Assembly: GCA_039926685.1 (NCBI GenBank)
Contig: JBDSWM010000403.1
Location: 1-52,193 of the forward strand
DNA from: Fibrobacteria bacterium
Lineage (GTDB): Bacteria > Fibrobacterota > Fibrobacteria > UBA11236
Reading direction: 5' to 3'
Length of the DNA stretch: 52,193 bases
Positions 1 through 52,193 of this stretch are shown here, one piece after another; the stretch's first letter is position 1; each line of letters begins with the position of its first letter. The notes under the pieces were generated by a model. The model did not search any database and had not been told where the DNA came from. It worked only from the letters and a program-made list of their open reading frames with translations. The position numbers and the translations under genes are program-made.

Positions 1-499
1 CGACGCAGAAGGGCGCGTCCTCGAAGTCCGCCCAGGTCAGCTCCCGCGACGGGGAGAAGACGAAACCGGGCTTGGTGATCCAATAGCTGAAGTCGCGGGT
101 GTCGTCGAAATGCCCGCCCCAAAAGGCGTTCCAGGTGATGGACTGGAGGCCCGCGCTCATGGGGGAGGTGGGCCACTCCAAAGGAACGTCCCAAGGGGTT
201 TGCACGCCCTTCCAGGTTTCGCTGTCGAAGCTGCACACGTGGGCGGGCAGGGGCGTGGTCTTGGCGCGCCCCTGGGAATGGGTCACCACGGTCATGAAAT
301 TGTAGCCCGCCATGGGAATGGCCGCGAAGGCGGTGGAACAGAAGCCGTACTGGGCCGTGCCCGTCGCGATTTGATCGGGCTTGGTGGTGTAGCCGCAATA
401 CCAATTGCGGGAAGGGGGGCTTTCCATCAAGCCGTCGCAGAAGGCAGATCCCGCAAGGGCCAGTGAAAGGGGCAAGGTCAAATACTTAAAGCGATCCAT
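1..499 (-). CDS. AA10 lytic polysaccharide monooxygenase-like secreted protein (3' partial), His1 replaced by Asp
   Basis: Not in the ORF track because it runs off the window. Manual translation from ATG 499 (RBS AGGAGG just upstream): MDRFKYLTLPLSLALAGSAFC-DGLMESPPSRNWYCGYTTKPDQ...GYNFMTVVTHSQGR...HVCSFDSETWKG...WP...ITWNAFWGGHFDDTRDFSYWITKPGF...ELTWADFEDAPFC. This matches AA10 motifs (HGxxxxPxSR, second His, YxTK, LxWxD). Confidence 0.85.
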   Translation of the reverse strand, partial: MDRFKYLTLPLSLALAGSAFCDGLMESPPSRNWYCGYTTKPDQIATGTAQYGFCSTAFAAIPMAGYNFMTVVTHSQGRAKTTPLPAHVCSFDSETWKGVQTPWDVPLEWPTSPMSAGLQSITWNAFWGGHFDDTRDFSYWITKPGFVFSPSRELTWADFEDAPFCV

Positions 500-572
500 C
501 CATCCTCCTGGGATTGTTAGTGGTCGAAGGGGCGAGGACGGTGCGGACGGCCGGGGAGGCGCCGGCGCCTGC

Positions 573-1202
573 CTAAATACGCGCCCGGAGGGAATCCAGG
601 GAGGCATGGCCGGAATAATTTTCCAATCGGTAGACTTCGCCGTTTTTGCCCACCAGGAAAAGGGTCGGAAGCGATGTGACCTGATAGGTCTCGCCGAATT
701 TCCGCACCGTATCCCAATAGACCGGGATTTTCACCCCGTACTTGGTTATGAACTCGCCGATTTCCTGAAAGTCGCTGCGCATATTGGCGATGGCGAGGGT
801 TTCCACGCCCTTGGCGCGGATCTCGCCGGCGAAGGTTTGGATTTCTGGGGTGGCGGCCTGGCAATGCGGGCAGGTAGGCCCGAAGTAGAATAGCAGAACC
901 GGCTTACCGCGATAGGCCAGAAAATTCACTTGCGGCCGGGTGATGGGCTGTAGAGGGATGGAGAAATCCATCCGGGTGGATCCCGGGTTGGGCGGCGGAA
1001 CCGCAGGCAAGACCGTGGCAGCAGGCGCAGCCGGGACGGCAGGCGGTGATATGGGGCCTGTAGGGTCGGGACTGGAGGCGGGCACAGCCGCGGGTTGCGA
1101 GACCGACCGGTTTTCACTCTCAGATCCTTTTTTGCAGGCCAACATAAATTGGCCGCATAAGACCGCCAGCAGGATGGATAAGATAAGCGAAGATGATTTC
1201 AT
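573..1202 (-). CDS. TlpA/ResA-like thiol-disulfide oxidoreductase lipoprotein
   Basis: Start re-assigned to MKSSSL (1202). Lipobox-like MLAC, Pro/Ala linker, GKPVLLFYFGPTCPHC (CxxC) and YQVTSLPTLFLVGKNG. Confidence 0.85.
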   Translation of the reverse strand: MKSSSLILSILLAVLCGQFMLACKKGSESENRSVSQPAAVPASSPDPTGPISPPAVPAAPAATVLPAVPPPNPGSTRMDFSIPLQPITRPQVNFLAYRGKPVLLFYFGPTCPHCQAATPEIQTFAGEIRAKGVETLAIANMRSDFQEIGEFITKYGVKIPVYWDTVRKFGETYQVTSLPTLFLVGKNGEVYRLENYSGHASLDSLRARI

Positions 1203-1404
1203 AGGACCCCTGGATACGGCAAGGTGATATTTCCTGCCCGGACAAGATACTACCGATCGCCGTCTCCACCACCGAGGCCGTGAGCCATGCGAAGCGCGGG
1301 GGAAGGGGTGAGTTGCCAGGACGACATGGCGCATTCCGCGAACGTTAAGATCGACTTGGTTCCCTTGCTATAGCCTCGGCGCCCATCCCGTAAAAGCCGC
1401 CCGA

Positions 1405-2661
1405 TCAAAATCCCGCAAGCGTTTTCCGGTACAATACCTTCCCGCCTTCCCCGGCGCTGACGATCAGCCAAGCCGGTCCGGTTGGCCGCGCCTCAGGCAT
1501 CTGGAACGTGTGCCAACCCGTATCGAAACGGCCTTCCGCCAAGACGACGCTCGTTTTGCCGCTCACATCGGCCAGCGCTATTTTGAGCTCGCGGGAACGG
1601 GAAGTGCGCAACCGGATCGATTCCCGGGAAATGCGGCTTTGGAATTCCTCCCTTCCTCCGGTGCCATCCGAACCCTCTCGGGCGCGGACTCCGGTGGCGG
1701 CGCCGGAAACAACCTGGTCCACGAAATCGGCCAGGGCCCGGTTGCGGGAAATCGCCACGCCGTCCGGCAGCTTGCGGACGAACCATTTCACTTCCCAGGC
1801 GATCGAATCGTTGGCGGGAATCGGATCATAGGCGCCTTGCAATTCCATCTCTTCCAAGGCGGACGTGATATAAAGTTCGCATTCGTTTTCCGTTCCCGGC
1901 GCCTTCTTGGCCGGTGGCGTATCCGCATACTTCTTGATGAAGAGCACCCGGCCCTTGTCCACATGGGCCATCCAGCCTGGCGCGCCTCCATCCGCGAAAA
2001 TCTTGGTCGTGCCCGAGAGGGCGGCGGAGCTGTCGTAGGTGAACCAGGTGATGCCGAGGGTGTCGCGTACTTGCTTCAACAGACCCGTATTCCCCGTCGG
2101 GGATCCGCTCCCTGTGGGCCAGAAAATCAGGCCGCCGGAAGGGAAGCGGGTGTCCTCCCAGGGCGCCCAGGTTATGGGCGCGGAAGAGGTATTGACGTAG
2201 TGGTACCGGTTGGTGAAGGACGAGTCCTTTAGGTTCGCGGAAAAAGTCTTGCGGATGCGGAGTTTCATGTAGCTGTCCGCCGTTCCGGTATAGGTGACCG
2301 CGGTATCCGCCGCCGCCAACCCTCCCGTATAGGCATTGCCGTCCATGGCGGCCGGGGGCGGCCAGCAATCCACCGTGTTCGCGCTCTTGCAGGCGGCGGT
2401 CCAATAAGCCTGGGGGCTGGCCCAAGCGGTGGATCCCCACAGGACGTTCCCGCCGGAGCTGTTGAGATAGAGCATCTCGGCGCCCTGGTACTTGAGGGAA
2501 GAGATGCGGGCGGAGTTGCCGGGACCGACTTGCAAGGCGGCGCCGCCGGTGGTAAGGATGTAGTTGCTCCCGGTTAGGACCGGGATGGCCTTTTGGCCGT
2601 ACATGACCGAAGGGAAAAAGAGCGCCAGGCATGCTCCCCGGATACCGGATAGTCGCGTCAA
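1405..2661 (-). CDS. Secreted DUF4380-like (galactose-mutarotase-like fold) protein with C-terminal sorting-like domain
   Basis: ARISSLK, WGSTAWASPQAYW, WPPP, APWEDTR, KIFADG, ELYI..LEEMELQGAY motifs. TTG start at 2661 is inferred from the signal peptide position and is uncertain. Confidence 0.65.
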   Translation of the reverse strand: MTRLSGIRGACLALFFPSVMYGQKAIPVLTGSNYILTTGGAALQVGPGNSARISSLKYQGAEMLYLNSSGGNVLWGSTAWASPQAYWTAACKSANTVDCWPPPAAMDGNAYTGGLAAADTAVTYTGTADSYMKLRIRKTFSANLKDSSFTNRYHYVNTSSAPITWAPWEDTRFPSGGLIFWPTGSGSPTGNTGLLKQVRDTLGITWFTYDSSAALSGTTKIFADGGAPGWMAHVDKGRVLFIKKYADTPPAKKAPGTENECELYITSALEEMELQGAYDPIPANDSIAWEVKWFVRKLPDGVAISRNRALADFVDQVVSGAATGVRAREGSDGTGGREEFQSRISRESIRLRTSRSRELKIALADVSGKTSVVLAEGRFDTGWHTFQMPEARPTGPAWLIVSAGEGGKVLYRKTLAGF

Positions 2662-2837
2662 ATCCGCCCCCAGGAAAGGTGTCCCGCTAATATACCGCCA
2701 GAGCGCCGGAGCCGGCGCTTGACCTTTGCCCGCCCTGTGAATTAGAATCGGAATTGACTCCGCCGCGGTCAGAATTAGATTCAGGGAACGCCTTTCCGAT
2801 GTAGCGTCTTCTTTCTCCGAAACGAATCGAGCATGCC

Positions 2838-4271
2838 ATGCGGATATCCTGCCCTTCCAAAAGGGTTTCCCTGCTGTTGTGCGCCTCTGCTTTTTTGTCG
2901 GCGGCGCCCGCCGCCGCATTGCGTTTCAGCGATCCCGGCTTCCGCTCCGAAACCTTGGCCGTATTGCCGGCCTCCCAACCCGTGGGATTGGCGTGGGGTC
3001 CCGGCGGCAGGATATTCATCTGGCAGAAGGATGGTTTGGTAAGGATCCTGAAGGACGGGGCCTTGTTGCCTACCCCTTTTATCGATATCCGGGATCATGT
3101 GAATACCGCCCATGATCGCGGAATGATGGGACTCGCCCTCGACCCCGATTTCGCGGCCAACGGGTACGTCTATCTCTTCTACACTTTCGAACCGGGAGGA
3201 GGAGCCGCGTCCAGCGACGGAGGACCGCGCAACGGCCGGCTTACGCGCGTCCAGGCCGATCCAGCCGACCCTGATCGGGCTTTGCCCGGATCCGAAACCC
3301 CTATCCTGGGCAAGCAGGAAGGGCCATGCTCCCAGTCTCCCGCCGGTTCCGATTGCATCAGCACGGACGTGGATTCCCATGGCGTGGGGACCTTGCTGTT
3401 CGCCCCCGACGGCAAGCTCTTCGCCAGCATCGGCGATGGCGCCGATTATAACCAACCCGATTCCCTTTCCTTCCGCTCGCAGGATTTGGATAGGTATGAA
3501 GGCAAACTCCTGCGCCTCAACCCGGATGGAAGCGCGCCGGGCGACAACCCCTTCGATGACGGCACCCAATCCATCCGCTCCCTGATCTATGCCTATGGGC
3601 TGCGCAACCCTTTCCGGTTCGGATTGGACGCCTCGGGCGAACCGTACATCGGCGATGTGGGGTCGAACCTGTTCGAAGAAATCGATCGCGGGCGGGGAGC
3701 GAATTTCGGATGGCCATGCTGGGAAGGGAACGGTCCCAACTGGCGCCGGGTGGACGTACTCGGCGTCGAGAATTGCCGCAAACTCGATTCCACCGTCAGC
3801 GTCCCCGTCAAACCCGTCTTCACCTACGGACGCGAAAGCGGCACTAGCGTGATCGGCGGCGACTTCAACCCGGGGATCTCATTTCCGGACAGCATGCGCG
3901 GGGATTTCTTCTTCGGGGATTGGGGCACCGACAAGCTGATGCGCTTGCGCTTGGATACCGCCGGGCGCGCTATTGCGGCGACAGAGTTCGCCGGGGAGGC
4001 GGGGCGGCCCGTTTTCCTGCGATTCGGTCCGGACGGTCTCTTGTACTATGTGGCCAACTCGGACCGGGGATCCGCGGAAATCCGGCGCATTGCGTTCACG
4101 GGGGCGCAATCCGCGATCCATGGCCCGCGCCGGCGTCATTCCGTTCCGAATCCGGTGGCCTTTCCCCTCTTCGACGGAACCGGCCGGTTGCGGGGGCGAA
4201 TCGAGGCTCCGAACCCGCCTGGGCGCCCTGGTATCGGCCGCTGGGGAACCCCGGTTTTTCCGGAGAAATAG
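2838..4271 (+). CDS. PQQ-dependent sugar (glucose/sorbosone) dehydrogenase family protein, secreted
   Basis: Signal peptide; DRGMMGLALDPDF, FAPDGKLFASIGDG, GKLLRLNPDGSAPGDNPF, YAYGLRNPFR, GANFGWP, FGPDGLLY. Confidence 0.88.
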   Translation: MRISCPSKRVSLLLCASAFLSAAPAAALRFSDPGFRSETLAVLPASQPVGLAWGPGGRIFIWQKDGLVRILKDGALLPTPFIDIRDHVNTAHDRGMMGLALDPDFAANGYVYLFYTFEPGGGAASSDGGPRNGRLTRVQADPADPDRALPGSETPILGKQEGPCSQSPAGSDCISTDVDSHGVGTLLFAPDGKLFASIGDGADYNQPDSLSFRSQDLDRYEGKLLRLNPDGSAPGDNPFDDGTQSIRSLIYAYGLRNPFRFGLDASGEPYIGDVGSNLFEEIDRGRGANFGWPCWEGNGPNWRRVDVLGVENCRKLDSTVSVPVKPVFTYGRESGTSVIGGDFNPGISFPDSMRGDFFFGDWGTDKLMRLRLDTAGRAIAATEFAGEAGRPVFLRFGPDGLLYYVANSDRGSAEIRRIAFTGAQSAIHGPRRRHSVPNPVAFPLFDGTGRLRGRIEAPNPPGRPGIGRWGTPVFPEK

Positions 4272-4289
4272 GCTTGCCTTATCCCGAAC

Positions 4290-6467
4290 CTATTCCTGCA
4301 GGGTGGCGCAGGAAATGGGATTTCCGGTCAGGCCAGGGCGGGAAAAACAGAATGCTGCCTTTCCGGATGGCTTAAGGAATAATCGGGGGGCGGCACCGCC
4401 AAAAGCCCCTACCTGGGGCAGTTCCCAGAGAAGCGCTCCCTGATCGTCTACCTTGGAAATCGTGAGACCTTCGCGGTATCCCAACAGCAAGGTTCCCCCT
4501 TGCGTGGCTAGCGCACCGGTCCATTTTCCGCCCATGCCTTGTACCGCGGCCGGAAAGGTTTCGGTCCAGAGGCGATTTCCCAGGGAATCGACCTTGGCTA
4601 TCCCGGCTCGATAATCAAAATCGGTGATATTGAATACTTCCCCCACGAGCAGGTATCCCCCATCCGAAGTCGGTTCCGCGTAAAGGCCCCGGGGGGTGCT
4701 TATGTTCGAAAACGATTGTTGCCATTGCGCCTGCCCAATGGAGTCAATCTTGAGAATGACCGCGGATTGGTCCCCGAATCGGTTCCTCGATTCGCCGGCG
4801 AGGATATAGCCTCCGTCAGCAGTCGGTTTAAGGGAATTCGCGAGGGCGCTTCGGAAGCCAATGGGTTTCTTTTCCCATTCCGTATTCCCGAGTTTATCGA
4901 TCTTTGCCATCCATCCTTGATCCTCGTCGCCGGGGCGGCCGGACAGCGAGAATAGGAACCCCGAATCCGGAGCCTGGACGAAATCCAGGATTGTGGCGGC
5001 TAGAAAGAGTTCCCTGGTCCCTTGGTAAACGACCCCGCCAGCCGAATTCAACCGCACCAATTGCGCGCGGGGATTCCTGAAGTCAGTGCCCACCGCCGAC
5101 ACGGCCACTCCGCCATCCAGAGTGGGCCTGACATGGGTGCCCCTCCACCCTGGCCCGCCCTGCCACGACCACAACACGGATCCTGAACTATCGACGCGGG
5201 ACACTTCCAACGGCTCCTGCAGGATGGCCCAGCCATCGTCCAGCGGGCAATACGATGCCAGCTTGAGATCGGCTGGGACTTGGGTTGCCACTATCGCGAC
5301 CGCCGGTTGCGGCGCGCCGGGGGGCCCGTCGCCCAGCGGGAAATCAAGGGATCCGGGGAAGGTCCAGTCCTTATACCAGAGATCGCCGTCCACGATGGCG
5401 CCCGCCTTGGCCGCGAGGAGGTTGTTCATCACAAAATCGCCTTGGAAGCGGAAGGCCCAATCGGATTGGAGGTTGGTAGCGATGCCGCTGGCGAACATGA
5501 CGGCCTTTTCCCAGCTACCCGCGCAGTCTTCCTTGGCATCCATCACCCCGCCTGACACGCCATTGTCGATCAGGGTGAGATGCGACCAATGGCCGGAGGA
5601 CTTGCGCGGTTCGCCTCCTTGCGAGCTGCTGCATTCGATGACGTTATCGCCCACGGGTTCGAGGGGGACGACGCTGCCAGGATCCCGCGGCCGGGGAGCC
5701 TCCATTCTCTGGATGCCGATGGCATAGTCGACATTGCCTTGGAATCCGTGGTCCAGGTCGAAACCATCGTCCGTCTCGTTCGTCACCACCAGATGGTCGG
5801 CATTGACTGCGCCGCCGAACCATTCGATGCCGTCATCATCGTCGCGATGGACCTGGACATGGTGAATCACCGTCTTGCGGCCTACGGCGCACAGGGTGAT
5901 CCCGTTCAATTCCCGGTCCACCATGAGGGGTAAACCGGGTCCGTCCAGGCGTAGGTAGGCCAGCACGCCGGAGGAGTCGTCATCATTGGCGCCTCCGAAT
6001 CTGGTCCAGGGAAGGCCTTCGTACTGATTGAGTACGCCTTGGTTGCTGATGCCTTTGCCCACCACCACGATTCCGCCTCAGGACCCGCGTTCCGCACCGG
6101 GCTCGCCGCTGAAGGTGATGGGTTGCTCCTTGGTTCCGGCGGCGACCAGGTAGCCGCCGCGATCCACCAGGAGCGTGCCCCGGTTGGCGGTGGAGGCTTC
6201 GACATAGGTGCCCGGTTGTATGGTCAGCGTGACGCCCGCCTTCACCAAAGTGAAACCGTTCAGGACCCAGATTTTATCGCTGGTCAGCGTTGTGTTCGTC
6301 ACGATGGAATCCGCGGGATTCGGCTCGGCATGAACCTTGACGGGAATGGCAACCCTAGGGAGACCGGCCGGCGGGGTCGCGCCCAGCGCCGAACCCATAC
6401 CAATAACCATCGCGGTTGCAATGGCCCTGGATACCAATCCTCGTTTACAAAAAGCGGTATGGCGCAT
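4290..6467 (-). pseudogene. Secreted beta-helix protein plus C-terminal propeller-like repeats, interrupted by an in-frame TGA at 6078-6080
   Basis: ORFs 6078..6467 and 4290..6068 are in the same frame. They read PITFSGEPGAERGS*GGIVVVG where the family has GxWGG. Also DDGIEWFGG, DDGFDLDHGFQG and DGGYILAG repeats. RBS AGGAG before ATG 6467. Confidence 0.75.
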
Positions 6468-6748
6468 TGATGGATATCTCCTGTAACGGATTACTCTCGA
6501 AGCGGGCGGGGAATCGCTTCCTGGGGAATCTTGAAATCGGGTCTTTCGATCCGCCTCAAGCCTTGTTGCGGGTCTGTTTCGCCCTCCTGGATGGTGCGCC
6601 CCACGCGGGCGAGCGCGGTGCCTGCTCGCTTTCCCGATCCAAGAATGAAAGAGAGGCAATATTCGCGTGAAAAAATGCTAGTCATTTATGCTAATCCCGT
6701 GTTCCCGAATGCCGGGATCGGGCGCGCGCAATCGGAAAGGATACTCTT

Positions 6749-9700
6749 ATGGGGAAAAGGTGGTTTTATACCGCTTCGTTGGCCGCCATCTCGTTGGCCG
6801 CCTTCGCTTCGCCTGCCTTAGTTTCGGCTACCGTCGCTTCGACGGCGGTGGAATATACCGTGACGCCAGGCTTGGTCCGTTCCGCGGTCGCGCCCTTGCG
6901 GACGGGACGCATGACGGGAACGGTGCTTCCCATCTGGAACCCGCCCGACATCTACGCCCGCATACGGCGGGGGTTCGGGGAACAAGGCTTCCGGCTGTTC
7001 CGCTTCCCCAATGGGAGCCTTTCCAACCAATATCACTGGAACGGATCCGGAAGCTACGATGCAACCAGCATTTGGCACCCGGACAGCGCCACCGTAACGC
7101 CGGGCTTCCAAGCGAATACCCGCTATAGGGGAACGACCAAGAGCAATTATGGCTCGGTCTTCTATTCCAACCTGACCGACGGGGTCGACTCCACCCTATG
7201 GTGGAGCGATCCGCTCGGCGGAATCGATCCTTGGGCGGCGGTGGATCTGGGCTCGGCCCGGACCCTCGATTCGGTCAGCATCGTATGGGGCTCGCTGCGT
7301 CCGGATAGCGTGGAGGTGGGAGCCTTGACGACGGAAGGGTGGACCCTTTACGTCTCCACCGACCTCCGTTTTTCGGCGCGCGGGGCCGAGGCCGTGACGG
7401 GATCCGTTACCACCTTGAAGTTGGATGGCCGAGAGATTCGCTACCTGGCCGTCCTTCCCCATGGAGTCGGCGCCGAAGGCGTCCAGATAGGGGAGATCCG
7501 GGCCTGGTCGAACGGGGTAAAGGTCACCTCGAACGTGGCTGACCAAGCGAAGCAGAGCCGGGCCTGGGCGCTGTCGACCCATCCGGGAAGCAAACGTTCG
7601 ACCGAGTGGGGAGGCACGGGGACGCCGAACTGGACCTTCGCGAATTTCATGGATTATCTCAAGTCCATGCCCGGATCCGAGCCCATGATTTGCGTGAACT
7701 ACGGCACCGGCACCCCCGAAGAGGCGGCGTCCTGGGTGCGCTATGCCAATGTCAAAGAGGGCATGGGCATCCGCCTCTGGCAGATAGGCAACGAAAACGA
7801 TGGGGAATGGGAGGAGGGCGGACCCGTCACGGCCAAGCAATATGCCGGCAAATACCTGGCCTTCGCCCGAGCCATGAAGGCGGTGGACCCGTCCATTCTC
7901 ATCCTCGGGCCGACCCTTTCGACCATGGAATTCTCGTACGCCGGGAGCGCCAGCTTCGATGGAAACACCTGGACCGAGGAGTTCTTGCGCCTGGTAGGGG
8001 AATCCGAAACGGCCGATGGCAAGCGCTATCTCGATGGCTTCGACTTCCACGCATATCCTTACTACCCGCAGGGAAAACCCTCTCCGGAGGACATGCTCGC
8101 CGCGATGCGCAAGCTGCGCCCCAACCTCGACACCCTCTCGGCCATGATGGCCAGGCGCTTGCAGGATCCGGGATCGCGCCTGATCTCGCTTTCCGAATTC
8201 AATGCCTCGGTGGTTTCCATGGACCTTACCATGCGTCCCGAAAACGCCACCGGCATGGCGATGATGCTCGCGCAGCTGATCGAGAAGTTCGGCGGGTCGG
8301 CCATGTCGATCGATTGGGAATCGTATACGGCCGTTGGAGGCAATCCCGACGGGAGTTCGGGAGGAACCTACGGAGCGCTCGCCCTATTCATCCCCCCGCG
8401 CTCGGGCGCGGCCTCGTCGCTGGACCTCGCGCCCAACGCGCCTTTCTGGGGCAACTGGATGGTGTCCAAGGCTTGGGCCATCGATTCGGCGAAGCCGATG
8501 GAGGTGGGCGTTGCGGGGGGAAACCTCCTGGAAGCGTTCGCCCTGACCGATGGACAGGATACATCCTACCTGTTCCAGAACCTATCGGCGGTGCCCTGCT
8601 CGGTCCAGGTGGACCAATCCCCGACGCGCGGCTGGATCTATTCGTTCTCGGCGGATCAATACGCCTGGAACGGGACTACCGCCAGCGCCTATGCCTCGCC
8701 CAACTCGGGACCGTCCTCGCGACCGGTGCCGGCAGGGTGGACCGGGAAGGCTTCCGTTCCGGGATTCGGGATGATCGTGGTCAGGACCAATTCTTCCACA
8801 TCCCTATCCGCCGCCGACCATGTGGTGCAGATGGCCGTCAACAACGCCAATCTCGAGTTCGGCGACACCTTGGCCATTTCGGGAACGGTTATCCGTTCGC
8901 CCGACGCCGCGGCGCCGGAAGCCCGATTGGGCGATTCCGCCTTCGCGCTATCCGCCACCGATGGGGCCTGGGATGGACCGCAGGAAGCGTTCAGTGTTCG
9001 CATCCCGGCGGAAGATTTGGGGGAAGGCGTCCGTTGGCTGCGGCTGGGCGCGGCGGATTCGCTCCACATCGCCATCACGGGCAAGGCCAGGCCCACGACG
9101 CGGGTGGATCTTTTCGATGACGAGTTGCTGCCTTCCGACCAGCCTTCCAAAATGGCATGGACGGCGTACATCGCGGGCGCGCCGAATACGGGATTGGTTT
9201 ATTCCTTCCCCGCGCGTACCGGGGGAGGACGCGCCTTCATGGCCAAGGCCTCCTTGAAACAACCCGCCAACCTGGGCTATAGGGTTTATGCCGAGTCCGG
9301 CCTGCGCCTGGACAGAGCCCTGGTCGCCGCTTCCATCGGGGTCAAGTTCGACTATGCCAGCTGGCACGCCTCCGGGGGGGCTTTCAATCTCCAGGTGACC
9401 ACCGATACGGTCAAGAACTATGACGAATACGATCTCGCGCTTCCCAATACCGATTCCGCGTGGCAGACCATCCGGGTCAAGTGGAGCGCTTTCGCGCAAT
9501 TGGGATGGGGCGGCGTGGCCACCGGCCCCCTGCTGGCGCGCCAGATCAACGGCCTTAACTTCCGCGCCTACGGGGAAGGCGACACCAAATTCTGGATCGA
9601 CAACCTGGTCCTGCTGGGCGCCTCCGGCGATTCCATTTCCGGCATCCGGCGCGCGAGCGTCGCCCGGGACGGGTGGTCCGTAATCCCGAAGGGGAATCTC

Positions 9701-9886
9701 TGGGCTTTCGATTTGCCCGCGGGCGCGAAGCTGCGCTTGATCAGTCTCGATGGCCGGGAGGTCTATGCCTTCGCAGCGCGCGAACGTGAACTTGTGGGTT
9801 ACCGTCCCCGGCATGCCGGAATTCTCTATGCCCAGGTGGAGATCCAGGGCCGGCGACAGGTGAAAATGCTGCCGATGATCCGGTAA
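6749..9886 (+). CDS. Multimodular clan GH-A glycoside hydrolase (GH44/GH51-like) with discoidin-like insert, CBM11/CIA30-like module and C-terminal sorting-like domain
   Basis: Signal peptide; RFPNGSLSNQYHW, VNYGTGTPEEAASWVRYAN, WQIGNE (acid/base), FDFHAYPY, LSEFN (nucleophile); WAAVDLGSARTLDSVSIVW insert; WQTIRVKWSAF...FWIDNL. Confidence 0.75.
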   Translation: MGKRWFYTASLAAISLAAFASPALVSATVASTAVEYTVTPGLVRSAVAPLRTGRMTGTVLPIWNPPDIYARIRRGFGEQGFRLFRFPNGSLSNQYHWNGSGSYDATSIWHPDSATVTPGFQANTRYRGTTKSNYGSVFYSNLTDGVDSTLWWSDPLGGIDPWAAVDLGSARTLDSVSIVWGSLRPDSVEVGALTTEGWTLYVSTDLRFSARGAEAVTGSVTTLKLDGREIRYLAVLPHGVGAEGVQIGEIRAWSNGVKVTSNVADQAKQSRAWALSTHPGSKRSTEWGGTGTPNWTFANFMDYLKSMPGSEPMICVNYGTGTPEEAASWVRYANVKEGMGIRLWQIGNENDGEWEEGGPVTAKQYAGKYLAFARAMKAVDPSILILGPTLSTMEFSYAGSASFDGNTWTEEFLRLVGESETADGKRYLDGFDFHAYPYYPQGKPSPEDMLAAMRKLRPNLDTLSAMMARRLQDPGSRLISLSEFNASVVSMDLTMRPENATGMAMMLAQLIEKFGGSAMSIDWESYTAVGGNPDGSSGGTYGALALFIPPRSGAASSLDLAPNAPFWGNWMVSKAWAIDSAKPMEVGVAGGNLLEAFALTDGQDTSYLFQNLSAVPCSVQVDQSPTRGWIYSFSADQYAWNGTTASAYASPNSGPSSRPVPAGWTGKASVPGFGMIVVRTNSSTSLSAADHVVQMAVNNANLEFGDTLAISGTVIRSPDAAAPEARLGDSAFALSATDGAWDGPQEAFSVRIPAEDLGEGVRWLRLGAADSLHIAITGKARPTTRVDLFDDELLPSDQPSKMAWTAYIAGAPNTGLVYSFPARTGGGRAFMAKASLKQPANLGYRVYAESGLRLDRALVAASIGVKFDYASWHASGGAFNLQVTTDTVKNYDEYDLALPNTDSAWQTIRVKWSAFAQLGWGGVATGPLLARQINGLNFRAYGEGDTKFWIDNLVLLGASGDSISGIRRASVARDGWSVIPKGNLWAFDLPAGAKLRLISLDGREVYAFAARERELVGYRPRHAGILYAQVEIQGRRQVKMLPMIR

Positions 9887-9931
9887 GAACCGGAGAATTG
9901 GTAGATTCCCGGGAACCATCCCGGGAATCCT

Positions 9932-10900
9932 ATGCTCTTGGAAAAACTTCGCAACCGCAGCCATGGCATCCGACTGTACGGCCTCACCCCGCCCAAGCGG
10001 GGACAGGATCCGTCCAGGCTGCGCGAAGTCGCGGAGCGGCAAATGCAGCGCCTGGCCGGGCTCGCGCCCGATGGCCTGGTCCTCTACGACCTGCAGGATG
10101 AGGCCGGGCGCACGGGAGTGGAAAGGCCATTCCCATTCCTTCCCACCTTGGAGCCCACGGAGTATGCCCGGGACTTCCTGTCGGATTTGCCCATCCCGAA
10201 AGTGTTCTACAAATGTATCGCCAACCTGGGCCGCGCGGATTTCCAGGCCTGGCGGAACGGTTGCGCGCCGGAACGGGATGCCTATGTATTGGTGGGCGCC
10301 CCCTCGACCGCGCAGGATCCCGCGGCGACGGGAAGCCTCACCCTTTCGGAAGCTTACGGCCTGCTCGAAAAATCCGCGCCGCCGATCTGTTTCGGCGGCG
10401 TAACAATCGCGGAGCGGCATACGCGCAAGGGCGATGAGGATGCGCGCCTGGCGGCGAAGCATGCCGCCGGCTGCCGCTTCTTCATCTCCCAGACCATCTA
10501 CGACTCGAGCGCCTCCAAGTCCCTGATATCGGACTATGCCTTGCGCTTCGCGCGCGAAGGCCTGGCTCCGGCCCCGATCCTCCTAAGCTTCAGCCCATGC
10601 GGATCGATCAAGACCATGGAGTTCATGAAATGGCTGGGCATCTCCTTCCCGCGCTGGCTCGAGAACGAACTCCGGCATTCTCCCGACATCCTGGCCAAAT
10701 CCGTGGACCTGGCGCAGCATGTATTCGCGGACATCCTCGCTTTCGCCGCGTCCAAAGGGATTCCCATCGGCGTGAACGTGGAAAGCGTGTCCATACGCAA
10801 GGATGAAATCGAAGCCTCATGCGAGCTGTTCCGCAGGCTGTCGGCGTTGCTGGACATCCAGGCTACGGAATCCGACTCCGGTGCCAGCCTGGGACCGTAA
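9932..10900 (+). CDS. Methylenetetrahydrofolate reductase family protein (MetF-like)
   Basis: LYGLTPPK, YDLQDE, GGVTIAERH, GCRFFISQTIYD, FMKWLGI. Confidence 0.8.
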   Translation: MLLEKLRNRSHGIRLYGLTPPKRGQDPSRLREVAERQMQRLAGLAPDGLVLYDLQDEAGRTGVERPFPFLPTLEPTEYARDFLSDLPIPKVFYKCIANLGRADFQAWRNGCAPERDAYVLVGAPSTAQDPAATGSLTLSEAYGLLEKSAPPICFGGVTIAERHTRKGDEDARLAAKHAAGCRFFISQTIYDSSASKSLISDYALRFAREGLAPAPILLSFSPCGSIKTMEFMKWLGISFPRWLENELRHSPDILAKSVDLAQHVFADILAFAASKGIPIGVNVESVSIRKDEIEASCELFRRLSALLDIQATESDSGASLGP

Positions 10901-11044
10901 ACAGGCCCCAAGGTAGCGGCCAGACGGGGAATCGGCTGGGATCGCCATCACATCAGGGCCCCCCACAAAGGTAGGCCGGTTTGGCCAAGATGGCACTCCG
11001 GATAGGCATTATGGCAAAATTGCGTTCCTGTACCTGAAAGCTTC

Positions 11045-11080
11045 TCTGGGTATCATTTCCTCTATCCAGAGGAACCCAGA
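11045..11080 (+). promoter_or_regulatory. Hairpin occluding the Shine-Dalgarno of the first cbb3-operon gene
   Basis: TCTGGG(11045-50) pairs with CCCAGA(11075-80). TTCCTCT(11057-63) pairs with AGAGGAA(11068-74) around a 4-nt loop. ATG begins at 11080. Confidence 0.45.
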
Positions 11081-11787
11081 TGGATTTACACGCATTCCTG
11101 CATCCTTCCCCAGCCGTGGGCATCCTGTTCCCCATCGCGGTCGGCCTCGGCAGCAGCTTCACCCATTGCGCGGGCATGTGCGGCCCCATCCACCTTTTCC
11201 TGGCTTCCAAAAGCCCCGGAGGCCGCGCCCCTTGGGCCTACCATGGTGGGCGTATCGTGGGTTACGGTATCTTGGGTGTTACCGTGAGCGCGGCCGGCGA
11301 TGCGCTCGGGGCCTTGTCCTCGCGCGGCTTCACGGATGCGGCCGGCATCGCATTGGCGTTCGCCTACGCATTGTTCGGGCTCGGCCTCATCGGCTGGCTG
11401 CCCAAGGGACTGAACGCGGAGAGGGTGCTCGGCCGCCTCTTCCCGACGCGCCTTTTCCGGGGGCTCTCCTCAAAGAGCGGGGAGGGAAGCGGGGGATGGC
11501 TCTCGCTATTCCCGGTCGGCCTCGCGGCGTCCCTCTTGCCCTGCCCCAGCACCCATGCCGTGCTCTTGTGGGGGCTCGGCTTGGGCAGCCCGGCAGCGGC
11601 CGGCCTGGGCATGATCGCCCTAGGTATCGCGACCTTGCCGATCTTCGGCGTGCTGGCACGCGGTTCGCTTTCCATCCCCAAGCGGGCGGGCGCCTGGTAT
11701 CGGGGCGGCCTAGGCAGCGTATTTCTGGGGCTATCCGCCTGGCGCATATATGCCTTGGCGGCCTTGGGGACGGCAGCGTGCCATTAA
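11080..11787 (+). CDS. DsbD_2/TauE-SafE-like membrane protein of cbb3 assembly clusters
   Basis: HCAGMCGP, YHGGRIVGYGILG, LLPC motifs; multiple TM segments. Confidence 0.85.
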   Translation: MDLHAFLHPSPAVGILFPIAVGLGSSFTHCAGMCGPIHLFLASKSPGGRAPWAYHGGRIVGYGILGVTVSAAGDALGALSSRGFTDAAGIALAFAYALFGLGLIGWLPKGLNAERVLGRLFPTRLFRGLSSKSGEGSGGWLSLFPVGLAASLLPCPSTHAVLLWGLGLGSPAAAGLGMIALGIATLPIFGVLARGSLSIPKRAGAWYRGGLGSVFLGLSAWRIYALAALGTAACH

Positions 11788-11824
11788 GGCAAACGGAATG
11801 CCAAAAGATCAGCAGGAGCAAGGT

Positions 11825-12349
11825 ATGGACAATAAACGCACTCTCGAATACTTCATCATGGGTGGAATCCTCGCCATCGGCGCCCCTTGCGCGCTTCTGC
11901 TCGGCCATTTGAGCGGGGAGGCCACGGGAGCCATCGCTTATCCCAAGACGCAAACGCCCGTGACCATGGCGATCGATTATAAGCCTTTGGTGCTGGGTTC
12001 CGCGGACGATGCGGAAAGCGGTCGGCGGATTTTCCAGACCAATTGCACGGCCTGCCATGGCCCCAATGCCGACGGCAAGGGCGCCGCCGCCGCCGCGCTC
12101 ACGCCGCCGCCCCGCGACTTCACCGATCCGAAAGCCCGCTGGACGCGCGGCCGCGAGCCCATGGAGATTTACACCACCTTGAGCGAAGGCAGCCCAGGCA
12201 CCGCCATGGTCGGCTTCGCTAACAGTATGTCGATACAGGATCGTTGGGCCCTGGTCCATTACCTGGGAAGCCTGCCGGGAGTCAGCGGCCAATTCAAGCC
12301 CGTGGACGAAGCCTTGGCCGCCGCTTGGAAACCGGAGACGAAGCGCTGA
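11825..12349 (+). CDS. Membrane-anchored monoheme cytochrome c
   Basis: N-terminal TM; CTACHG, PPPRDFT, GSPGTAM (axial Met), WALVHYL. Stop overlaps the ccoS start (TGATG). Confidence 0.9.
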   Translation: MDNKRTLEYFIMGGILAIGAPCALLLGHLSGEATGAIAYPKTQTPVTMAIDYKPLVLGSADDAESGRRIFQTNCTACHGPNADGKGAAAAALTPPPRDFTDPKARWTRGREPMEIYTTLSEGSPGTAMVGFANSMSIQDRWALVHYLGSLPGVSGQFKPVDEALAAAWKPETKR

Positions 12350-12621
12350 TGTCCGTATTCCTGGTGCTCATTCCCATATCCCTCGGCTTGGCGGTCCTGT
12401 TCGTGCTGCTGTGCCTGGCGTCCATCCGCGACGGACAGTTCGACGATCTGGAAAGCCCCCGGTGGCGCGTCCTTTTTGAAAGGGGCGAATTCGGCGAGAG
12501 CGGCGAAAGCGACAAACACGGCGCCAGCGCCATAAGAGGCGTCAGCGGCGGAATCGCCTTGGCCATCGCCCCGATAAAACACCTACCCCCGAACCTCCCC
12601 ATTCCCGAGGATGGAAAATGA
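12349..12621 (+). CDS. ccoS: cbb3 oxidase maturation protein CcoS/FixS
   Basis: MSVFLVLIPISLGL...GQFDDLESPRWRVL; overlaps the ccoN start. Confidence 0.88.
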   Translation: MSVFLVLIPISLGLAVLFVLLCLASIRDGQFDDLESPRWRVLFERGEFGESGESDKHGASAIRGVSGGIALAIAPIKHLPPNLPIPEDGK

Positions 12622-14813
12622 AGCGCATCCAGTATGATGACAAGATAGTACGCATGTTCCTCCTGGCCTGCCTGGCCTGGGGGGTGATCGGCATGTCCGC
12701 CGGACTTTGGCTGGCCCTGGAGCTGGCGTATTGGAAGTTCAACCTGGGGGCCAACATCAACTTCGGGCGCCTGCGGCCCTTCCACACCAACGCCGTGATC
12801 TTCGCCTTCGGAGGCAACGGCATCTTCTGCGGAGTCTACTACTCCCTCCAGCGCCTCTTGAAGACCCGGCTCTTCAACGACACGCTTTCGCGCATCCATT
12901 TCTGGGCCTGGCAGCTGTTGATATTGGTGGGCGGATTGGGCTTCCTCTTCGGCATCACCCAAGGCAAGGAATACGCCGAGCTGGAATGGTGGGCGGATAT
13001 CCTGGTGGCCGTGGTCTGGGTGATCTTCGCCGTCAACTTCTTCGGCACCATCGCCATCCGCCGGGTGAAGCACCTGTACGTGGCCATATGGTTCTACATC
13101 GGCACCGTCATAACCATCGCCGTGCTGCACATCGTGAACGGGCTGGCAATCCCCGTCTCCTTCACCAAGAGCTATCCCGTCTACGCCGGCGTGCAGGACG
13201 CGCTCGTGCAATGGTGGTACGGCCACAACGCCGTGGGCTTCTTCCTGACCACGCCTTTCCTGGGCATGATGTACTACTTCATCCCCAAGGCGGCCGACCG
13301 GCCCGTGTATTCCTACCGGCTTTCCATCATGCACTTCTGGGCGCTGGTATTCCTGTACATATGGGCGGGGCCCCATCATCTGCATTATACGGCCTTGCCC
13401 GATTGGGCCCAGAACCTGGGAATGGTGTTCTCGGTGATGCTCCTGGCGCCTTCCTGGGGAGGCATGCTGAACGGCCTGCTCACCCTGCGCGGGGCCTGGC
13501 ACAAATTGCGCACCGATCCCGTCCTCAAGTTCTTCGCCGCGGCCGTTACCTTCTACGGCATGGCGACCTTCGAAGGGCCGCTGATGTCCATCAAGTCGGT
13601 GAACGCGCTTTCCCATTACACCAATTGGACCATCGGCCACGTGCATGCCGGCGCCATCGGCTGGGTGGGGTTGCTGATATTCGGCATGATCTACTGGCTG
13701 GTGCCGCGCATGTGGCGCACGCCGTTGCATAGCTGGCCGCTGGCGAACGTCCATTTCTGGATCGCCTTCATCGGCATCATGTTCTACATCGTTTCCATGT
13801 GGATAGCCGGGATCATGGAAGGGCTGATGTGGAAGGAGTTCACCTCGGAAGGACTGCTGGCCTATCCCAACTTCCTGGAAATCGTGACCAAGATCAATCC
13901 GCTCTACTGGCTGCGCGCCCTCGGCGGCACGCTCTACCTGGTCGGCCTGTTCGTCATGGTCTACAATGTCTTCAAGACCATCCGGGCGGCGCCCGTGTTC
14001 CGGGACGAGGAGGCGGAGGTCCCGGATCTCATGGCCAGCCAACAAGCCTACCCCAAGCCCAAGTACTGGCATGCGGTCCTGGAGGGCAAGCCCCTGGCCT
14101 TGGCCCTGCTGACCACGGTGGTGATCGCCATCGGCGGTATCGTGGAAATGGTCCCGACCTTCCTCATCGAATCCAACGTGCCGACCATCACCGCGGTAAA
14201 GCCCTATACCCCCCTGGAGCTCGAGGGCCGCGATATCTATGTCCGGGAAGGCTGCTACAATTGCCATTCCCAGATGGTCCGCCCCTTCCGCGACGAAGTG
14301 ACCCGTTACGGCGACTATTCCAAGCCGGGGGAATTCGTCTACGACCATCCCTTCCAATGGGGCAGCCGGCGCACCGGTCCCGACCTGCACCGCGTGGGCG
14401 GCAAGTACAACAATCTCTGGCATCTGCGGCATCTGGACGATCCGCGCCTGACCTCGCCGGGATCCATCATGCCCGCCTATAGGTTCCTGCTGGAGCGGAA
14501 ACTCGATTTGTCCCTGACCCCGACCAAGATCAAGGTCATGCGCCAGCTGGGCGTGCCCTATCCCAAGGAGATGGAGAAGGAGTGCACGGCCGTGGCGCTG
14601 GCCCAGGCCAAGGCCGTCGGCGACGATCTGGCCAAGGAAGGCGTATCGGGCATGGAGGACAAGGAAGTGGTCGCCCTCATCGCCTATCTGCAGCGCTTGG
14701 GCACCGATATCAAATGGCGCGAAGCGGCCACGGCCCTGGAACCGGCCGCCAGCGCAGTCACCCCGGAACCGGCCGCGGCGGCCGCGACCGCAAGCAAAGG
14801 AGCGGCCCGATGA
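12618..14813 (+). CDS. ccoN: cbb3-type cytochrome c oxidase fused subunits I/II (CcoN-CcoO)
   Basis: GRLRPFHTNAVIFAF, WWYGHNAVGF, GPHHLHY, GHVHAG; then the CcoO part EGCYNCHSQMVRP, WGSRRTGPDL, SIMPAY. Confidence 0.97.
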   Translation: MKRIQYDDKIVRMFLLACLAWGVIGMSAGLWLALELAYWKFNLGANINFGRLRPFHTNAVIFAFGGNGIFCGVYYSLQRLLKTRLFNDTLSRIHFWAWQLLILVGGLGFLFGITQGKEYAELEWWADILVAVVWVIFAVNFFGTIAIRRVKHLYVAIWFYIGTVITIAVLHIVNGLAIPVSFTKSYPVYAGVQDALVQWWYGHNAVGFFLTTPFLGMMYYFIPKAADRPVYSYRLSIMHFWALVFLYIWAGPHHLHYTALPDWAQNLGMVFSVMLLAPSWGGMLNGLLTLRGAWHKLRTDPVLKFFAAAVTFYGMATFEGPLMSIKSVNALSHYTNWTIGHVHAGAIGWVGLLIFGMIYWLVPRMWRTPLHSWPLANVHFWIAFIGIMFYIVSMWIAGIMEGLMWKEFTSEGLLAYPNFLEIVTKINPLYWLRALGGTLYLVGLFVMVYNVFKTIRAAPVFRDEEAEVPDLMASQQAYPKPKYWHAVLEGKPLALALLTTVVIAIGGIVEMVPTFLIESNVPTITAVKPYTPLELEGRDIYVREGCYNCHSQMVRPFRDEVTRYGDYSKPGEFVYDHPFQWGSRRTGPDLHRVGGKYNNLWHLRHLDDPRLTSPGSIMPAYRFLLERKLDLSLTPTKIKVMRQLGVPYPKEMEKECTAVALAQAKAVGDDLAKEGVSGMEDKEVVALIAYLQRLGTDIKWREAATALEPAASAVTPEPAAAAATASKGAAR

Positions 14814-15004
14814 TCCGCCAAGTCATGGAAGGGGCCGGACTCACGTTCTGGCCCGTCCTTTCCTTCCTCATATTCCTGACCTCATGCGCCTTCATGCTGG
14901 CGTGGTTGTACCGGCCGGGTTCTTCGTCGATTTACGGAAGCATGGCGCGGATGGCGCTGGAAGACGAGGACGGGAACGCGCCCCGCGCGAAGGAGGGACG
15001 GTAA
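14810..15004 (+). CDS. ccoQ: cbb3 oxidase subunit CcoQ
   Basis: Small single-TM ORF with ATGA overlap to ccoNO; ...YGSMARMALED; position in the operon. Confidence 0.75.
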   Translation: MIRQVMEGAGLTFWPVLSFLIFLTSCAFMLAWLYRPGSSSIYGSMARMALEDEDGNAPRAKEGR

Positions 15005-15005
15005 C

Positions 15006-15599
15006 ATGTCGGAGAAAGACAAGCTGCACGATTCCGAACAGGATAACGACGGCATCCATGAGTACGACAATCCCCTCCCGGGCTGGTTCTTGTACATGTT
15101 CTACGCTTCCATCCTTTTCGCCGGCCTTTATTACCCCTATTACATAGGGTATAACAGGGCCATAGCGGAAGCGGGCGGCGTGGGCGCGAACCTCAGCGCC
15201 AGCGGCGGCGATTATCTGGCGGCGGTGCGGCGGGAGGAAGAGGCGCATCATGCCCGGCCCGCGACGGAACTGAACCGGGATGAATTGCTCGAGATCCTCA
15301 AGGCCCCCGCGTCCATCTCCGGCGGCGAGGCCGTGTTCAAGGCCAATTGCGTGGCCTGCCATGGCGATCATGGCCAGGGTGTGGTGGGGCCCAACCTGAC
15401 GGACGCCTATTGGCTGCATGGCGGCGGCCCGGAAGGCATCCTGGCCTCGGTCACCCACGGCTATCCCGACAAGGGCATGCCTGCCTGGAAAAACGTACTG
15501 GGCGGCGAGAAGGTTCGCTTGGCGGCCGCCTACGTGCTCAGCTTGAAAGGACGCAACGTCGCGAATCCCAAAGCCCCGCAAGGGATCGAGGAACGATGA
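15006..15599 (+). CDS. ccoP: cbb3 oxidase subunit CcoP (single heme)
   Basis: DGIHEYDNPLPGW, CVACHG, GPNLTDAYWLHGG, KGMPAW. Confidence 0.92.
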   Translation: MSEKDKLHDSEQDNDGIHEYDNPLPGWFLYMFYASILFAGLYYPYYIGYNRAIAEAGGVGANLSASGGDYLAAVRREEEAHHARPATELNRDELLEILKAPASISGGEAVFKANCVACHGDHGQGVVGPNLTDAYWLHGGGPEGILASVTHGYPDKGMPAWKNVLGGEKVRLAAAYVLSLKGRNVANPKAPQGIEER

Positions 15600-17041
15600 A
15601 CACGCCTTCGCCCGCGGCCCCCGATTTTACGGGCTCGCAGCCCGCAGGGGGAACCAAGTCGGGCCTTCGTATCGGGGAGATCCAGGGCACCATCACCGCC
15701 GAGGGCGGACGAGCCTGGCTTTACCCCCGCGAGACCGCCGGGCGATTCACCCGCGCCCGCCGGGCCCTGGCGTGGGTCCTGATGGCCGTCTACCTGGGCG
15801 TGCCTTGGATCCATTGGCGCGGCGAGCCCCTGTTCGAAATCGATTGGTTCGGGCGCAAGCTCATGCTCCTGGGCCATTATTTCTGGCCCAAGGATATCCC
15901 GATTTTCCTGCCCGGGATCTTCGCCTTGCTTATCATCGCCATCGGGACCACCGCGCGCCTGGGCCGGTTATGGTGCGGATGGGCCTGTCCGCAAACGGTT
16001 TTCCTGCAATTCCTTTTCGGTCCCATCGAGCGCCTGATCGAAGGCAAGGCCGCCGTCCGCAAGCGGCGCGATTCCTCCCCCTCCGGCATGGATTGGATAG
16101 GGCGCAAGGCGATCAAGCACGGGGTGTTCCTGGCCATCTCGTGGTGGATAGCCAATACCGCCTTGGCCTATTTCTGGGGCATGGACAACCTGGTATGGGC
16201 CATCCGCCATCCCGCGGCCGGCAACTTCACAGGACTGGCGCTGGTGGCGGCGTTCACGGCCGTCTTCTATTACATCTTCGCCTACTTCAAGGAACAAGCC
16301 TGCATCATGCTCTGCCCCTATGCGCGCTTGCAGTCGGTCCTGCTCGACGAGAGCACATCCCTCATCGCCTATGACGAGAAGCGCGGCGAACCCCGCGGGA
16401 AGGGGCCGAAAGGCACGCGGGAAGGGTTGGGCGATTGCACCGATTGCCGGCAATGCGTGCTGGTATGCCCTACCGGCATCGACATCCGGCAGGGGAACCA
16501 GTTGGAATGCATCGGATGCGCGCGTTGCATCGACGCCTGCGATATGACCATGACCGCCTGGAAGAAACCCATAGGCCTGGTCCGGTACGCCTCCTTGCGG
16601 GAATTGCAAGGCAAGCCCGCCGGCGGCGGGAACGGCCGCCTATACGCTTACGGCGGCCTCGCTTTCCTGATGGCGGCCGTATGCCTTGCGCTGCTGTCGC
16701 GCAGGCCCGCCATCTCCGCCGATCTGGTCCGCCGCGGCCAATCCCCGTATGAGAAGGTGGCCGCCGATTCCGTCCGCAACGTCTATACCCTTTTCCTGCG
16801 CAACAACGGTTCCCGTCGCCGCGTGATACGCATCGGCTGGCAGGGGACCGCGGCCGGAAGCACCAATTGGGATGGACGCGAATTCGCCCTCGCCGGGGGA
16901 GCCGCCGCCTCGCTTCCCGTCGATATCATGGTGCCCGCATCCGCATTCACCCGCGGTCGCAAGGATGCCGTCCTGGCGCTCCAGGGAGAGGGCCTGGATC
17001 AAAGCATCCCTTTGGGCCTGGCCGGGCCCTGGGGCCGCTGA
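15596..17041 (+). CDS. ccoG: CcoG/FixG 4Fe-4S membrane protein (cupric reductase family)
   Basis: GRLWCGWACPQTVF, CIMLCPY, CTDCRQCVLVCPTGIDIR, ECIGCARCIDAC. Confidence 0.93.
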   Translation: MNTPSPAAPDFTGSQPAGGTKSGLRIGEIQGTITAEGGRAWLYPRETAGRFTRARRALAWVLMAVYLGVPWIHWRGEPLFEIDWFGRKLMLLGHYFWPKDIPIFLPGIFALLIIAIGTTARLGRLWCGWACPQTVFLQFLFGPIERLIEGKAAVRKRRDSSPSGMDWIGRKAIKHGVFLAISWWIANTALAYFWGMDNLVWAIRHPAAGNFTGLALVAAFTAVFYYIFAYFKEQACIMLCPYARLQSVLLDESTSLIAYDEKRGEPRGKGPKGTREGLGDCTDCRQCVLVCPTGIDIRQGNQLECIGCARCIDACDMTMTAWKKPIGLVRYASLRELQGKPAGGGNGRLYAYGGLAFLMAAVCLALLSRRPAISADLVRRGQSPYEKVAADSVRNVYTLFLRNNGSRRRVIRIGWQGTAAGSTNWDGREFALAGGAAASLPVDIMVPASAFTRGRKDAVLALQGEGLDQSIPLGLAGPWGR

Positions 17042-17051
17042 AGGAGACGAT

Positions 17052-17531
17052 ATGACGACCACGACCCTTCCCGCCCCGGCCCCGCGCGGCATGCCCGCAT
17101 GGATGATCATCCTGGTCCTGTTCATGGGGATCGTGGGGATCGCCAACGGCATCTTCGTCTGGCTATCCTCCCACGGACATCGCGATCTCGTCCGCGAGGA
17201 TTACTATGCCGCCGGCCTGAAGCAGGACGGCGTCATCGCCCGCAATGCCGCGGCCGGATCCGTTTCCCTGCGACGGGACGGCTCCGACTGGCTGCTGGAG
17301 GCCGCGCCGGCTGCCGCATCCGCCACCGGTTGCCGCTTGCGTTTCTACCGCCCCGACGATGGGCGCGCCGATAGGACGGTGACCATGCGCCGCGCCGCCG
17401 TCTCCGCCGAACGCGAGACATGGCGCGGGCCCGCGGCCCAGATGCGCCGCGGCCAATGGATCGTCACCGCCATCTGGGACCGCGACGGCGTTGATGTAAG
17501 CGAGAAGTCCCTTCATTTGACGGAGCCTTAG
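17052..17531 (+). CDS. ccoH: FixH/CcoH family protein
   Basis: N-terminal TM, DLVREDYYAAGL, FYRPDD, GQW; RBS AAGGAG. Confidence 0.85.
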   Translation: MTTTTLPAPAPRGMPAWMIILVLFMGIVGIANGIFVWLSSHGHRDLVREDYYAAGLKQDGVIARNAAAGSVSLRRDGSDWLLEAAPAAASATGCRLRFYRPDDGRADRTVTMRRAAVSAERETWRGPAAQMRRGQWIVTAIWDRDGVDVSEKSLHLTEP

Positions 17532-17532
17532 C

Positions 17533-20040
17533 ATGGCGGCTTCCGTTACGACCCCGGCGCAGCCGCGGGCCGTTTCCTCAGAGGCTTGCGCCCATTGCGG
17601 GCAAGTGCTTCTGCGCACGGCCTTTCCCGGAGCCGACGGCGGCTTCTTCTGTTGCGAGGGTTGCCGGGAAGTGCATGCCTTCCTCGCGGGGGAACGTTGG
17701 GCGCCCTATCGGGATTTGATGGAGCAAGGCGGCAAACGCGCGCCGCGGGCCTGGGTGGGCGATGCCTTCCGCGATCGGCTCGCCGCCTTCGATGATCCCC
17801 AAGCGCTCGCGCGCCTGGGACGTTGGCAGGGCCGGATGCATGCGGTCAACCTGCGCGCGCGCGATGTGACCTGCGCCGGCTGCGGATTCCTGGTCGAGTC
17901 CCTCCTGCGCGATTGCCCCGGCGTCAGCGCTTACGAGGTCGACTTCCTGCATGGCGAAGCGTATCTCGAGTACGACGCGGATCGGACCTCCCTGCGCGCC
18001 GTGCTGGAAGGGCTGGCCCGCTTCGGCTATCGCCTGGAGCCGGTGGATGGCGCGGGGGATGCCCGCCCGGGACCCGATCGAGCCCTGCTTTACCGCATCG
18101 CGGTATCCGCCTTCTGTTTCATGAACTCCATGGCCTTCGCGGCGGCGGTCTACTCCGGCCTGCCGCGCGGCATGTCGCCCGCGTGGGAGCGCGCCTTCGG
18201 CTTGGCCGGCTTCGCGGTAGCCCTCCCCGCCTTTTTCTACGGCGCCCAGCCTTTCTACCAGGGAGCCTGGCGGGCCTGGCGCGCGCGCCGGTTCAACGTG
18301 GATTCCACCGTAACATTAGGGTTACTGGTGGCCTTCCTGGCCTCGGCCCATGCGGTCTGGTCCGGGCGGGGAGGCAATTTCTCCGATTCCCTGGCCGGGC
18401 TGGTCTTCTTCCTTTTGGTGGGGCGCTGGGCTGTGCGCCGCTTCGAGGCCGGCCTGGCCCTGGAAAGCCGCTGGTTCGAGCGCTTGGCCCCCGGTTATGT
18501 CAGCGTGCGGCGGGGCGAAAGCCTGGTGCGCATACCCGCGGAGGCGGCCTGCGCGGAGGATGTGGTGGAAATAGGCGCGGGGGAATACGCGCCCGTGGAC
18601 GGCGTGCTGGAGGCGGAAGAGGCTTGGATGGACACCAGCCTTTTGACCGGGGAAAGCCGCGCGGCCCGGTTCCGGCGCGGCGATTCCGTTTTCGCCGGCT
18701 ACCTCAACCTGAAGGGGCGCGCCTCCTTGCGTTTGACCGGCCCGGGGGGACAGACCCGCATTGCGGGATTGCGCCGCGACCTGGCTTCCCTTTCCGCCGG
18801 CCGCGGTCCGGTCCCGGACGGTTCCGGAGCCGTGGCGCAACGCTTCACTTTGGCCGTATCCCTATGCGCGGCGCTGGCCTTCGGCTTGCATTTAACTGCG
18901 GGCCTTCCCCGGGCGCTGGAATCGGCGGCCAGCGTTTTCATCGTCTCCTGCGCCTGCGCCCTGGCGCTGGCCACCCCCATAAACCGGGGATTGGGGCTCA
19001 AGCGCGCCCGCGCCCTCGGCTTCCATTTCCGCGCCCAGGCCGCCCTGGAGGCGTTGCGGGACGTACGCTGCGTGCTGTTCGACAAGACAGGCACCCTGAC
19101 CTTCACCCGGCGCACGGTTTACGGGTGGGAATGGAGGGAAGCCTGGCGGGCTGACGCCGCGCTCCAGGATGCCGCCCTCCGGGCCTTGCGCGCCGCGACA
19201 GCCGCTTCCTTGCATCCCGTCAGCCTATCGGTGCAAACCGCCTTGGAGATCCTCCCTCCCGACGGCCTGCGGGCGCATGCCCCGCGGGAACTGCCCCATT
19301 TCGGAATCTTGGCCCGCGTGCCCGGCGCCGATGGACGCGAAAGGGAGATATGCCTTTGCAAATTCGGGGCCTGGAACAAGGACGGAGTCGGACCCGGACC
19401 CTTCCAGGAGCTGGGCTACGCCTGCCCGGAAGGCCCTTGGCCATTGGTTCCGGCCGATGCCTGCTTGTTTGTGGACGGCTCCCTGGCGGCCCTGATCCGC
19501 TTCACCGAGGAGATCAAGCCCGAAGCGGCGCGCCTGGTCGCCGCCCTGGAAAAGCGCGGACTGCCGGTAGCGCTCCTCTCCGGGGACAATCCGGAAAAGG
19601 TGCGGGCCTTCGCCGCAGCCTGCGGGATCAAGGATTGGCGGGCCTCCCTCTCGCCGGAAGCCAAGCGCGGCGCGGCCGAGGAGTATCGCCGGCGTTACGG
19701 GCGGCTGCTCTCGGTCGGGGATGGCTTCAACGACAGCCTCCTGTTCGGATCCAGCGATCTGGCCATGGCCGTCGCCGGCGGCGCGGCCGATCGCCTGGAA
19801 AGCGTCGACATCCTTTCCTCCGGGGATCGCCCCCTGGCCCTGGCTTCCCTCTTCGCTTTGGCCGATGGCGTAGCCCGAGGCGTGCGCCGGGGTTACTGGG
19901 TTTCGGGTTTCTACAATGCCACCGCCATCGCCGCGGCCCTGGCCGGCTGGGTCACGCCCTTATTCGCCGCCGTGCTGATGCCGGTAAGCGGGCTCTCCCT
20001 CTGCCTCGTCGCCTGGCTGTCCGTTCCGCGCCGGCCTTGA
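17533..20040 (+). CDS. ccoI: CcoI/FixI heavy-metal (Cu) P1B-type ATPase
   Basis: CAHC...FCCEGC, TCAGC, LTGES, CACAL (in place of CPC), FDKTGT, HP, GDGFND, YN and MxxS motifs. Confidence 0.92.
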   Translation: MAASVTTPAQPRAVSSEACAHCGQVLLRTAFPGADGGFFCCEGCREVHAFLAGERWAPYRDLMEQGGKRAPRAWVGDAFRDRLAAFDDPQALARLGRWQGRMHAVNLRARDVTCAGCGFLVESLLRDCPGVSAYEVDFLHGEAYLEYDADRTSLRAVLEGLARFGYRLEPVDGAGDARPGPDRALLYRIAVSAFCFMNSMAFAAAVYSGLPRGMSPAWERAFGLAGFAVALPAFFYGAQPFYQGAWRAWRARRFNVDSTVTLGLLVAFLASAHAVWSGRGGNFSDSLAGLVFFLLVGRWAVRRFEAGLALESRWFERLAPGYVSVRRGESLVRIPAEAACAEDVVEIGAGEYAPVDGVLEAEEAWMDTSLLTGESRAARFRRGDSVFAGYLNLKGRASLRLTGPGGQTRIAGLRRDLASLSAGRGPVPDGSGAVAQRFTLAVSLCAALAFGLHLTAGLPRALESAASVFIVSCACALALATPINRGLGLKRARALGFHFRAQAALEALRDVRCVLFDKTGTLTFTRRTVYGWEWREAWRADAALQDAALRALRAATAASLHPVSLSVQTALEILPPDGLRAHAPRELPHFGILARVPGADGREREICLCKFGAWNKDGVGPGPFQELGYACPEGPWPLVPADACLFVDGSLAALIRFTEEIKPEAARLVAALEKRGLPVALLSGDNPEKVRAFAAACGIKDWRASLSPEAKRGAAEEYRRRYGRLLSVGDGFNDSLLFGSSDLAMAVAGGAADRLESVDILSSGDRPLALASLFALADGVARGVRRGYWVSGFYNATAIAAALAGWVTPLFAAVLMPVSGLSLCLVAWLSVPRRP

Positions 20041-20242
20041 GGGCAACCTCCAGATACCGGGTTTCCCCCTAACTTCCATCGCTGTTGGTGATTGGGGCGG
20101 CCAATGCTTCCTCTAGGCCGGGGGCCGCTATCTTTTCACAAGACCCCGGATTCAGGCGTTATCCTGGGTCTCCAAAATCCGATTCCGAACCTGCGAAGGG
20201 GAGGCTGAGATGCGATTATGCTGCTTTTGAAATACAACTCGA

Positions 20243-21115
20243 ATGAATCGGTTGAACACAATCCCGGGATCGAAGCTAAATTCGGGCATGATGATTGAAA
20301 GCCGCGTCTCCTTCTTTGATGCTTTGGTAACGACCAGCCGCAAGCTCGAACTTGATTACGAGCAGGCGCTGCAGGATGCGCCCGAAAGCGCCGCGCGCGT
20401 CCGCGCGACCGTCGCCGAATTCCTGGAAGGTTATGCCGCCTTCAATAAGATCTCCCCGGAAGCGGCGGTAGCGTCTTACATGGCTACCGTGCGCGGGTAT
20501 GCGAAAGACATCCGCGCATTCATCCAAACCGGCAAATATCCGCTCGAACTTGATCCCGCTCTGCCGATGCTACCCCGCTTGGATTATGACGTGTTCCTGA
20601 TCCTGACCATTCTCGTCACAAAGCATCGCTGCGCCATCATGGAAGAACTCCTCAAATTCCCGGCCCGGGGAAAGGCGCTGGTCATCGGCGTGGGGTCGGG
20701 AGTGGAACTGGGCTTCATCGGCGCGCCGGCCGGCAGCGATGCGTACGATCTTTATATCAACTCCCACGCCCGCCGAACCTTCCCGGAATGGAATCTGCGC
20801 GAGGAGTTTTATCGCCCGTTGGCCGGCCGGCTTTATCAAGCAGTTTACGCCATCGAATTGCTGGAGCATCTGGACGATCCCTACGCGTTCCTGGCCGATT
20901 GCCGCGATTCACTGGAGCCCGCGGGCAAACTCGTCGTTACCACGGCGACCAACGTGCCGCAATTCGATCATCGCTGCAATTTCGTATCGGACGATGATTT
21001 CGAGCGGCGGGCAGCGGCCCTGGGTTTGAGGCTCGAGCACAAGCAGCCCATCCCGCACGATTATGCCCGCACGCAAATCGGCGCCCGGAACGTGTTTTAC
21101 GTATTCGCTAAATAG
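20243..21115 (+). CDS. Class I SAM-dependent methyltransferase
   Basis: LVIGVGSG, YAIELLEHLDDP, LEPAGKLVVT. Start uncertain. Confidence 0.75.
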   Translation: MNRLNTIPGSKLNSGMMIESRVSFFDALVTTSRKLELDYEQALQDAPESAARVRATVAEFLEGYAAFNKISPEAAVASYMATVRGYAKDIRAFIQTGKYPLELDPALPMLPRLDYDVFLILTILVTKHRCAIMEELLKFPARGKALVIGVGSGVELGFIGAPAGSDAYDLYINSHARRTFPEWNLREEFYRPLAGRLYQAVYAIELLEHLDDPYAFLADCRDSLEPAGKLVVTTATNVPQFDHRCNFVSDDDFERRAAALGLRLEHKQPIPHDYARTQIGARNVFYVFAK

Positions 21116-21166
21116 ATTCCGCGACCTCCCGGGCGTTCTATTCGAGGCCGTTCTATTCAGCCATGC

Positions 21167-22204
21167 CTATTCCACCGAAGCGCGGCGGCCATCGCCGGCG
21201 AGCGAATCCACAATCCAATTGCAAAGGGTTCGCGCGGACTGGGAATAGAGATGGCTTCCATCGTAGGTGGAATCGCGCAGACTGGAGTTGGAGAAATTGA
21301 GGAAGGTGATGGAAAGCTCATCGGCCATGGAAACCATAAGGGAATCGAACTCGGGCAGGAATTCCGTTTCCGCGCGCAGCATTTCCGGGTCTATGGGCGT
21401 CCGCACGAGCACCACGCGGCCCATCTTACCCAACTCCGTCGCCATGCGTTTGAGGTATTCCAACCGTAAGGGGGCAAGCTCCTCTCCGGGGAAATAGTCG
21501 GCCTTGTAATGCTTCACCTTATCGGCAACCCTTTTCGCATGGGTCGCGCTGTCCATGGGCTGGATTTCCGCGTCCACCCATCCGTCGGCGCTTCTTTTGA
21601 TTTTTCCCCGTTTACCCAGGGCCTTCATGAAAAGGGGACGATAATAGGAATCGTCGAAATACTTGAACAGATAATCGTAGTTGATCCGGCCCGGTGGAAC
21701 CACCTTGGAACGGACGAAGGAGTTGGATTCGACGAACGTGGAGGAGTCCGCATGGGCGTTCGCGCTCTTGGCCGCGAACAGCAGCGGTCCCACCTCGATG
21801 ATGAAAAGGCCGTGGCGCGTACCCGGTTTCACCTTGGACATGACATGCCGATAATAATCCGGGCCGAATTTGGCCGCGCCGTTGAAGCAGAAATTGTAGA
21901 GGGGACGCTCGAATTCCAGCCGGGAATCGCTGAAGATCGAGGGTTGCAGGCCCATTTGCCCGCGCGAGGAGCCGATTATCAGCGATGGCGAGGGAGGCGC
22001 TGAGAATTTGGCGTGGATCCAGTCACCGTCCTGCACCCAGGTGAAATAGAAATGGATGCCGGCCGCGAAGCTTGCCGCGAACAGGCAGAGCTTGAGGAGC
22101 AAGGTGGCCGGAGAGCGCTTTTGGGGTGTAGGGTTTGCGGGAGCTCGGCCCGGTGGCGTCTCACTGCTCAGGTCGGTTAAGGTTTGGATTGGATAGCGTT
22201 GCAC
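21167..22204 (-). CDS. Membrane-anchored SGNH-like partner of MBOAT (AlgJ/DltD-like)
   Basis: One N-terminal TM, IIGSSR, YDGSHL (DxxH); directly downstream of the MBOAT gene. Confidence 0.65.
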   Translation of the reverse strand: MQRYPIQTLTDLSSETPPGRAPANPTPQKRSPATLLLKLCLFAASFAAGIHFYFTWVQDGDWIHAKFSAPPSPSLIIGSSRGQMGLQPSIFSDSRLEFERPLYNFCFNGAAKFGPDYYRHVMSKVKPGTRHGLFIIEVGPLLFAAKSANAHADSSTFVESNSFVRSKVVPPGRINYDYLFKYFDDSYYRPLFMKALGKRGKIKRSADGWVDAEIQPMDSATHAKRVADKVKHYKADYFPGEELAPLRLEYLKRMATELGKMGRVVLVRTPIDPEMLRAETEFLPEFDSLMVSMADELSITFLNFSNSSLRDSTYDGSHLYSQSARTLCNWIVDSLAGDGRRASVE

Positions 22205-22220
22205 ATGTCCTCCGCGCTCG

Positions 22221-23669
22221 CTAGAACATGAAATAGATGAATTGATGCTGGCTGAAGCGCCCCAGCAGGAAGATGCAGGACGCGCCCGCGTAATAGGCGC
22301 CCCAGCGCTGCCAAGCGGGCCGGGTCGCCAACCAGGCGCGGAGACCGCTGCCCGATGGCGTTCCGTATTCCTGGATCAGGTGGACGCAGAGAACCACGGC
22401 TATGCCGAAGCAGCCTATCAGAAGCTCGAACTTGTCCCCGCCCAGGTTTAGCAGGTCATTCAGGCTTCCGCCGACGAAGAGATGGGATGCGATGTAAAAG
22501 CCGTCTCCCACCGACGCGGCGCGGAAAAATACTTGGGTGAAGCAGACATAGGCGAATGTGACCGCCCAGCCGGCCAAAGCGAACAGGCGGGGCCAGCGTT
22601 TTCCGGCCCGCTTCCGCGCCTTGCGCGTGATACCCTCCACGGACAAACCGATTCCGTGCAGCACCCCCCAGATGATGAAGGTCCAACCCGCGCCATGCCA
22701 GATTCCGCTCAAGAGAAAGGTGAAGAGGGAGGCCACGACGATGGCGGCCATGCCCCAATCGCGGTAGGCGATGGTAAGCGGGGTATACACGTAGTCGCTG
22801 AGCCAGGAGGACAGGGATATGTGCCACCGCTTCCAGAATTCGGACAGCGACCCCGCCAGGTACGGCCGCCGGAAGTTGGGAGGAAAATCGAAGCCCATGA
22901 TCTGGAGCGTCCCGATGGCGATGTCGGTATATCCCGCGAAATCGCAAAGGACCTGGAAGGCGAAGCAAACCGTCGCCGCCGCCAGGGCGATCCCGGAAAA
23001 GGAAGTCGGATTCTTGTAAACGGCATCCACCAACACCGCCAGGCGATCGGCGACCACGACCTTCTGGAAAAAGCCCCAGGCCATGAGCAAAAGCCCGCTC
23101 TTGATCCGATCATAATCGAATGCCATGGGAATACGGAATTGCGGCAGCACCTTGGGAGCCCGGGAAATCGGTCCCGCCACAAGTTGGGGAAAGAAGGAGA
23201 CGTAAAGGGCGTATAAGCCGAAATGGCGTTCGGGTAAAGTAGTTCCCCGGTAAACATCGATGAGGTAGCTAAGGGTATGGAAGGTGAAAAAGGAAATGCC
23301 CACGGGCAGCAGAATACTGTGATTTGGCAAGGCGCGCGGTATCTGCAATAGGCCGAAAACGGCATTCAACTGATCGGCGAAGAAATTCCAATACTTGAAG
23401 TAAACCAAAGTTCCCAGCAGTACCGCCACTCCGGATAGGAGAATCCCTTTCCGTTTTTGCGCATCCTGGGTGCGCCCCAGCCAATGACCGCAGGCCCAAC
23501 TGACGGCGGTGGAGCCCAGCAATAGCAGGGCATATTCCGGACGCCAACACATATAGAAGTAGTAGCTGGCCGCCAGCAGCAGCACCCAACGTAGCCGGTG
23601 AGGGAGGGAAAAGTAGGCGATGAGCAGCAGGGGAAAAAATATCGCGAAGTGAGTGGAATTGAACAACAT
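22221..23669 (-). CDS. MBOAT family O-acyltransferase (AlgI/DltB-like)
   Basis: MLFNS, LPVGISFFTF, FFPQLVAGPI, DFAGYTDIAIG, FWKRWHISLSSW, GIWHGAGWTF, FIYFMF. Confidence 0.95.
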   Translation of the reverse strand: MLFNSTHFAIFFPLLLIAYFSLPHRLRWVLLLAASYYFYMCWRPEYALLLLGSTAVSWACGHWLGRTQDAQKRKGILLSGVAVLLGTLVYFKYWNFFADQLNAVFGLLQIPRALPNHSILLPVGISFFTFHTLSYLIDVYRGTTLPERHFGLYALYVSFFPQLVAGPISRAPKVLPQFRIPMAFDYDRIKSGLLLMAWGFFQKVVVADRLAVLVDAVYKNPTSFSGIALAAATVCFAFQVLCDFAGYTDIAIGTLQIMGFDFPPNFRRPYLAGSLSEFWKRWHISLSSWLSDYVYTPLTIAYRDWGMAAIVVASLFTFLLSGIWHGAGWTFIIWGVLHGIGLSVEGITRKARKRAGKRWPRLFALAGWAVTFAYVCFTQVFFRAASVGDGFYIASHLFVGGSLNDLLNLGGDKFELLIGCFGIAVVLCVHLIQEYGTPSGSGLRAWLATRPAWQRWGAYYAGASCIFLLGRFSQHQFIYFMF

Positions 23670-23729
23670 GGAATTATTACCGGTGGAGGGAATCTAACCG
23701 AACCGATTTTGAAACGGCTCGCGAGATGC

Positions 23730-23756
23730 TTCAACCGGTTTTCAATCGGGTTTCAA
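23730..23756. promoter_or_regulatory. Three TTCAA direct repeats at 11-bp period (possible regulator binding site) upstream of the MBOAT gene
   Basis: TTCAA begins at 23730, 23741 and 23752 (TTCAACCGGTT TTCAATCGGGT TTCAA). Confidence 0.4.
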
Positions 23757-23777
23757 GGAGCTACAATGCGGCGGCGA

Positions 23778-24038
23778 TCACCGTGTCCCTGGCCTGGATG
23801 ACACTATCCATGTCCGCCGCCGGGCCGATGCCGGCAGGCCCCGGCCTACTAGCGCCGGTCCGGTGCCGGCCTTTTCAAAGGCCAGCTTGGTTCCGTCTTC
23901 CGATGCGGCAAAGGTCGCGTTTCCGCTCATTCCAGTCTTCATAGTCGCGGACATGGCGTCACCTCCCGACGCGGCCGCCTTGTCGTTCGGGGCGCATGCC
24001 GTCGTCATTGCCAATAAGAGGAACAGTTTCTTGAGCAT
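23778..24038 (-). pseudogene. N-terminal fragment of a lipoprotein alpha/beta hydrolase
   Basis: Lipobox-like TTAC, RBS AGGAG, SEDGTKLAFEKAGTGPALV (typical first strands of an ab-hydrolase). Similarity is lost near 23848. Confidence 0.6.
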
Positions 24039-24363
24039 GTCTTCTCCTTTTGCGAAGGGGAATCGCTATGGCCTGTTTTCAAGGCTGTGGTCATGCCTTC
24101 AAATCAGGGGCTGATCCTTTAATGGCAAGCTTAAAGAGAGTGTCGAACAGAGGCCCGATACAGCGCTCTCAACCAAATTGAGAGCAGGAATTACACTACG
24201 AATATCTCAATTTCACATTAATTTAGACCACTATTTTAAGATCCGAAACTTATTGACTTATATTTTACACTACGCTATCTTGAGGTATGAACCCCAGCCT
24301 CTTTACTGGGCGGATTTCCTGGATCGTACGCGTTTATTGCCAACCGAAGCTAATGAGGTGCCT

Positions 24364-26850
24364 ATGCGAGTCCCCCCTAAATTCCTGATCGCTTTTGCCG
24401 TTGGATTCCTTTTCCCGATCCAGAACGCCCTCGCCATCGGCGATCAGCATGGGTTGTTCCGCAGCCAATCCACCCAAGGGGCCCAATGGATGGGGACGGC
24501 CGTCATCGAGGATGAGGAATTCCGGATCACGGTCCACCCAGACTATCTGGACGTCGAACTCGATTGGGTATTCAGGGTCGGCGGTAAGGATCAACAAGGG
24601 CCGGAAAAATTCCAGGACGCCCTGGAAATCGTCGGCAATCTGAATCTGGCCAAGAACTCGGTGGTGGTGGGCATGCTGACCTGGTGGAAAGGCGACCTTC
24701 TCATGGGGAAATTGAAAACTTCCAAAACGGCGCGCGCCGATTATGAAGAGGTGGTGCAACGGGATGCCGACGCCCCGCCGCCGCCCCGCGATCCGGTGTT
24801 GATCGAATACGGATGGGGGCTGGACAATTACGATATCTCCATTTTCCCCGCGAAATTCGGTGACACGCGGAAAGTCCGCATCCATTACCTGATTCCCGCG
24901 AGCTCGATCGGCGGAACCGTGAAGATACCCTATCCCTATGCCTTCAGCGAAAACGCCAAGGTGACCATCCAGGCCGGATCCGATATCGCATCCTATAAAA
25001 TCGAGGCCGGGAAAGCGATGGTCCCCTTCAGCAACAAATCCCCCTTGCCCTTGAGCGAGACCGAATTCTCCTTCAAGGCCTATGGCGCAAATGGCGGCTC
25101 ATCCCAGGCGCCCCGGGTCCAATACATCGTTCCCGTGCTTGCGGAGGAACCGGAAGGTTCCCGCTTCTATGTGGGAGAGGTGAATCAACCGGATCTGAAA
25201 GGCCAGGCCGCCCATATCGTGGTGATGGACGCCCGGAAAATCATCGCGCAAAGCGATTTGAAAGAGGACTTCGTCATCCTCTGGCGTTGGAGCCATACGG
25301 CCGTTTTGAACGCCTATGCCGGCCAAATAGTCGGCCAAAGCAGGCTGCTCAAGGCCCTCCTGTCCAAGCTCGAAGGAGCCAACAAGCGGGCCGCGTTGAT
25401 CATCGACAAGGAAGGGGGCGAAAGGATCACTTTTGCCCTGGCTAAGGCCGACGATCCGGGCCATGCCAGGATGATCGCCTACCTGGATTCCCTCGCGACC
25501 CTGGCCGTCCAGGAACCGCCGGTGGTGGCCAACAGGCCGGATTATCAATTGGCGGCGGAGGTGGTCAAGGCTCAAGCCGAGTTTGAATCCGCCTTGAAGG
25601 CCGCTATGGAACTTTTCGATGGAAGCGGGAATATCCGGCACTTGTTGATCCTGACCGCCGGGCCTCAATTGATATACAACTATTCCGCAACGGTTGAAGT
25701 GAAGATTGACAGCCTGGTTCAAGTGGCCAGTCTGGTGGACTATGCTGAACATATGGATTTGGGATTGGCCATCAATCCGGACGATCGCGCGTTTTATTGG
25801 CCTGGCGCCAACCTTTCCGGTATCCTGATCCAGAATACCCTCAACCTGGAAGTGGCGGCGGTGATCAGCAACGGGAATCAGCTCTGCAGCCTTGCGGTGG
25901 CGGGTCCGCCGGATCTGAAAAACCCGTACCAAAGCGGGAAAAGCGAAATCGAAAAGCATGTGTTCACTGCGCCGGTTCTCCTTCCCAAGGTTCATTGGAC
26001 TATAACCCGGGACGGCAAGGTCATCTCCGAATTCGAGGAAACCGCCGGCCTGGTTCCGGTGGAAAATCCGCTGGCGCTGGCGCAATTGCTGGGCGCTTCC
26101 CGCGCGTTGACGCCCATGGCGGCGCGATTGCCGCGCTCCCTGTCCGCGGCCGTCGGTTTCGTGGACAGCACCTACTCACTGGTCGCCTTGGAGGAGGACA
26201 AATTGACCGCTGTCGAAGCCGACCGGTACGCCTCGGCGGGCCTACCACCCTTATCCGCGGCTGAAATCAAAGCCAGCCCGGAGGATTTGCTTTCCCTGCC
26301 GGCCTCGGAATGGATCCTGGAAAATCCGCCCCAAAGGATTTGGAATTATGGAAACTCCGGCCTGTATGCGGGTCGCGGCGGATTCGATTTCGGAGTGGTG
26401 ATGGATGCGGTAAGGGAATCGGGTCCCATCCCCAAAGGAATAGGCCAAGCCGGTGCCTTCATGCCGATGCCCATAGCGGGGGAATATTACCTCCCGTCCG
26501 CGGCGGCCTATCCGGATTATACCCGGGAACTCGCCGCGGGAATAGTTTCCGCCAGGCAGGCCAAGGCACGGTCGCCGCTCGCCCGGGTCAAGGGCCGATT
26601 TTTGTTGCTGGAGCTCCCGCAGGCGCGGGACTTGGCCGCCCGGAATTCCGATAAGGCGGGTACCGTTCAGGTGGAGATCTTCGATATAGCGGGATCGCTT
26701 CTCTTTTCGGAAAGCTTCCCCTCATCGGCGGGAAAGGCCGGCATTGAAATACCCTTGAGCCGGGTTTCCAGCCGGGGCGGCCTATGCCTGCTGCGATTCA
26801 AATCCTCCCTCGGGCCGATGACGCAGAAAATTTGGCTGCCCTCCCTATGA
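24364..26850 (+). CDS. Secreted VIT-domain-like protein with C-terminal sorting-like domain
   Basis: Start at MRVPP (RBS GAGG). Signal peptide; GKLKTSKTARADYEEVV..RDPVLIE..YDISIFP..TRKVRIHY resembles VIT; tail VEIFDIAG..GGLCLL. Confidence 0.6.
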   Translation: MRVPPKFLIAFAVGFLFPIQNALAIGDQHGLFRSQSTQGAQWMGTAVIEDEEFRITVHPDYLDVELDWVFRVGGKDQQGPEKFQDALEIVGNLNLAKNSVVVGMLTWWKGDLLMGKLKTSKTARADYEEVVQRDADAPPPPRDPVLIEYGWGLDNYDISIFPAKFGDTRKVRIHYLIPASSIGGTVKIPYPYAFSENAKVTIQAGSDIASYKIEAGKAMVPFSNKSPLPLSETEFSFKAYGANGGSSQAPRVQYIVPVLAEEPEGSRFYVGEVNQPDLKGQAAHIVVMDARKIIAQSDLKEDFVILWRWSHTAVLNAYAGQIVGQSRLLKALLSKLEGANKRAALIIDKEGGERITFALAKADDPGHARMIAYLDSLATLAVQEPPVVANRPDYQLAAEVVKAQAEFESALKAAMELFDGSGNIRHLLILTAGPQLIYNYSATVEVKIDSLVQVASLVDYAEHMDLGLAINPDDRAFYWPGANLSGILIQNTLNLEVAAVISNGNQLCSLAVAGPPDLKNPYQSGKSEIEKHVFTAPVLLPKVHWTITRDGKVISEFEETAGLVPVENPLALAQLLGASRALTPMAARLPRSLSAAVGFVDSTYSLVALEEDKLTAVEADRYASAGLPPLSAAEIKASPEDLLSLPASEWILENPPQRIWNYGNSGLYAGRGGFDFGVVMDAVRESGPIPKGIGQAGAFMPMPIAGEYYLPSAAAYPDYTRELAAGIVSARQAKARSPLARVKGRFLLLELPQARDLAARNSDKAGTVQVEIFDIAGSLLFSESFPSSAGKAGIEIPLSRVSSRGGLCLLRFKSSLGPMTQKIWLPSL

Positions 26851-26893
26851 AAGCCCATGGCTGACGCGAAGGTCCAGGGCTTTGGTTAAAGGT

Positions 26894-28011
26894 TTATGGC
26901 TCCACATAGCGCCATAGGCCTTCCGCCCACCGCGAGCAGGCCCAGGCATACATGGAATACACGTTCTTTTCCGTTCCCCACACCACCGCTTCCGGCCTTT
27001 CATCGCTGGTGACCTTGGACCAGGTAACCCCGTAGTCGGCGCTTCGCATTATGGTACCCTGGAAATCATACGCGCCGCCCACCCACATATTCGATCCTCG
27101 TTGGAATATCCGGGCGTTCCCATGGGGATGTTCCAATCTGCTCAGACCGGAGGGCGTGCTCCAGTTAACACCACTATTAGTGGTTCTCCCCGGGCTGGAG
27201 CCGTTCTGGCCGATGGCGAGCCAAGTGGTACGCGTGGCGGCGGCATTGCCCATATCGATGAAGAAGGGATAGACGGAAACCCCGCCTCCCAGCGTGCCTG
27301 GGCCCGCCTTATGCCAGGTGACCCCGCCATCGGTGGATTCAATCACGTCCGGGGCTTCATGCAGCCCGCTCAGGAGGTGGGCGGGATCGTATGGATCTAT
27401 GGCGAACGAATAAGGGTCGAAGCCGCCGGTGGAAAGCGTATCGAAGCTGATCCCGGCATCCGTGGACTTGAAGATCCGCCCATATGGTCTTTTTTGGAGC
27501 CGCTTTTACGCAGGTCCATCCATCGCTCGTTGCGATCCCCGATGTCGAGGCCGGTGAACATGCAGGTACGGTCCGGGAATATCATAACCACCGTATATCT
27601 TCCCGGCGCGCGCCCCACCCCCTGCACTTCGAGTTTTCCCGCGTCATCGGTAGCGCGGAGCGCATGGAAAACACGGAGTCCGTTGCTTGCGTATACATCG
27701 ACGGATACAGGCTTAGAGCGTATCGTAGAGTAGATCATCATGCGGTTACCGCGTAGAAGGACGCGTATCGAAGCACGGCCGCGCCTCCGATCCGGAATGG
27801 CATTCGTTCCCGTCAGGGAAAAGGCGCCCGAAGCGGATGTGGTTGTAGATGCTCCCGTGATTTCCAAAAGCTTCACGCTCGCCCCGCCGATGCCCTGCGA
27901 GCCAGCGCTATCGATTACGGTGCCGCTGATATTGAATGCCTGGGCGAAACGAATGCCGGCGAGAAGGACCAAGGCCGCGGCAGTCTTGCATGCGTATTTT
28001 CGGATGGACAT
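26894..28011 (-). pseudogene. Secreted BNR/Asp-box repeat (sialidase/GH74-like propeller) protein, frameshifted and internally deleted
   Basis: The 5' ORF has a signal peptide and a carboxypeptidase-regulatory-like start. Near 27485 the coding switches frame to GRIFKSTDAGISF...AIDPYDPAHLLSGLHE..IESTDGGVTW...RSADYGVTW...GLWRYVEP. Confidence 0.65.
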
Positions 28012-28047
28012 CGGGACCCCCCTCGGTTTTCGCCGGATTCCCCCCTC

Positions 28048-28698
28048 CTAGAACTCCATCGAGGCGCCCAGCCCCCAATGCCAGAAATGGCCATCCTCAC
28101 CCGGGTCGGTGAGTATTCCTACCTCCGGCATCAAGGTGAATCCATCCTCGCCAGGCCGGATGCCCAAGCCTCCGCTGAATGCCAACAAAAAATGGTCGTC
28201 GGAATCGTTCAGGAAATAGAGGCCTGTGGTGGAAAAGTTGATATCCAGGAACCGGGCCGCGGGGAAGGTCAGGTACAGGGAGGGGTGGAGTTGCCAGCTT
28301 TCCCCTTCGTCCACATTTTCACCGAACATGAAGCCGATGGGCATGCCGATGGCCAGCTTGTCCTTGATTAGCCCGTACTTCAAAGCCACATCGAGGTAAT
28401 TGTATCCCATGTCATCGATCAAACTATAGTGGCCTTCCACCCTTTCGTAACGCGATTGCAGCTCCAGTCCGTTACCAAGGCCCACGCCGCCTTGCAACCC
28501 GAACTGGGAGGTCATCCATCTCGATTCGCCGTTATTGCTGAAAGTGACCACGGAGGCGGAGGGGCTGACGGAATACCGCCCCTCCTCCAAGGTTCTGGCT
28601 CCCTGGAACGCGGAGTATATGTAACACCCTTGCGTGCCCAAGGCCGAGATCGCCAGAGCGCAAGACATGCACAAGGTTTTCCAGTTAGATGCGTACAT
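28048..28698 (-). CDS. Hypothetical outer-membrane lipoprotein/beta-barrel-like protein
   Basis: TQGC lipobox-like motif, FQGARTL motif, amphipathic strands, C-terminal Phe. Confidence 0.6.
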   Translation of the reverse strand: MYASNWKTLCMSCALAISALGTQGCYIYSAFQGARTLEEGRYSVSPSASVVTFSNNGESRWMTSQFGLQGGVGLGNGLELQSRYERVEGHYSLIDDMGYNYLDVALKYGLIKDKLAIGMPIGFMFGENVDEGESWQLHPSLYLTFPAARFLDINFSTTGLYFLNDSDDHFLLAFSGGLGIRPGEDGFTLMPEVGILTDPGEDGHFWHWGLGASMEF

Positions 28699-28764
28699 GG
28701 GAAGTCCTTCCTGGATGCGGGGATTTCGGGCTGATATGGATTGTACCCCGCCGCATCTACATGG

Positions 28765-29565
28765 TCAATGCCATGCTGGGGACGAAACGCCTGCTCCCCG
28801 CTTGACGGATGCATGGCGCTCCCTCGCCATCACCCGCGCGATCCGGACCATATCCAGGCCCGCCCGGAGCATGTGCCAGGCGCTGAGCTTGGAACCGGGC
28901 TTGTGCCTCCATGCCCTCAAAGGCTCTTCCAGGATCCGGTCGGGAGCCAGGCGATTCCCTGATCCGTCCCCAACCAGGAGGCGGCCCAGCAACTCCACGT
29001 CGAAGGCCCAACTGGATAGGAAAGGCCGTTGCAGGGCCGACTCCAGGGCCGGCGTGCTCTTGAAAAGCTTGGCGCCGCATTGGGTGTCGTATACCGGCAG
29101 CTTGAGGGCCCAGGAGGCCGCCGACGCGAAAATACGGCCCAGGTAATGGCGCGCCGGTTGGCGCCGCACCTCCCTTCCGAGCAAGGAAACCCGGGCGCCC
29201 ATCAGCACCTCCATCCCGCTCGCATGGTAAAGCTCGATCAAGCGCTGCATCTCCGGCGTAGAGGTGGAAAGATCCGCGTCCATGTAGCCGACCACGGAGG
29301 CACCTCCAGCTAAAGCCGCCCTCAATCCCGTTCTTACCGCCTCGGCCTTGCCCTGATTGCGATCGAGAGCCACCAGGGAAATCCTTCCGGGCGAGCGGGA
29401 GCAAAGCCCAGCCAGGATCATCCGCGTATCATCCCTGGATCCATCGTCCACGAACAACAGCGCCGGCGCGCCTTCGCGGGAATCGGCGAAGGCGAGAAAA
29501 GCCTCGGCGTCCAGGCGGGACGCCTCGTTGTAGCAGGGCACCACCAAGGTGCAGCGGCCGTTCAT
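28765..29565 (-). CDS. GT2 glycosyltransferase (polyprenol-phosphate glycosyltransferase-like)
   Basis: VVPCYNE, FVDDGSRD, NQGKAEAVR, YMDADLST, YDTQCGAK, WAFDVE; ATGA overlap with the upstream methyltransferase. Confidence 0.92.
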   Translation of the reverse strand: MNGRCTLVVPCYNEASRLDAEAFLAFADSREGAPALLFVDDGSRDDTRMILAGLCSRSPGRISLVALDRNQGKAEAVRTGLRAALAGGASVVGYMDADLSTSTPEMQRLIELYHASGMEVLMGARVSLLGREVRRQPARHYLGRIFASAASWALKLPVYDTQCGAKLFKSTPALESALQRPFLSSWAFDVELLGRLLVGDGSGNRLAPDRILEEPLRAWRHKPGSKLSAWHMLRAGLDMVRIARVMARERHASVKRGAGVSSPAWH

Positions 29566-30344
29566 GGCTTGCGGCCCAAGGCCCATGCGCTTAAGCCCGG
29601 CAAGACCGTCCCCGATGCCGCCAGAGCCAGGGTCAGGCCATTATCCATCCGCAAGGCCAGGTCCACGCCCTGGGTCAGCCATCGGGAGCCGTTCCACGCC
29701 CCCGCATCCGTTTCCGCCTGCGCGGCCGCTTGTTCCGGAAGAGGGCGGGAATGGATGCCCTTCAGCTTCTCCCCCAGCTTCGCCAGCAAGCGGGGCAGTA
29801 TCAGGCTATGGAAAGCGCCACCGCGGGCTTCCAGGTTAAGACCGCTGCGGGAGAAAAGGGACGGCAGCTCGGAGAGTCGGTAGCGGCGATGATGCCCCAG
29901 CGCCACGTCATGCGCCGTGAACAGGGACATGAAGGCGGGAACGCTTACCAGCGCCCTGCCCCCGGGCTTCAAGGCGCCCTTCACCCATCCCGTCAGGGTG
30001 GCCGCGTCGTCCGGCACATGCTCGATCACGTCCAGCAACAGCAGGAGATCGAACGCGCCCCGGGGAGGCTCGGCGGTATAGGAGATGCCCGGGGACGCGA
30101 CGCTCCGCAATTGCGACAAGGCCGAAGGGGAATAGTTGGGATCGAAACAGACTATAGCGCTGTCGGGCGCCAGGCGGGGCAAAAGACGGGAAGCGAAAAA
30201 CCCGTCCCCGGCGCCGATATCCAGGATCCGGCAAGGGGCGGGTAGGGTGCGTCGGGCGGCGAGGAGTTCCCCGAACAAGCGGGCCCGCGCCCTTTCCCAG
30301 GGGTGGCGTTGCGCAAGGCCTTCCCTAACCTCGCGAAGATCCAT
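29562..30344 (-). CDS. Class I SAM-dependent methyltransferase
   Basis: RHPWE, ILDIGAGDG, LLDVIEHVPDD, HDVALGHHRRY. Confidence 0.9.
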   Translation of the reverse strand: MDLREVREGLAQRHPWERARARLFGELLAARRTLPAPCRILDIGAGDGFFASRLLPRLAPDSAIVCFDPNYSPSALSQLRSVASPGISYTAEPPRGAFDLLLLLDVIEHVPDDAATLTGWVKGALKPGGRALVSVPAFMSLFTAHDVALGHHRRYRLSELPSLFSRSGLNLEARGGAFHSLILPRLLAKLGEKLKGIHSRPLPEQAAAQAETDAGAWNGSRWLTQGVDLALRMDNGLTLALAASGTVLPGLSAWALGRKP

Positions 30345-30484
30345 CGTCCGTCTCCATTCGGGGCAATCCGAGAGCCGCGATCCAGGATCTTCCGGCGCGG
30401 GCCGGATGCCGGCATTGGCCGGCTATCAGGGAAAAGCCGGCGTGTGGGGAAAAAGTGTAGCAATTTCGGGGAATCGAATCCGCT

Positions 30485-31633
30485 TTAGCGGCGATGGATC
30501 TCGATGCGGTAAGCGCCTTCGGCCAATCCCGGGCTGGCCAGGCTGCCATCGGGCTGATCGATTTCCTGGCGCAAAAGCAGGGTCCCGTTGCTGGCGTACA
30601 CATTCAATGTCGACGGCAAAAGGGAAACGCCGTTCCAACGGATGATTCCGCTCTTGAGGCTTACGTTGCCGGGAATCTGCTGCGTCAGCCGTGCGCCTTT
30701 ATCCAGTGCCGTGGTCGCGGAACCGGGGCCGGGCGCGGGCCAGGTGAACGTCGTTTTGCCACCCACCTTCGATTTCGACATCAGCCAAGGCACCAGCAAG
30801 GGGCTTTCATAAGCCTCCAACCAACCGGAACCATGATCGCCGTTGACGATTTCCGAGTACAGGTACAATGAACCGCCGGCCACCGCTTTACGCAGCGAAT
30901 CCACGGATATGCCGGTGGGATTGGCCATATTGCGGCTGGAAACGAAACGTACGATGGGGATCTTGGCCGCTTCCACGGCCGTCACCAGCTGGCGATCCGG
31001 GGCCACGGGAACGGTTCCGTCGGCGTTGCCGTGCGAAATCCAGAAAGGCGTTTTGGTCATGACGTCTACAGTATTGAGTTTGTTTTCCCCCGCGCATGGG
31101 AAAGCGGCGGCGAATTTGTCCGGATAGCTCATCATGATGGCCTCGGTGCCGATGCCGCCCCAGGAAAGGCCTCCGACGTAAAGGCGGGTGGTGTCGATGG
31201 GGTAAATCTTGATCAGGGAATCGATGACCTTGATGGCCGCGACCGCGGGAAGGCCCGCAAACCCCTTTTGGGCGGCCGTCCCGGTATTGAAGTAACCCCA
31301 CTCATACGAGGAGCTGGGGCATTGAGGATACAGTACGAAAGCCTGGTACTTGGTCTTGACGCTGTCCAGCATCCATTGGCGGGCGATTTCGGATTGGTTC
31401 ACCTGGTTCTTGTTGTCGACGCCGCATTCCCCGATCCCGTGCAGGTTCATCACCAGCGGGTATCTCTTCTGGGTGGAGATGTTCTTGGGGACGTAAAGGC
31501 GGAAGAACATGTCCTTGCCGTCGGACATCTTGGTGCTGCTCGCTTGGCAGGAATCCGCCGGAGCGGCTTGGGAAGGCGCGATTGCGGCTCCGGCCAAAAA
31601 GGCCAGGGCCGCCAGGATACCATGACGGAACAT
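30485..31633 (-). CDS. Secreted alpha/beta-hydrolase esterase (COG4099-like) with sorting-like tail
   Basis: YPLVMNLHGIGE, YPQCP, DTTRLYVGGLSWGG, FWISHGNADGTVP, GDHGSGW. Confidence 0.85.
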   Translation of the reverse strand: MFRHGILAALAFLAGAAIAPSQAAPADSCQASSTKMSDGKDMFFRLYVPKNISTQKRYPLVMNLHGIGECGVDNKNQVNQSEIARQWMLDSVKTKYQAFVLYPQCPSSSYEWGYFNTGTAAQKGFAGLPAVAAIKVIDSLIKIYPIDTTRLYVGGLSWGGIGTEAIMMSYPDKFAAAFPCAGENKLNTVDVMTKTPFWISHGNADGTVPVAPDRQLVTAVEAAKIPIVRFVSSRNMANPTGISVDSLRKAVAGGSLYLYSEIVNGDHGSGWLEAYESPLLVPWLMSKSKVGGKTTFTWPAPGPGSATTALDKGARLTQQIPGNVSLKSGIIRWNGVSLLPSTLNVYASNGTLLLRQEIDQPDGSLASPGLAEGAYRIEIHRR

Positions 31634-31674
31634 ATAAACCCCTCTGAATGCTAATGACCTGACTGAATCCGTGC

Positions 31675-32889
31675 TTATTTCGGCAATACGTCCAGGCTCT
31701 TTGCCGATGCGGACGGAACCACCGGGACCCGGCCCAGGATGTCCACGACCGCCCCGCTCCCGATCGAGAATACGGGTACCGAGGCCGTCCCTTGCAGGTT
31801 ACCCGAGGCCCGGCGCATGGGCTGGATGGTGGGGAAATTGATTCCGGTCACGCCGCCCGGGCCCTTCGCCGCGAATTCCTTGCGCTTGGCGCTGATGGCC
31901 GGATCAGCAGCTGCCATCGCGGTGATAAGGGCCTGGATCATCTCCGTCTTGGGGGCGGGCGTGCTTCCGCTGTAGAGCAGGCAACCGCAATTGCTGCCGA
32001 TCCAGGAATTGGCGTCCGAGAGGCCCCAGGTCACGAAGGACACGCAATTGTAGTTCTCCAGGCAGGCGGTCAGGAGATTGGTCCAATCCGAGGCCTTGGC
32101 GTTGGTGATGTCGATTTCCGTAAGGGAAATCCGCAATCCCAGATCCCCGAAACGCTTGATGTTCGCCGAGATGTCGTCCTTCTTGAACCCGCTGCCCAGG
32201 TGGCATTGCAGGCCGATGCCGTCGACGGGCACCTTGTTGGTCTGCCACTTCTTCGCCAGGTTGAACATGGACGTCGACTTCCCGTTGACGCCGTCACCGC
32301 CGAAGTCGTTGTAGTACAGATAACCGTTGTTTCCAACGGCGCGCCGTGACATGGCGAACGCCGAGTCCAGATAATCGTCCCCGATGTTCGTCCGCCAAAA
32401 GTTGACTTCGAGGCTGGAGCCCGAGGTGATCTCGTTCAACACGTCCCATTCCAGGATCTTGGTCTTGAAATGCCCGCCCACGTTTTCGATGTGGTTCCGC
32501 ATGATCGTAAGCCCCGTGGTGCGATCATGGATCGCGTTTTTAGCCGGGCCGGCCTGATCGCGCCAAATGAAGTTATGGCCGCGCATCTTCATCCCGTTGG
32601 CGGCGGCGAAAGTGTAAACCGCGTCCCCGCCCGTATACTTGTAGGTTCCGATGGGGTTCTCGGTGCCCTCGAACTTCATTTCGTTCTCGCATACGACCAT
32701 GTTGAATTGCTGTTTGACGATGGTGGCGTAGGCGGAAGTGGCGTTGTTGACCTGGTTGCTGTTGGTCGCGATGCCGATGTTGAGGCCTACCGCGGCCGCG
32801 GCATCCTTCAAGGTGGTTGCCGTTTGCGCCGAAGCGATCGAGGCCGAGAGGGAAAGCGCCAGTAAAGCGGAGGTTGAACGGCGGGTCAT
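31675..32889 (-). CDS. GH10 endo-1,4-beta-xylanase, secreted
   Basis: ENEMK, RGHNFIW, WDVLNE, YYNDF, DGIGLQCH, LTEIDI, TWGLSD. Confidence 0.93.
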   Translation of the reverse strand: MTRRSTSALLALSLSASIASAQTATTLKDAAAAVGLNIGIATNSNQVNNATSAYATIVKQQFNMVVCENEMKFEGTENPIGTYKYTGGDAVYTFAAANGMKMRGHNFIWRDQAGPAKNAIHDRTTGLTIMRNHIENVGGHFKTKILEWDVLNEITSGSSLEVNFWRTNIGDDYLDSAFAMSRRAVGNNGYLYYNDFGGDGVNGKSTSMFNLAKKWQTNKVPVDGIGLQCHLGSGFKKDDISANIKRFGDLGLRISLTEIDITNAKASDWTNLLTACLENYNCVSFVTWGLSDANSWIGSNCGCLLYSGSTPAPKTEMIQALITAMAAADPAISAKRKEFAAKGPGGVTGINFPTIQPMRRASGNLQGTASVPVFSIGSGAVVDILGRVPVVPSASAKSLDVLPK

Positions 32890-33397
32890 AAATGCTCCAT
32901 GGATTAAGATCGGGCTCATGCCGGCCCATCATATCAATTGCAGAAAGGATGTTGGAAACCCTCTGCGCCATTTTAGGGCGGACCCATTTTTTCTGCTTCC
33001 CATGTTTTTCCCTGAGTGCCCCCAATTCCGATCCCGGTCCATAGCGTACAGTCCTAGGTCGAAATTATACAGATCCGGTTTTTCGATTTGACTTGTTGCG
33101 GGAATGTTGGAAATGTGGGGATGCCCGCATATCCCCATATGGCTGATTCGTCACCTGCCCCGGAACATTGACAGCGGCGTTGCCGCGCCGGCTCTTTTTC
33201 CTCGGCCCGGAATATGGCCTGCCGACCAAGGGATCCTCGAGTAGATTCAATCAAACCGATCCATACCGGCCCCCACCCGGGGCAGTCACGGATTATGGGC
33301 GGAAGAATTTTTTCCGGGCCCGGTCTGGGCGGAATAACCGGAGAATAAGGCCTTTACATCTAAGCCACATTGGCGTTTTTAGGAATACACTCGAAAT

Positions 33398-34156
33398 ATG
33401 GAAAAGTCTGTTTTGGCCGGCGGCTATTCCTTATTCCGGTATTTTTCCGACATGGCTTATTTCGCGAAGGATTTGGAAGGCCGCTTCATCGCGGCCAATT
33501 CCGAATTCATCGAGATGGCGGGCCTGAAGAAAGCCCCGGAAATCCTGGGCAAAACGGATTTCGATATCTGGCCGCGCTTCCTTGCGGAACTTTACGTCAA
33601 GGACGATACGCGCGTACTGGAAACGAGCGAGCCCACGGTCAACCGCATCGAATTGGTGCTATGCCGCGACCGTTCCTCCGATTGGTTCACCACCACCAAG
33701 GTTCCTCTCCTGGACGCATCGGGTTCGGTGATCGGCCTGGAAGGGGTTTGCCGCTATTTCAAGAAGGCGAACGCCCCGCTGAACCAGTTCATCAGCATGC
33801 CGGGCGTCATTGATTTCATCACCCAGAATTACCCCAACAAAATCGATATCCCGGCGCTGGCGGCGATGATATCCTTATCGGTCAAGCAATTCGAGAGGAA
33901 GTTCAAGCAGGAATACGGGGAAGTGCCCGTACGCTATATCCAGCGCATCCGGCTGGACGCGGCCCGGCAACTGCTGGCCATGTCGCGCCTGCCCATCGCG
34001 CAGATCAGCCGGGAAACCGGCTTTTACGATAGCAGCCATTTCGCGCACCAATTCCAGAAATACACCGGGCTATCCCCGACCGCCTTCCGGAACAAGCATT
34101 TGCAAACCCAAGCGCCCGTGCCCAAACCGGATCTTCAATCCGAGGTCACCCCGTAG
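33398..34156 (+). CDS. PAS-domain AraC family transcriptional regulator
   Basis: FAKDLEGRF..GKTDFD..DD (PAS_4-like); IRLDAARQLL..GFYDSSHFAHQFQKYTGLSP. Confidence 0.93.
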   Translation: MEKSVLAGGYSLFRYFSDMAYFAKDLEGRFIAANSEFIEMAGLKKAPEILGKTDFDIWPRFLAELYVKDDTRVLETSEPTVNRIELVLCRDRSSDWFTTTKVPLLDASGSVIGLEGVCRYFKKANAPLNQFISMPGVIDFITQNYPNKIDIPALAAMISLSVKQFERKFKQEYGEVPVRYIQRIRLDAARQLLAMSRLPIAQISRETGFYDSSHFAHQFQKYTGLSPTAFRNKHLQTQAPVPKPDLQSEVTP

Positions 34157-34964
34157 CGGTCAGGAACTCCAGCACCGCGGCCGAGAAGGCCGGCGGGTTT
34201 TCCAGGAAAGGCATGTGCGCGCAATTCTCCAACTCGAGAAAGCGCGCCGGGCCCGGCAAGGATGCCGCCAACCGGAGCGACTCCTCGCGCGGCGCATAGC
34301 CGTCCTCGCTTCCCCGCAATACCAGGCAGGGCAGTTCGGCATGGCGCACCAGGCTTTCCGCCGAGACCGCCATCAAGGATTCGATTTCCTCCAGGTAAAT
34401 CGATTGGGATTGGGATTCCCAGAGCCGGGCGAACAGGGCCGCGCATTCCGGGTTGCCGTTCAAGGAAGACCGCGAGAAGTTCCCCATCGCCACCTTCCAT
34501 CCCAGCCCGCCCATTCCCGACTTGAGGATAACCGCCCTTCTTTCGGTGAGGCGCTGCCGGATGGAATCGGTTATCTTCGGCATTCCGCCCACGAAAATGA
34601 ATGACCGCAATTTGGCGGGCACGGATGCGGCCAGTCGCAAAGCCAGAATGGTTCCCAAGGAATGCCCCAATATCGAGATCGGTTCCGCTTCATGCTCGAG
34701 GATATATGCGGCTAGAATTTCGGCGCACCGCTCCACGGAAAAAGCCTCTCCCTCCACCCGGTTCGCGCCGGTGCCGGGGAGGTCCAGCGCCACCACCCTG
34801 AAGCGGTCCTGCAGCCGGATAGACAATCCTTTGAACCACTCCGCGCAGCCGCCTATGCCGTGCAGGCAAAGCAAGGTATGGCCTTGGCCCGAGGCTTGCA
34901 GCACCAGGTTATCGGATCCCGAGGGCATGGATGGGGATACCAGAAGCGCCTCCTTGGCCGGCAC
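34146..34964 (-). CDS. Alpha/beta fold hydrolase
   Basis: LHGIGG, DLPGTG, GHSLG, GSED, AHMPFLE. Confidence 0.9.
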   Translation of the reverse strand: MPAKEALLVSPSMPSGSDNLVLQASGQGHTLLCLHGIGGCAEWFKGLSIRLQDRFRVVALDLPGTGANRVEGEAFSVERCAEILAAYILEHEAEPISILGHSLGTILALRLAASVPAKLRSFIFVGGMPKITDSIRQRLTERRAVILKSGMGGLGWKVAMGNFSRSSLNGNPECAALFARLWESQSQSIYLEEIESLMAVSAESLVRHAELPCLVLRGSEDGYAPREESLRLAASLPGPARFLELENCAHMPFLENPPAFSAAVLEFLTATG

Positions 34965-35236
34965 GGTTTGAGACGGAACTCAAATAGCAAAGGTTGACCG
35001 CACGGACAATCCAAGGTCGGGAAAATGACGGGGACCTGCCCCAAAGGTCGATTCCCGCCAAAAATTACCCCCCATCGTCCATTTTATACATTCGGCGATA
35101 CCTGCCTGGTCAAGCCTAGTCCGGGTCTTTAGGTTACGCAAACCGGGAGGTGGAAATTTGCTACTTACATATGGCCTGTAGAAGATAAGTTGCTTAAATC
35201 CAAGTCCGCTAATGGACCCATTCAATAGAGGGAAAA

Positions 35237-35812
35237 ATGCCTGGTAAAGTATTGATCATCGTCGGCGATGGAGGCGAAAGCTATGAAACCCTGTACGCGA
35301 ATCATCGCCTGAAAGAAGACGGTTTTACGCCCGTCGTGGCCGCTCCCTCCAAGCGGTCATTGCACCTCGTCATTCACGATTTCGAGCCGGGTTGGGATAC
35401 CTACGTGGAACGGATCGGTTACCGCATGGACGCGGATATCACCTTCGCGGAAGTCGATGTGCGCGACTATATGGCGGTGATCCTCATCGGAGGCCGCTCC
35501 CCGGAATACCTGCGCAATGATCCGAAAGTGATCTCCCTGGTGCGGGCTTTCGACGAAGCCGGAAAGGGCCTTTTCGCCCTTTGCCATGGAGTGCAAATCG
35601 TGGCTGCGGCCGGCTTGGCCAAGGGCCGGCGGGTCACTTGCTACGAGCATGTACGCTGGGAAGTGGTGGCCGGCGGAGGAAAGTACGAAGACAGCGAGAG
35701 CGTCCGTGACGGAAATCTCATCTCCGCCCGTACCTGGCAGGATCATCCCGGATTCTACCGCGAAGTCATGTCATGGCTACGTGAGCGATCCGGATCGGAA
35801 GCCCGCAAGTAA
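35237..35812 (+). CDS. DJ-1/PfpI family protein
   Basis: ESYE, HDFEPGWDTYVE, GGRSPEYLR, LCHG, DGNLISARTWQDH. Confidence 0.92.
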   Translation: MPGKVLIIVGDGGESYETLYANHRLKEDGFTPVVAAPSKRSLHLVIHDFEPGWDTYVERIGYRMDADITFAEVDVRDYMAVILIGGRSPEYLRNDPKVISLVRAFDEAGKGLFALCHGVQIVAAAGLAKGRRVTCYEHVRWEVVAGGGKYEDSESVRDGNLISARTWQDHPGFYREVMSWLRERSGSEARK

Positions 35813-35816
35813 TCCA

Positions 35817-35883
35817 GGGGGGATGGCCCCCCGTCATTTCCAATGAGAACGAATACCTAAGCGCTTCCCCCGCTAGGGGAAGC
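35817..35883. terminator. Two GC hairpins downstream of pfpI
   Basis: GGGGGG-atgg-CCCCCC (35817-32) and GCTTCCCC-cgcta-GGGGAAGC (35863-83). U-tracts are weak. Confidence 0.4.
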
Positions 35884-36000
35884 CTCCCGGTTGACGAAAA
35901 AAACACCTCTCCGCCGCGCCAGACCCGGCTCCAGACTATCTTTTCGGACCACGCCGCAGTAATCCCGCCGACGGCCGGGCGACGAGGCCATAATACCGCC

Positions 36001-36240
36001 ATGATGAAAAACGTCACCATCAAGGATATAGCGAAGCAGTTGCGGATTTCGGCCGCCACGGTATCGCGCGCCCTGCGGGATCATCCCAACATCAGCTCCG
36101 AGCGCAAGGAATCGGTTTGGGAGGTGGCTGTGCCGCACCCGCCTCATCATCCGGGAAAGCACGTAAAAAGGCGTTCCCGCTACTTGATCAGGATTCTTTT
36201 GATTCTCGCGTTCGAGGGTCCAGATACCCTGACGAAATAA
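36001..36240 (+). pseudogene. Truncated LacI regulator (HTH only)
   Basis: VTIKDIAKQLRISAATVSRAL..HPNIS..VWEVA, then no hinge or ligand-binding domain. The ORF runs into the convergent ThuA-like gene. Confidence 0.8.
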
Positions 36241-37223
36241 AACCCGGGCTGCAGGCCGCTCAAATCATAACTCCGATTGCCCTGGCCATTCTTGAAAAGA
36301 ATCACGGCTCCGTTCAGGTTCATGACCTTCACGGAATACGACTTCGCATAGCTTACGTCCAGATGATTCGCGGAAAATGTGATGACATCCCCATCCAATT
36401 TCGGCCTGCCTAGAACGGGAACCGCATCGTATTTCCCGTTCAAGTATTGCATCCAGGCCCAGGTGGCCTTCTTCAACCAGTCGCCTACGAAATCATTGGA
36501 TCCATGCCCCAGGCAGGTGTAGATATACTCGCCGCCTCCGGAAGGCCATTTCTTAAGCCAGGTGAATTCATGCACGCTCTCGCTATCGAGCGCCGATGTC
36601 GGCATTACGGTTTGCATGATGGTGACGCCTGGTTTCCCGCGGGGATACTTGTTTAACCCCCAGATTTCGGTATACGCGGAAATATTCGCCGTCCCCAGGC
36701 TGTTCTCCTCCCACATATTCTTGAGGGCTGGAACATTGCTCACTTCGGGATCCATATCCAGTGAGAACGTACCGTGACCATTGCTGACAAAATAAGAACC
36801 ATCGTGCAAGGAATCCGTCCACCATGGCCAATACCCCGAGTAAGGGTAGTTATGGATAGTCTCATGATAACCGATGGCCTTTCCGCCGTTCGCGAAATAG
36901 ATCTGAATGATGGCTTGGTCGGACTTATTAGGAAACGCATATTCTCCGCAATTCGCAAAAAGGACCACGTCCTGGTTCTTCATGTCGGCCAAGGCGGCTT
37001 GCTTCTGTGCGGCGGAATCCTTTGGTTGGGTGATGGTAAGCGTGAATTGATGTTCGGTACTCAAGGCATTCATCATGGCTACGAAAGCAGGAACCACCTC
37101 CGGATGCAGCATCTCGCTCCCCCCGTAATCGATGAAGAGCGTTACTTTTTTCACCTCTGCGGATACCAACCCGCTGCACAAAGTCAAAAATAACGCGGTT
37201 GCTACTTTGAACTTATGCTTCAT
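36180..37223 (-). CDS. Secreted ThuA-like (class I GATase-fold) protein with T9SS-like CTD, copy 1
   Basis: Signal peptide; DVVLFAN, GGKAIGYH, YIYTCLGH; CTD VMNLNG..LQPGFYFVRV..KRILIK. Confidence 0.75.
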   Translation of the reverse strand: MKHKFKVATALFLTLCSGLVSAEVKKVTLFIDYGGSEMLHPEVVPAFVAMMNALSTEHQFTLTITQPKDSAAQKQAALADMKNQDVVLFANCGEYAFPNKSDQAIIQIYFANGGKAIGYHETIHNYPYSGYWPWWTDSLHDGSYFVSNGHGTFSLDMDPEVSNVPALKNMWEENSLGTANISAYTEIWGLNKYPRGKPGVTIMQTVMPTSALDSESVHEFTWLKKWPSGGGEYIYTCLGHGSNDFVGDWLKKATWAWMQYLNGKYDAVPVLGRPKLDGDVITFSANHLDVSYAKSYSVKVMNLNGAVILFKNGQGNRSYDLSGLQPGFYFVRVSGPSNARIKRILIK

Positions 37224-37305
37224 CGCACCCTCCCAATTTTATGAACTGATTCGGGCGGAAAAGGGTTTCGTTTCCTCATGCCCCACTCCCCTTGGCTTCC
37301 TCTCG

Positions 37306-38334
37306 CTACTTTATCAGGATTCTTTTGACTCTCGCATTCGAGGGTCCTGATACCTTGGCGAAATAAAGCCCGGGCTTCAGGCCGCTAAAATCATAGCTAT
37401 GGTTGCCTTGGCCCTTTTTCGAAAGGATCACGGCTCCTTTCAGGTTCACGACCTGCACGGAATATGGCTTCGCGTAGCTTACCTCCAGATGATTCGCGGA
37501 AAAGACGAGGGCATTCCCATCCAATTTCGGCCTGCCTAGAGCGTCAGGCACCTCGTATTTCCCGTTCAAGTATTGCATCCAGGCCCAGGTGGCCTTCTTC
37601 AACCAGTCGCCCACAAAATCATTCTCTCCATGCCCCAGGCTGGTATAGATATACTCTCCGCCTCCGGAAGGCCATTGCTTAAGCCAGGTGGTTTCCTGCA
37701 CAGTCCGTGGCGGCGCTATGGTTTGCATGATGGTAATGCCTGGTTTCCCGCGGGGATACTTGTTTAAGTCCATAATTTCGGTCGACGCGGAAATATTCGC
37801 CGTCCCCAGACCGTTCTCATCCCACATTTTCTTGAGGGCTGGAACGTTGTTCACTTCGGGATCCATATTCAATGAGAACGTAGTGTTGGGATGGCCGACA
37901 AAATACGAACCATCGTGCAGGACATTCGTCCACCAAGGCCAATAGCCCCCGTGCCAGGCGTCGATGGTCGCGTGATAACCGATGGACTTTCCGCCGTTCG
38001 CGAAAAAGTCCTGGATGATGGCTTGGTCCGCCGCAGTAGTGAAAGCTTGATTCCCGATATTCGCGAAAAGCACCACGTCCTGATTTTTCATGTCGGCCAA
38101 TGCGGCTTGCTTCTGTGCGGTGGAATCCCTTTTTTTGGTGGTTGTAAGCGTAAATTGATGTTCGGCACTCAAGGCTTTCATCATAGCTACGAAAGCCGGA
38201 ACCGCCTCCTCATGCTCAATGGCGGTTCCATCCCCGTAATTGATGACGAGCATTACCTTTTTGACTTCTGCGGATACCCACCCGCTACACAAAGTCAAAA
38301 GGAACGCAGTTGCTAATTGGAACTTATGCTTCAT
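37306..38334 (-). CDS. Secreted ThuA-like protein with T9SS-like CTD, copy 2
   Basis: Close paralogue of copy 1; start MKHKF at 38334 by homology and RBS. Confidence 0.75.
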   Translation of the reverse strand: MKHKFQLATAFLLTLCSGWVSAEVKKVMLVINYGDGTAIEHEEAVPAFVAMMKALSAEHQFTLTTTKKRDSTAQKQAALADMKNQDVVLFANIGNQAFTTAADQAIIQDFFANGGKSIGYHATIDAWHGGYWPWWTNVLHDGSYFVGHPNTTFSLNMDPEVNNVPALKKMWDENGLGTANISASTEIMDLNKYPRGKPGITIMQTIAPPRTVQETTWLKQWPSGGGEYIYTSLGHGENDFVGDWLKKATWAWMQYLNGKYEVPDALGRPKLDGNALVFSANHLEVSYAKPYSVQVVNLKGAVILSKKGQGNHSYDFSGLKPGLYFAKVSGPSNARVKRILIK

Positions 38335-38471
38335 CGCACCCTCCCCATAGTATGAACTGATTCGGGCGGAAAAGAGAACGATACTTAAGGCGAATTCGCG
38401 GGTGCTGAAAAGAGAATCGAGAATCGGGCGGGGATCGCGGGGGAAGAGAAAATGTCGGTTTGAGGCGGGGA

Positions 38472-38520
38472 CAAGGGGGTTGGAAAGGGGTCTTCGTTTC
38501 CCCCTGCTCCAACCCCCTTG
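38472..38520. terminator. 13-bp perfect inverted repeat after ThuA copy 3
   Basis: CAAGGGGGTTGGA (38472-84) pairs with TCCAACCCCCTTG (38508-20). Confidence 0.55.
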
Positions 38521-38531
38521 GCTCCTTATCA

Positions 38532-39563
38532 CTACTTGATAAGGATTCTTCTGACTTTCGAATTCGAGGGTCCTGATACCTTGGCGAAATAAAACCCGGG
38601 CTGCAGGCCTTTCAAATCATAGCTTTGGCTGCCCTGGCCATTTTTTGAAAGTACCACGGCTCCGTTCAGGTTCATGACCTTGACGGAATACGGCTTCGCA
38701 TAGCTTACATCCAGACGGTTCAAGGAAAATGCGATGGCGTCACCATCCAATTTCGGCCTGCCTAGAGCGGTCACCACCGGGTCGTATTTCCCGTTCAAGT
38801 ATTGCATCCAGGCCCAGGTGCCCTTCTTCATCCAGTCGCCTACGAAATCAGCGGATCCATGCCCCAAGCAGGTATAGATATACTTGCCGCCTCCGGAAGG
38901 CCATTTCTTAAGCCAGGTGAATTCATGCACGGTCCGCGGCGGAGCTACGGTTTGCATGATGGTAATGCCTTTTTTCCCGCGGGGATACTTGTTCAAGTCA
39001 TAAATTTCGGTCGATGAGGAAATATTCGCCGTCCCCAGGCTGTTATCCTCCCACATTTTCTTGAGGTCCGGATCGGCGTTCAATTCGGGATCCACATTCA
39101 GTGAGAATGTATTGTTGCCATGGCCGACAAAATACGAACCATCGTTCAAGGAATCCGTCCACCAAGGCTAATAGCCCCCATGGAAGGAGTCGGAAGTCGC
39201 ATGATAACCGATGGCCTTTCCGCCGTTCGCGAAAAAGGCCTTAATGATGGCTTGGTCCGCCGTATTGGTGAAAGCCAGGTTCCCGATATTCGCGAAAAGG
39301 ACCACGTCCTGGTCTTTCATTGCGGCCAAGGCGGCTTGCTTCGATGCGGCGGGATCGCCTTTTTTGGTGGTTGTTAGTGTAAATCCCTTTTCGGTGCTCA
39401 AGGCATTCATCATGGATGTGAAAGCCGGAACCGCCTCGATATGCTCAATGGCTGTCCCATCCCCGTAATTGATGACGAGCATCACTTTTTTGATTTCCGC
39501 GGATACCCACCCGCTGCACAAAGTCAAAAAGAACACGGTTGCTAATTTGAATTTAGACTTCAT
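38532..39563 (-). pseudogene. ThuA-like copy 3, in-frame TAG at 39168-39170
   Basis: Reads HGGY*PWWTDSL, versus GYWPWWT in copies 1 and 2. Otherwise intact and in frame. Confidence 0.8.
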
Positions 39564-39647
39564 CGCACCCACCCCATTTTTGAACTGACGCTTCATCGTT
39601 TACTCCCCTTGAATTTTCCTTGATATTCATACCGTTTAATCATTTCG

Positions 39648-41183
39648 TTAGAAGGCAATCTGCGATTTGAACGCGAAATACCACCCGTAGTTATGCTCGA
39701 AAACCGGATTACTCGAAGGGTTTCCGAAAAAGTTGTAAAGCCTCAGGAAGTCATGCGCCACTTTCCCGGTGAAGGTGATGTGGTCATAGAAGGTCTTTTT
39801 CGCCTCGAAATTCCAAAACCATTCTCCGTTTTCATGCGAGTCTCTCGGAGTCGTACTTGGGACAAAACCGCCATTCCCATCAGGGATGGGGCTGCCGTTC
39901 GCATCGCGCGCGGGTTCGAAAAAGCTGCTCTGGCTCTCTTCCCACTGGGGAACCACGAATTCATATACGGTATGGACGTTGTTCTGGAATTTGTTCTTAT
40001 AATGCTCCGCTTCCGCGGTCACTTCGTAGCCGCCCGGAAGGGGAATGTTGGCTCCGATCATGATCGGCATACGCTCGGATTTCTTTTCATAGAAGAACGG
40101 GTAATCTTGTACGCCCAGCAGATTGACTTCCGAATAGAGAGAAACCTTTTTCGCGGCGTCCCCGATGGTAAAAGGAGTTACGGCAATCCGCCCCATGACC
40201 TTGGTGCCTCGGAACGTATAATACTCCAACTGGGAATTTGGGGTGCCATTCTCGGCGGCGGTGTAATATTTGACCGGCAGGCCTTTCGCCGTCAAATCCG
40301 GGCGCGTATTGGGATCCACGGTGCCCGTGGTGAGTCTGGGATCTCCCGGTTGAACGATCAGGGTATCGGTACTCTCAAGGCCCGGCTTGTTCCAATCCGA
40401 CACGGGCAGTCTCTGGCCCGATGTGTTGGATCCAGTGTAGGAGTTGCTGCGCAACTTGGGGGTAACGGCCTTTTCATCCCAAGCAATCAAATGGGAGAAG
40501 ACGGCGCCGGCGCCTATTTCAACCAGCCCTAACAAATTATAGGAGGCCACGATGCCTGGTGAGAGGTCATAGTTCGGTTCCAGGCCGTGTTCGAAAAAAA
40601 GCGTCGCGTCAATCTTCAACGCGTCTTCCAGAAACGAAAAATGCCCCATTGCGCCTTGAGCAGCGTAATCATTGCCATCAATCAGCGTCCAGAAGTTGCC
40701 TGTCAATGTGCCTGGATAGGTCCCTCCCGTGAACAAATAACCGCCCAAGTTCTTGGAGTTGGAATAACCATAGGGGAACGCGCCGGCCTTTATCGTGAGC
40801 CAAGGAGATTTAGGATCTCCCAGTTTATGGGAAATGAAACCATACCCCAGATTGGAACCCAATGATTGCATGCGGGTAAAGGGAGACCCCGTCGTCAGAG
40901 GCAAAGAATTAAAGGTCATCATGGCGAGCAGTACCGAGACTTCGGTCCTGTCTTCTATCGTCGCGTCCATTCCGACCCATCCCCCGAACCGGCTGTAAGG
41001 CTGATTCCTGATCGGCTCTCCCGTGGTCCCGTAAGATTTGGACGTATCACCTCTCGCCTCTATGACGCCTACGTACGAGAAGGCTCCGAAATGGACGGGA
41101 CTTACTTCCACCTTGAAGTCATCCGCGAAATTCAGGGCCACCAAAATCCCAATGCCCGCACAGGTCACACCAATCTTCTTCAT
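39648..41183 (-). CDS. Putative outer-membrane beta-barrel protein of unknown family
   Basis: Signal-like N-terminus, alternating aromatic strands, C-terminal WYFAFKSQIAF (terminal Phe). Confidence 0.65.
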   Translation of the reverse strand: MKKIGVTCAGIGILVALNFADDFKVEVSPVHFGAFSYVGVIEARGDTSKSYGTTGEPIRNQPYSRFGGWVGMDATIEDRTEVSVLLAMMTFNSLPLTTGSPFTRMQSLGSNLGYGFISHKLGDPKSPWLTIKAGAFPYGYSNSKNLGGYLFTGGTYPGTLTGNFWTLIDGNDYAAQGAMGHFSFLEDALKIDATLFFEHGLEPNYDLSPGIVASYNLLGLVEIGAGAVFSHLIAWDEKAVTPKLRSNSYTGSNTSGQRLPVSDWNKPGLESTDTLIVQPGDPRLTTGTVDPNTRPDLTAKGLPVKYYTAAENGTPNSQLEYYTFRGTKVMGRIAVTPFTIGDAAKKVSLYSEVNLLGVQDYPFFYEKKSERMPIMIGANIPLPGGYEVTAEAEHYKNKFQNNVHTVYEFVVPQWEESQSSFFEPARDANGSPIPDGNGGFVPSTTPRDSHENGEWFWNFEAKKTFYDHITFTGKVAHDFLRLYNFFGNPSSNPVFEHNYGWYFAFKSQIAF

Positions 41184-41871
41184 GTATTTCCTTTAACGAT
41201 ATGGATAAACCGATCAGTTGAGCTCGAGCCTACGATCATTTCCAATGATCCAAGCTCTCCCATTTACGCCAACAGGGTGGTGTAGGTAGAAATACGTACC
41301 CTAACCTGTTGACCATTCCAAGACTCCTCGTCCCGAGCCACTCCTATCGATCGGCCATATATAGGCTTACTATAGGCGTTCAGGCTAAATTCTGCATGAC
41401 GTAAATTTTGGCCCTTAGGGTTTTGCGTAATTCAGGACGAAAAATTACATCTAATCATTTTAAATTTACCCTCGGACAACGAATTCGCAGCCGAGCCCGG
41501 CAGGAGAAACGGACAATTCGACCGTTTTTCGGTCCATTTCGAGGAGCGGAAGCGGCAACCACGCACTTCGACCCTTGCAGAGCCACAGAACTTAGGCTTT
41601 TGGTTTCTTGGGTTCGAGTAAAGATGCCGCATAATTAGGTAAAGTTTCCGCACCCGAGTTTAATTTAAAAACGGGAGCTGTTCATGGAATCGGCAATTCC
41701 ATGGGCGATGCGCTCACCCGCGTCAAGGCCGACTCCGCCCCCGGAAAAAATCCAAAAACAGGAACATGGCCGCTGTAATCAGGGCTAGGTTTTGCCATAC
41801 CGGGTAAATTACGCCTAAACAATTTTTTTTAGCCAATCGGATACGAAATTCCAAAATCAGGGGTGCATGGC

Positions 41872-43728
41872 ATGGAAAGCATAATCGGGAAAGCGTTGAT
41901 ATCCATCTGCACCTTGGGTCTGGTCATGTCCACGCATGCCCAGTTGGCACTGACCCCTCCCATGGGCTGGAACAGCTGGAATACCTTTGCGGGCGATATC
42001 GATGAAACCAAAATCAAGCAAACCGCCGATCTCATGGTTTCCAATGGAATGAAAGCCGCGGGATACATCTACGTCAATATCGATGATAACTGGATGTCGC
42101 CCACGCGGGATGGGCAAGGGAATATCCAAGCCGATCCGACGCGGTTCCCCAGCGGAATAAAAGGCATCGCCGATTATGTCCATGCGAAGGGTTTGAAGCT
42201 CGGAGTCTATTCGGATCGCGGCGATAAGACCTGCATGAACATCCCCAACAGCGGAGGGTACGGCCATGAAGCCCAGGACGCCAAGACCTATGCATCCTGG
42301 GGCGTTGATTATCTCAAGTACGATAATTGCAATGCCAAGGGCGAGATCAAGGCCGATTACACGGCCATGTCCAACGGTATCAAGGCTACGGGAGCGAAAA
42401 TCGTTTTTTCCATTTGCGCTTGGCACACCGAAGACTGGATGCCGTTGACCGGCCAGCTCTGGCGTTCGACCGAGGACATCACCAGCACCTGGTATAATGC
42501 CTCCAAGCCGAAGGGCTGGTCCGTGCTCCAGAATTTCGATCAAAATGTCGGCAATTTCATTTTCACCCATCCCGGCGCCTGGGCCGATCCGGATATGCTT
42601 GAAGTGGGCAATAGTCCGCTTAACGATACCGAGAACAAGGCGCATATCGGCCTTTGGGCCTTGGTCGCGGCCCCGCTCATCGCCGGAAACAATTTGACCA
42701 AAATGTCCGCGACCACCTTGGCCACCATGATCCATTCGGAAGTCATCGCCATCGATCAGGATTCGGCGGGAATCCAGGGGCGCCGGATCCAGAAAACCGG
42801 GGACCTCGAGGTTTGGGCCAAGCCCTTGGGGAAGAATTACGACACTTACGCGATTGGGCTTTTCAACCGGTCTTCTTCGACGGCGAACATGACGATAAAA
42901 TGGAGCGACCTTCGCTTGGATCCGGCCACGGTCACGGTACGGGATGTCTGGGAGAAAAAGGATCTCGGTGTGACGAAGGATGGTTATTCGTCGCAGGTTC
43001 CTTCCCATGGCTTAACCCTGATCAAGGTCACGGGCAAGCAGGATCTTACCGCTTCCTGGTGGCTATCCGACCTGCATTTTACCTCTCTCGAAAACGCGGT
43101 GAGGTTCGTCAAAGTGGATAGCAGTTCCGGTGGGAAAGCCATGCGGATTGGAACCAAGACCTATACAAAAGGCCTGGGTGCGCACGCGGCCTCCCGCATC
43201 GTCGCCCCCTTGAACAGGAATTTCGATAAATTCCAGGCCGATGTCGGTATCGATGCGGAAATCACCTCGGGCGGAAGCGCCATCTTTCAAGTGTTCGGCG
43301 ACGGCAAGAAACTTTTCGAGAGCCCGGCCTGCAAATCCGGATCCGCGGCCCTTCCCGTCGACGTTTCCGTGAAAGGGGTGGACACCCTGACCTTGGTCGT
43401 AACGGATAATGGCGACGGAACGAGCAACGACAATGCCGATTGGGCGGATGCCAAATTGATCCCTTCGTTCACCCCTGTAGCCATCCGATCCATGGTTGAA
43501 CCCGCCCAGCCGATAATCAAGGTTCAAGGCAAAATGATCAACATCGAGCGCGTGAATGCCGACCCTGCCGAAGTGAAACTGATCGACCCGAATGGAAAGG
43601 TCGTGATGACCGCTTCGATATCGGGATTCCATGCCGGGATCCAAGTGCCGAACCTGGGCCGCGGACTCTACTCGGTCGTTATCCCCGGTGCTTCAAATCG
43701 CGCCTTCCGATTTCTGGTTATGGATTGA
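41872..43728 (+). CDS. GH27 alpha-galactosidase with NPCBM module and CTD
   Basis: TPPMGWNSWN, NIDDNW, YLKYDNC, WRSTEDI, DPDMLEVGN; NPCBM GLGAHA..VGID..ADWADAKL. Confidence 0.93.
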   Translation: MESIIGKALISICTLGLVMSTHAQLALTPPMGWNSWNTFAGDIDETKIKQTADLMVSNGMKAAGYIYVNIDDNWMSPTRDGQGNIQADPTRFPSGIKGIADYVHAKGLKLGVYSDRGDKTCMNIPNSGGYGHEAQDAKTYASWGVDYLKYDNCNAKGEIKADYTAMSNGIKATGAKIVFSICAWHTEDWMPLTGQLWRSTEDITSTWYNASKPKGWSVLQNFDQNVGNFIFTHPGAWADPDMLEVGNSPLNDTENKAHIGLWALVAAPLIAGNNLTKMSATTLATMIHSEVIAIDQDSAGIQGRRIQKTGDLEVWAKPLGKNYDTYAIGLFNRSSSTANMTIKWSDLRLDPATVTVRDVWEKKDLGVTKDGYSSQVPSHGLTLIKVTGKQDLTASWWLSDLHFTSLENAVRFVKVDSSSGGKAMRIGTKTYTKGLGAHAASRIVAPLNRNFDKFQADVGIDAEITSGGSAIFQVFGDGKKLFESPACKSGSAALPVDVSVKGVDTLTLVVTDNGDGTSNDNADWADAKLIPSFTPVAIRSMVEPAQPIIKVQGKMINIERVNADPAEVKLIDPNGKVVMTASISGFHAGIQVPNLGRGLYSVVIPGASNRAFRFLVMD

Positions 43729-44772
43729 TTTATCCAGGCGTGAATACGGGGCGCTCGTTCGCGAACGCCCGCCGCTTTTCACCGTGATGACATGCAACTG
43801 CATGCTGGTCGCCTATTGCGGCGTGGTGATGGTGACCGTACTGTACGCCGGCGCCATCGCCCTGCAGGCCATGTTCGGCCTGGACCCCGCCTACGGCGTA
43901 TGGATCGTGGGGCTTCGCTCCGGGCTGTATACCGCGTTCGGAGGGCTCAAGGCCGTGGCCTATTCCGACCTGCTGCATGGCGGCGCCAGTTCATCACCCA
44001 GCGCGCCCTGGCCGCCAAGACCCTGGCCCAGGGCCAGTTGGGCGTCCTGTTCGCGGCCTTGCAGAAGATCTTCATCCCTTTCATCATAGTCCTGCCGGGC
44101 ATTATAGCCTATGATCTGTTCCGGGATAGGATCCGGAACGGCGATTTGGCCTATCCCACCCTCATAGGTGAAATCATCCCTATGGGCCTCAGAGGCCTGC
44201 TCCTGGCCGCCCTGTCCGGAGCCATCATGAGCGCCTTGGCGGCCATCCTCAACTCCGCCTCGACCATCTTCACTTTGGATTTCTACAAGCGCTTCATCAA
44301 CCCCGATGCGGGAGATAAGAAGGAGGTTTTCGTCGGACGCGTTTCCACCGTCCTCTTCGCCGTCATCGCCTGCCTGCTCGCCCCCCTGCCGGGACGTTTC
44401 CACGGGGTGTTCAATTATGTCCAGGAACTGTGGGGCTGCTTTTCGCCCGGCATCACGGCGGCCTTCCTGTTCGGCCTGGTCTTCCGTCGCGCCCCCACCG
44501 CCGCGGCCATGACGGCCTTGATAGGCGGGGTGTTCATCTATCTTTTCCAACGGTGGATGTTCCCCAACGTGGCCTTTCTGAACCACATGGCGATCACCTT
44601 CGTGATCCTGCTGCTATTGATGGGGATGGTCACGGCCATCATGCCCCTGAAGGAGCCTGTGCGGCTTGATCGCCGGGAAGGCGCCATCGATCTGCGCTCC
44701 AGCCCTTTGGCGAAAGTTCTGGGAGTCATCGTGCTGGCGCTCGTGGCCGCGATTTACGTCGTATTGCGCTGA
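43729..44772 (+). pseudogene. Sodium:solute symporter (SGLT-like) remnant
   Basis: No N-terminus. VLYAGA..YTAFGGLKAVAYSDLLHG joins out of frame near 43987 to QFITQRALAA..AIMSALAAILNSASTIFTLDFY; C-terminus intact. Confidence 0.8.
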
Positions 44773-44822
44773 GGTCCGCATTGCTTCGGGCGCGTTCCGG
44801 GTGTTTGCGAAGGAGGTTCACA

Positions 44823-46415
44823 ATGGCGCGGAAATCCCGCCGTATGGTATTCCTGGGCCTAATAGGCCTGGCATTCTCCCAGGCCACGGCCCAGGGGGAG
44901 GTTTCCGGCATCGTGCGGGACAGCCGCACTTCCCAGCCGATTTCCGGCGCCGCGGTCAGGTTGCTGGGGCTCGGGCTCAGCGCCAGCACGGATACCGGCG
45001 GGCGTTTCACCCTGACCGCCGCGTCAGGGTTGGGAAAGCCGCTCCTTAAGGGTGGGCCCCTCGCCGGAGCCAGGTCCGGATCCATCCTGTACCGTCAAGA
45101 GTCCGATGGTCCCATCCACATCCGTGTGCTCGACCTTTGGGGCAGGCAGCGGGCCGTGGTTTTTTCCGGGCCGCTGGCGCGCGGGGATTGGAATATTTCC
45201 CTCCCTGTTCTTCCGCCGGGAACATACCTATGCGACTTCGCGACCCCACAAGGGCGGCGGCGGATCCGGTTCCTGGCCTCGCTGGGAATGGAGGCCGCGC
45301 CCCATCGGGAAGGGAAGAGCCCGGTTTCCCGCATCCCTCCATCGCCGGGCGGGGCGGCGAAAGCTTCCGCTGCACCGGTGGACTCCTTGCGGATCAGCAA
45401 AAACGGCTACCGGCCGGCCCAAGTGCCCATTGCCGGTTTCCCGCAAAAGGGAATGGACATTTCGCTCGAGGACTCCGCCGTAGTGGACCTGGATGCGGCG
45501 ACCCTGATTCCCGATCCTTCCTGGACCTGCTATCGGCCCGAGGGCATTCCGCCGCCCTCGCTGGGAGAAGCCGCGTTCACCCTCACGTTTCAGATCGGCG
45601 CCATCCGCGAAGTGGGGCTCACCAAATTCGGCCGTCGCCGGCAATTCGACATCCAGGGCGGCGCCATAAAGGGGAGCCGCATAGACGGCACGGTGCTGAT
45701 CGGTGGGTTGGACTATGAACTGACGCTTTCCAACGGATCGACCGAAGTGGAGCAGATCGGCATTCTCCGCGCCGACAACGTTCCCATCCTGATGCGGAAT
45801 GCGGGAGCGGCGCCGCCGGGAGCGAAGAACGCGAGGGTGGTGCTGGATTTCGAAGCGCCGAACTCCAGCGCTTTCGCGTGGCTCAACACCGGGAGATTCG
45901 CCGCGACACGGATCGTGGATACCGCGGCGAAAACCATCCGGCTAGAGGTATTCGACATTTCCAAAACGGCGCCGCCCGCCGCGCGCATAACCCTCAAAGA
46001 TCCCGGGGACGCGCCCAACCAGACCTGGGATTGCTTCACCCTGACGGGAGGGCAAGGCGCAAGCGTGTTCACCGAGAATGTGACATTGGGAACATCCATC
46101 TCCATAGGCGCCAGCAAACGCGGAAGCCGCAATATCATTCCCATCACAGGAGGCACCACCACCGGCAAGGTCAAGGGCAAGATCCTCCCCGGAGGAGCGG
46201 ATTACCAGCTTACGGGCCTGGACGCCCGTTATACCCTGGCGCCGGACGATGGGGAGCTTATCATCGTCAGGAATTGCGGAACGGGCGGACTGGTTCCCGT
46301 TTTCGAGGCGCGCGTGGACGGACCCTACGCGTTTTTGAACGAGAACAAATACCTTAGTTCCGCCCCCGGCACGGGAAGCGGCGGCGTCTCCATCACCTTT
46401 TATGAAAAGAAATAA
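44823..46415 (+). CDS. Secreted tandem DUF3237 protein with N-terminal carboxypeptidase-regulatory-like domain
   Basis: RBS AGGAGG; signal peptide; GIVRDSRTSQPISGAAV..TDTGGRF; two GxRxxxxIxGG..G..LxGGxDY repeats. Confidence 0.75.
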   Translation: MARKSRRMVFLGLIGLAFSQATAQGEVSGIVRDSRTSQPISGAAVRLLGLGLSASTDTGGRFTLTAASGLGKPLLKGGPLAGARSGSILYRQESDGPIHIRVLDLWGRQRAVVFSGPLARGDWNISLPVLPPGTYLCDFATPQGRRRIRFLASLGMEAAPHREGKSPVSRIPPSPGGAAKASAAPVDSLRISKNGYRPAQVPIAGFPQKGMDISLEDSAVVDLDAATLIPDPSWTCYRPEGIPPPSLGEAAFTLTFQIGAIREVGLTKFGRRRQFDIQGGAIKGSRIDGTVLIGGLDYELTLSNGSTEVEQIGILRADNVPILMRNAGAAPPGAKNARVVLDFEAPNSSAFAWLNTGRFAATRIVDTAAKTIRLEVFDISKTAPPAARITLKDPGDAPNQTWDCFTLTGGQGASVFTENVTLGTSISIGASKRGSRNIIPITGGTTTGKVKGKILPGGADYQLTGLDARYTLAPDDGELIIVRNCGTGGLVPVFEARVDGPYAFLNENKYLSSAPGTGSGGVSITFYEKK

Positions 46416-46416
46416 A

Positions 46417-46460
46417 CCCGCCGTCGGACGCGAAATCCCGCCCTGACAAAGGACGGCGGG
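46417..46460. terminator. Inverted repeat after the DUF3237 gene
   Basis: CCCGCCGTC (46417-25) pairs with GACGGCGGG (46452-60). Confidence 0.4.
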
Positions 46461-46605
46461 ATAGATTCGACCTCGATTTGTTCTTTTTTCCCCCAGAATC
46501 ATGATTACTTCCGTGACCGGGTGTTTTTTACCACCGCCACTGAAAGCCAGGCTATACCTTCACTCCCACAAACCAAGCACGAACCCAGTATAAGGGAGGT
46601 AGAGC

Positions 46606-47550
46606 ATGGCTGAATATCGCATACTCGCGCTCGCGGCCCTCTTTTGCGCCTACGGGACCATCCGGGCCCAGACCAAACCCAAAGCGAATGACATGGTCAT
46701 CAACGGCGAATCCTTTTTCGAATTGTCGAACATCAAGGACGAACTGACGCGCTTGGCCCGGGCGGACGGCTATATCGGCGCCTCGGAGAGCTTCCGGCAA
46801 ATCGCCAAGTCCGGCGCCGTCATGACCGGGATCCTGAACCAGTTCAAGAGTTGCACGCCCAAGCCGATTTTCGTGATCAGCGACGGGGGCGGTAATGACA
46901 TCATGAATGCCTGCACTCCCGCCGATGCGACTTGTCCGTCCATCAAGAACGCTTTGGCCACGGTGAAGCTGTATTTCGACGAGATGAAGACCAGCGGCGT
47001 AAAGAAGGTCATGTGGATGCGCTATCCGGATCCGCAGGGTAACAACTACGTCAACCTGAAGAAGAACCAGGACATTTACAATCCCGAGGTCGAGAAGATC
47101 TGCAAAGCCAGCCTGGAACCGAAATGCCAATGGATCGATTTGCGCCCGACTTGGGAAGGGCATTACGCCCAATATACCACGGACGGAATCCACCCGACCC
47201 CGGCGGGCGGCACGGCCACGGCGGAGGCCTTCTGGAAGGAGATCAAGGCCACCGACTTTTTCTCCCTGGCCACCACCGCCGTCGGCTCCCGCGGGAACCG
47301 GGTCGGGCCGGCTTTCCAGGGGCAATTCGTTTCGAACCGGGTACTGTACGTGTCCTTGTCCTCCGATCGCCCGGTTTCGCATACCTTGCGGATGACCTCC
47401 TTGTCGGGCCGCCTCATTTGGCAGGGCGAGGCGCGTAGCGAGGGAAGCGCCACGGCGCAATTCCCATTGGGCGAGGTGGCCCCGGGAATGTACCGCTTGG
47501 AATTAGATTCAGGGCATTCCCGGAGCCTGTCCCTGGTCATGGTGCCATGA
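46606..47550 (+). CDS. Secreted SGNH/GDSL hydrolase with CTD
   Basis: INGES (block I variant), DGGGND, DGIHP; CTD SLSGR..APGMYRL. Confidence 0.85.
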   Translation: MAEYRILALAALFCAYGTIRAQTKPKANDMVINGESFFELSNIKDELTRLARADGYIGASESFRQIAKSGAVMTGILNQFKSCTPKPIFVISDGGGNDIMNACTPADATCPSIKNALATVKLYFDEMKTSGVKKVMWMRYPDPQGNNYVNLKKNQDIYNPEVEKICKASLEPKCQWIDLRPTWEGHYAQYTTDGIHPTPAGGTATAEAFWKEIKATDFFSLATTAVGSRGNRVGPAFQGQFVSNRVLYVSLSSDRPVSHTLRMTSLSGRLIWQGEARSEGSATAQFPLGEVAPGMYRLELDSGHSRSLSLVMVP

Positions 47551-47613
47551 TACGCCGGGCTGGGATGGGGCGGGGATTTGCGTGAGTTGGTCCCGATGAG
47601 GAAAGGATTCGAC

Positions 47614-48606
47614 ATGTCGGTTTTGGTAGCGCGCCTCGGATGCGCGGGTTGGCTGATGGCGGCGTCGGCTATGGCGGTTCCCGTCCTGGCGGCCACGCCC
47701 ATCAAGGTGTTCCTGTTGATCGGTCAGTCCAACATGTCGGGATGGACCAACTCCAGCGGCATGCCGGCGGCGAACACGGCCAGCCAGCCGAACGTCCTCA
47801 TTTACGCCGACGGCGAAATCGATGGCTCCAAGAAGAAGAAATGGCTCAATAACGGCATGGATTTCGGTCATGCCGCCGGTTGGTTCGGCCCGGAATTGAT
47901 GTTCGGCAAAACCCTTTCCGATTCCATGCCCGGCACGAAAATCGCCTTGATAAAACATTCCGTGGGCAGCACGTATCTGGCCACGAATTGGCGGCCGCCC
48001 GCTTCCGGGGGCACCGTCGGGCCCTTGTTCACCGCCTCGTTGGCTACGGTAACCTCGGGCTTGGCGAGTCTGGACGCCCAATACACCCCGCAATGGTCGG
48101 GGATACTCTGGATGCAAGGCGAGTTCGACGGACAGAATCAGGGTTATGCGAACGAATACCAGACCAACCTGGGGAACCTGGTCAAGGATTACCGCTCCAA
48201 GCTGAGCGTCGCCGATCTCCCCTTCATCATCGGCATGATCGATTCCTCCAATTCATGGCAATTCGCCGGCACCATCCGCACCGCGGAGAGGAACGTGGCC
48301 AAGAACCTGACCAATGTCGGCCTCGTGGATACCAAGGGATTCGCCACCGATGGAACGCATTATAAGCTGGACGGGATGATCGCGCTGGGGCGCGGATTCG
48401 CGCTCAATTACCTCACCAAATTCCGGACCCCGGTAACGGCGATATCGCCATCCGTCGCAAAAAGGGCGGACACGCCGGTGTTACGGATGGGCCTGAACGG
48501 TTTTCCCGCTTTGTGCCAGGGATACCGTTGCTTCGCGGCGGACGGGCGCCGGGACGCCGTGTCTCCGCATATTCCGGAAAGGCCCTTGCAAGCAACCTAC
48601 CCGTAG
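47614..48606 (+). CDS. CE6/SASA-type acetylesterase, secreted
   Basis: FLLIGQSNM, FGPELMFG, ILWMQGEFD, DGTHY. Confidence 0.88.
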   Translation: MSVLVARLGCAGWLMAASAMAVPVLAATPIKVFLLIGQSNMSGWTNSSGMPAANTASQPNVLIYADGEIDGSKKKKWLNNGMDFGHAAGWFGPELMFGKTLSDSMPGTKIALIKHSVGSTYLATNWRPPASGGTVGPLFTASLATVTSGLASLDAQYTPQWSGILWMQGEFDGQNQGYANEYQTNLGNLVKDYRSKLSVADLPFIIGMIDSSNSWQFAGTIRTAERNVAKNLTNVGLVDTKGFATDGTHYKLDGMIALGRGFALNYLTKFRTPVTAISPSVAKRADTPVLRMGLNGFPALCQGYRCFAADGRRDAVSPHIPERPLQATYP

Positions 48607-48795
48607 GTTCGCGAAAACCTTCCCCTCGCGCGCCGTTTTTTAGGCCGCCTTGTAAAAAATATCCTTCATTTTGGGTTTTCTGGTCGCCTCCCGATAGACG
48701 TAAGCAAAGATCCCCCGCCTGAATTCGATACCCGGGTTAAGATGGTTCAGATTGCCTTGGGACGGATCTCGCCCCATTTTATCGGAGGCTCCCTT

Positions 48796-49842
48796 ATGAG
48801 AACGAAAACCGGCCTGGCCGCCTTATGCATAGCCGCCTTGGGCATGACCGTATCCGCCCAGAACCTGTCGATAAAGTCCGGGGGGGTTAACCGGACCTAT
48901 GTATTGCATGTTCCCGCCGCGGTGCCTGCCAATCCGCCGCTCATGTTCGTGCTCTGCGGACATGGCATGACCGGCGCGCAGCAGCAAAAAGATACCCAGA
49001 TGGATAAGATAGCCGACAGGGATAAATTCATCGTCGTGTATCCGGATGCCATAGACATGAACTGGGATCAATCCGGCACCAGCGATTTCGTTTTCTATCT
49101 GGCCCTGCTCGACTCCATCGACGCCAAGTACCATGTCGATCGCAACCGCGTTTACGCCGCGGGATTCTCCCAGGGCGCGGGCATGACCCATGCCGTAGGC
49201 TGCGGCTATGCCGAAAAATTCGCCGCCATCGCCCCCGTATCCGGGAACATTCCCGCCGTTTGCGCCCCCAAACGCGCCATCCCCATGTTCCTGACCTTCG
49301 GGACCAAGGACATAGCCACTCCGGATAAGTTCATGGCCAGCGCCGCGGCCTGGGCCCAACTCGATGACTGCCCCGCCGCGCCGACCGTGGTGCGGCCGTA
49401 TCCCTCCACCAATCCGAACTCCCTGGTCACGCGCATCACCTACGGGCCTTGCAAGAACGGGACGGAAGTGATCGCGGACTCCATCAAGGGCGGGCCGCAT
49501 GAATGGCCTATGGATACCCAGACCAAGGTGAACAACAGCGAGGAAGTGTGGGCGTTCTTCAAGAAGTTCACTCTCAGCGGCACCACGGCCATCGCGCCCG
49601 CGGCGGCCCGTCGGGACCATCCGGATGTCGAGGCTTTCTACTCCCGCGGCAGCGTGCGCCTGCGCGGGGTGGGGGAAACCGCCAAGATACGGATCCTGGA
49701 CGCCAGGGGAAGGCTCGCCGCCGTTTCCGGCGGACCCGAAGCCACCGGCGGAATAGCGTTTGCGGGCAGGGCGAGCGGCTTATACCATGTCATGGTAAGC
49801 GAAAAGGGCCGCTTCACGGCGCTGAAGGTGATGGTTCCCTGA
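48796..49842 (+). CDS. CE1/LpqC-like esterase (feruloyl or acetyl esterase-like) with CTD
   Basis: FIVVYPD, DRNRVYAAGFSQGA, FAAIAPVSG, GPHEWP, SEEVWAFF. Confidence 0.85.
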   Translation: MRTKTGLAALCIAALGMTVSAQNLSIKSGGVNRTYVLHVPAAVPANPPLMFVLCGHGMTGAQQQKDTQMDKIADRDKFIVVYPDAIDMNWDQSGTSDFVFYLALLDSIDAKYHVDRNRVYAAGFSQGAGMTHAVGCGYAEKFAAIAPVSGNIPAVCAPKRAIPMFLTFGTKDIATPDKFMASAAAWAQLDDCPAAPTVVRPYPSTNPNSLVTRITYGPCKNGTEVIADSIKGGPHEWPMDTQTKVNNSEEVWAFFKKFTLSGTTAIAPAAARRDHPDVEAFYSRGSVRLRGVGETAKIRILDARGRLAAVSGGPEATGGIAFAGRASGLYHVMVSEKGRFTALKVMVP

Positions 49843-49876
49843 ACCGAGGCCGCCGGCCCCGGCGCCTAACGGACCC

Positions 49877-52193
49877 TTATTTCATAATCGGCAGAACCAG
49901 GGTTTGGCGCCGGCCGGTTTCCGGCTGACTCAAGCGGATGACATAGGTTCCCGATCGGGGAATCCAATCGCTCAGAGCCGCGGAGATTTCCGAGTTAACC
50001 GTGCGGACCGCGAGGGCGCGCCCCCGCAAATCCAGCACTTCGGCCAGGACAACCGCGCCCGGGGCGATCTTAAGCCGGCTGCCGGCCAGGGACCAGGGAA
50101 AGCCGGCGCGACCGGCGGGCTGCGGCCGGACGCCGACGCTGTTCCAGTCAGCGGGCATGCGCGCGGCGATACCGCGCCCGGCCGTACTGCGGTAGACAAC
50201 GCCGAAGGTATTGGCGTCGCCGCGCACGAATCCCCCGTTGGCCAGGGCCCCGAAGCGATGCTTGGCATCGTCGATGCGCGTCCAGGTCTTGGCATCATCC
50301 ACGCTCTGGTACATTCCCAGCGCGCCGCCTATGGTGCCGTACATGTAGATGGCGGGGTAGGCCGCCCCGGGAGCGGCCTTGCCGAAGCCGACGGCTTCGC
50401 AATGCTGCACCTTTTGCGTATAAGCCGCGTCTTCGGCGGGATCCACGTTGACGAAGGTCTTGCCGCCGTCGGTGGAACGGGCCAGATAACCACCGTTGAC
50501 GCCGTCATAGGCATAGCCCGTCACCCAGAGATGGCCCTCTTTGCCCGGAGTCGCCTGCAAATCGGTGGTGGAAGAGAGGTTACGGCTGTCCACCTTGGCG
50601 AAGGTGGCGCCCTGGTCGGAACTCCGGAGGATGCCGTTGCTGAAGGCGTAGAAGACATTGGCGTTCACCGGATCCGCCAGCGGGCGCAGGTTCATGCCGG
50701 TGGCGCCGGTGGCGGGGACCCAGGTCGCGCCCCAATCGACGGTGCGATACAAGGTGCTCTTGCCTTCCGGATTCCACAGCACCGCCTTTCCATCCGAGGA
50801 TACGGCGATCTTGCCGCGATAGTTCTGGCCTGGCAGGGGATGGGTGGCGAATTTGGTCCAGGTGTTTCCCGTATCCGTCGAGTAATAGAGGGGGAACAGG
50901 TATTCGGCATTGTCGGCGGTCTTGTCGTTGCCGCCCACCCGCACCACGACGTTCGGCTTGGCCTTGGCGAAGTCGACGCCGCTGGTGGAACCGATCGCCG
51001 GGGTATGCCGCTTGAGCGGGGGCTTGGTGATATCGTGATGCACATAGCCGTCATAGTCGCCAATGACGGTGATGACGGGGCCTCCCGGAATGCTGACCAT
51101 GTCGAGGGGGACGGTTTCTTCCAGCCCGCGCGCGCAAAAATTCCAGGCGAAGCGCTGGCCCGGCGCCAGATTGTCGGTCATGTAAATGCCGTTCCCGGAC
51201 GTTACGAAGACGCGCTTGGGGTTGAATGGATCGAATTCCAGGCTGCCCGCCCAATGGATGCTTTCGCCTTCGATCCAGTCGTAGCCGGCCTTCCCGAGCA
51301 CGGCGATGGGCGCGTCGGCGGTAACGCCCGCTATCTGCGCATCGGTCAAATCGCCGAACACGCTTTTCCAGGTTTTCCCTCCGTCGCCGCTCGCGAAAAT
51401 CTTGTCCCCCCAGGCCGCTTTGCCCGACTGCTCCCAGATTTGCGGCTTCCAAGTATTGATGGACGCCACGATGATGTGGTTCGAATCGGACGCGTCCATG
51501 GAGAGGCCGCCAAAGCCGCCCAGATGGGCGTCCCATAGGGTTTGGCCGGGATGGGCGGGATCGGGGGGATCATCGAGGGAATTCTCGGGAGAGACGTTTT
51601 CCCAGGTCATGGAAGCCAGGTCGCACTTTAACAGCGCCCCGCGGCTGATGGTGGTGCCGCTGCCGAAGCCCGGGCCGGAGCCGTTGGCCACAGTAACGTA
51701 CAAGTAACGTCCTCCCGGGCTCAGGACCGCCCGCTGGGGCATGACTTGCTTGGAAAGCGCGGGCAGGGCCATCGTCGTCCAGGTTTTTCCGGCATCCTCG
51801 CTGAGGAAGAGATTGGCCCCGGCGTTCAAGGTGCCCAGGATGATCCGCTGGGTGACGCCGCCCGCGGCCCGGGTCTTGTCGAATAGGACGAACCCGATGC
51901 CGTCGCCGGAGGCCGGCTTGGCGAAGGTCGAGACCTGGCTCCACGTCGATCCCCGATCGGCGCTTTTCCAGAGCCCGGCGGCGCGCGTGCCGCATAACAG
52001 GATATCCGGTTGGTTGGGATCGACGGCGATGCGTTCGCCGTTTTGCCGGCCATAGCCGTTGCCATGCGTCTTGAACTGGGCGGTGACGTTGATGGTATCG
52101 AACGTCTCGCCATAGTCCGCGGAACGCAGGATCATGGTCTTGCCCAGGTTCCAATAGTCCGTGCCGGCCAGCATATACAGGCGTCCGGGCGTG
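49877..52193 (-). CDS. GH74 xyloglucanase (5' partial) with CTD
   Basis: HGNGYGRQNGERIAVDPN, multiple SxDxGxTW Asp-boxes, GLEETV, IGDYDG, VGFGKAAPG, TAGRGI. Confidence 0.92.
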   Translation of the reverse strand, partial: TPGRLYMLAGTDYWNLGKTMILRSADYGETFDTINVTAQFKTHGNGYGRQNGERIAVDPNQPDILLCGTRAAGLWKSADRGSTWSQVSTFAKPASGDGIGFVLFDKTRAAGGVTQRIILGTLNAGANLFLSEDAGKTWTTMALPALSKQVMPQRAVLSPGGRYLYVTVANGSGPGFGSGTTISRGALLKCDLASMTWENVSPENSLDDPPDPAHPGQTLWDAHLGGFGGLSMDASDSNHIIVASINTWKPQIWEQSGKAAWGDKIFASGDGGKTWKSVFGDLTDAQIAGVTADAPIAVLGKAGYDWIEGESIHWAGSLEFDPFNPKRVFVTSGNGIYMTDNLAPGQRFAWNFCARGLEETVPLDMVSIPGGPVITVIGDYDGYVHHDITKPPLKRHTPAIGSTSGVDFAKAKPNVVVRVGGNDKTADNAEYLFPLYYSTDTGNTWTKFATHPLPGQNYRGKIAVSSDGKAVLWNPEGKSTLYRTVDWGATWVPATGATGMNLRPLADPVNANVFYAFSNGILRSSDQGATFAKVDSRNLSSTTDLQATPGKEGHLWVTGYAYDGVNGGYLARSTDGGKTFVNVDPAEDAAYTQKVQHCEAVGFGKAAPGAAYPAIYMYGTIGGALGMYQSVDDAKTWTRIDDAKHRFGALANGGFVRGDANTFGVVYRSTAGRGIAARMPADWNSVGVRPQPAGRAGFPWSLAGSRLKIAPGAVVLAEVLDLRGRALAVRTVNSEISAALSDWIPRSGTYVIRLSQPETGRRQTLVLPIMK

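What the first reader, a model, noticed from the sequence alone, without database searches (positions are those of the whole stretch)
1..499. AA10 LPMO homologue whose copper-brace His1 is Asp
Seen: an unannotated minus-strand gene. After the signal peptide (A-F-C), codon 22 (436-434) is GAC (Asp), followed by GLMESPPSRNWYCG; the candidate second brace His (WGGHFDDT) is retained. Established: LPMO catalysis needs the mature N-terminal His (amine plus imidazole) as copper ligand, and His1-substituted variants are known among fungal AA9s. Inference: this could be a non-canonical Asp-brace metal site, a non-catalytic polysaccharide-binding protein, or a single CAC-to-GAC mutation or error. An LPMO in a Fibrobacterota-like organism is notable in itself, since the well-studied rumen members are anaerobes.
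Basis: partly seen in the sequence, partly recalled or inferred. Interest (0 to 1): 0.85.

Follow-up and report, generated by a model that had tools for sequence, protein, structure and literature searches.

The report
LPMO relative with an aspartate brace
A soil-type Fibrobacterota bacterium carries a well-conserved relative of the copper enzymes that cut cellulose oxidatively, in which the key copper-holding histidine is replaced by aspartate, pointing to an undescribed kind of metal site or role.

Summary
Window 499-2 (minus strand) encodes the first 166 residues of an AA10/LPMO_10 protein, cut by the contig end. After a 21-residue signal peptide, residue 1 is Asp (GAC, 436-434) where AA10s have His1.

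It is not an error. Asp1 defines one clade: 39 of 105 classifiable sequences, SH-aLRT 99. Both Asp codons occur, and dN/dS is 0.05-0.29.

The rest of the copper site is kept: His109 in 39/39, Phe197 in 38/38, plus Gly107 and Arg189. The second-sphere Glu195 is always Gln (38/38), against Glu in 61/63 His-type relatives.

In 296 genomes of the phylum, Asp-type genes occur in 5. Each of these also has a canonical His1 paralogue, in tandem in one genome.

A model of an orthologue superposes on cellulose-active CjAA10B (TM 0.98). The genome encodes a cbb3 oxidase, so the organism is not a strict anaerobe.

My best reading (about 0.5) is a remodelled but functional metal site: amine and carboxylate of Asp1 plus His109, with Glu-to-Gln offsetting the added charge. 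The main rival is a non-catalytic binder.

I found no paper describing such an AA10. This is a new variant of a known kind, and only biochemistry can settle its function.

The parts
2..499 (-). Partial CDS (166 codons, 3' end lost at the contig start) of an Asp-type AA10/LPMO_10 protein
   Evidence: ORF and translation. PF03067 at E 5.4e-19. The window starts at base 1 of contig C403. A near-identical fragment, P0068 (103/104 identical), continues for 116 more residues.
504..509 (-). Shine-Dalgarno-like AGGAGG, 4 nt upstream of the ATG
   Evidence: Read directly from the sequence. Supports ATG 499 as the start rather than the upstream in-frame ATG at 607 listed.
437..499 (-). Signal peptide, 21 codons, ending A-F-C
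   Evidence: n-h-c layout read. The cut site aligns with the cut sites of 38 Asp-type and 64 His-type relatives. The -1 residue is A 20, G 18, C 1 in the Asp clade. Not checked with SignalP.
434..436 (-). Codon GAC = Asp1, at the position of the copper-brace His1
   Evidence: Covered without a difference by contigs of runs X1 and X2. Asp in 39/39 clade members against His in 64/64 others.
110..112 (-). Codon CAT = His109, the second brace histidine (WGGHFDDT)
   Evidence: Aligns with H109 of CjAA10B and H107 of TtAA10A (PMC12884475; PMC6767633). His in 39/39 Asp-type sequences.
116..118 (-). Codon GGC = Gly107, the small residue on the axial side opposite Phe
   Evidence: Sequence. Gly is invariant in the alignment. 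Gly is named as the axial residue in CjAA10B and TtAA10A.

Best explanation
The gene encodes a secreted AA10-fold protein. It belongs to a conserved Fibrobacterota-specific paralogue clade in which the metal site is remodelled, not lost.

Shown here:
- Residue 1 after the signal peptide is Asp.
- The clade arose once from His-type AA10s of the CjAA10B/TtAA10A (cellulose-active) kind.
- It keeps His109, Gly107, Arg189 and Phe197.
- It always has Gln where relatives have the second-sphere Glu (the Glu of the Arg-Glu-Phe motif).
- It evolves under purifying selection.
- In the genomes searched it is always accompanied by a canonical His1 paralogue.

Inferred:
- After Sec export and signal-peptidase cleavage, the free amine and the beta-carboxylate of Asp1 chelate a metal. 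The six-membered ring (N-Calpha-Cbeta-Cgamma-O-metal) has the same size as the ring formed by the amine and N-delta1 of His1.
- His109 supplies the third ligand, giving an N,N,O set over Phe197.
- The Glu195-to-Gln change keeps an H-bonding side chain at the co-substrate pocket and removes one negative charge. This offsets the new carboxylate.
- Such a site should hold Cu(II) more firmly than Cu(I), giving a lower potential, or it may prefer another divalent metal.
- The protein would act on the plant-polysaccharide surface beside the canonical paralogue.

Whether it cleaves polysaccharide oxidatively is open.
For: 1. Recurrence and single origin.
- Asp1 occurs in 39 of the 105 classifiable sequences, out of 121 examined.
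- These form one clade with SH-aLRT 99. The result holds after removing the mosaic P0035 and the long row P0117.

2. Constraint.
- The D-clade subtree is 6.25 substitutions per site long, yet Asp1 is invariant. The one exception is a nested Asn derivative.
- Asp codons are GAC 7 and GAT 3 of 10.
- dN/dS is 0.05-0.29 in 10/10 Asp-type pairs, like the His-type paralogues at 0.07-0.27.

3. The site is kept and co-varies.
- His109 is kept in 39/39, Phe197 in 38/38, Gly107 in 39/39 and Arg189 in 38/38.
- Position 195 is Gln in 38/38, against Glu in 61/63 His-type sequences.
- The joint pattern is D-H-Q-F in 38 and H-H-E-F in 60.
- Position 195 aligns with the Glu of the R-x-D-x-x-E-x-F motif of ScLPMO10D and CbpD. 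This is the Arg-Glu-Phe second-sphere motif of ScAA10C, R212/D214/E217/F219 (PMC11137697).

4. Contrast with decayed cases.
- Asn1 (P0034/L121) also has Phe197Leu and His53Arg.
- Arg1 (P0098/L068) has Phe197Val.
- The Asp clade shows none of this.

5. Fold.
- The AF2 model of the G012 orthologue has pLDDT 91.
- Foldseek gives 9i1u_A (CjAA10B): TM 0.98 by target length, rmsd 1.0 A over 206 columns, 51% identity.

6. Precedent that an N-terminal Asp amine binds Cu(II): the amyloid-beta peptide, in a passage of PMC11590009.
Against: - No metal, activity or expression data exist. No RNA run was listed.
- The tool returns no coordinates for the model, so I could not measure whether the Asp1 carboxylate faces His109.
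- His109, Phe197 and Arg189 could be conserved for fold or for the binding surface rather than for a metal.
- The window's own copy lacks the C-terminal third. Its Gln195 and Phe197 are inferred from P0068 (103/104 identical in the overlap) and P0017 (94% identical).
- One lineage nested beside the window's own sequence (P0034) has drifted to Asn1 and Leu197. This shows the site can be dispensable.
- A carboxylate ligand would be expected to disfavour Cu(I), which LPMO catalysis needs.
- The tree used the quick search only.
Confidence: 0.5

Rival explanations
1. A non-catalytic polysaccharide-binding or surface-disrupting protein. On this reading the AA10 fold and its flat face are kept for binding cellulose or hemicellulose, no metal is bound, and Asp1 only caps or salt-bridges the N-terminus. 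It would help or target the canonical His1 paralogue and the glycoside hydrolases.
For: - The defining His1 is missing.
- It always co-occurs with a canonical paralogue: 5 of 5 genomes, in tandem in G015.
- The clade has gained aromatic residues at mature positions 13 (Y/F 37/39) and 16 (F/Y 28/39), where His-type relatives have I and A/K/E.
- A nested lineage lost Asp1 and Phe197 (P0034).
- There is precedent in AA9: LsAA9B is an LPMO-like protein without the brace (passage of PMC10354095).
Against: - A free N-terminal residue with no role should drift. Here it is invariant over 6.25 substitutions per site.
- His109, Phe197 and Gly107 are invariant.
- The Glu-to-Gln change is perfectly coupled to His-to-Asp. 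That coupling is not expected if the pocket were idle.
- Independent His1 losses (Arg1, Asn1) do lose Phe197.
Confidence: 0.3
2. A metal-handling protein, with no polysaccharide chemistry. It could be a copper or other metal chaperone, buffer or scavenger for the secreted canonical LPMO, in the manner proposed for X325/Bim1, CopC, PmoF1 and YcnI.
For: - Histidine-brace derivatives with altered first spheres are mostly linked to copper transport (PMC10952591, section 10).
- X325 uses an Asp carboxylate as the fourth copper ligand (same paper).
- The gene pairs with a His1 paralogue.
- A ResA/TlpA-like thiol-disulfide oxidoreductase gene lies 74 nt upstream on the same strand in the window.
Against: - No copper-transport genes were seen next to Asp-type genes in the six contexts examined: the window, G001, G012, G015, L115 and L120.
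- The redoxin neighbour is not conserved in the other loci.
- The substrate-face architecture and the whole cellulose-type AA10 domain are kept at 51% identity to CjAA10B.
Confidence: 0.15
3. A sequencing or assembly error, or a decaying pseudogene. On this reading the true codon is CAC, or the gene is dead.
For: - His-to-Asp needs a single base change (CAC to GAC).
- The gene is cut by a contig end.
- Depth in the two holding runs is only about 5.
Against: - 38 other clusters have Asp1, and both Asp codons occur.
- dN/dS is 0.05-0.29.
- The 166 codons contain no stops or frameshifts.
- Contigs of X1 and X2 agree at 434-436.
- The truncation is the contig end, not a lesion.
Confidence: 0.02

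Closest known systems
CjAA10B (Cellvibrio japonicus LPMO10B, PDB 9i1u) and TtAA10A (Teredinibacter turnerae, PDB 6rw7), both cellulose-active AA10 LPMOs
   Same: - Closest solved relatives by sequence: phmmer E 1.7e-73 and 3.1e-52.
- Closest by fold: TM 0.98 and 0.91.
- Same numbering of site residues: H109, F197 and axial Gly107 in CjAA10B.
- Same Cys pattern, and the same Arg...Glu-x-Phe strand in the His-type paralogues.
   Different: - Residue 1 is Asp, not His.
- Position 195 is Gln, not Glu.
- Further clade-specific changes: Gly69Ser (39/39) and Leu146Glu (37/38), with Phe110Tyr and Pro108Ala common.
- No CBM. Instead there is a roughly 60-residue low-confidence tail with a D-x-L-G-R motif.
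LsAA9B-type 'LPMO-like' AA9 proteins without the histidine brace (Frandsen et al. 2019)
   Same: A natural member of an LPMO family in which the N-terminal His is replaced and whose function is unknown. I saw only a citing passage in PMC10354095. The paper itself is not held.
   Different: - Fungal AA9, not bacterial AA10.
- As I recall, without having checked, the N-terminal residue there is Arg, which is not a metal ligand.
- Here the replacement is a good metal ligand of matching chelate geometry, and the other site residues are invariant.
X325/Bim1, CopC, PmoF1 and YcnI: histidine-brace derivatives linked to copper handling
   Same: Secreted proteins with a modified brace. In X325 an Asp carboxylate joins the copper sphere (PMC10952591).
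   Different: - Those keep the N-terminal His. The review names two variations only: a positional isomer of the amine, and replacement of the second His.
- Replacement of the first His by Asp is not among them.
- Their folds and families differ from AA10.
Cu(II) site of amyloid-beta (N-terminal Asp1 amine with His ligands)
   Same: An N-terminal Asp supplies the coordinating amine to Cu(II) together with His side chains (passage of PMC11590009).
   Different: It is a disordered peptide, not an enzyme fold. The resemblance is chemical only.

Membership tests
AA10 / Pfam LPMO_10 (sequence family) | Match to PF03067 above the gathering score | tested here: met
   70 bits against a cut-off of 23, E 5.4e-19, residues 23-165. 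Also found by a whole-genome family search.
AA10 / Pfam LPMO_10 (sequence family) | AA10 beta-sandwich fold | tested here: met
   Tested on the G012 orthologue (77% identical to the window's part), not on the truncated window copy. AF2 pLDDT 91. Foldseek top hits are all AA10; 9i1u_A has TM 0.98 and rmsd 1.0 A.
Canonical LPMO (copper histidine-brace enzyme) | Signal peptide cleaved so that the brace residue is residue 1 | tested here: inconclusive
   The cut site aligns with those of His-type relatives, and -1 is A/G/C in 39/39. No SignalP run and no N-terminal sequencing.
Canonical LPMO (copper histidine-brace enzyme) | N-terminal histidine (amine plus imidazole as copper ligands) | tested here: not met
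   Asp (GAC 436-434) in the window. Asp in 39/39 clade members.
Canonical LPMO (copper histidine-brace enzyme) | Second brace histidine | tested here: met
   His109 (CAT 112-110), 39/39 in the clade. Aligns with H109 of CjAA10B.
Canonical LPMO (copper histidine-brace enzyme) | Axial Phe/Tyr and second-sphere Glu/Gln | tested here: inconclusive
   The window copy ends before these residues. In 38/38 full-length clade members the pattern is Phe197 and Gln195. P0068, 103/104 identical to the window's protein, has ...YQRFHGC....
Canonical LPMO (copper histidine-brace enzyme) | Copper binding and oxidative cleavage of a polysaccharide | not testable with these tools
   Needs protein chemistry.
LPMO-like proteins without a brace (LsAA9B type) | Member of AA9 whose N-terminal His is replaced by a non-ligand residue | tested here: not met
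   The family here is AA10, and the replacement, Asp, is a ligand-capable residue. The likeness is in kind only.

The most novel reading that the evidence does not exclude
The Asp clade is a naturally evolved 'aspartate brace'. On this reading it is a catalytically competent LPMO-type site in which a carboxylate replaces the imidazole of residue 1, with Glu195-to-Gln as the compensating change.

Two versions are possible:
- It is tuned to a lower copper potential, for H2O2-driven chemistry at low oxygen.
- It has switched to another metal, such as Fe(II) or Mn(II). The N,N,O donor set is the same as in 2-His-1-carboxylate oxygenases.

Either would mean that the N-terminal histidine is not indispensable for LPMO-type chemistry.
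Probability: 0.3. Interest if true: 0.9.

Novelty: new variant of a known kind. Interest (0 to 1): 0.72.

Why it matters
The N-terminal histidine is treated as the defining, indispensable ligand of all LPMOs and of the wider histidine-brace proteins. A 2023 review of brace modifications lists no replacement of it.

Here nature has run the experiment. One lineage swapped it for aspartate and changed the key second-sphere glutamate to glutamine. It has kept both changes, and the rest of the site, under purifying selection across at least 39 sequence clusters.

This provides a ready-made natural pair for study. Asp-type and His-type paralogues, about 60% identical, occur in the same genome. They can be used to ask what the imidazole contributes to copper affinity, redox potential and oxidative stability.

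It also bears on annotation. These proteins are labelled 'lytic polysaccharide monooxygenase' or 'chitin-binding protein' by their sources, although the defining ligand is absent.

Tried and rejected
- Expression. No RNA holder was listed for window 1-1400, so nothing can be said about expression.
- Other laid runs. X3 (soil) and X4 (plant metagenome) hold contigs over window 1-198 and 1-369 only, with 1 and 11 differences. They do not reach codon 22. X4's contig runs 113 nt beyond the window's start, but its letters are not given.
- The missing 3' part of the gene. It was not found elsewhere in G000. The only matches in the genome are C403 and the His-type paralogue on C86.
- An 'intermediate' His1/Gln195 form (P0035). 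It first appeared as sister of the Asp clade. I rejected it as evidence for the order of events because it is a mosaic. Its first 140 residues are closer to His-type sequences (max identity 0.74-0.80, against 0.62-0.69 to Asp-type). Its last 70 are closer to Asp-type (0.86 against 0.66). It comes from a 1.2-kb contig and may be an assembly chimera.
- Other odd patterns among His-type rows. P0112 (R195/V197) and P0117 (L109) are frameshifted translations.
- Tyr1 in L045. It has stop codons and no signal peptide upstream, so it may be broken.
- Conserved gene neighbourhood. None is convincing. The upstream redoxin of the window is not found beside the other Asp-type genes. DUF1080 and ThuA genes recur nearby but not consistently.
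- Geometry of Asp1 relative to His109. It could not be measured because the structure tool returns no coordinates.
- Jobs I chose not to send. No complex-prediction job, because I make no binding claim. No second structure job, no search of protein representatives and no protein-atlas search.
- Literature. Searches found no paper on an AA10 with an N-terminal Asp. PMC11653725 concerns an AA10 of Cellulomonas, not of Fibrobacterota.
- Supplements of papers are closed. The supplement of PMC11137697 tabulates residue combinations across AA10 sequence space and might list such variants. I could not see it.
As a result, the tandem arrangement suggested by equal contig lengths of Asp-type and His-type clusters could be verified only for the 8932-nt contig, G015:C62. 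The unverified pairs are P0019/P0093 at 15434, P0028/P0047 at 4836 and P0016/P0072 at 2725.
Full report
WHAT IS IN THE WINDOW

Window 499-2 on the minus strand is an open frame of 166 codons that runs off the first base of the window. The window starts at base 1 of contig C403 of a 414-contig genome that is 82% complete. The gene is therefore cut by the assembly, not by a lesion.

The start I accept is ATG 499-497, four bases after AGGAGG (509-504). It gives a standard signal peptide, MDRFKYLTLPLSLALAGSAFC. The next codon, 436-434, is GAC (Asp), followed by GLMESPPSRNWYCG. Further on is WGGHFDDT, whose His codon is CAT at 112-110.

Pfam LPMO_10 matches residues 23-165 at E 5.4e-19, 70 bits against a cut-off of 23.

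ASP1 IS NOT AN ERROR

The same genome has a second AA10 gene on contig C86, 64% identical over 145 residues. Its signal peptide is followed by the canonical HGVIESPPARNW. Asp therefore sits exactly where the paralogue has His1.

Genomes of the same genus and family carry orthologues of the Asp form:
- G001: ...LAFG|DGLMESP
- G012: ...TIRA|DGLMESP
- G015: ...PTNA|DGLMESP
- G019: N-terminus lost at a contig end, but with the other Asp-clade markers

I searched 5.8 billion protein clusters with the full-length G012 orthologue and got 120 hits. With the window's own protein that makes 121 sequences. The N-terminal landmark classifies them as follows:

| Residue 1 | Sequences |
|---|---|
| Asp | 39 |
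| His | 64 |
| Asn | 1 |
| Arg | 1 |
| Truncated or unreadable | 16 |

Tree evidence:
- A maximum-likelihood tree of 97 rows puts all 39 Asp rows on one side of a branch, SH-aLRT 99. I dropped 8 classifiable rows because my C-terminal landmark did not match, and residue 1 itself was left out of the alignment.
- A second tree gives the same clade of 40, support 99. It omits the mosaic P0035 and the long row P0117 and includes the Asn and Arg rows.
- In that tree the Asn row is nested next to the window's own sequence.
- Both trees used the quick search.

Constraint:
- The Asp subtree is 6.25 substitutions per site long, and Asp1 is one of 75 invariant columns out of 210.
- Among the 10 Asp-type genes for which I hold DNA, the codon is GAC in 7 and GAT in 3.
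- Pairwise dN/dS among the five genomic Asp-type genes is 0.05-0.29 in 10 of 10 pairs. dS is mostly near or above 1, so the ratios are rough. The His-type paralogues give 0.07-0.27.

Read evidence: contigs that Logan assembled from two runs cover 434-436 without a differing letter. Both runs are from one study, have depth about 5 and may be the source sample. This adds little independent weight.

WHAT ELSE CHANGED AND WHAT DID NOT

The closest solved structures are two cellulose-active AA10 LPMOs: CjAA10B (9i1u, E 1.7e-73) and TtAA10A (6rw7, E 3.1e-52).

Passages of their papers give the copper ligands:
- CjAA10B: H1 and H109, with F197 and a Gly in the axial positions (PMC12884475).
- TtAA10A: His1 and His107, with Phe195 and Gly105, and C1/C4 oxidation of cellulose only (PMC6767633).

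The numbering of the present family coincides with CjAA10B.

Comparing the 39 Asp-type with the 64 His-type sequences column by column (n is 38 beyond residue 145, where the window's copy ends):

| Mature position | Asp-type | His-type |
|---|---|---|
| 109 | His 39/39 | His 63/64 |
| 107 | Gly 39/39 | Gly 64/64 |
| 189 | Arg 38/38 | Arg 64/64 |
| 197 | Phe 38/38 | Phe 62/63 |
| 195 | Gln 38/38 | Glu 61/63 |
| 69 | Ser 39/39 | Gly 56/64 |
| 146 | Glu 37/38 | Leu 50/64 |
| 66 | His 39/39 | mixed |
| 132 | Glu 39/39 | mixed |
| 110 | mostly Tyr | Phe |

An alignment of the C-terminal strand with ScLPMO10D and CbpD puts position 195 on the Glu of their R-x-D-x-x-E-x-F motif. This is the Arg-Glu-Phe second-sphere motif described for ScAA10C, R212, D214, E217 and F219 (PMC11137697, abstract and passages). 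A search listing of PMC10472438 (abstract only) states that this conserved Gln/Glu tunes copper-site reactivity.

The joint pattern at positions 1/109/195/197 is D-H-Q-F in 38 sequences and H-H-E-F in 60. The exceptions are informative:
- The single H-H-Q-F row (P0035) is a mosaic of a His-type front and an Asp-type rear.
- Two aberrant His-type rows are frameshifted translations.
- The Asn1 row (P0034; DNA in L121, codon AAT) also has Leu197 and Arg53.
- The Arg1 row (P0098/L068, a gammaproteobacterial MAG by its record title) has Val197.

So where His1 is lost in a way that cannot bind metal, the axial Phe goes too. In the Asp clade it never does.

FOLD

An AlphaFold2 model of the mature G012 orthologue (alignment of 102 sequences) has mean pLDDT 91, with blocks of 95-98 through residue 200. 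The C-terminal 45 residues fall to 51-66.

Foldseek places the model on 9i1u_A with TM 0.98 (by target length), rmsd 1.0 A over 206 columns and 51% identity. 6rw7 and other AA10s follow.

The tool gives no coordinates, so I could not measure side-chain geometry at the site.

DISTRIBUTION AND BIOLOGY

In 296 species-representative genomes of the phylum, this AA10 type occurs in 7. Six of these are among the 32 genomes of the window's family, G000 included, and one is among the 6 genomes of a sister family. None occurs in the family with 151 genomes.
- Asp-type genes are in 5: G000, G001, G012, G015 and G019.
- All 5 also have a His-type gene. In G015 the two are adjacent on the same strand.
- G011 and G027 have only the His type. 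G011 is unpublished, and these statements rest partly on it.

Among the best 80 loci of a scan of one genome per bacterial and archaeal species, I read 80 N-termini in 78 loci: His 77, Asp 1 (the G015 record, titled Fibrobacterota bacterium), Tyr 1 and Arg 1. Two loci were cut at contig ends. Source names for two Asp-type clusters also say Fibrobacterota or Fibrobacteria. As far as searched, the Asp form is confined to one family-level lineage of Fibrobacterota.

The organism is not a strict anaerobe by its genes. It has two COX1-family genes, one of which (window 12618-14810) is a fused CcoN-CcoO cbb3-type oxidase. The two runs that hold most of the stretch are labelled rhizosphere metagenomes.

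The His-type paralogue of G000 lies beside a GH5 cellulase. The window around the Asp-type gene encodes a ResA/TlpA-like redoxin, a DUF4380 protein, a PQQ-dependent glucose/sorbosone dehydrogenase, a GH44 and, further on, a GH10. Neighbourhoods of other Asp-type genes differ. DUF1080 (3-keto-disaccharide hydrolase family) and ThuA genes recur, but not consistently.

HOW IT MOST LIKELY WORKS

Shown: this is a secreted AA10-fold protein of the cellulose-type subgroup. It has Asp1 and Gln195 in place of His1 and Glu195, everything else at the site is conserved, it is under purifying selection, and it is always accompanied by a canonical paralogue.

Inferred from coordination chemistry (my own reasoning):
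- The amine and beta-carboxylate of an N-terminal Asp close a six-membered chelate ring of the same size as the ring formed by the amine and N-delta1 of His1. Asp is thus the closest non-His stand-in for the brace.
- With His109 it offers an N,N,O set.
- The change adds a negative charge. The coupled Glu195-to-Gln change removes one and keeps a hydrogen-bonding head group at the co-substrate pocket.
- That an N-terminal Asp amine can coordinate Cu(II) is known from amyloid-beta (passage of PMC11590009).
- I expect a harder site that favours Cu(II) over Cu(I), or another divalent metal.

I put about 0.5 on a functional metal site of this kind. Within that, about 0.3 overall goes on true oxidative catalysis.

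The rivals are:
- a non-catalytic binder (0.3);
- a metal-handling helper of the canonical LPMO (0.15);
- error or pseudogene (0.02).

COMPARISON WITH WHAT IS KNOWN

By sequence and fold this is a member of family AA10. By the defining ligand it is not a canonical LPMO. That feature was tested and not met.

A 2023 review of the histidine brace names two kinds of first-sphere modification: a positional isomer of the amine, and replacement of the second His in YcnI. It also notes an added Asp ligand in X325. Replacement of the first His is not mentioned (PMC10952591, section 10 and passages).

The nearest precedent is the fungal LsAA9B, an AA9 without the brace. I know it only through a citing passage and recall, because the paper is not held.

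Six full-text searches found no report of an AA10 with an N-terminal Asp. Supplements were closed, and subscription journals are largely outside the library, so this is not proof of absence.

VERDICT

This is a real, conserved, lineage-specific variant of the LPMO active site, so a new variant of a known kind. Its function is unproven, and it is directly testable against its own His-type paralogue.

Noticed in passing
window 2838-4268 (+), 31678-32919 (-); L005/L016, L115, L120; P0017, P0058: Many secreted proteins of this lineage share a C-terminal tail: a low-complexity stretch, then D-x-(x)-L/T/M-G-R, then 10-30 mostly basic residues. It is found on both AA10 paralogue types, the PQQ dehydrogenase, a GH10 and DUF1080 proteins. 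It matches no Pfam or NCBIfam model and folds with pLDDT 51-66. It may be a lineage-specific sorting or anchoring signal. My regex found it in only 2 of 37 long window ORFs.
   Followed up: partly
window 12618-14810 (+): A fused CcoN-CcoO (COX1 plus FixO) cbb3-type cytochrome oxidase gene. A second COX1 gene is on contig C36. This implies micro-aerobic respiration in a Fibrobacterota genome.
   Followed up: partly
window 576-1334 (-): A ResA/TlpA-like thiol-disulfide oxidoreductase (Redoxin, CPHC motif) lies 74 nt upstream of the Asp-type gene on the same strand and may be co-transcribed. It is not found beside the Asp-type genes of G001, G012, G015, L115 or L120.
   Followed up: partly
window 1408-9883: A polysaccharide and redox neighbourhood. 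It comprises a DUF4380 protein (1408-2919, -), a PQQ glucose/sorbosone dehydrogenase (2838-4268, +), a weak PQQ_2-like beta-propeller (4293-6068, -) and a GH44 with an F5/8-type C domain (6749-9883, +). From recall: the dehydrogenase's Pfam family includes the fungal AA12 enzymes, which are known as LPMO reductants.
   Followed up: no
G015:C62 (L006/L017/L020) 5948-7644: An Asp-type and a His-type AA10 gene lie in tandem on the same strand, with a ThuA-family gene upstream. Three further Asp/His cluster pairs list identical longest-contig lengths and may also be tandem.
   Followed up: partly
L016 9038-10219; L115 7231-9513; L120 8000-9148: DUF1080 / 3-keto-disaccharide hydrolase family genes lie within 0.2-1.3 kb downstream of Asp-type genes in G012, L115 (a close relative of G012) and the divergent L120. 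ThuA-family genes lie near those of G015 and G001. This could be a link to keto-sugar products, or coincidence.
   Followed up: no
P0035 (1.2-kb contig): A mosaic AA10: His-type over the first ~140 residues and Asp-type over the last ~70, giving His1 with Gln195. It is either an assembly chimera or gene conversion between the paralogues.
   Followed up: partly
P0034 / L121 670-1500: An Asn1 derivative (codon AAT) nested inside the Asp clade beside the window's sequence. It also has Phe197Leu and His53Arg, so it looks like secondary loss of the site in one lineage.
   Followed up: yes
L068 / P0098; L045: Two other non-His N-termini in the same AA10 subgroup outside Fibrobacterota. One is Arg1 with Phe197Val, in a MAG titled Granulosicoccaceae. 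The other is Tyr1, in a MAG titled Methylococcaceae, which has stop codons and no signal peptide upstream and may be broken.
   Followed up: partly
G000:C86 (L018) 8170-10431: The canonical His1 paralogue of this genome is divergently adjacent to a GH5 cellulase. On its other side is a 1063-residue PA14-domain protein.
   Followed up: no
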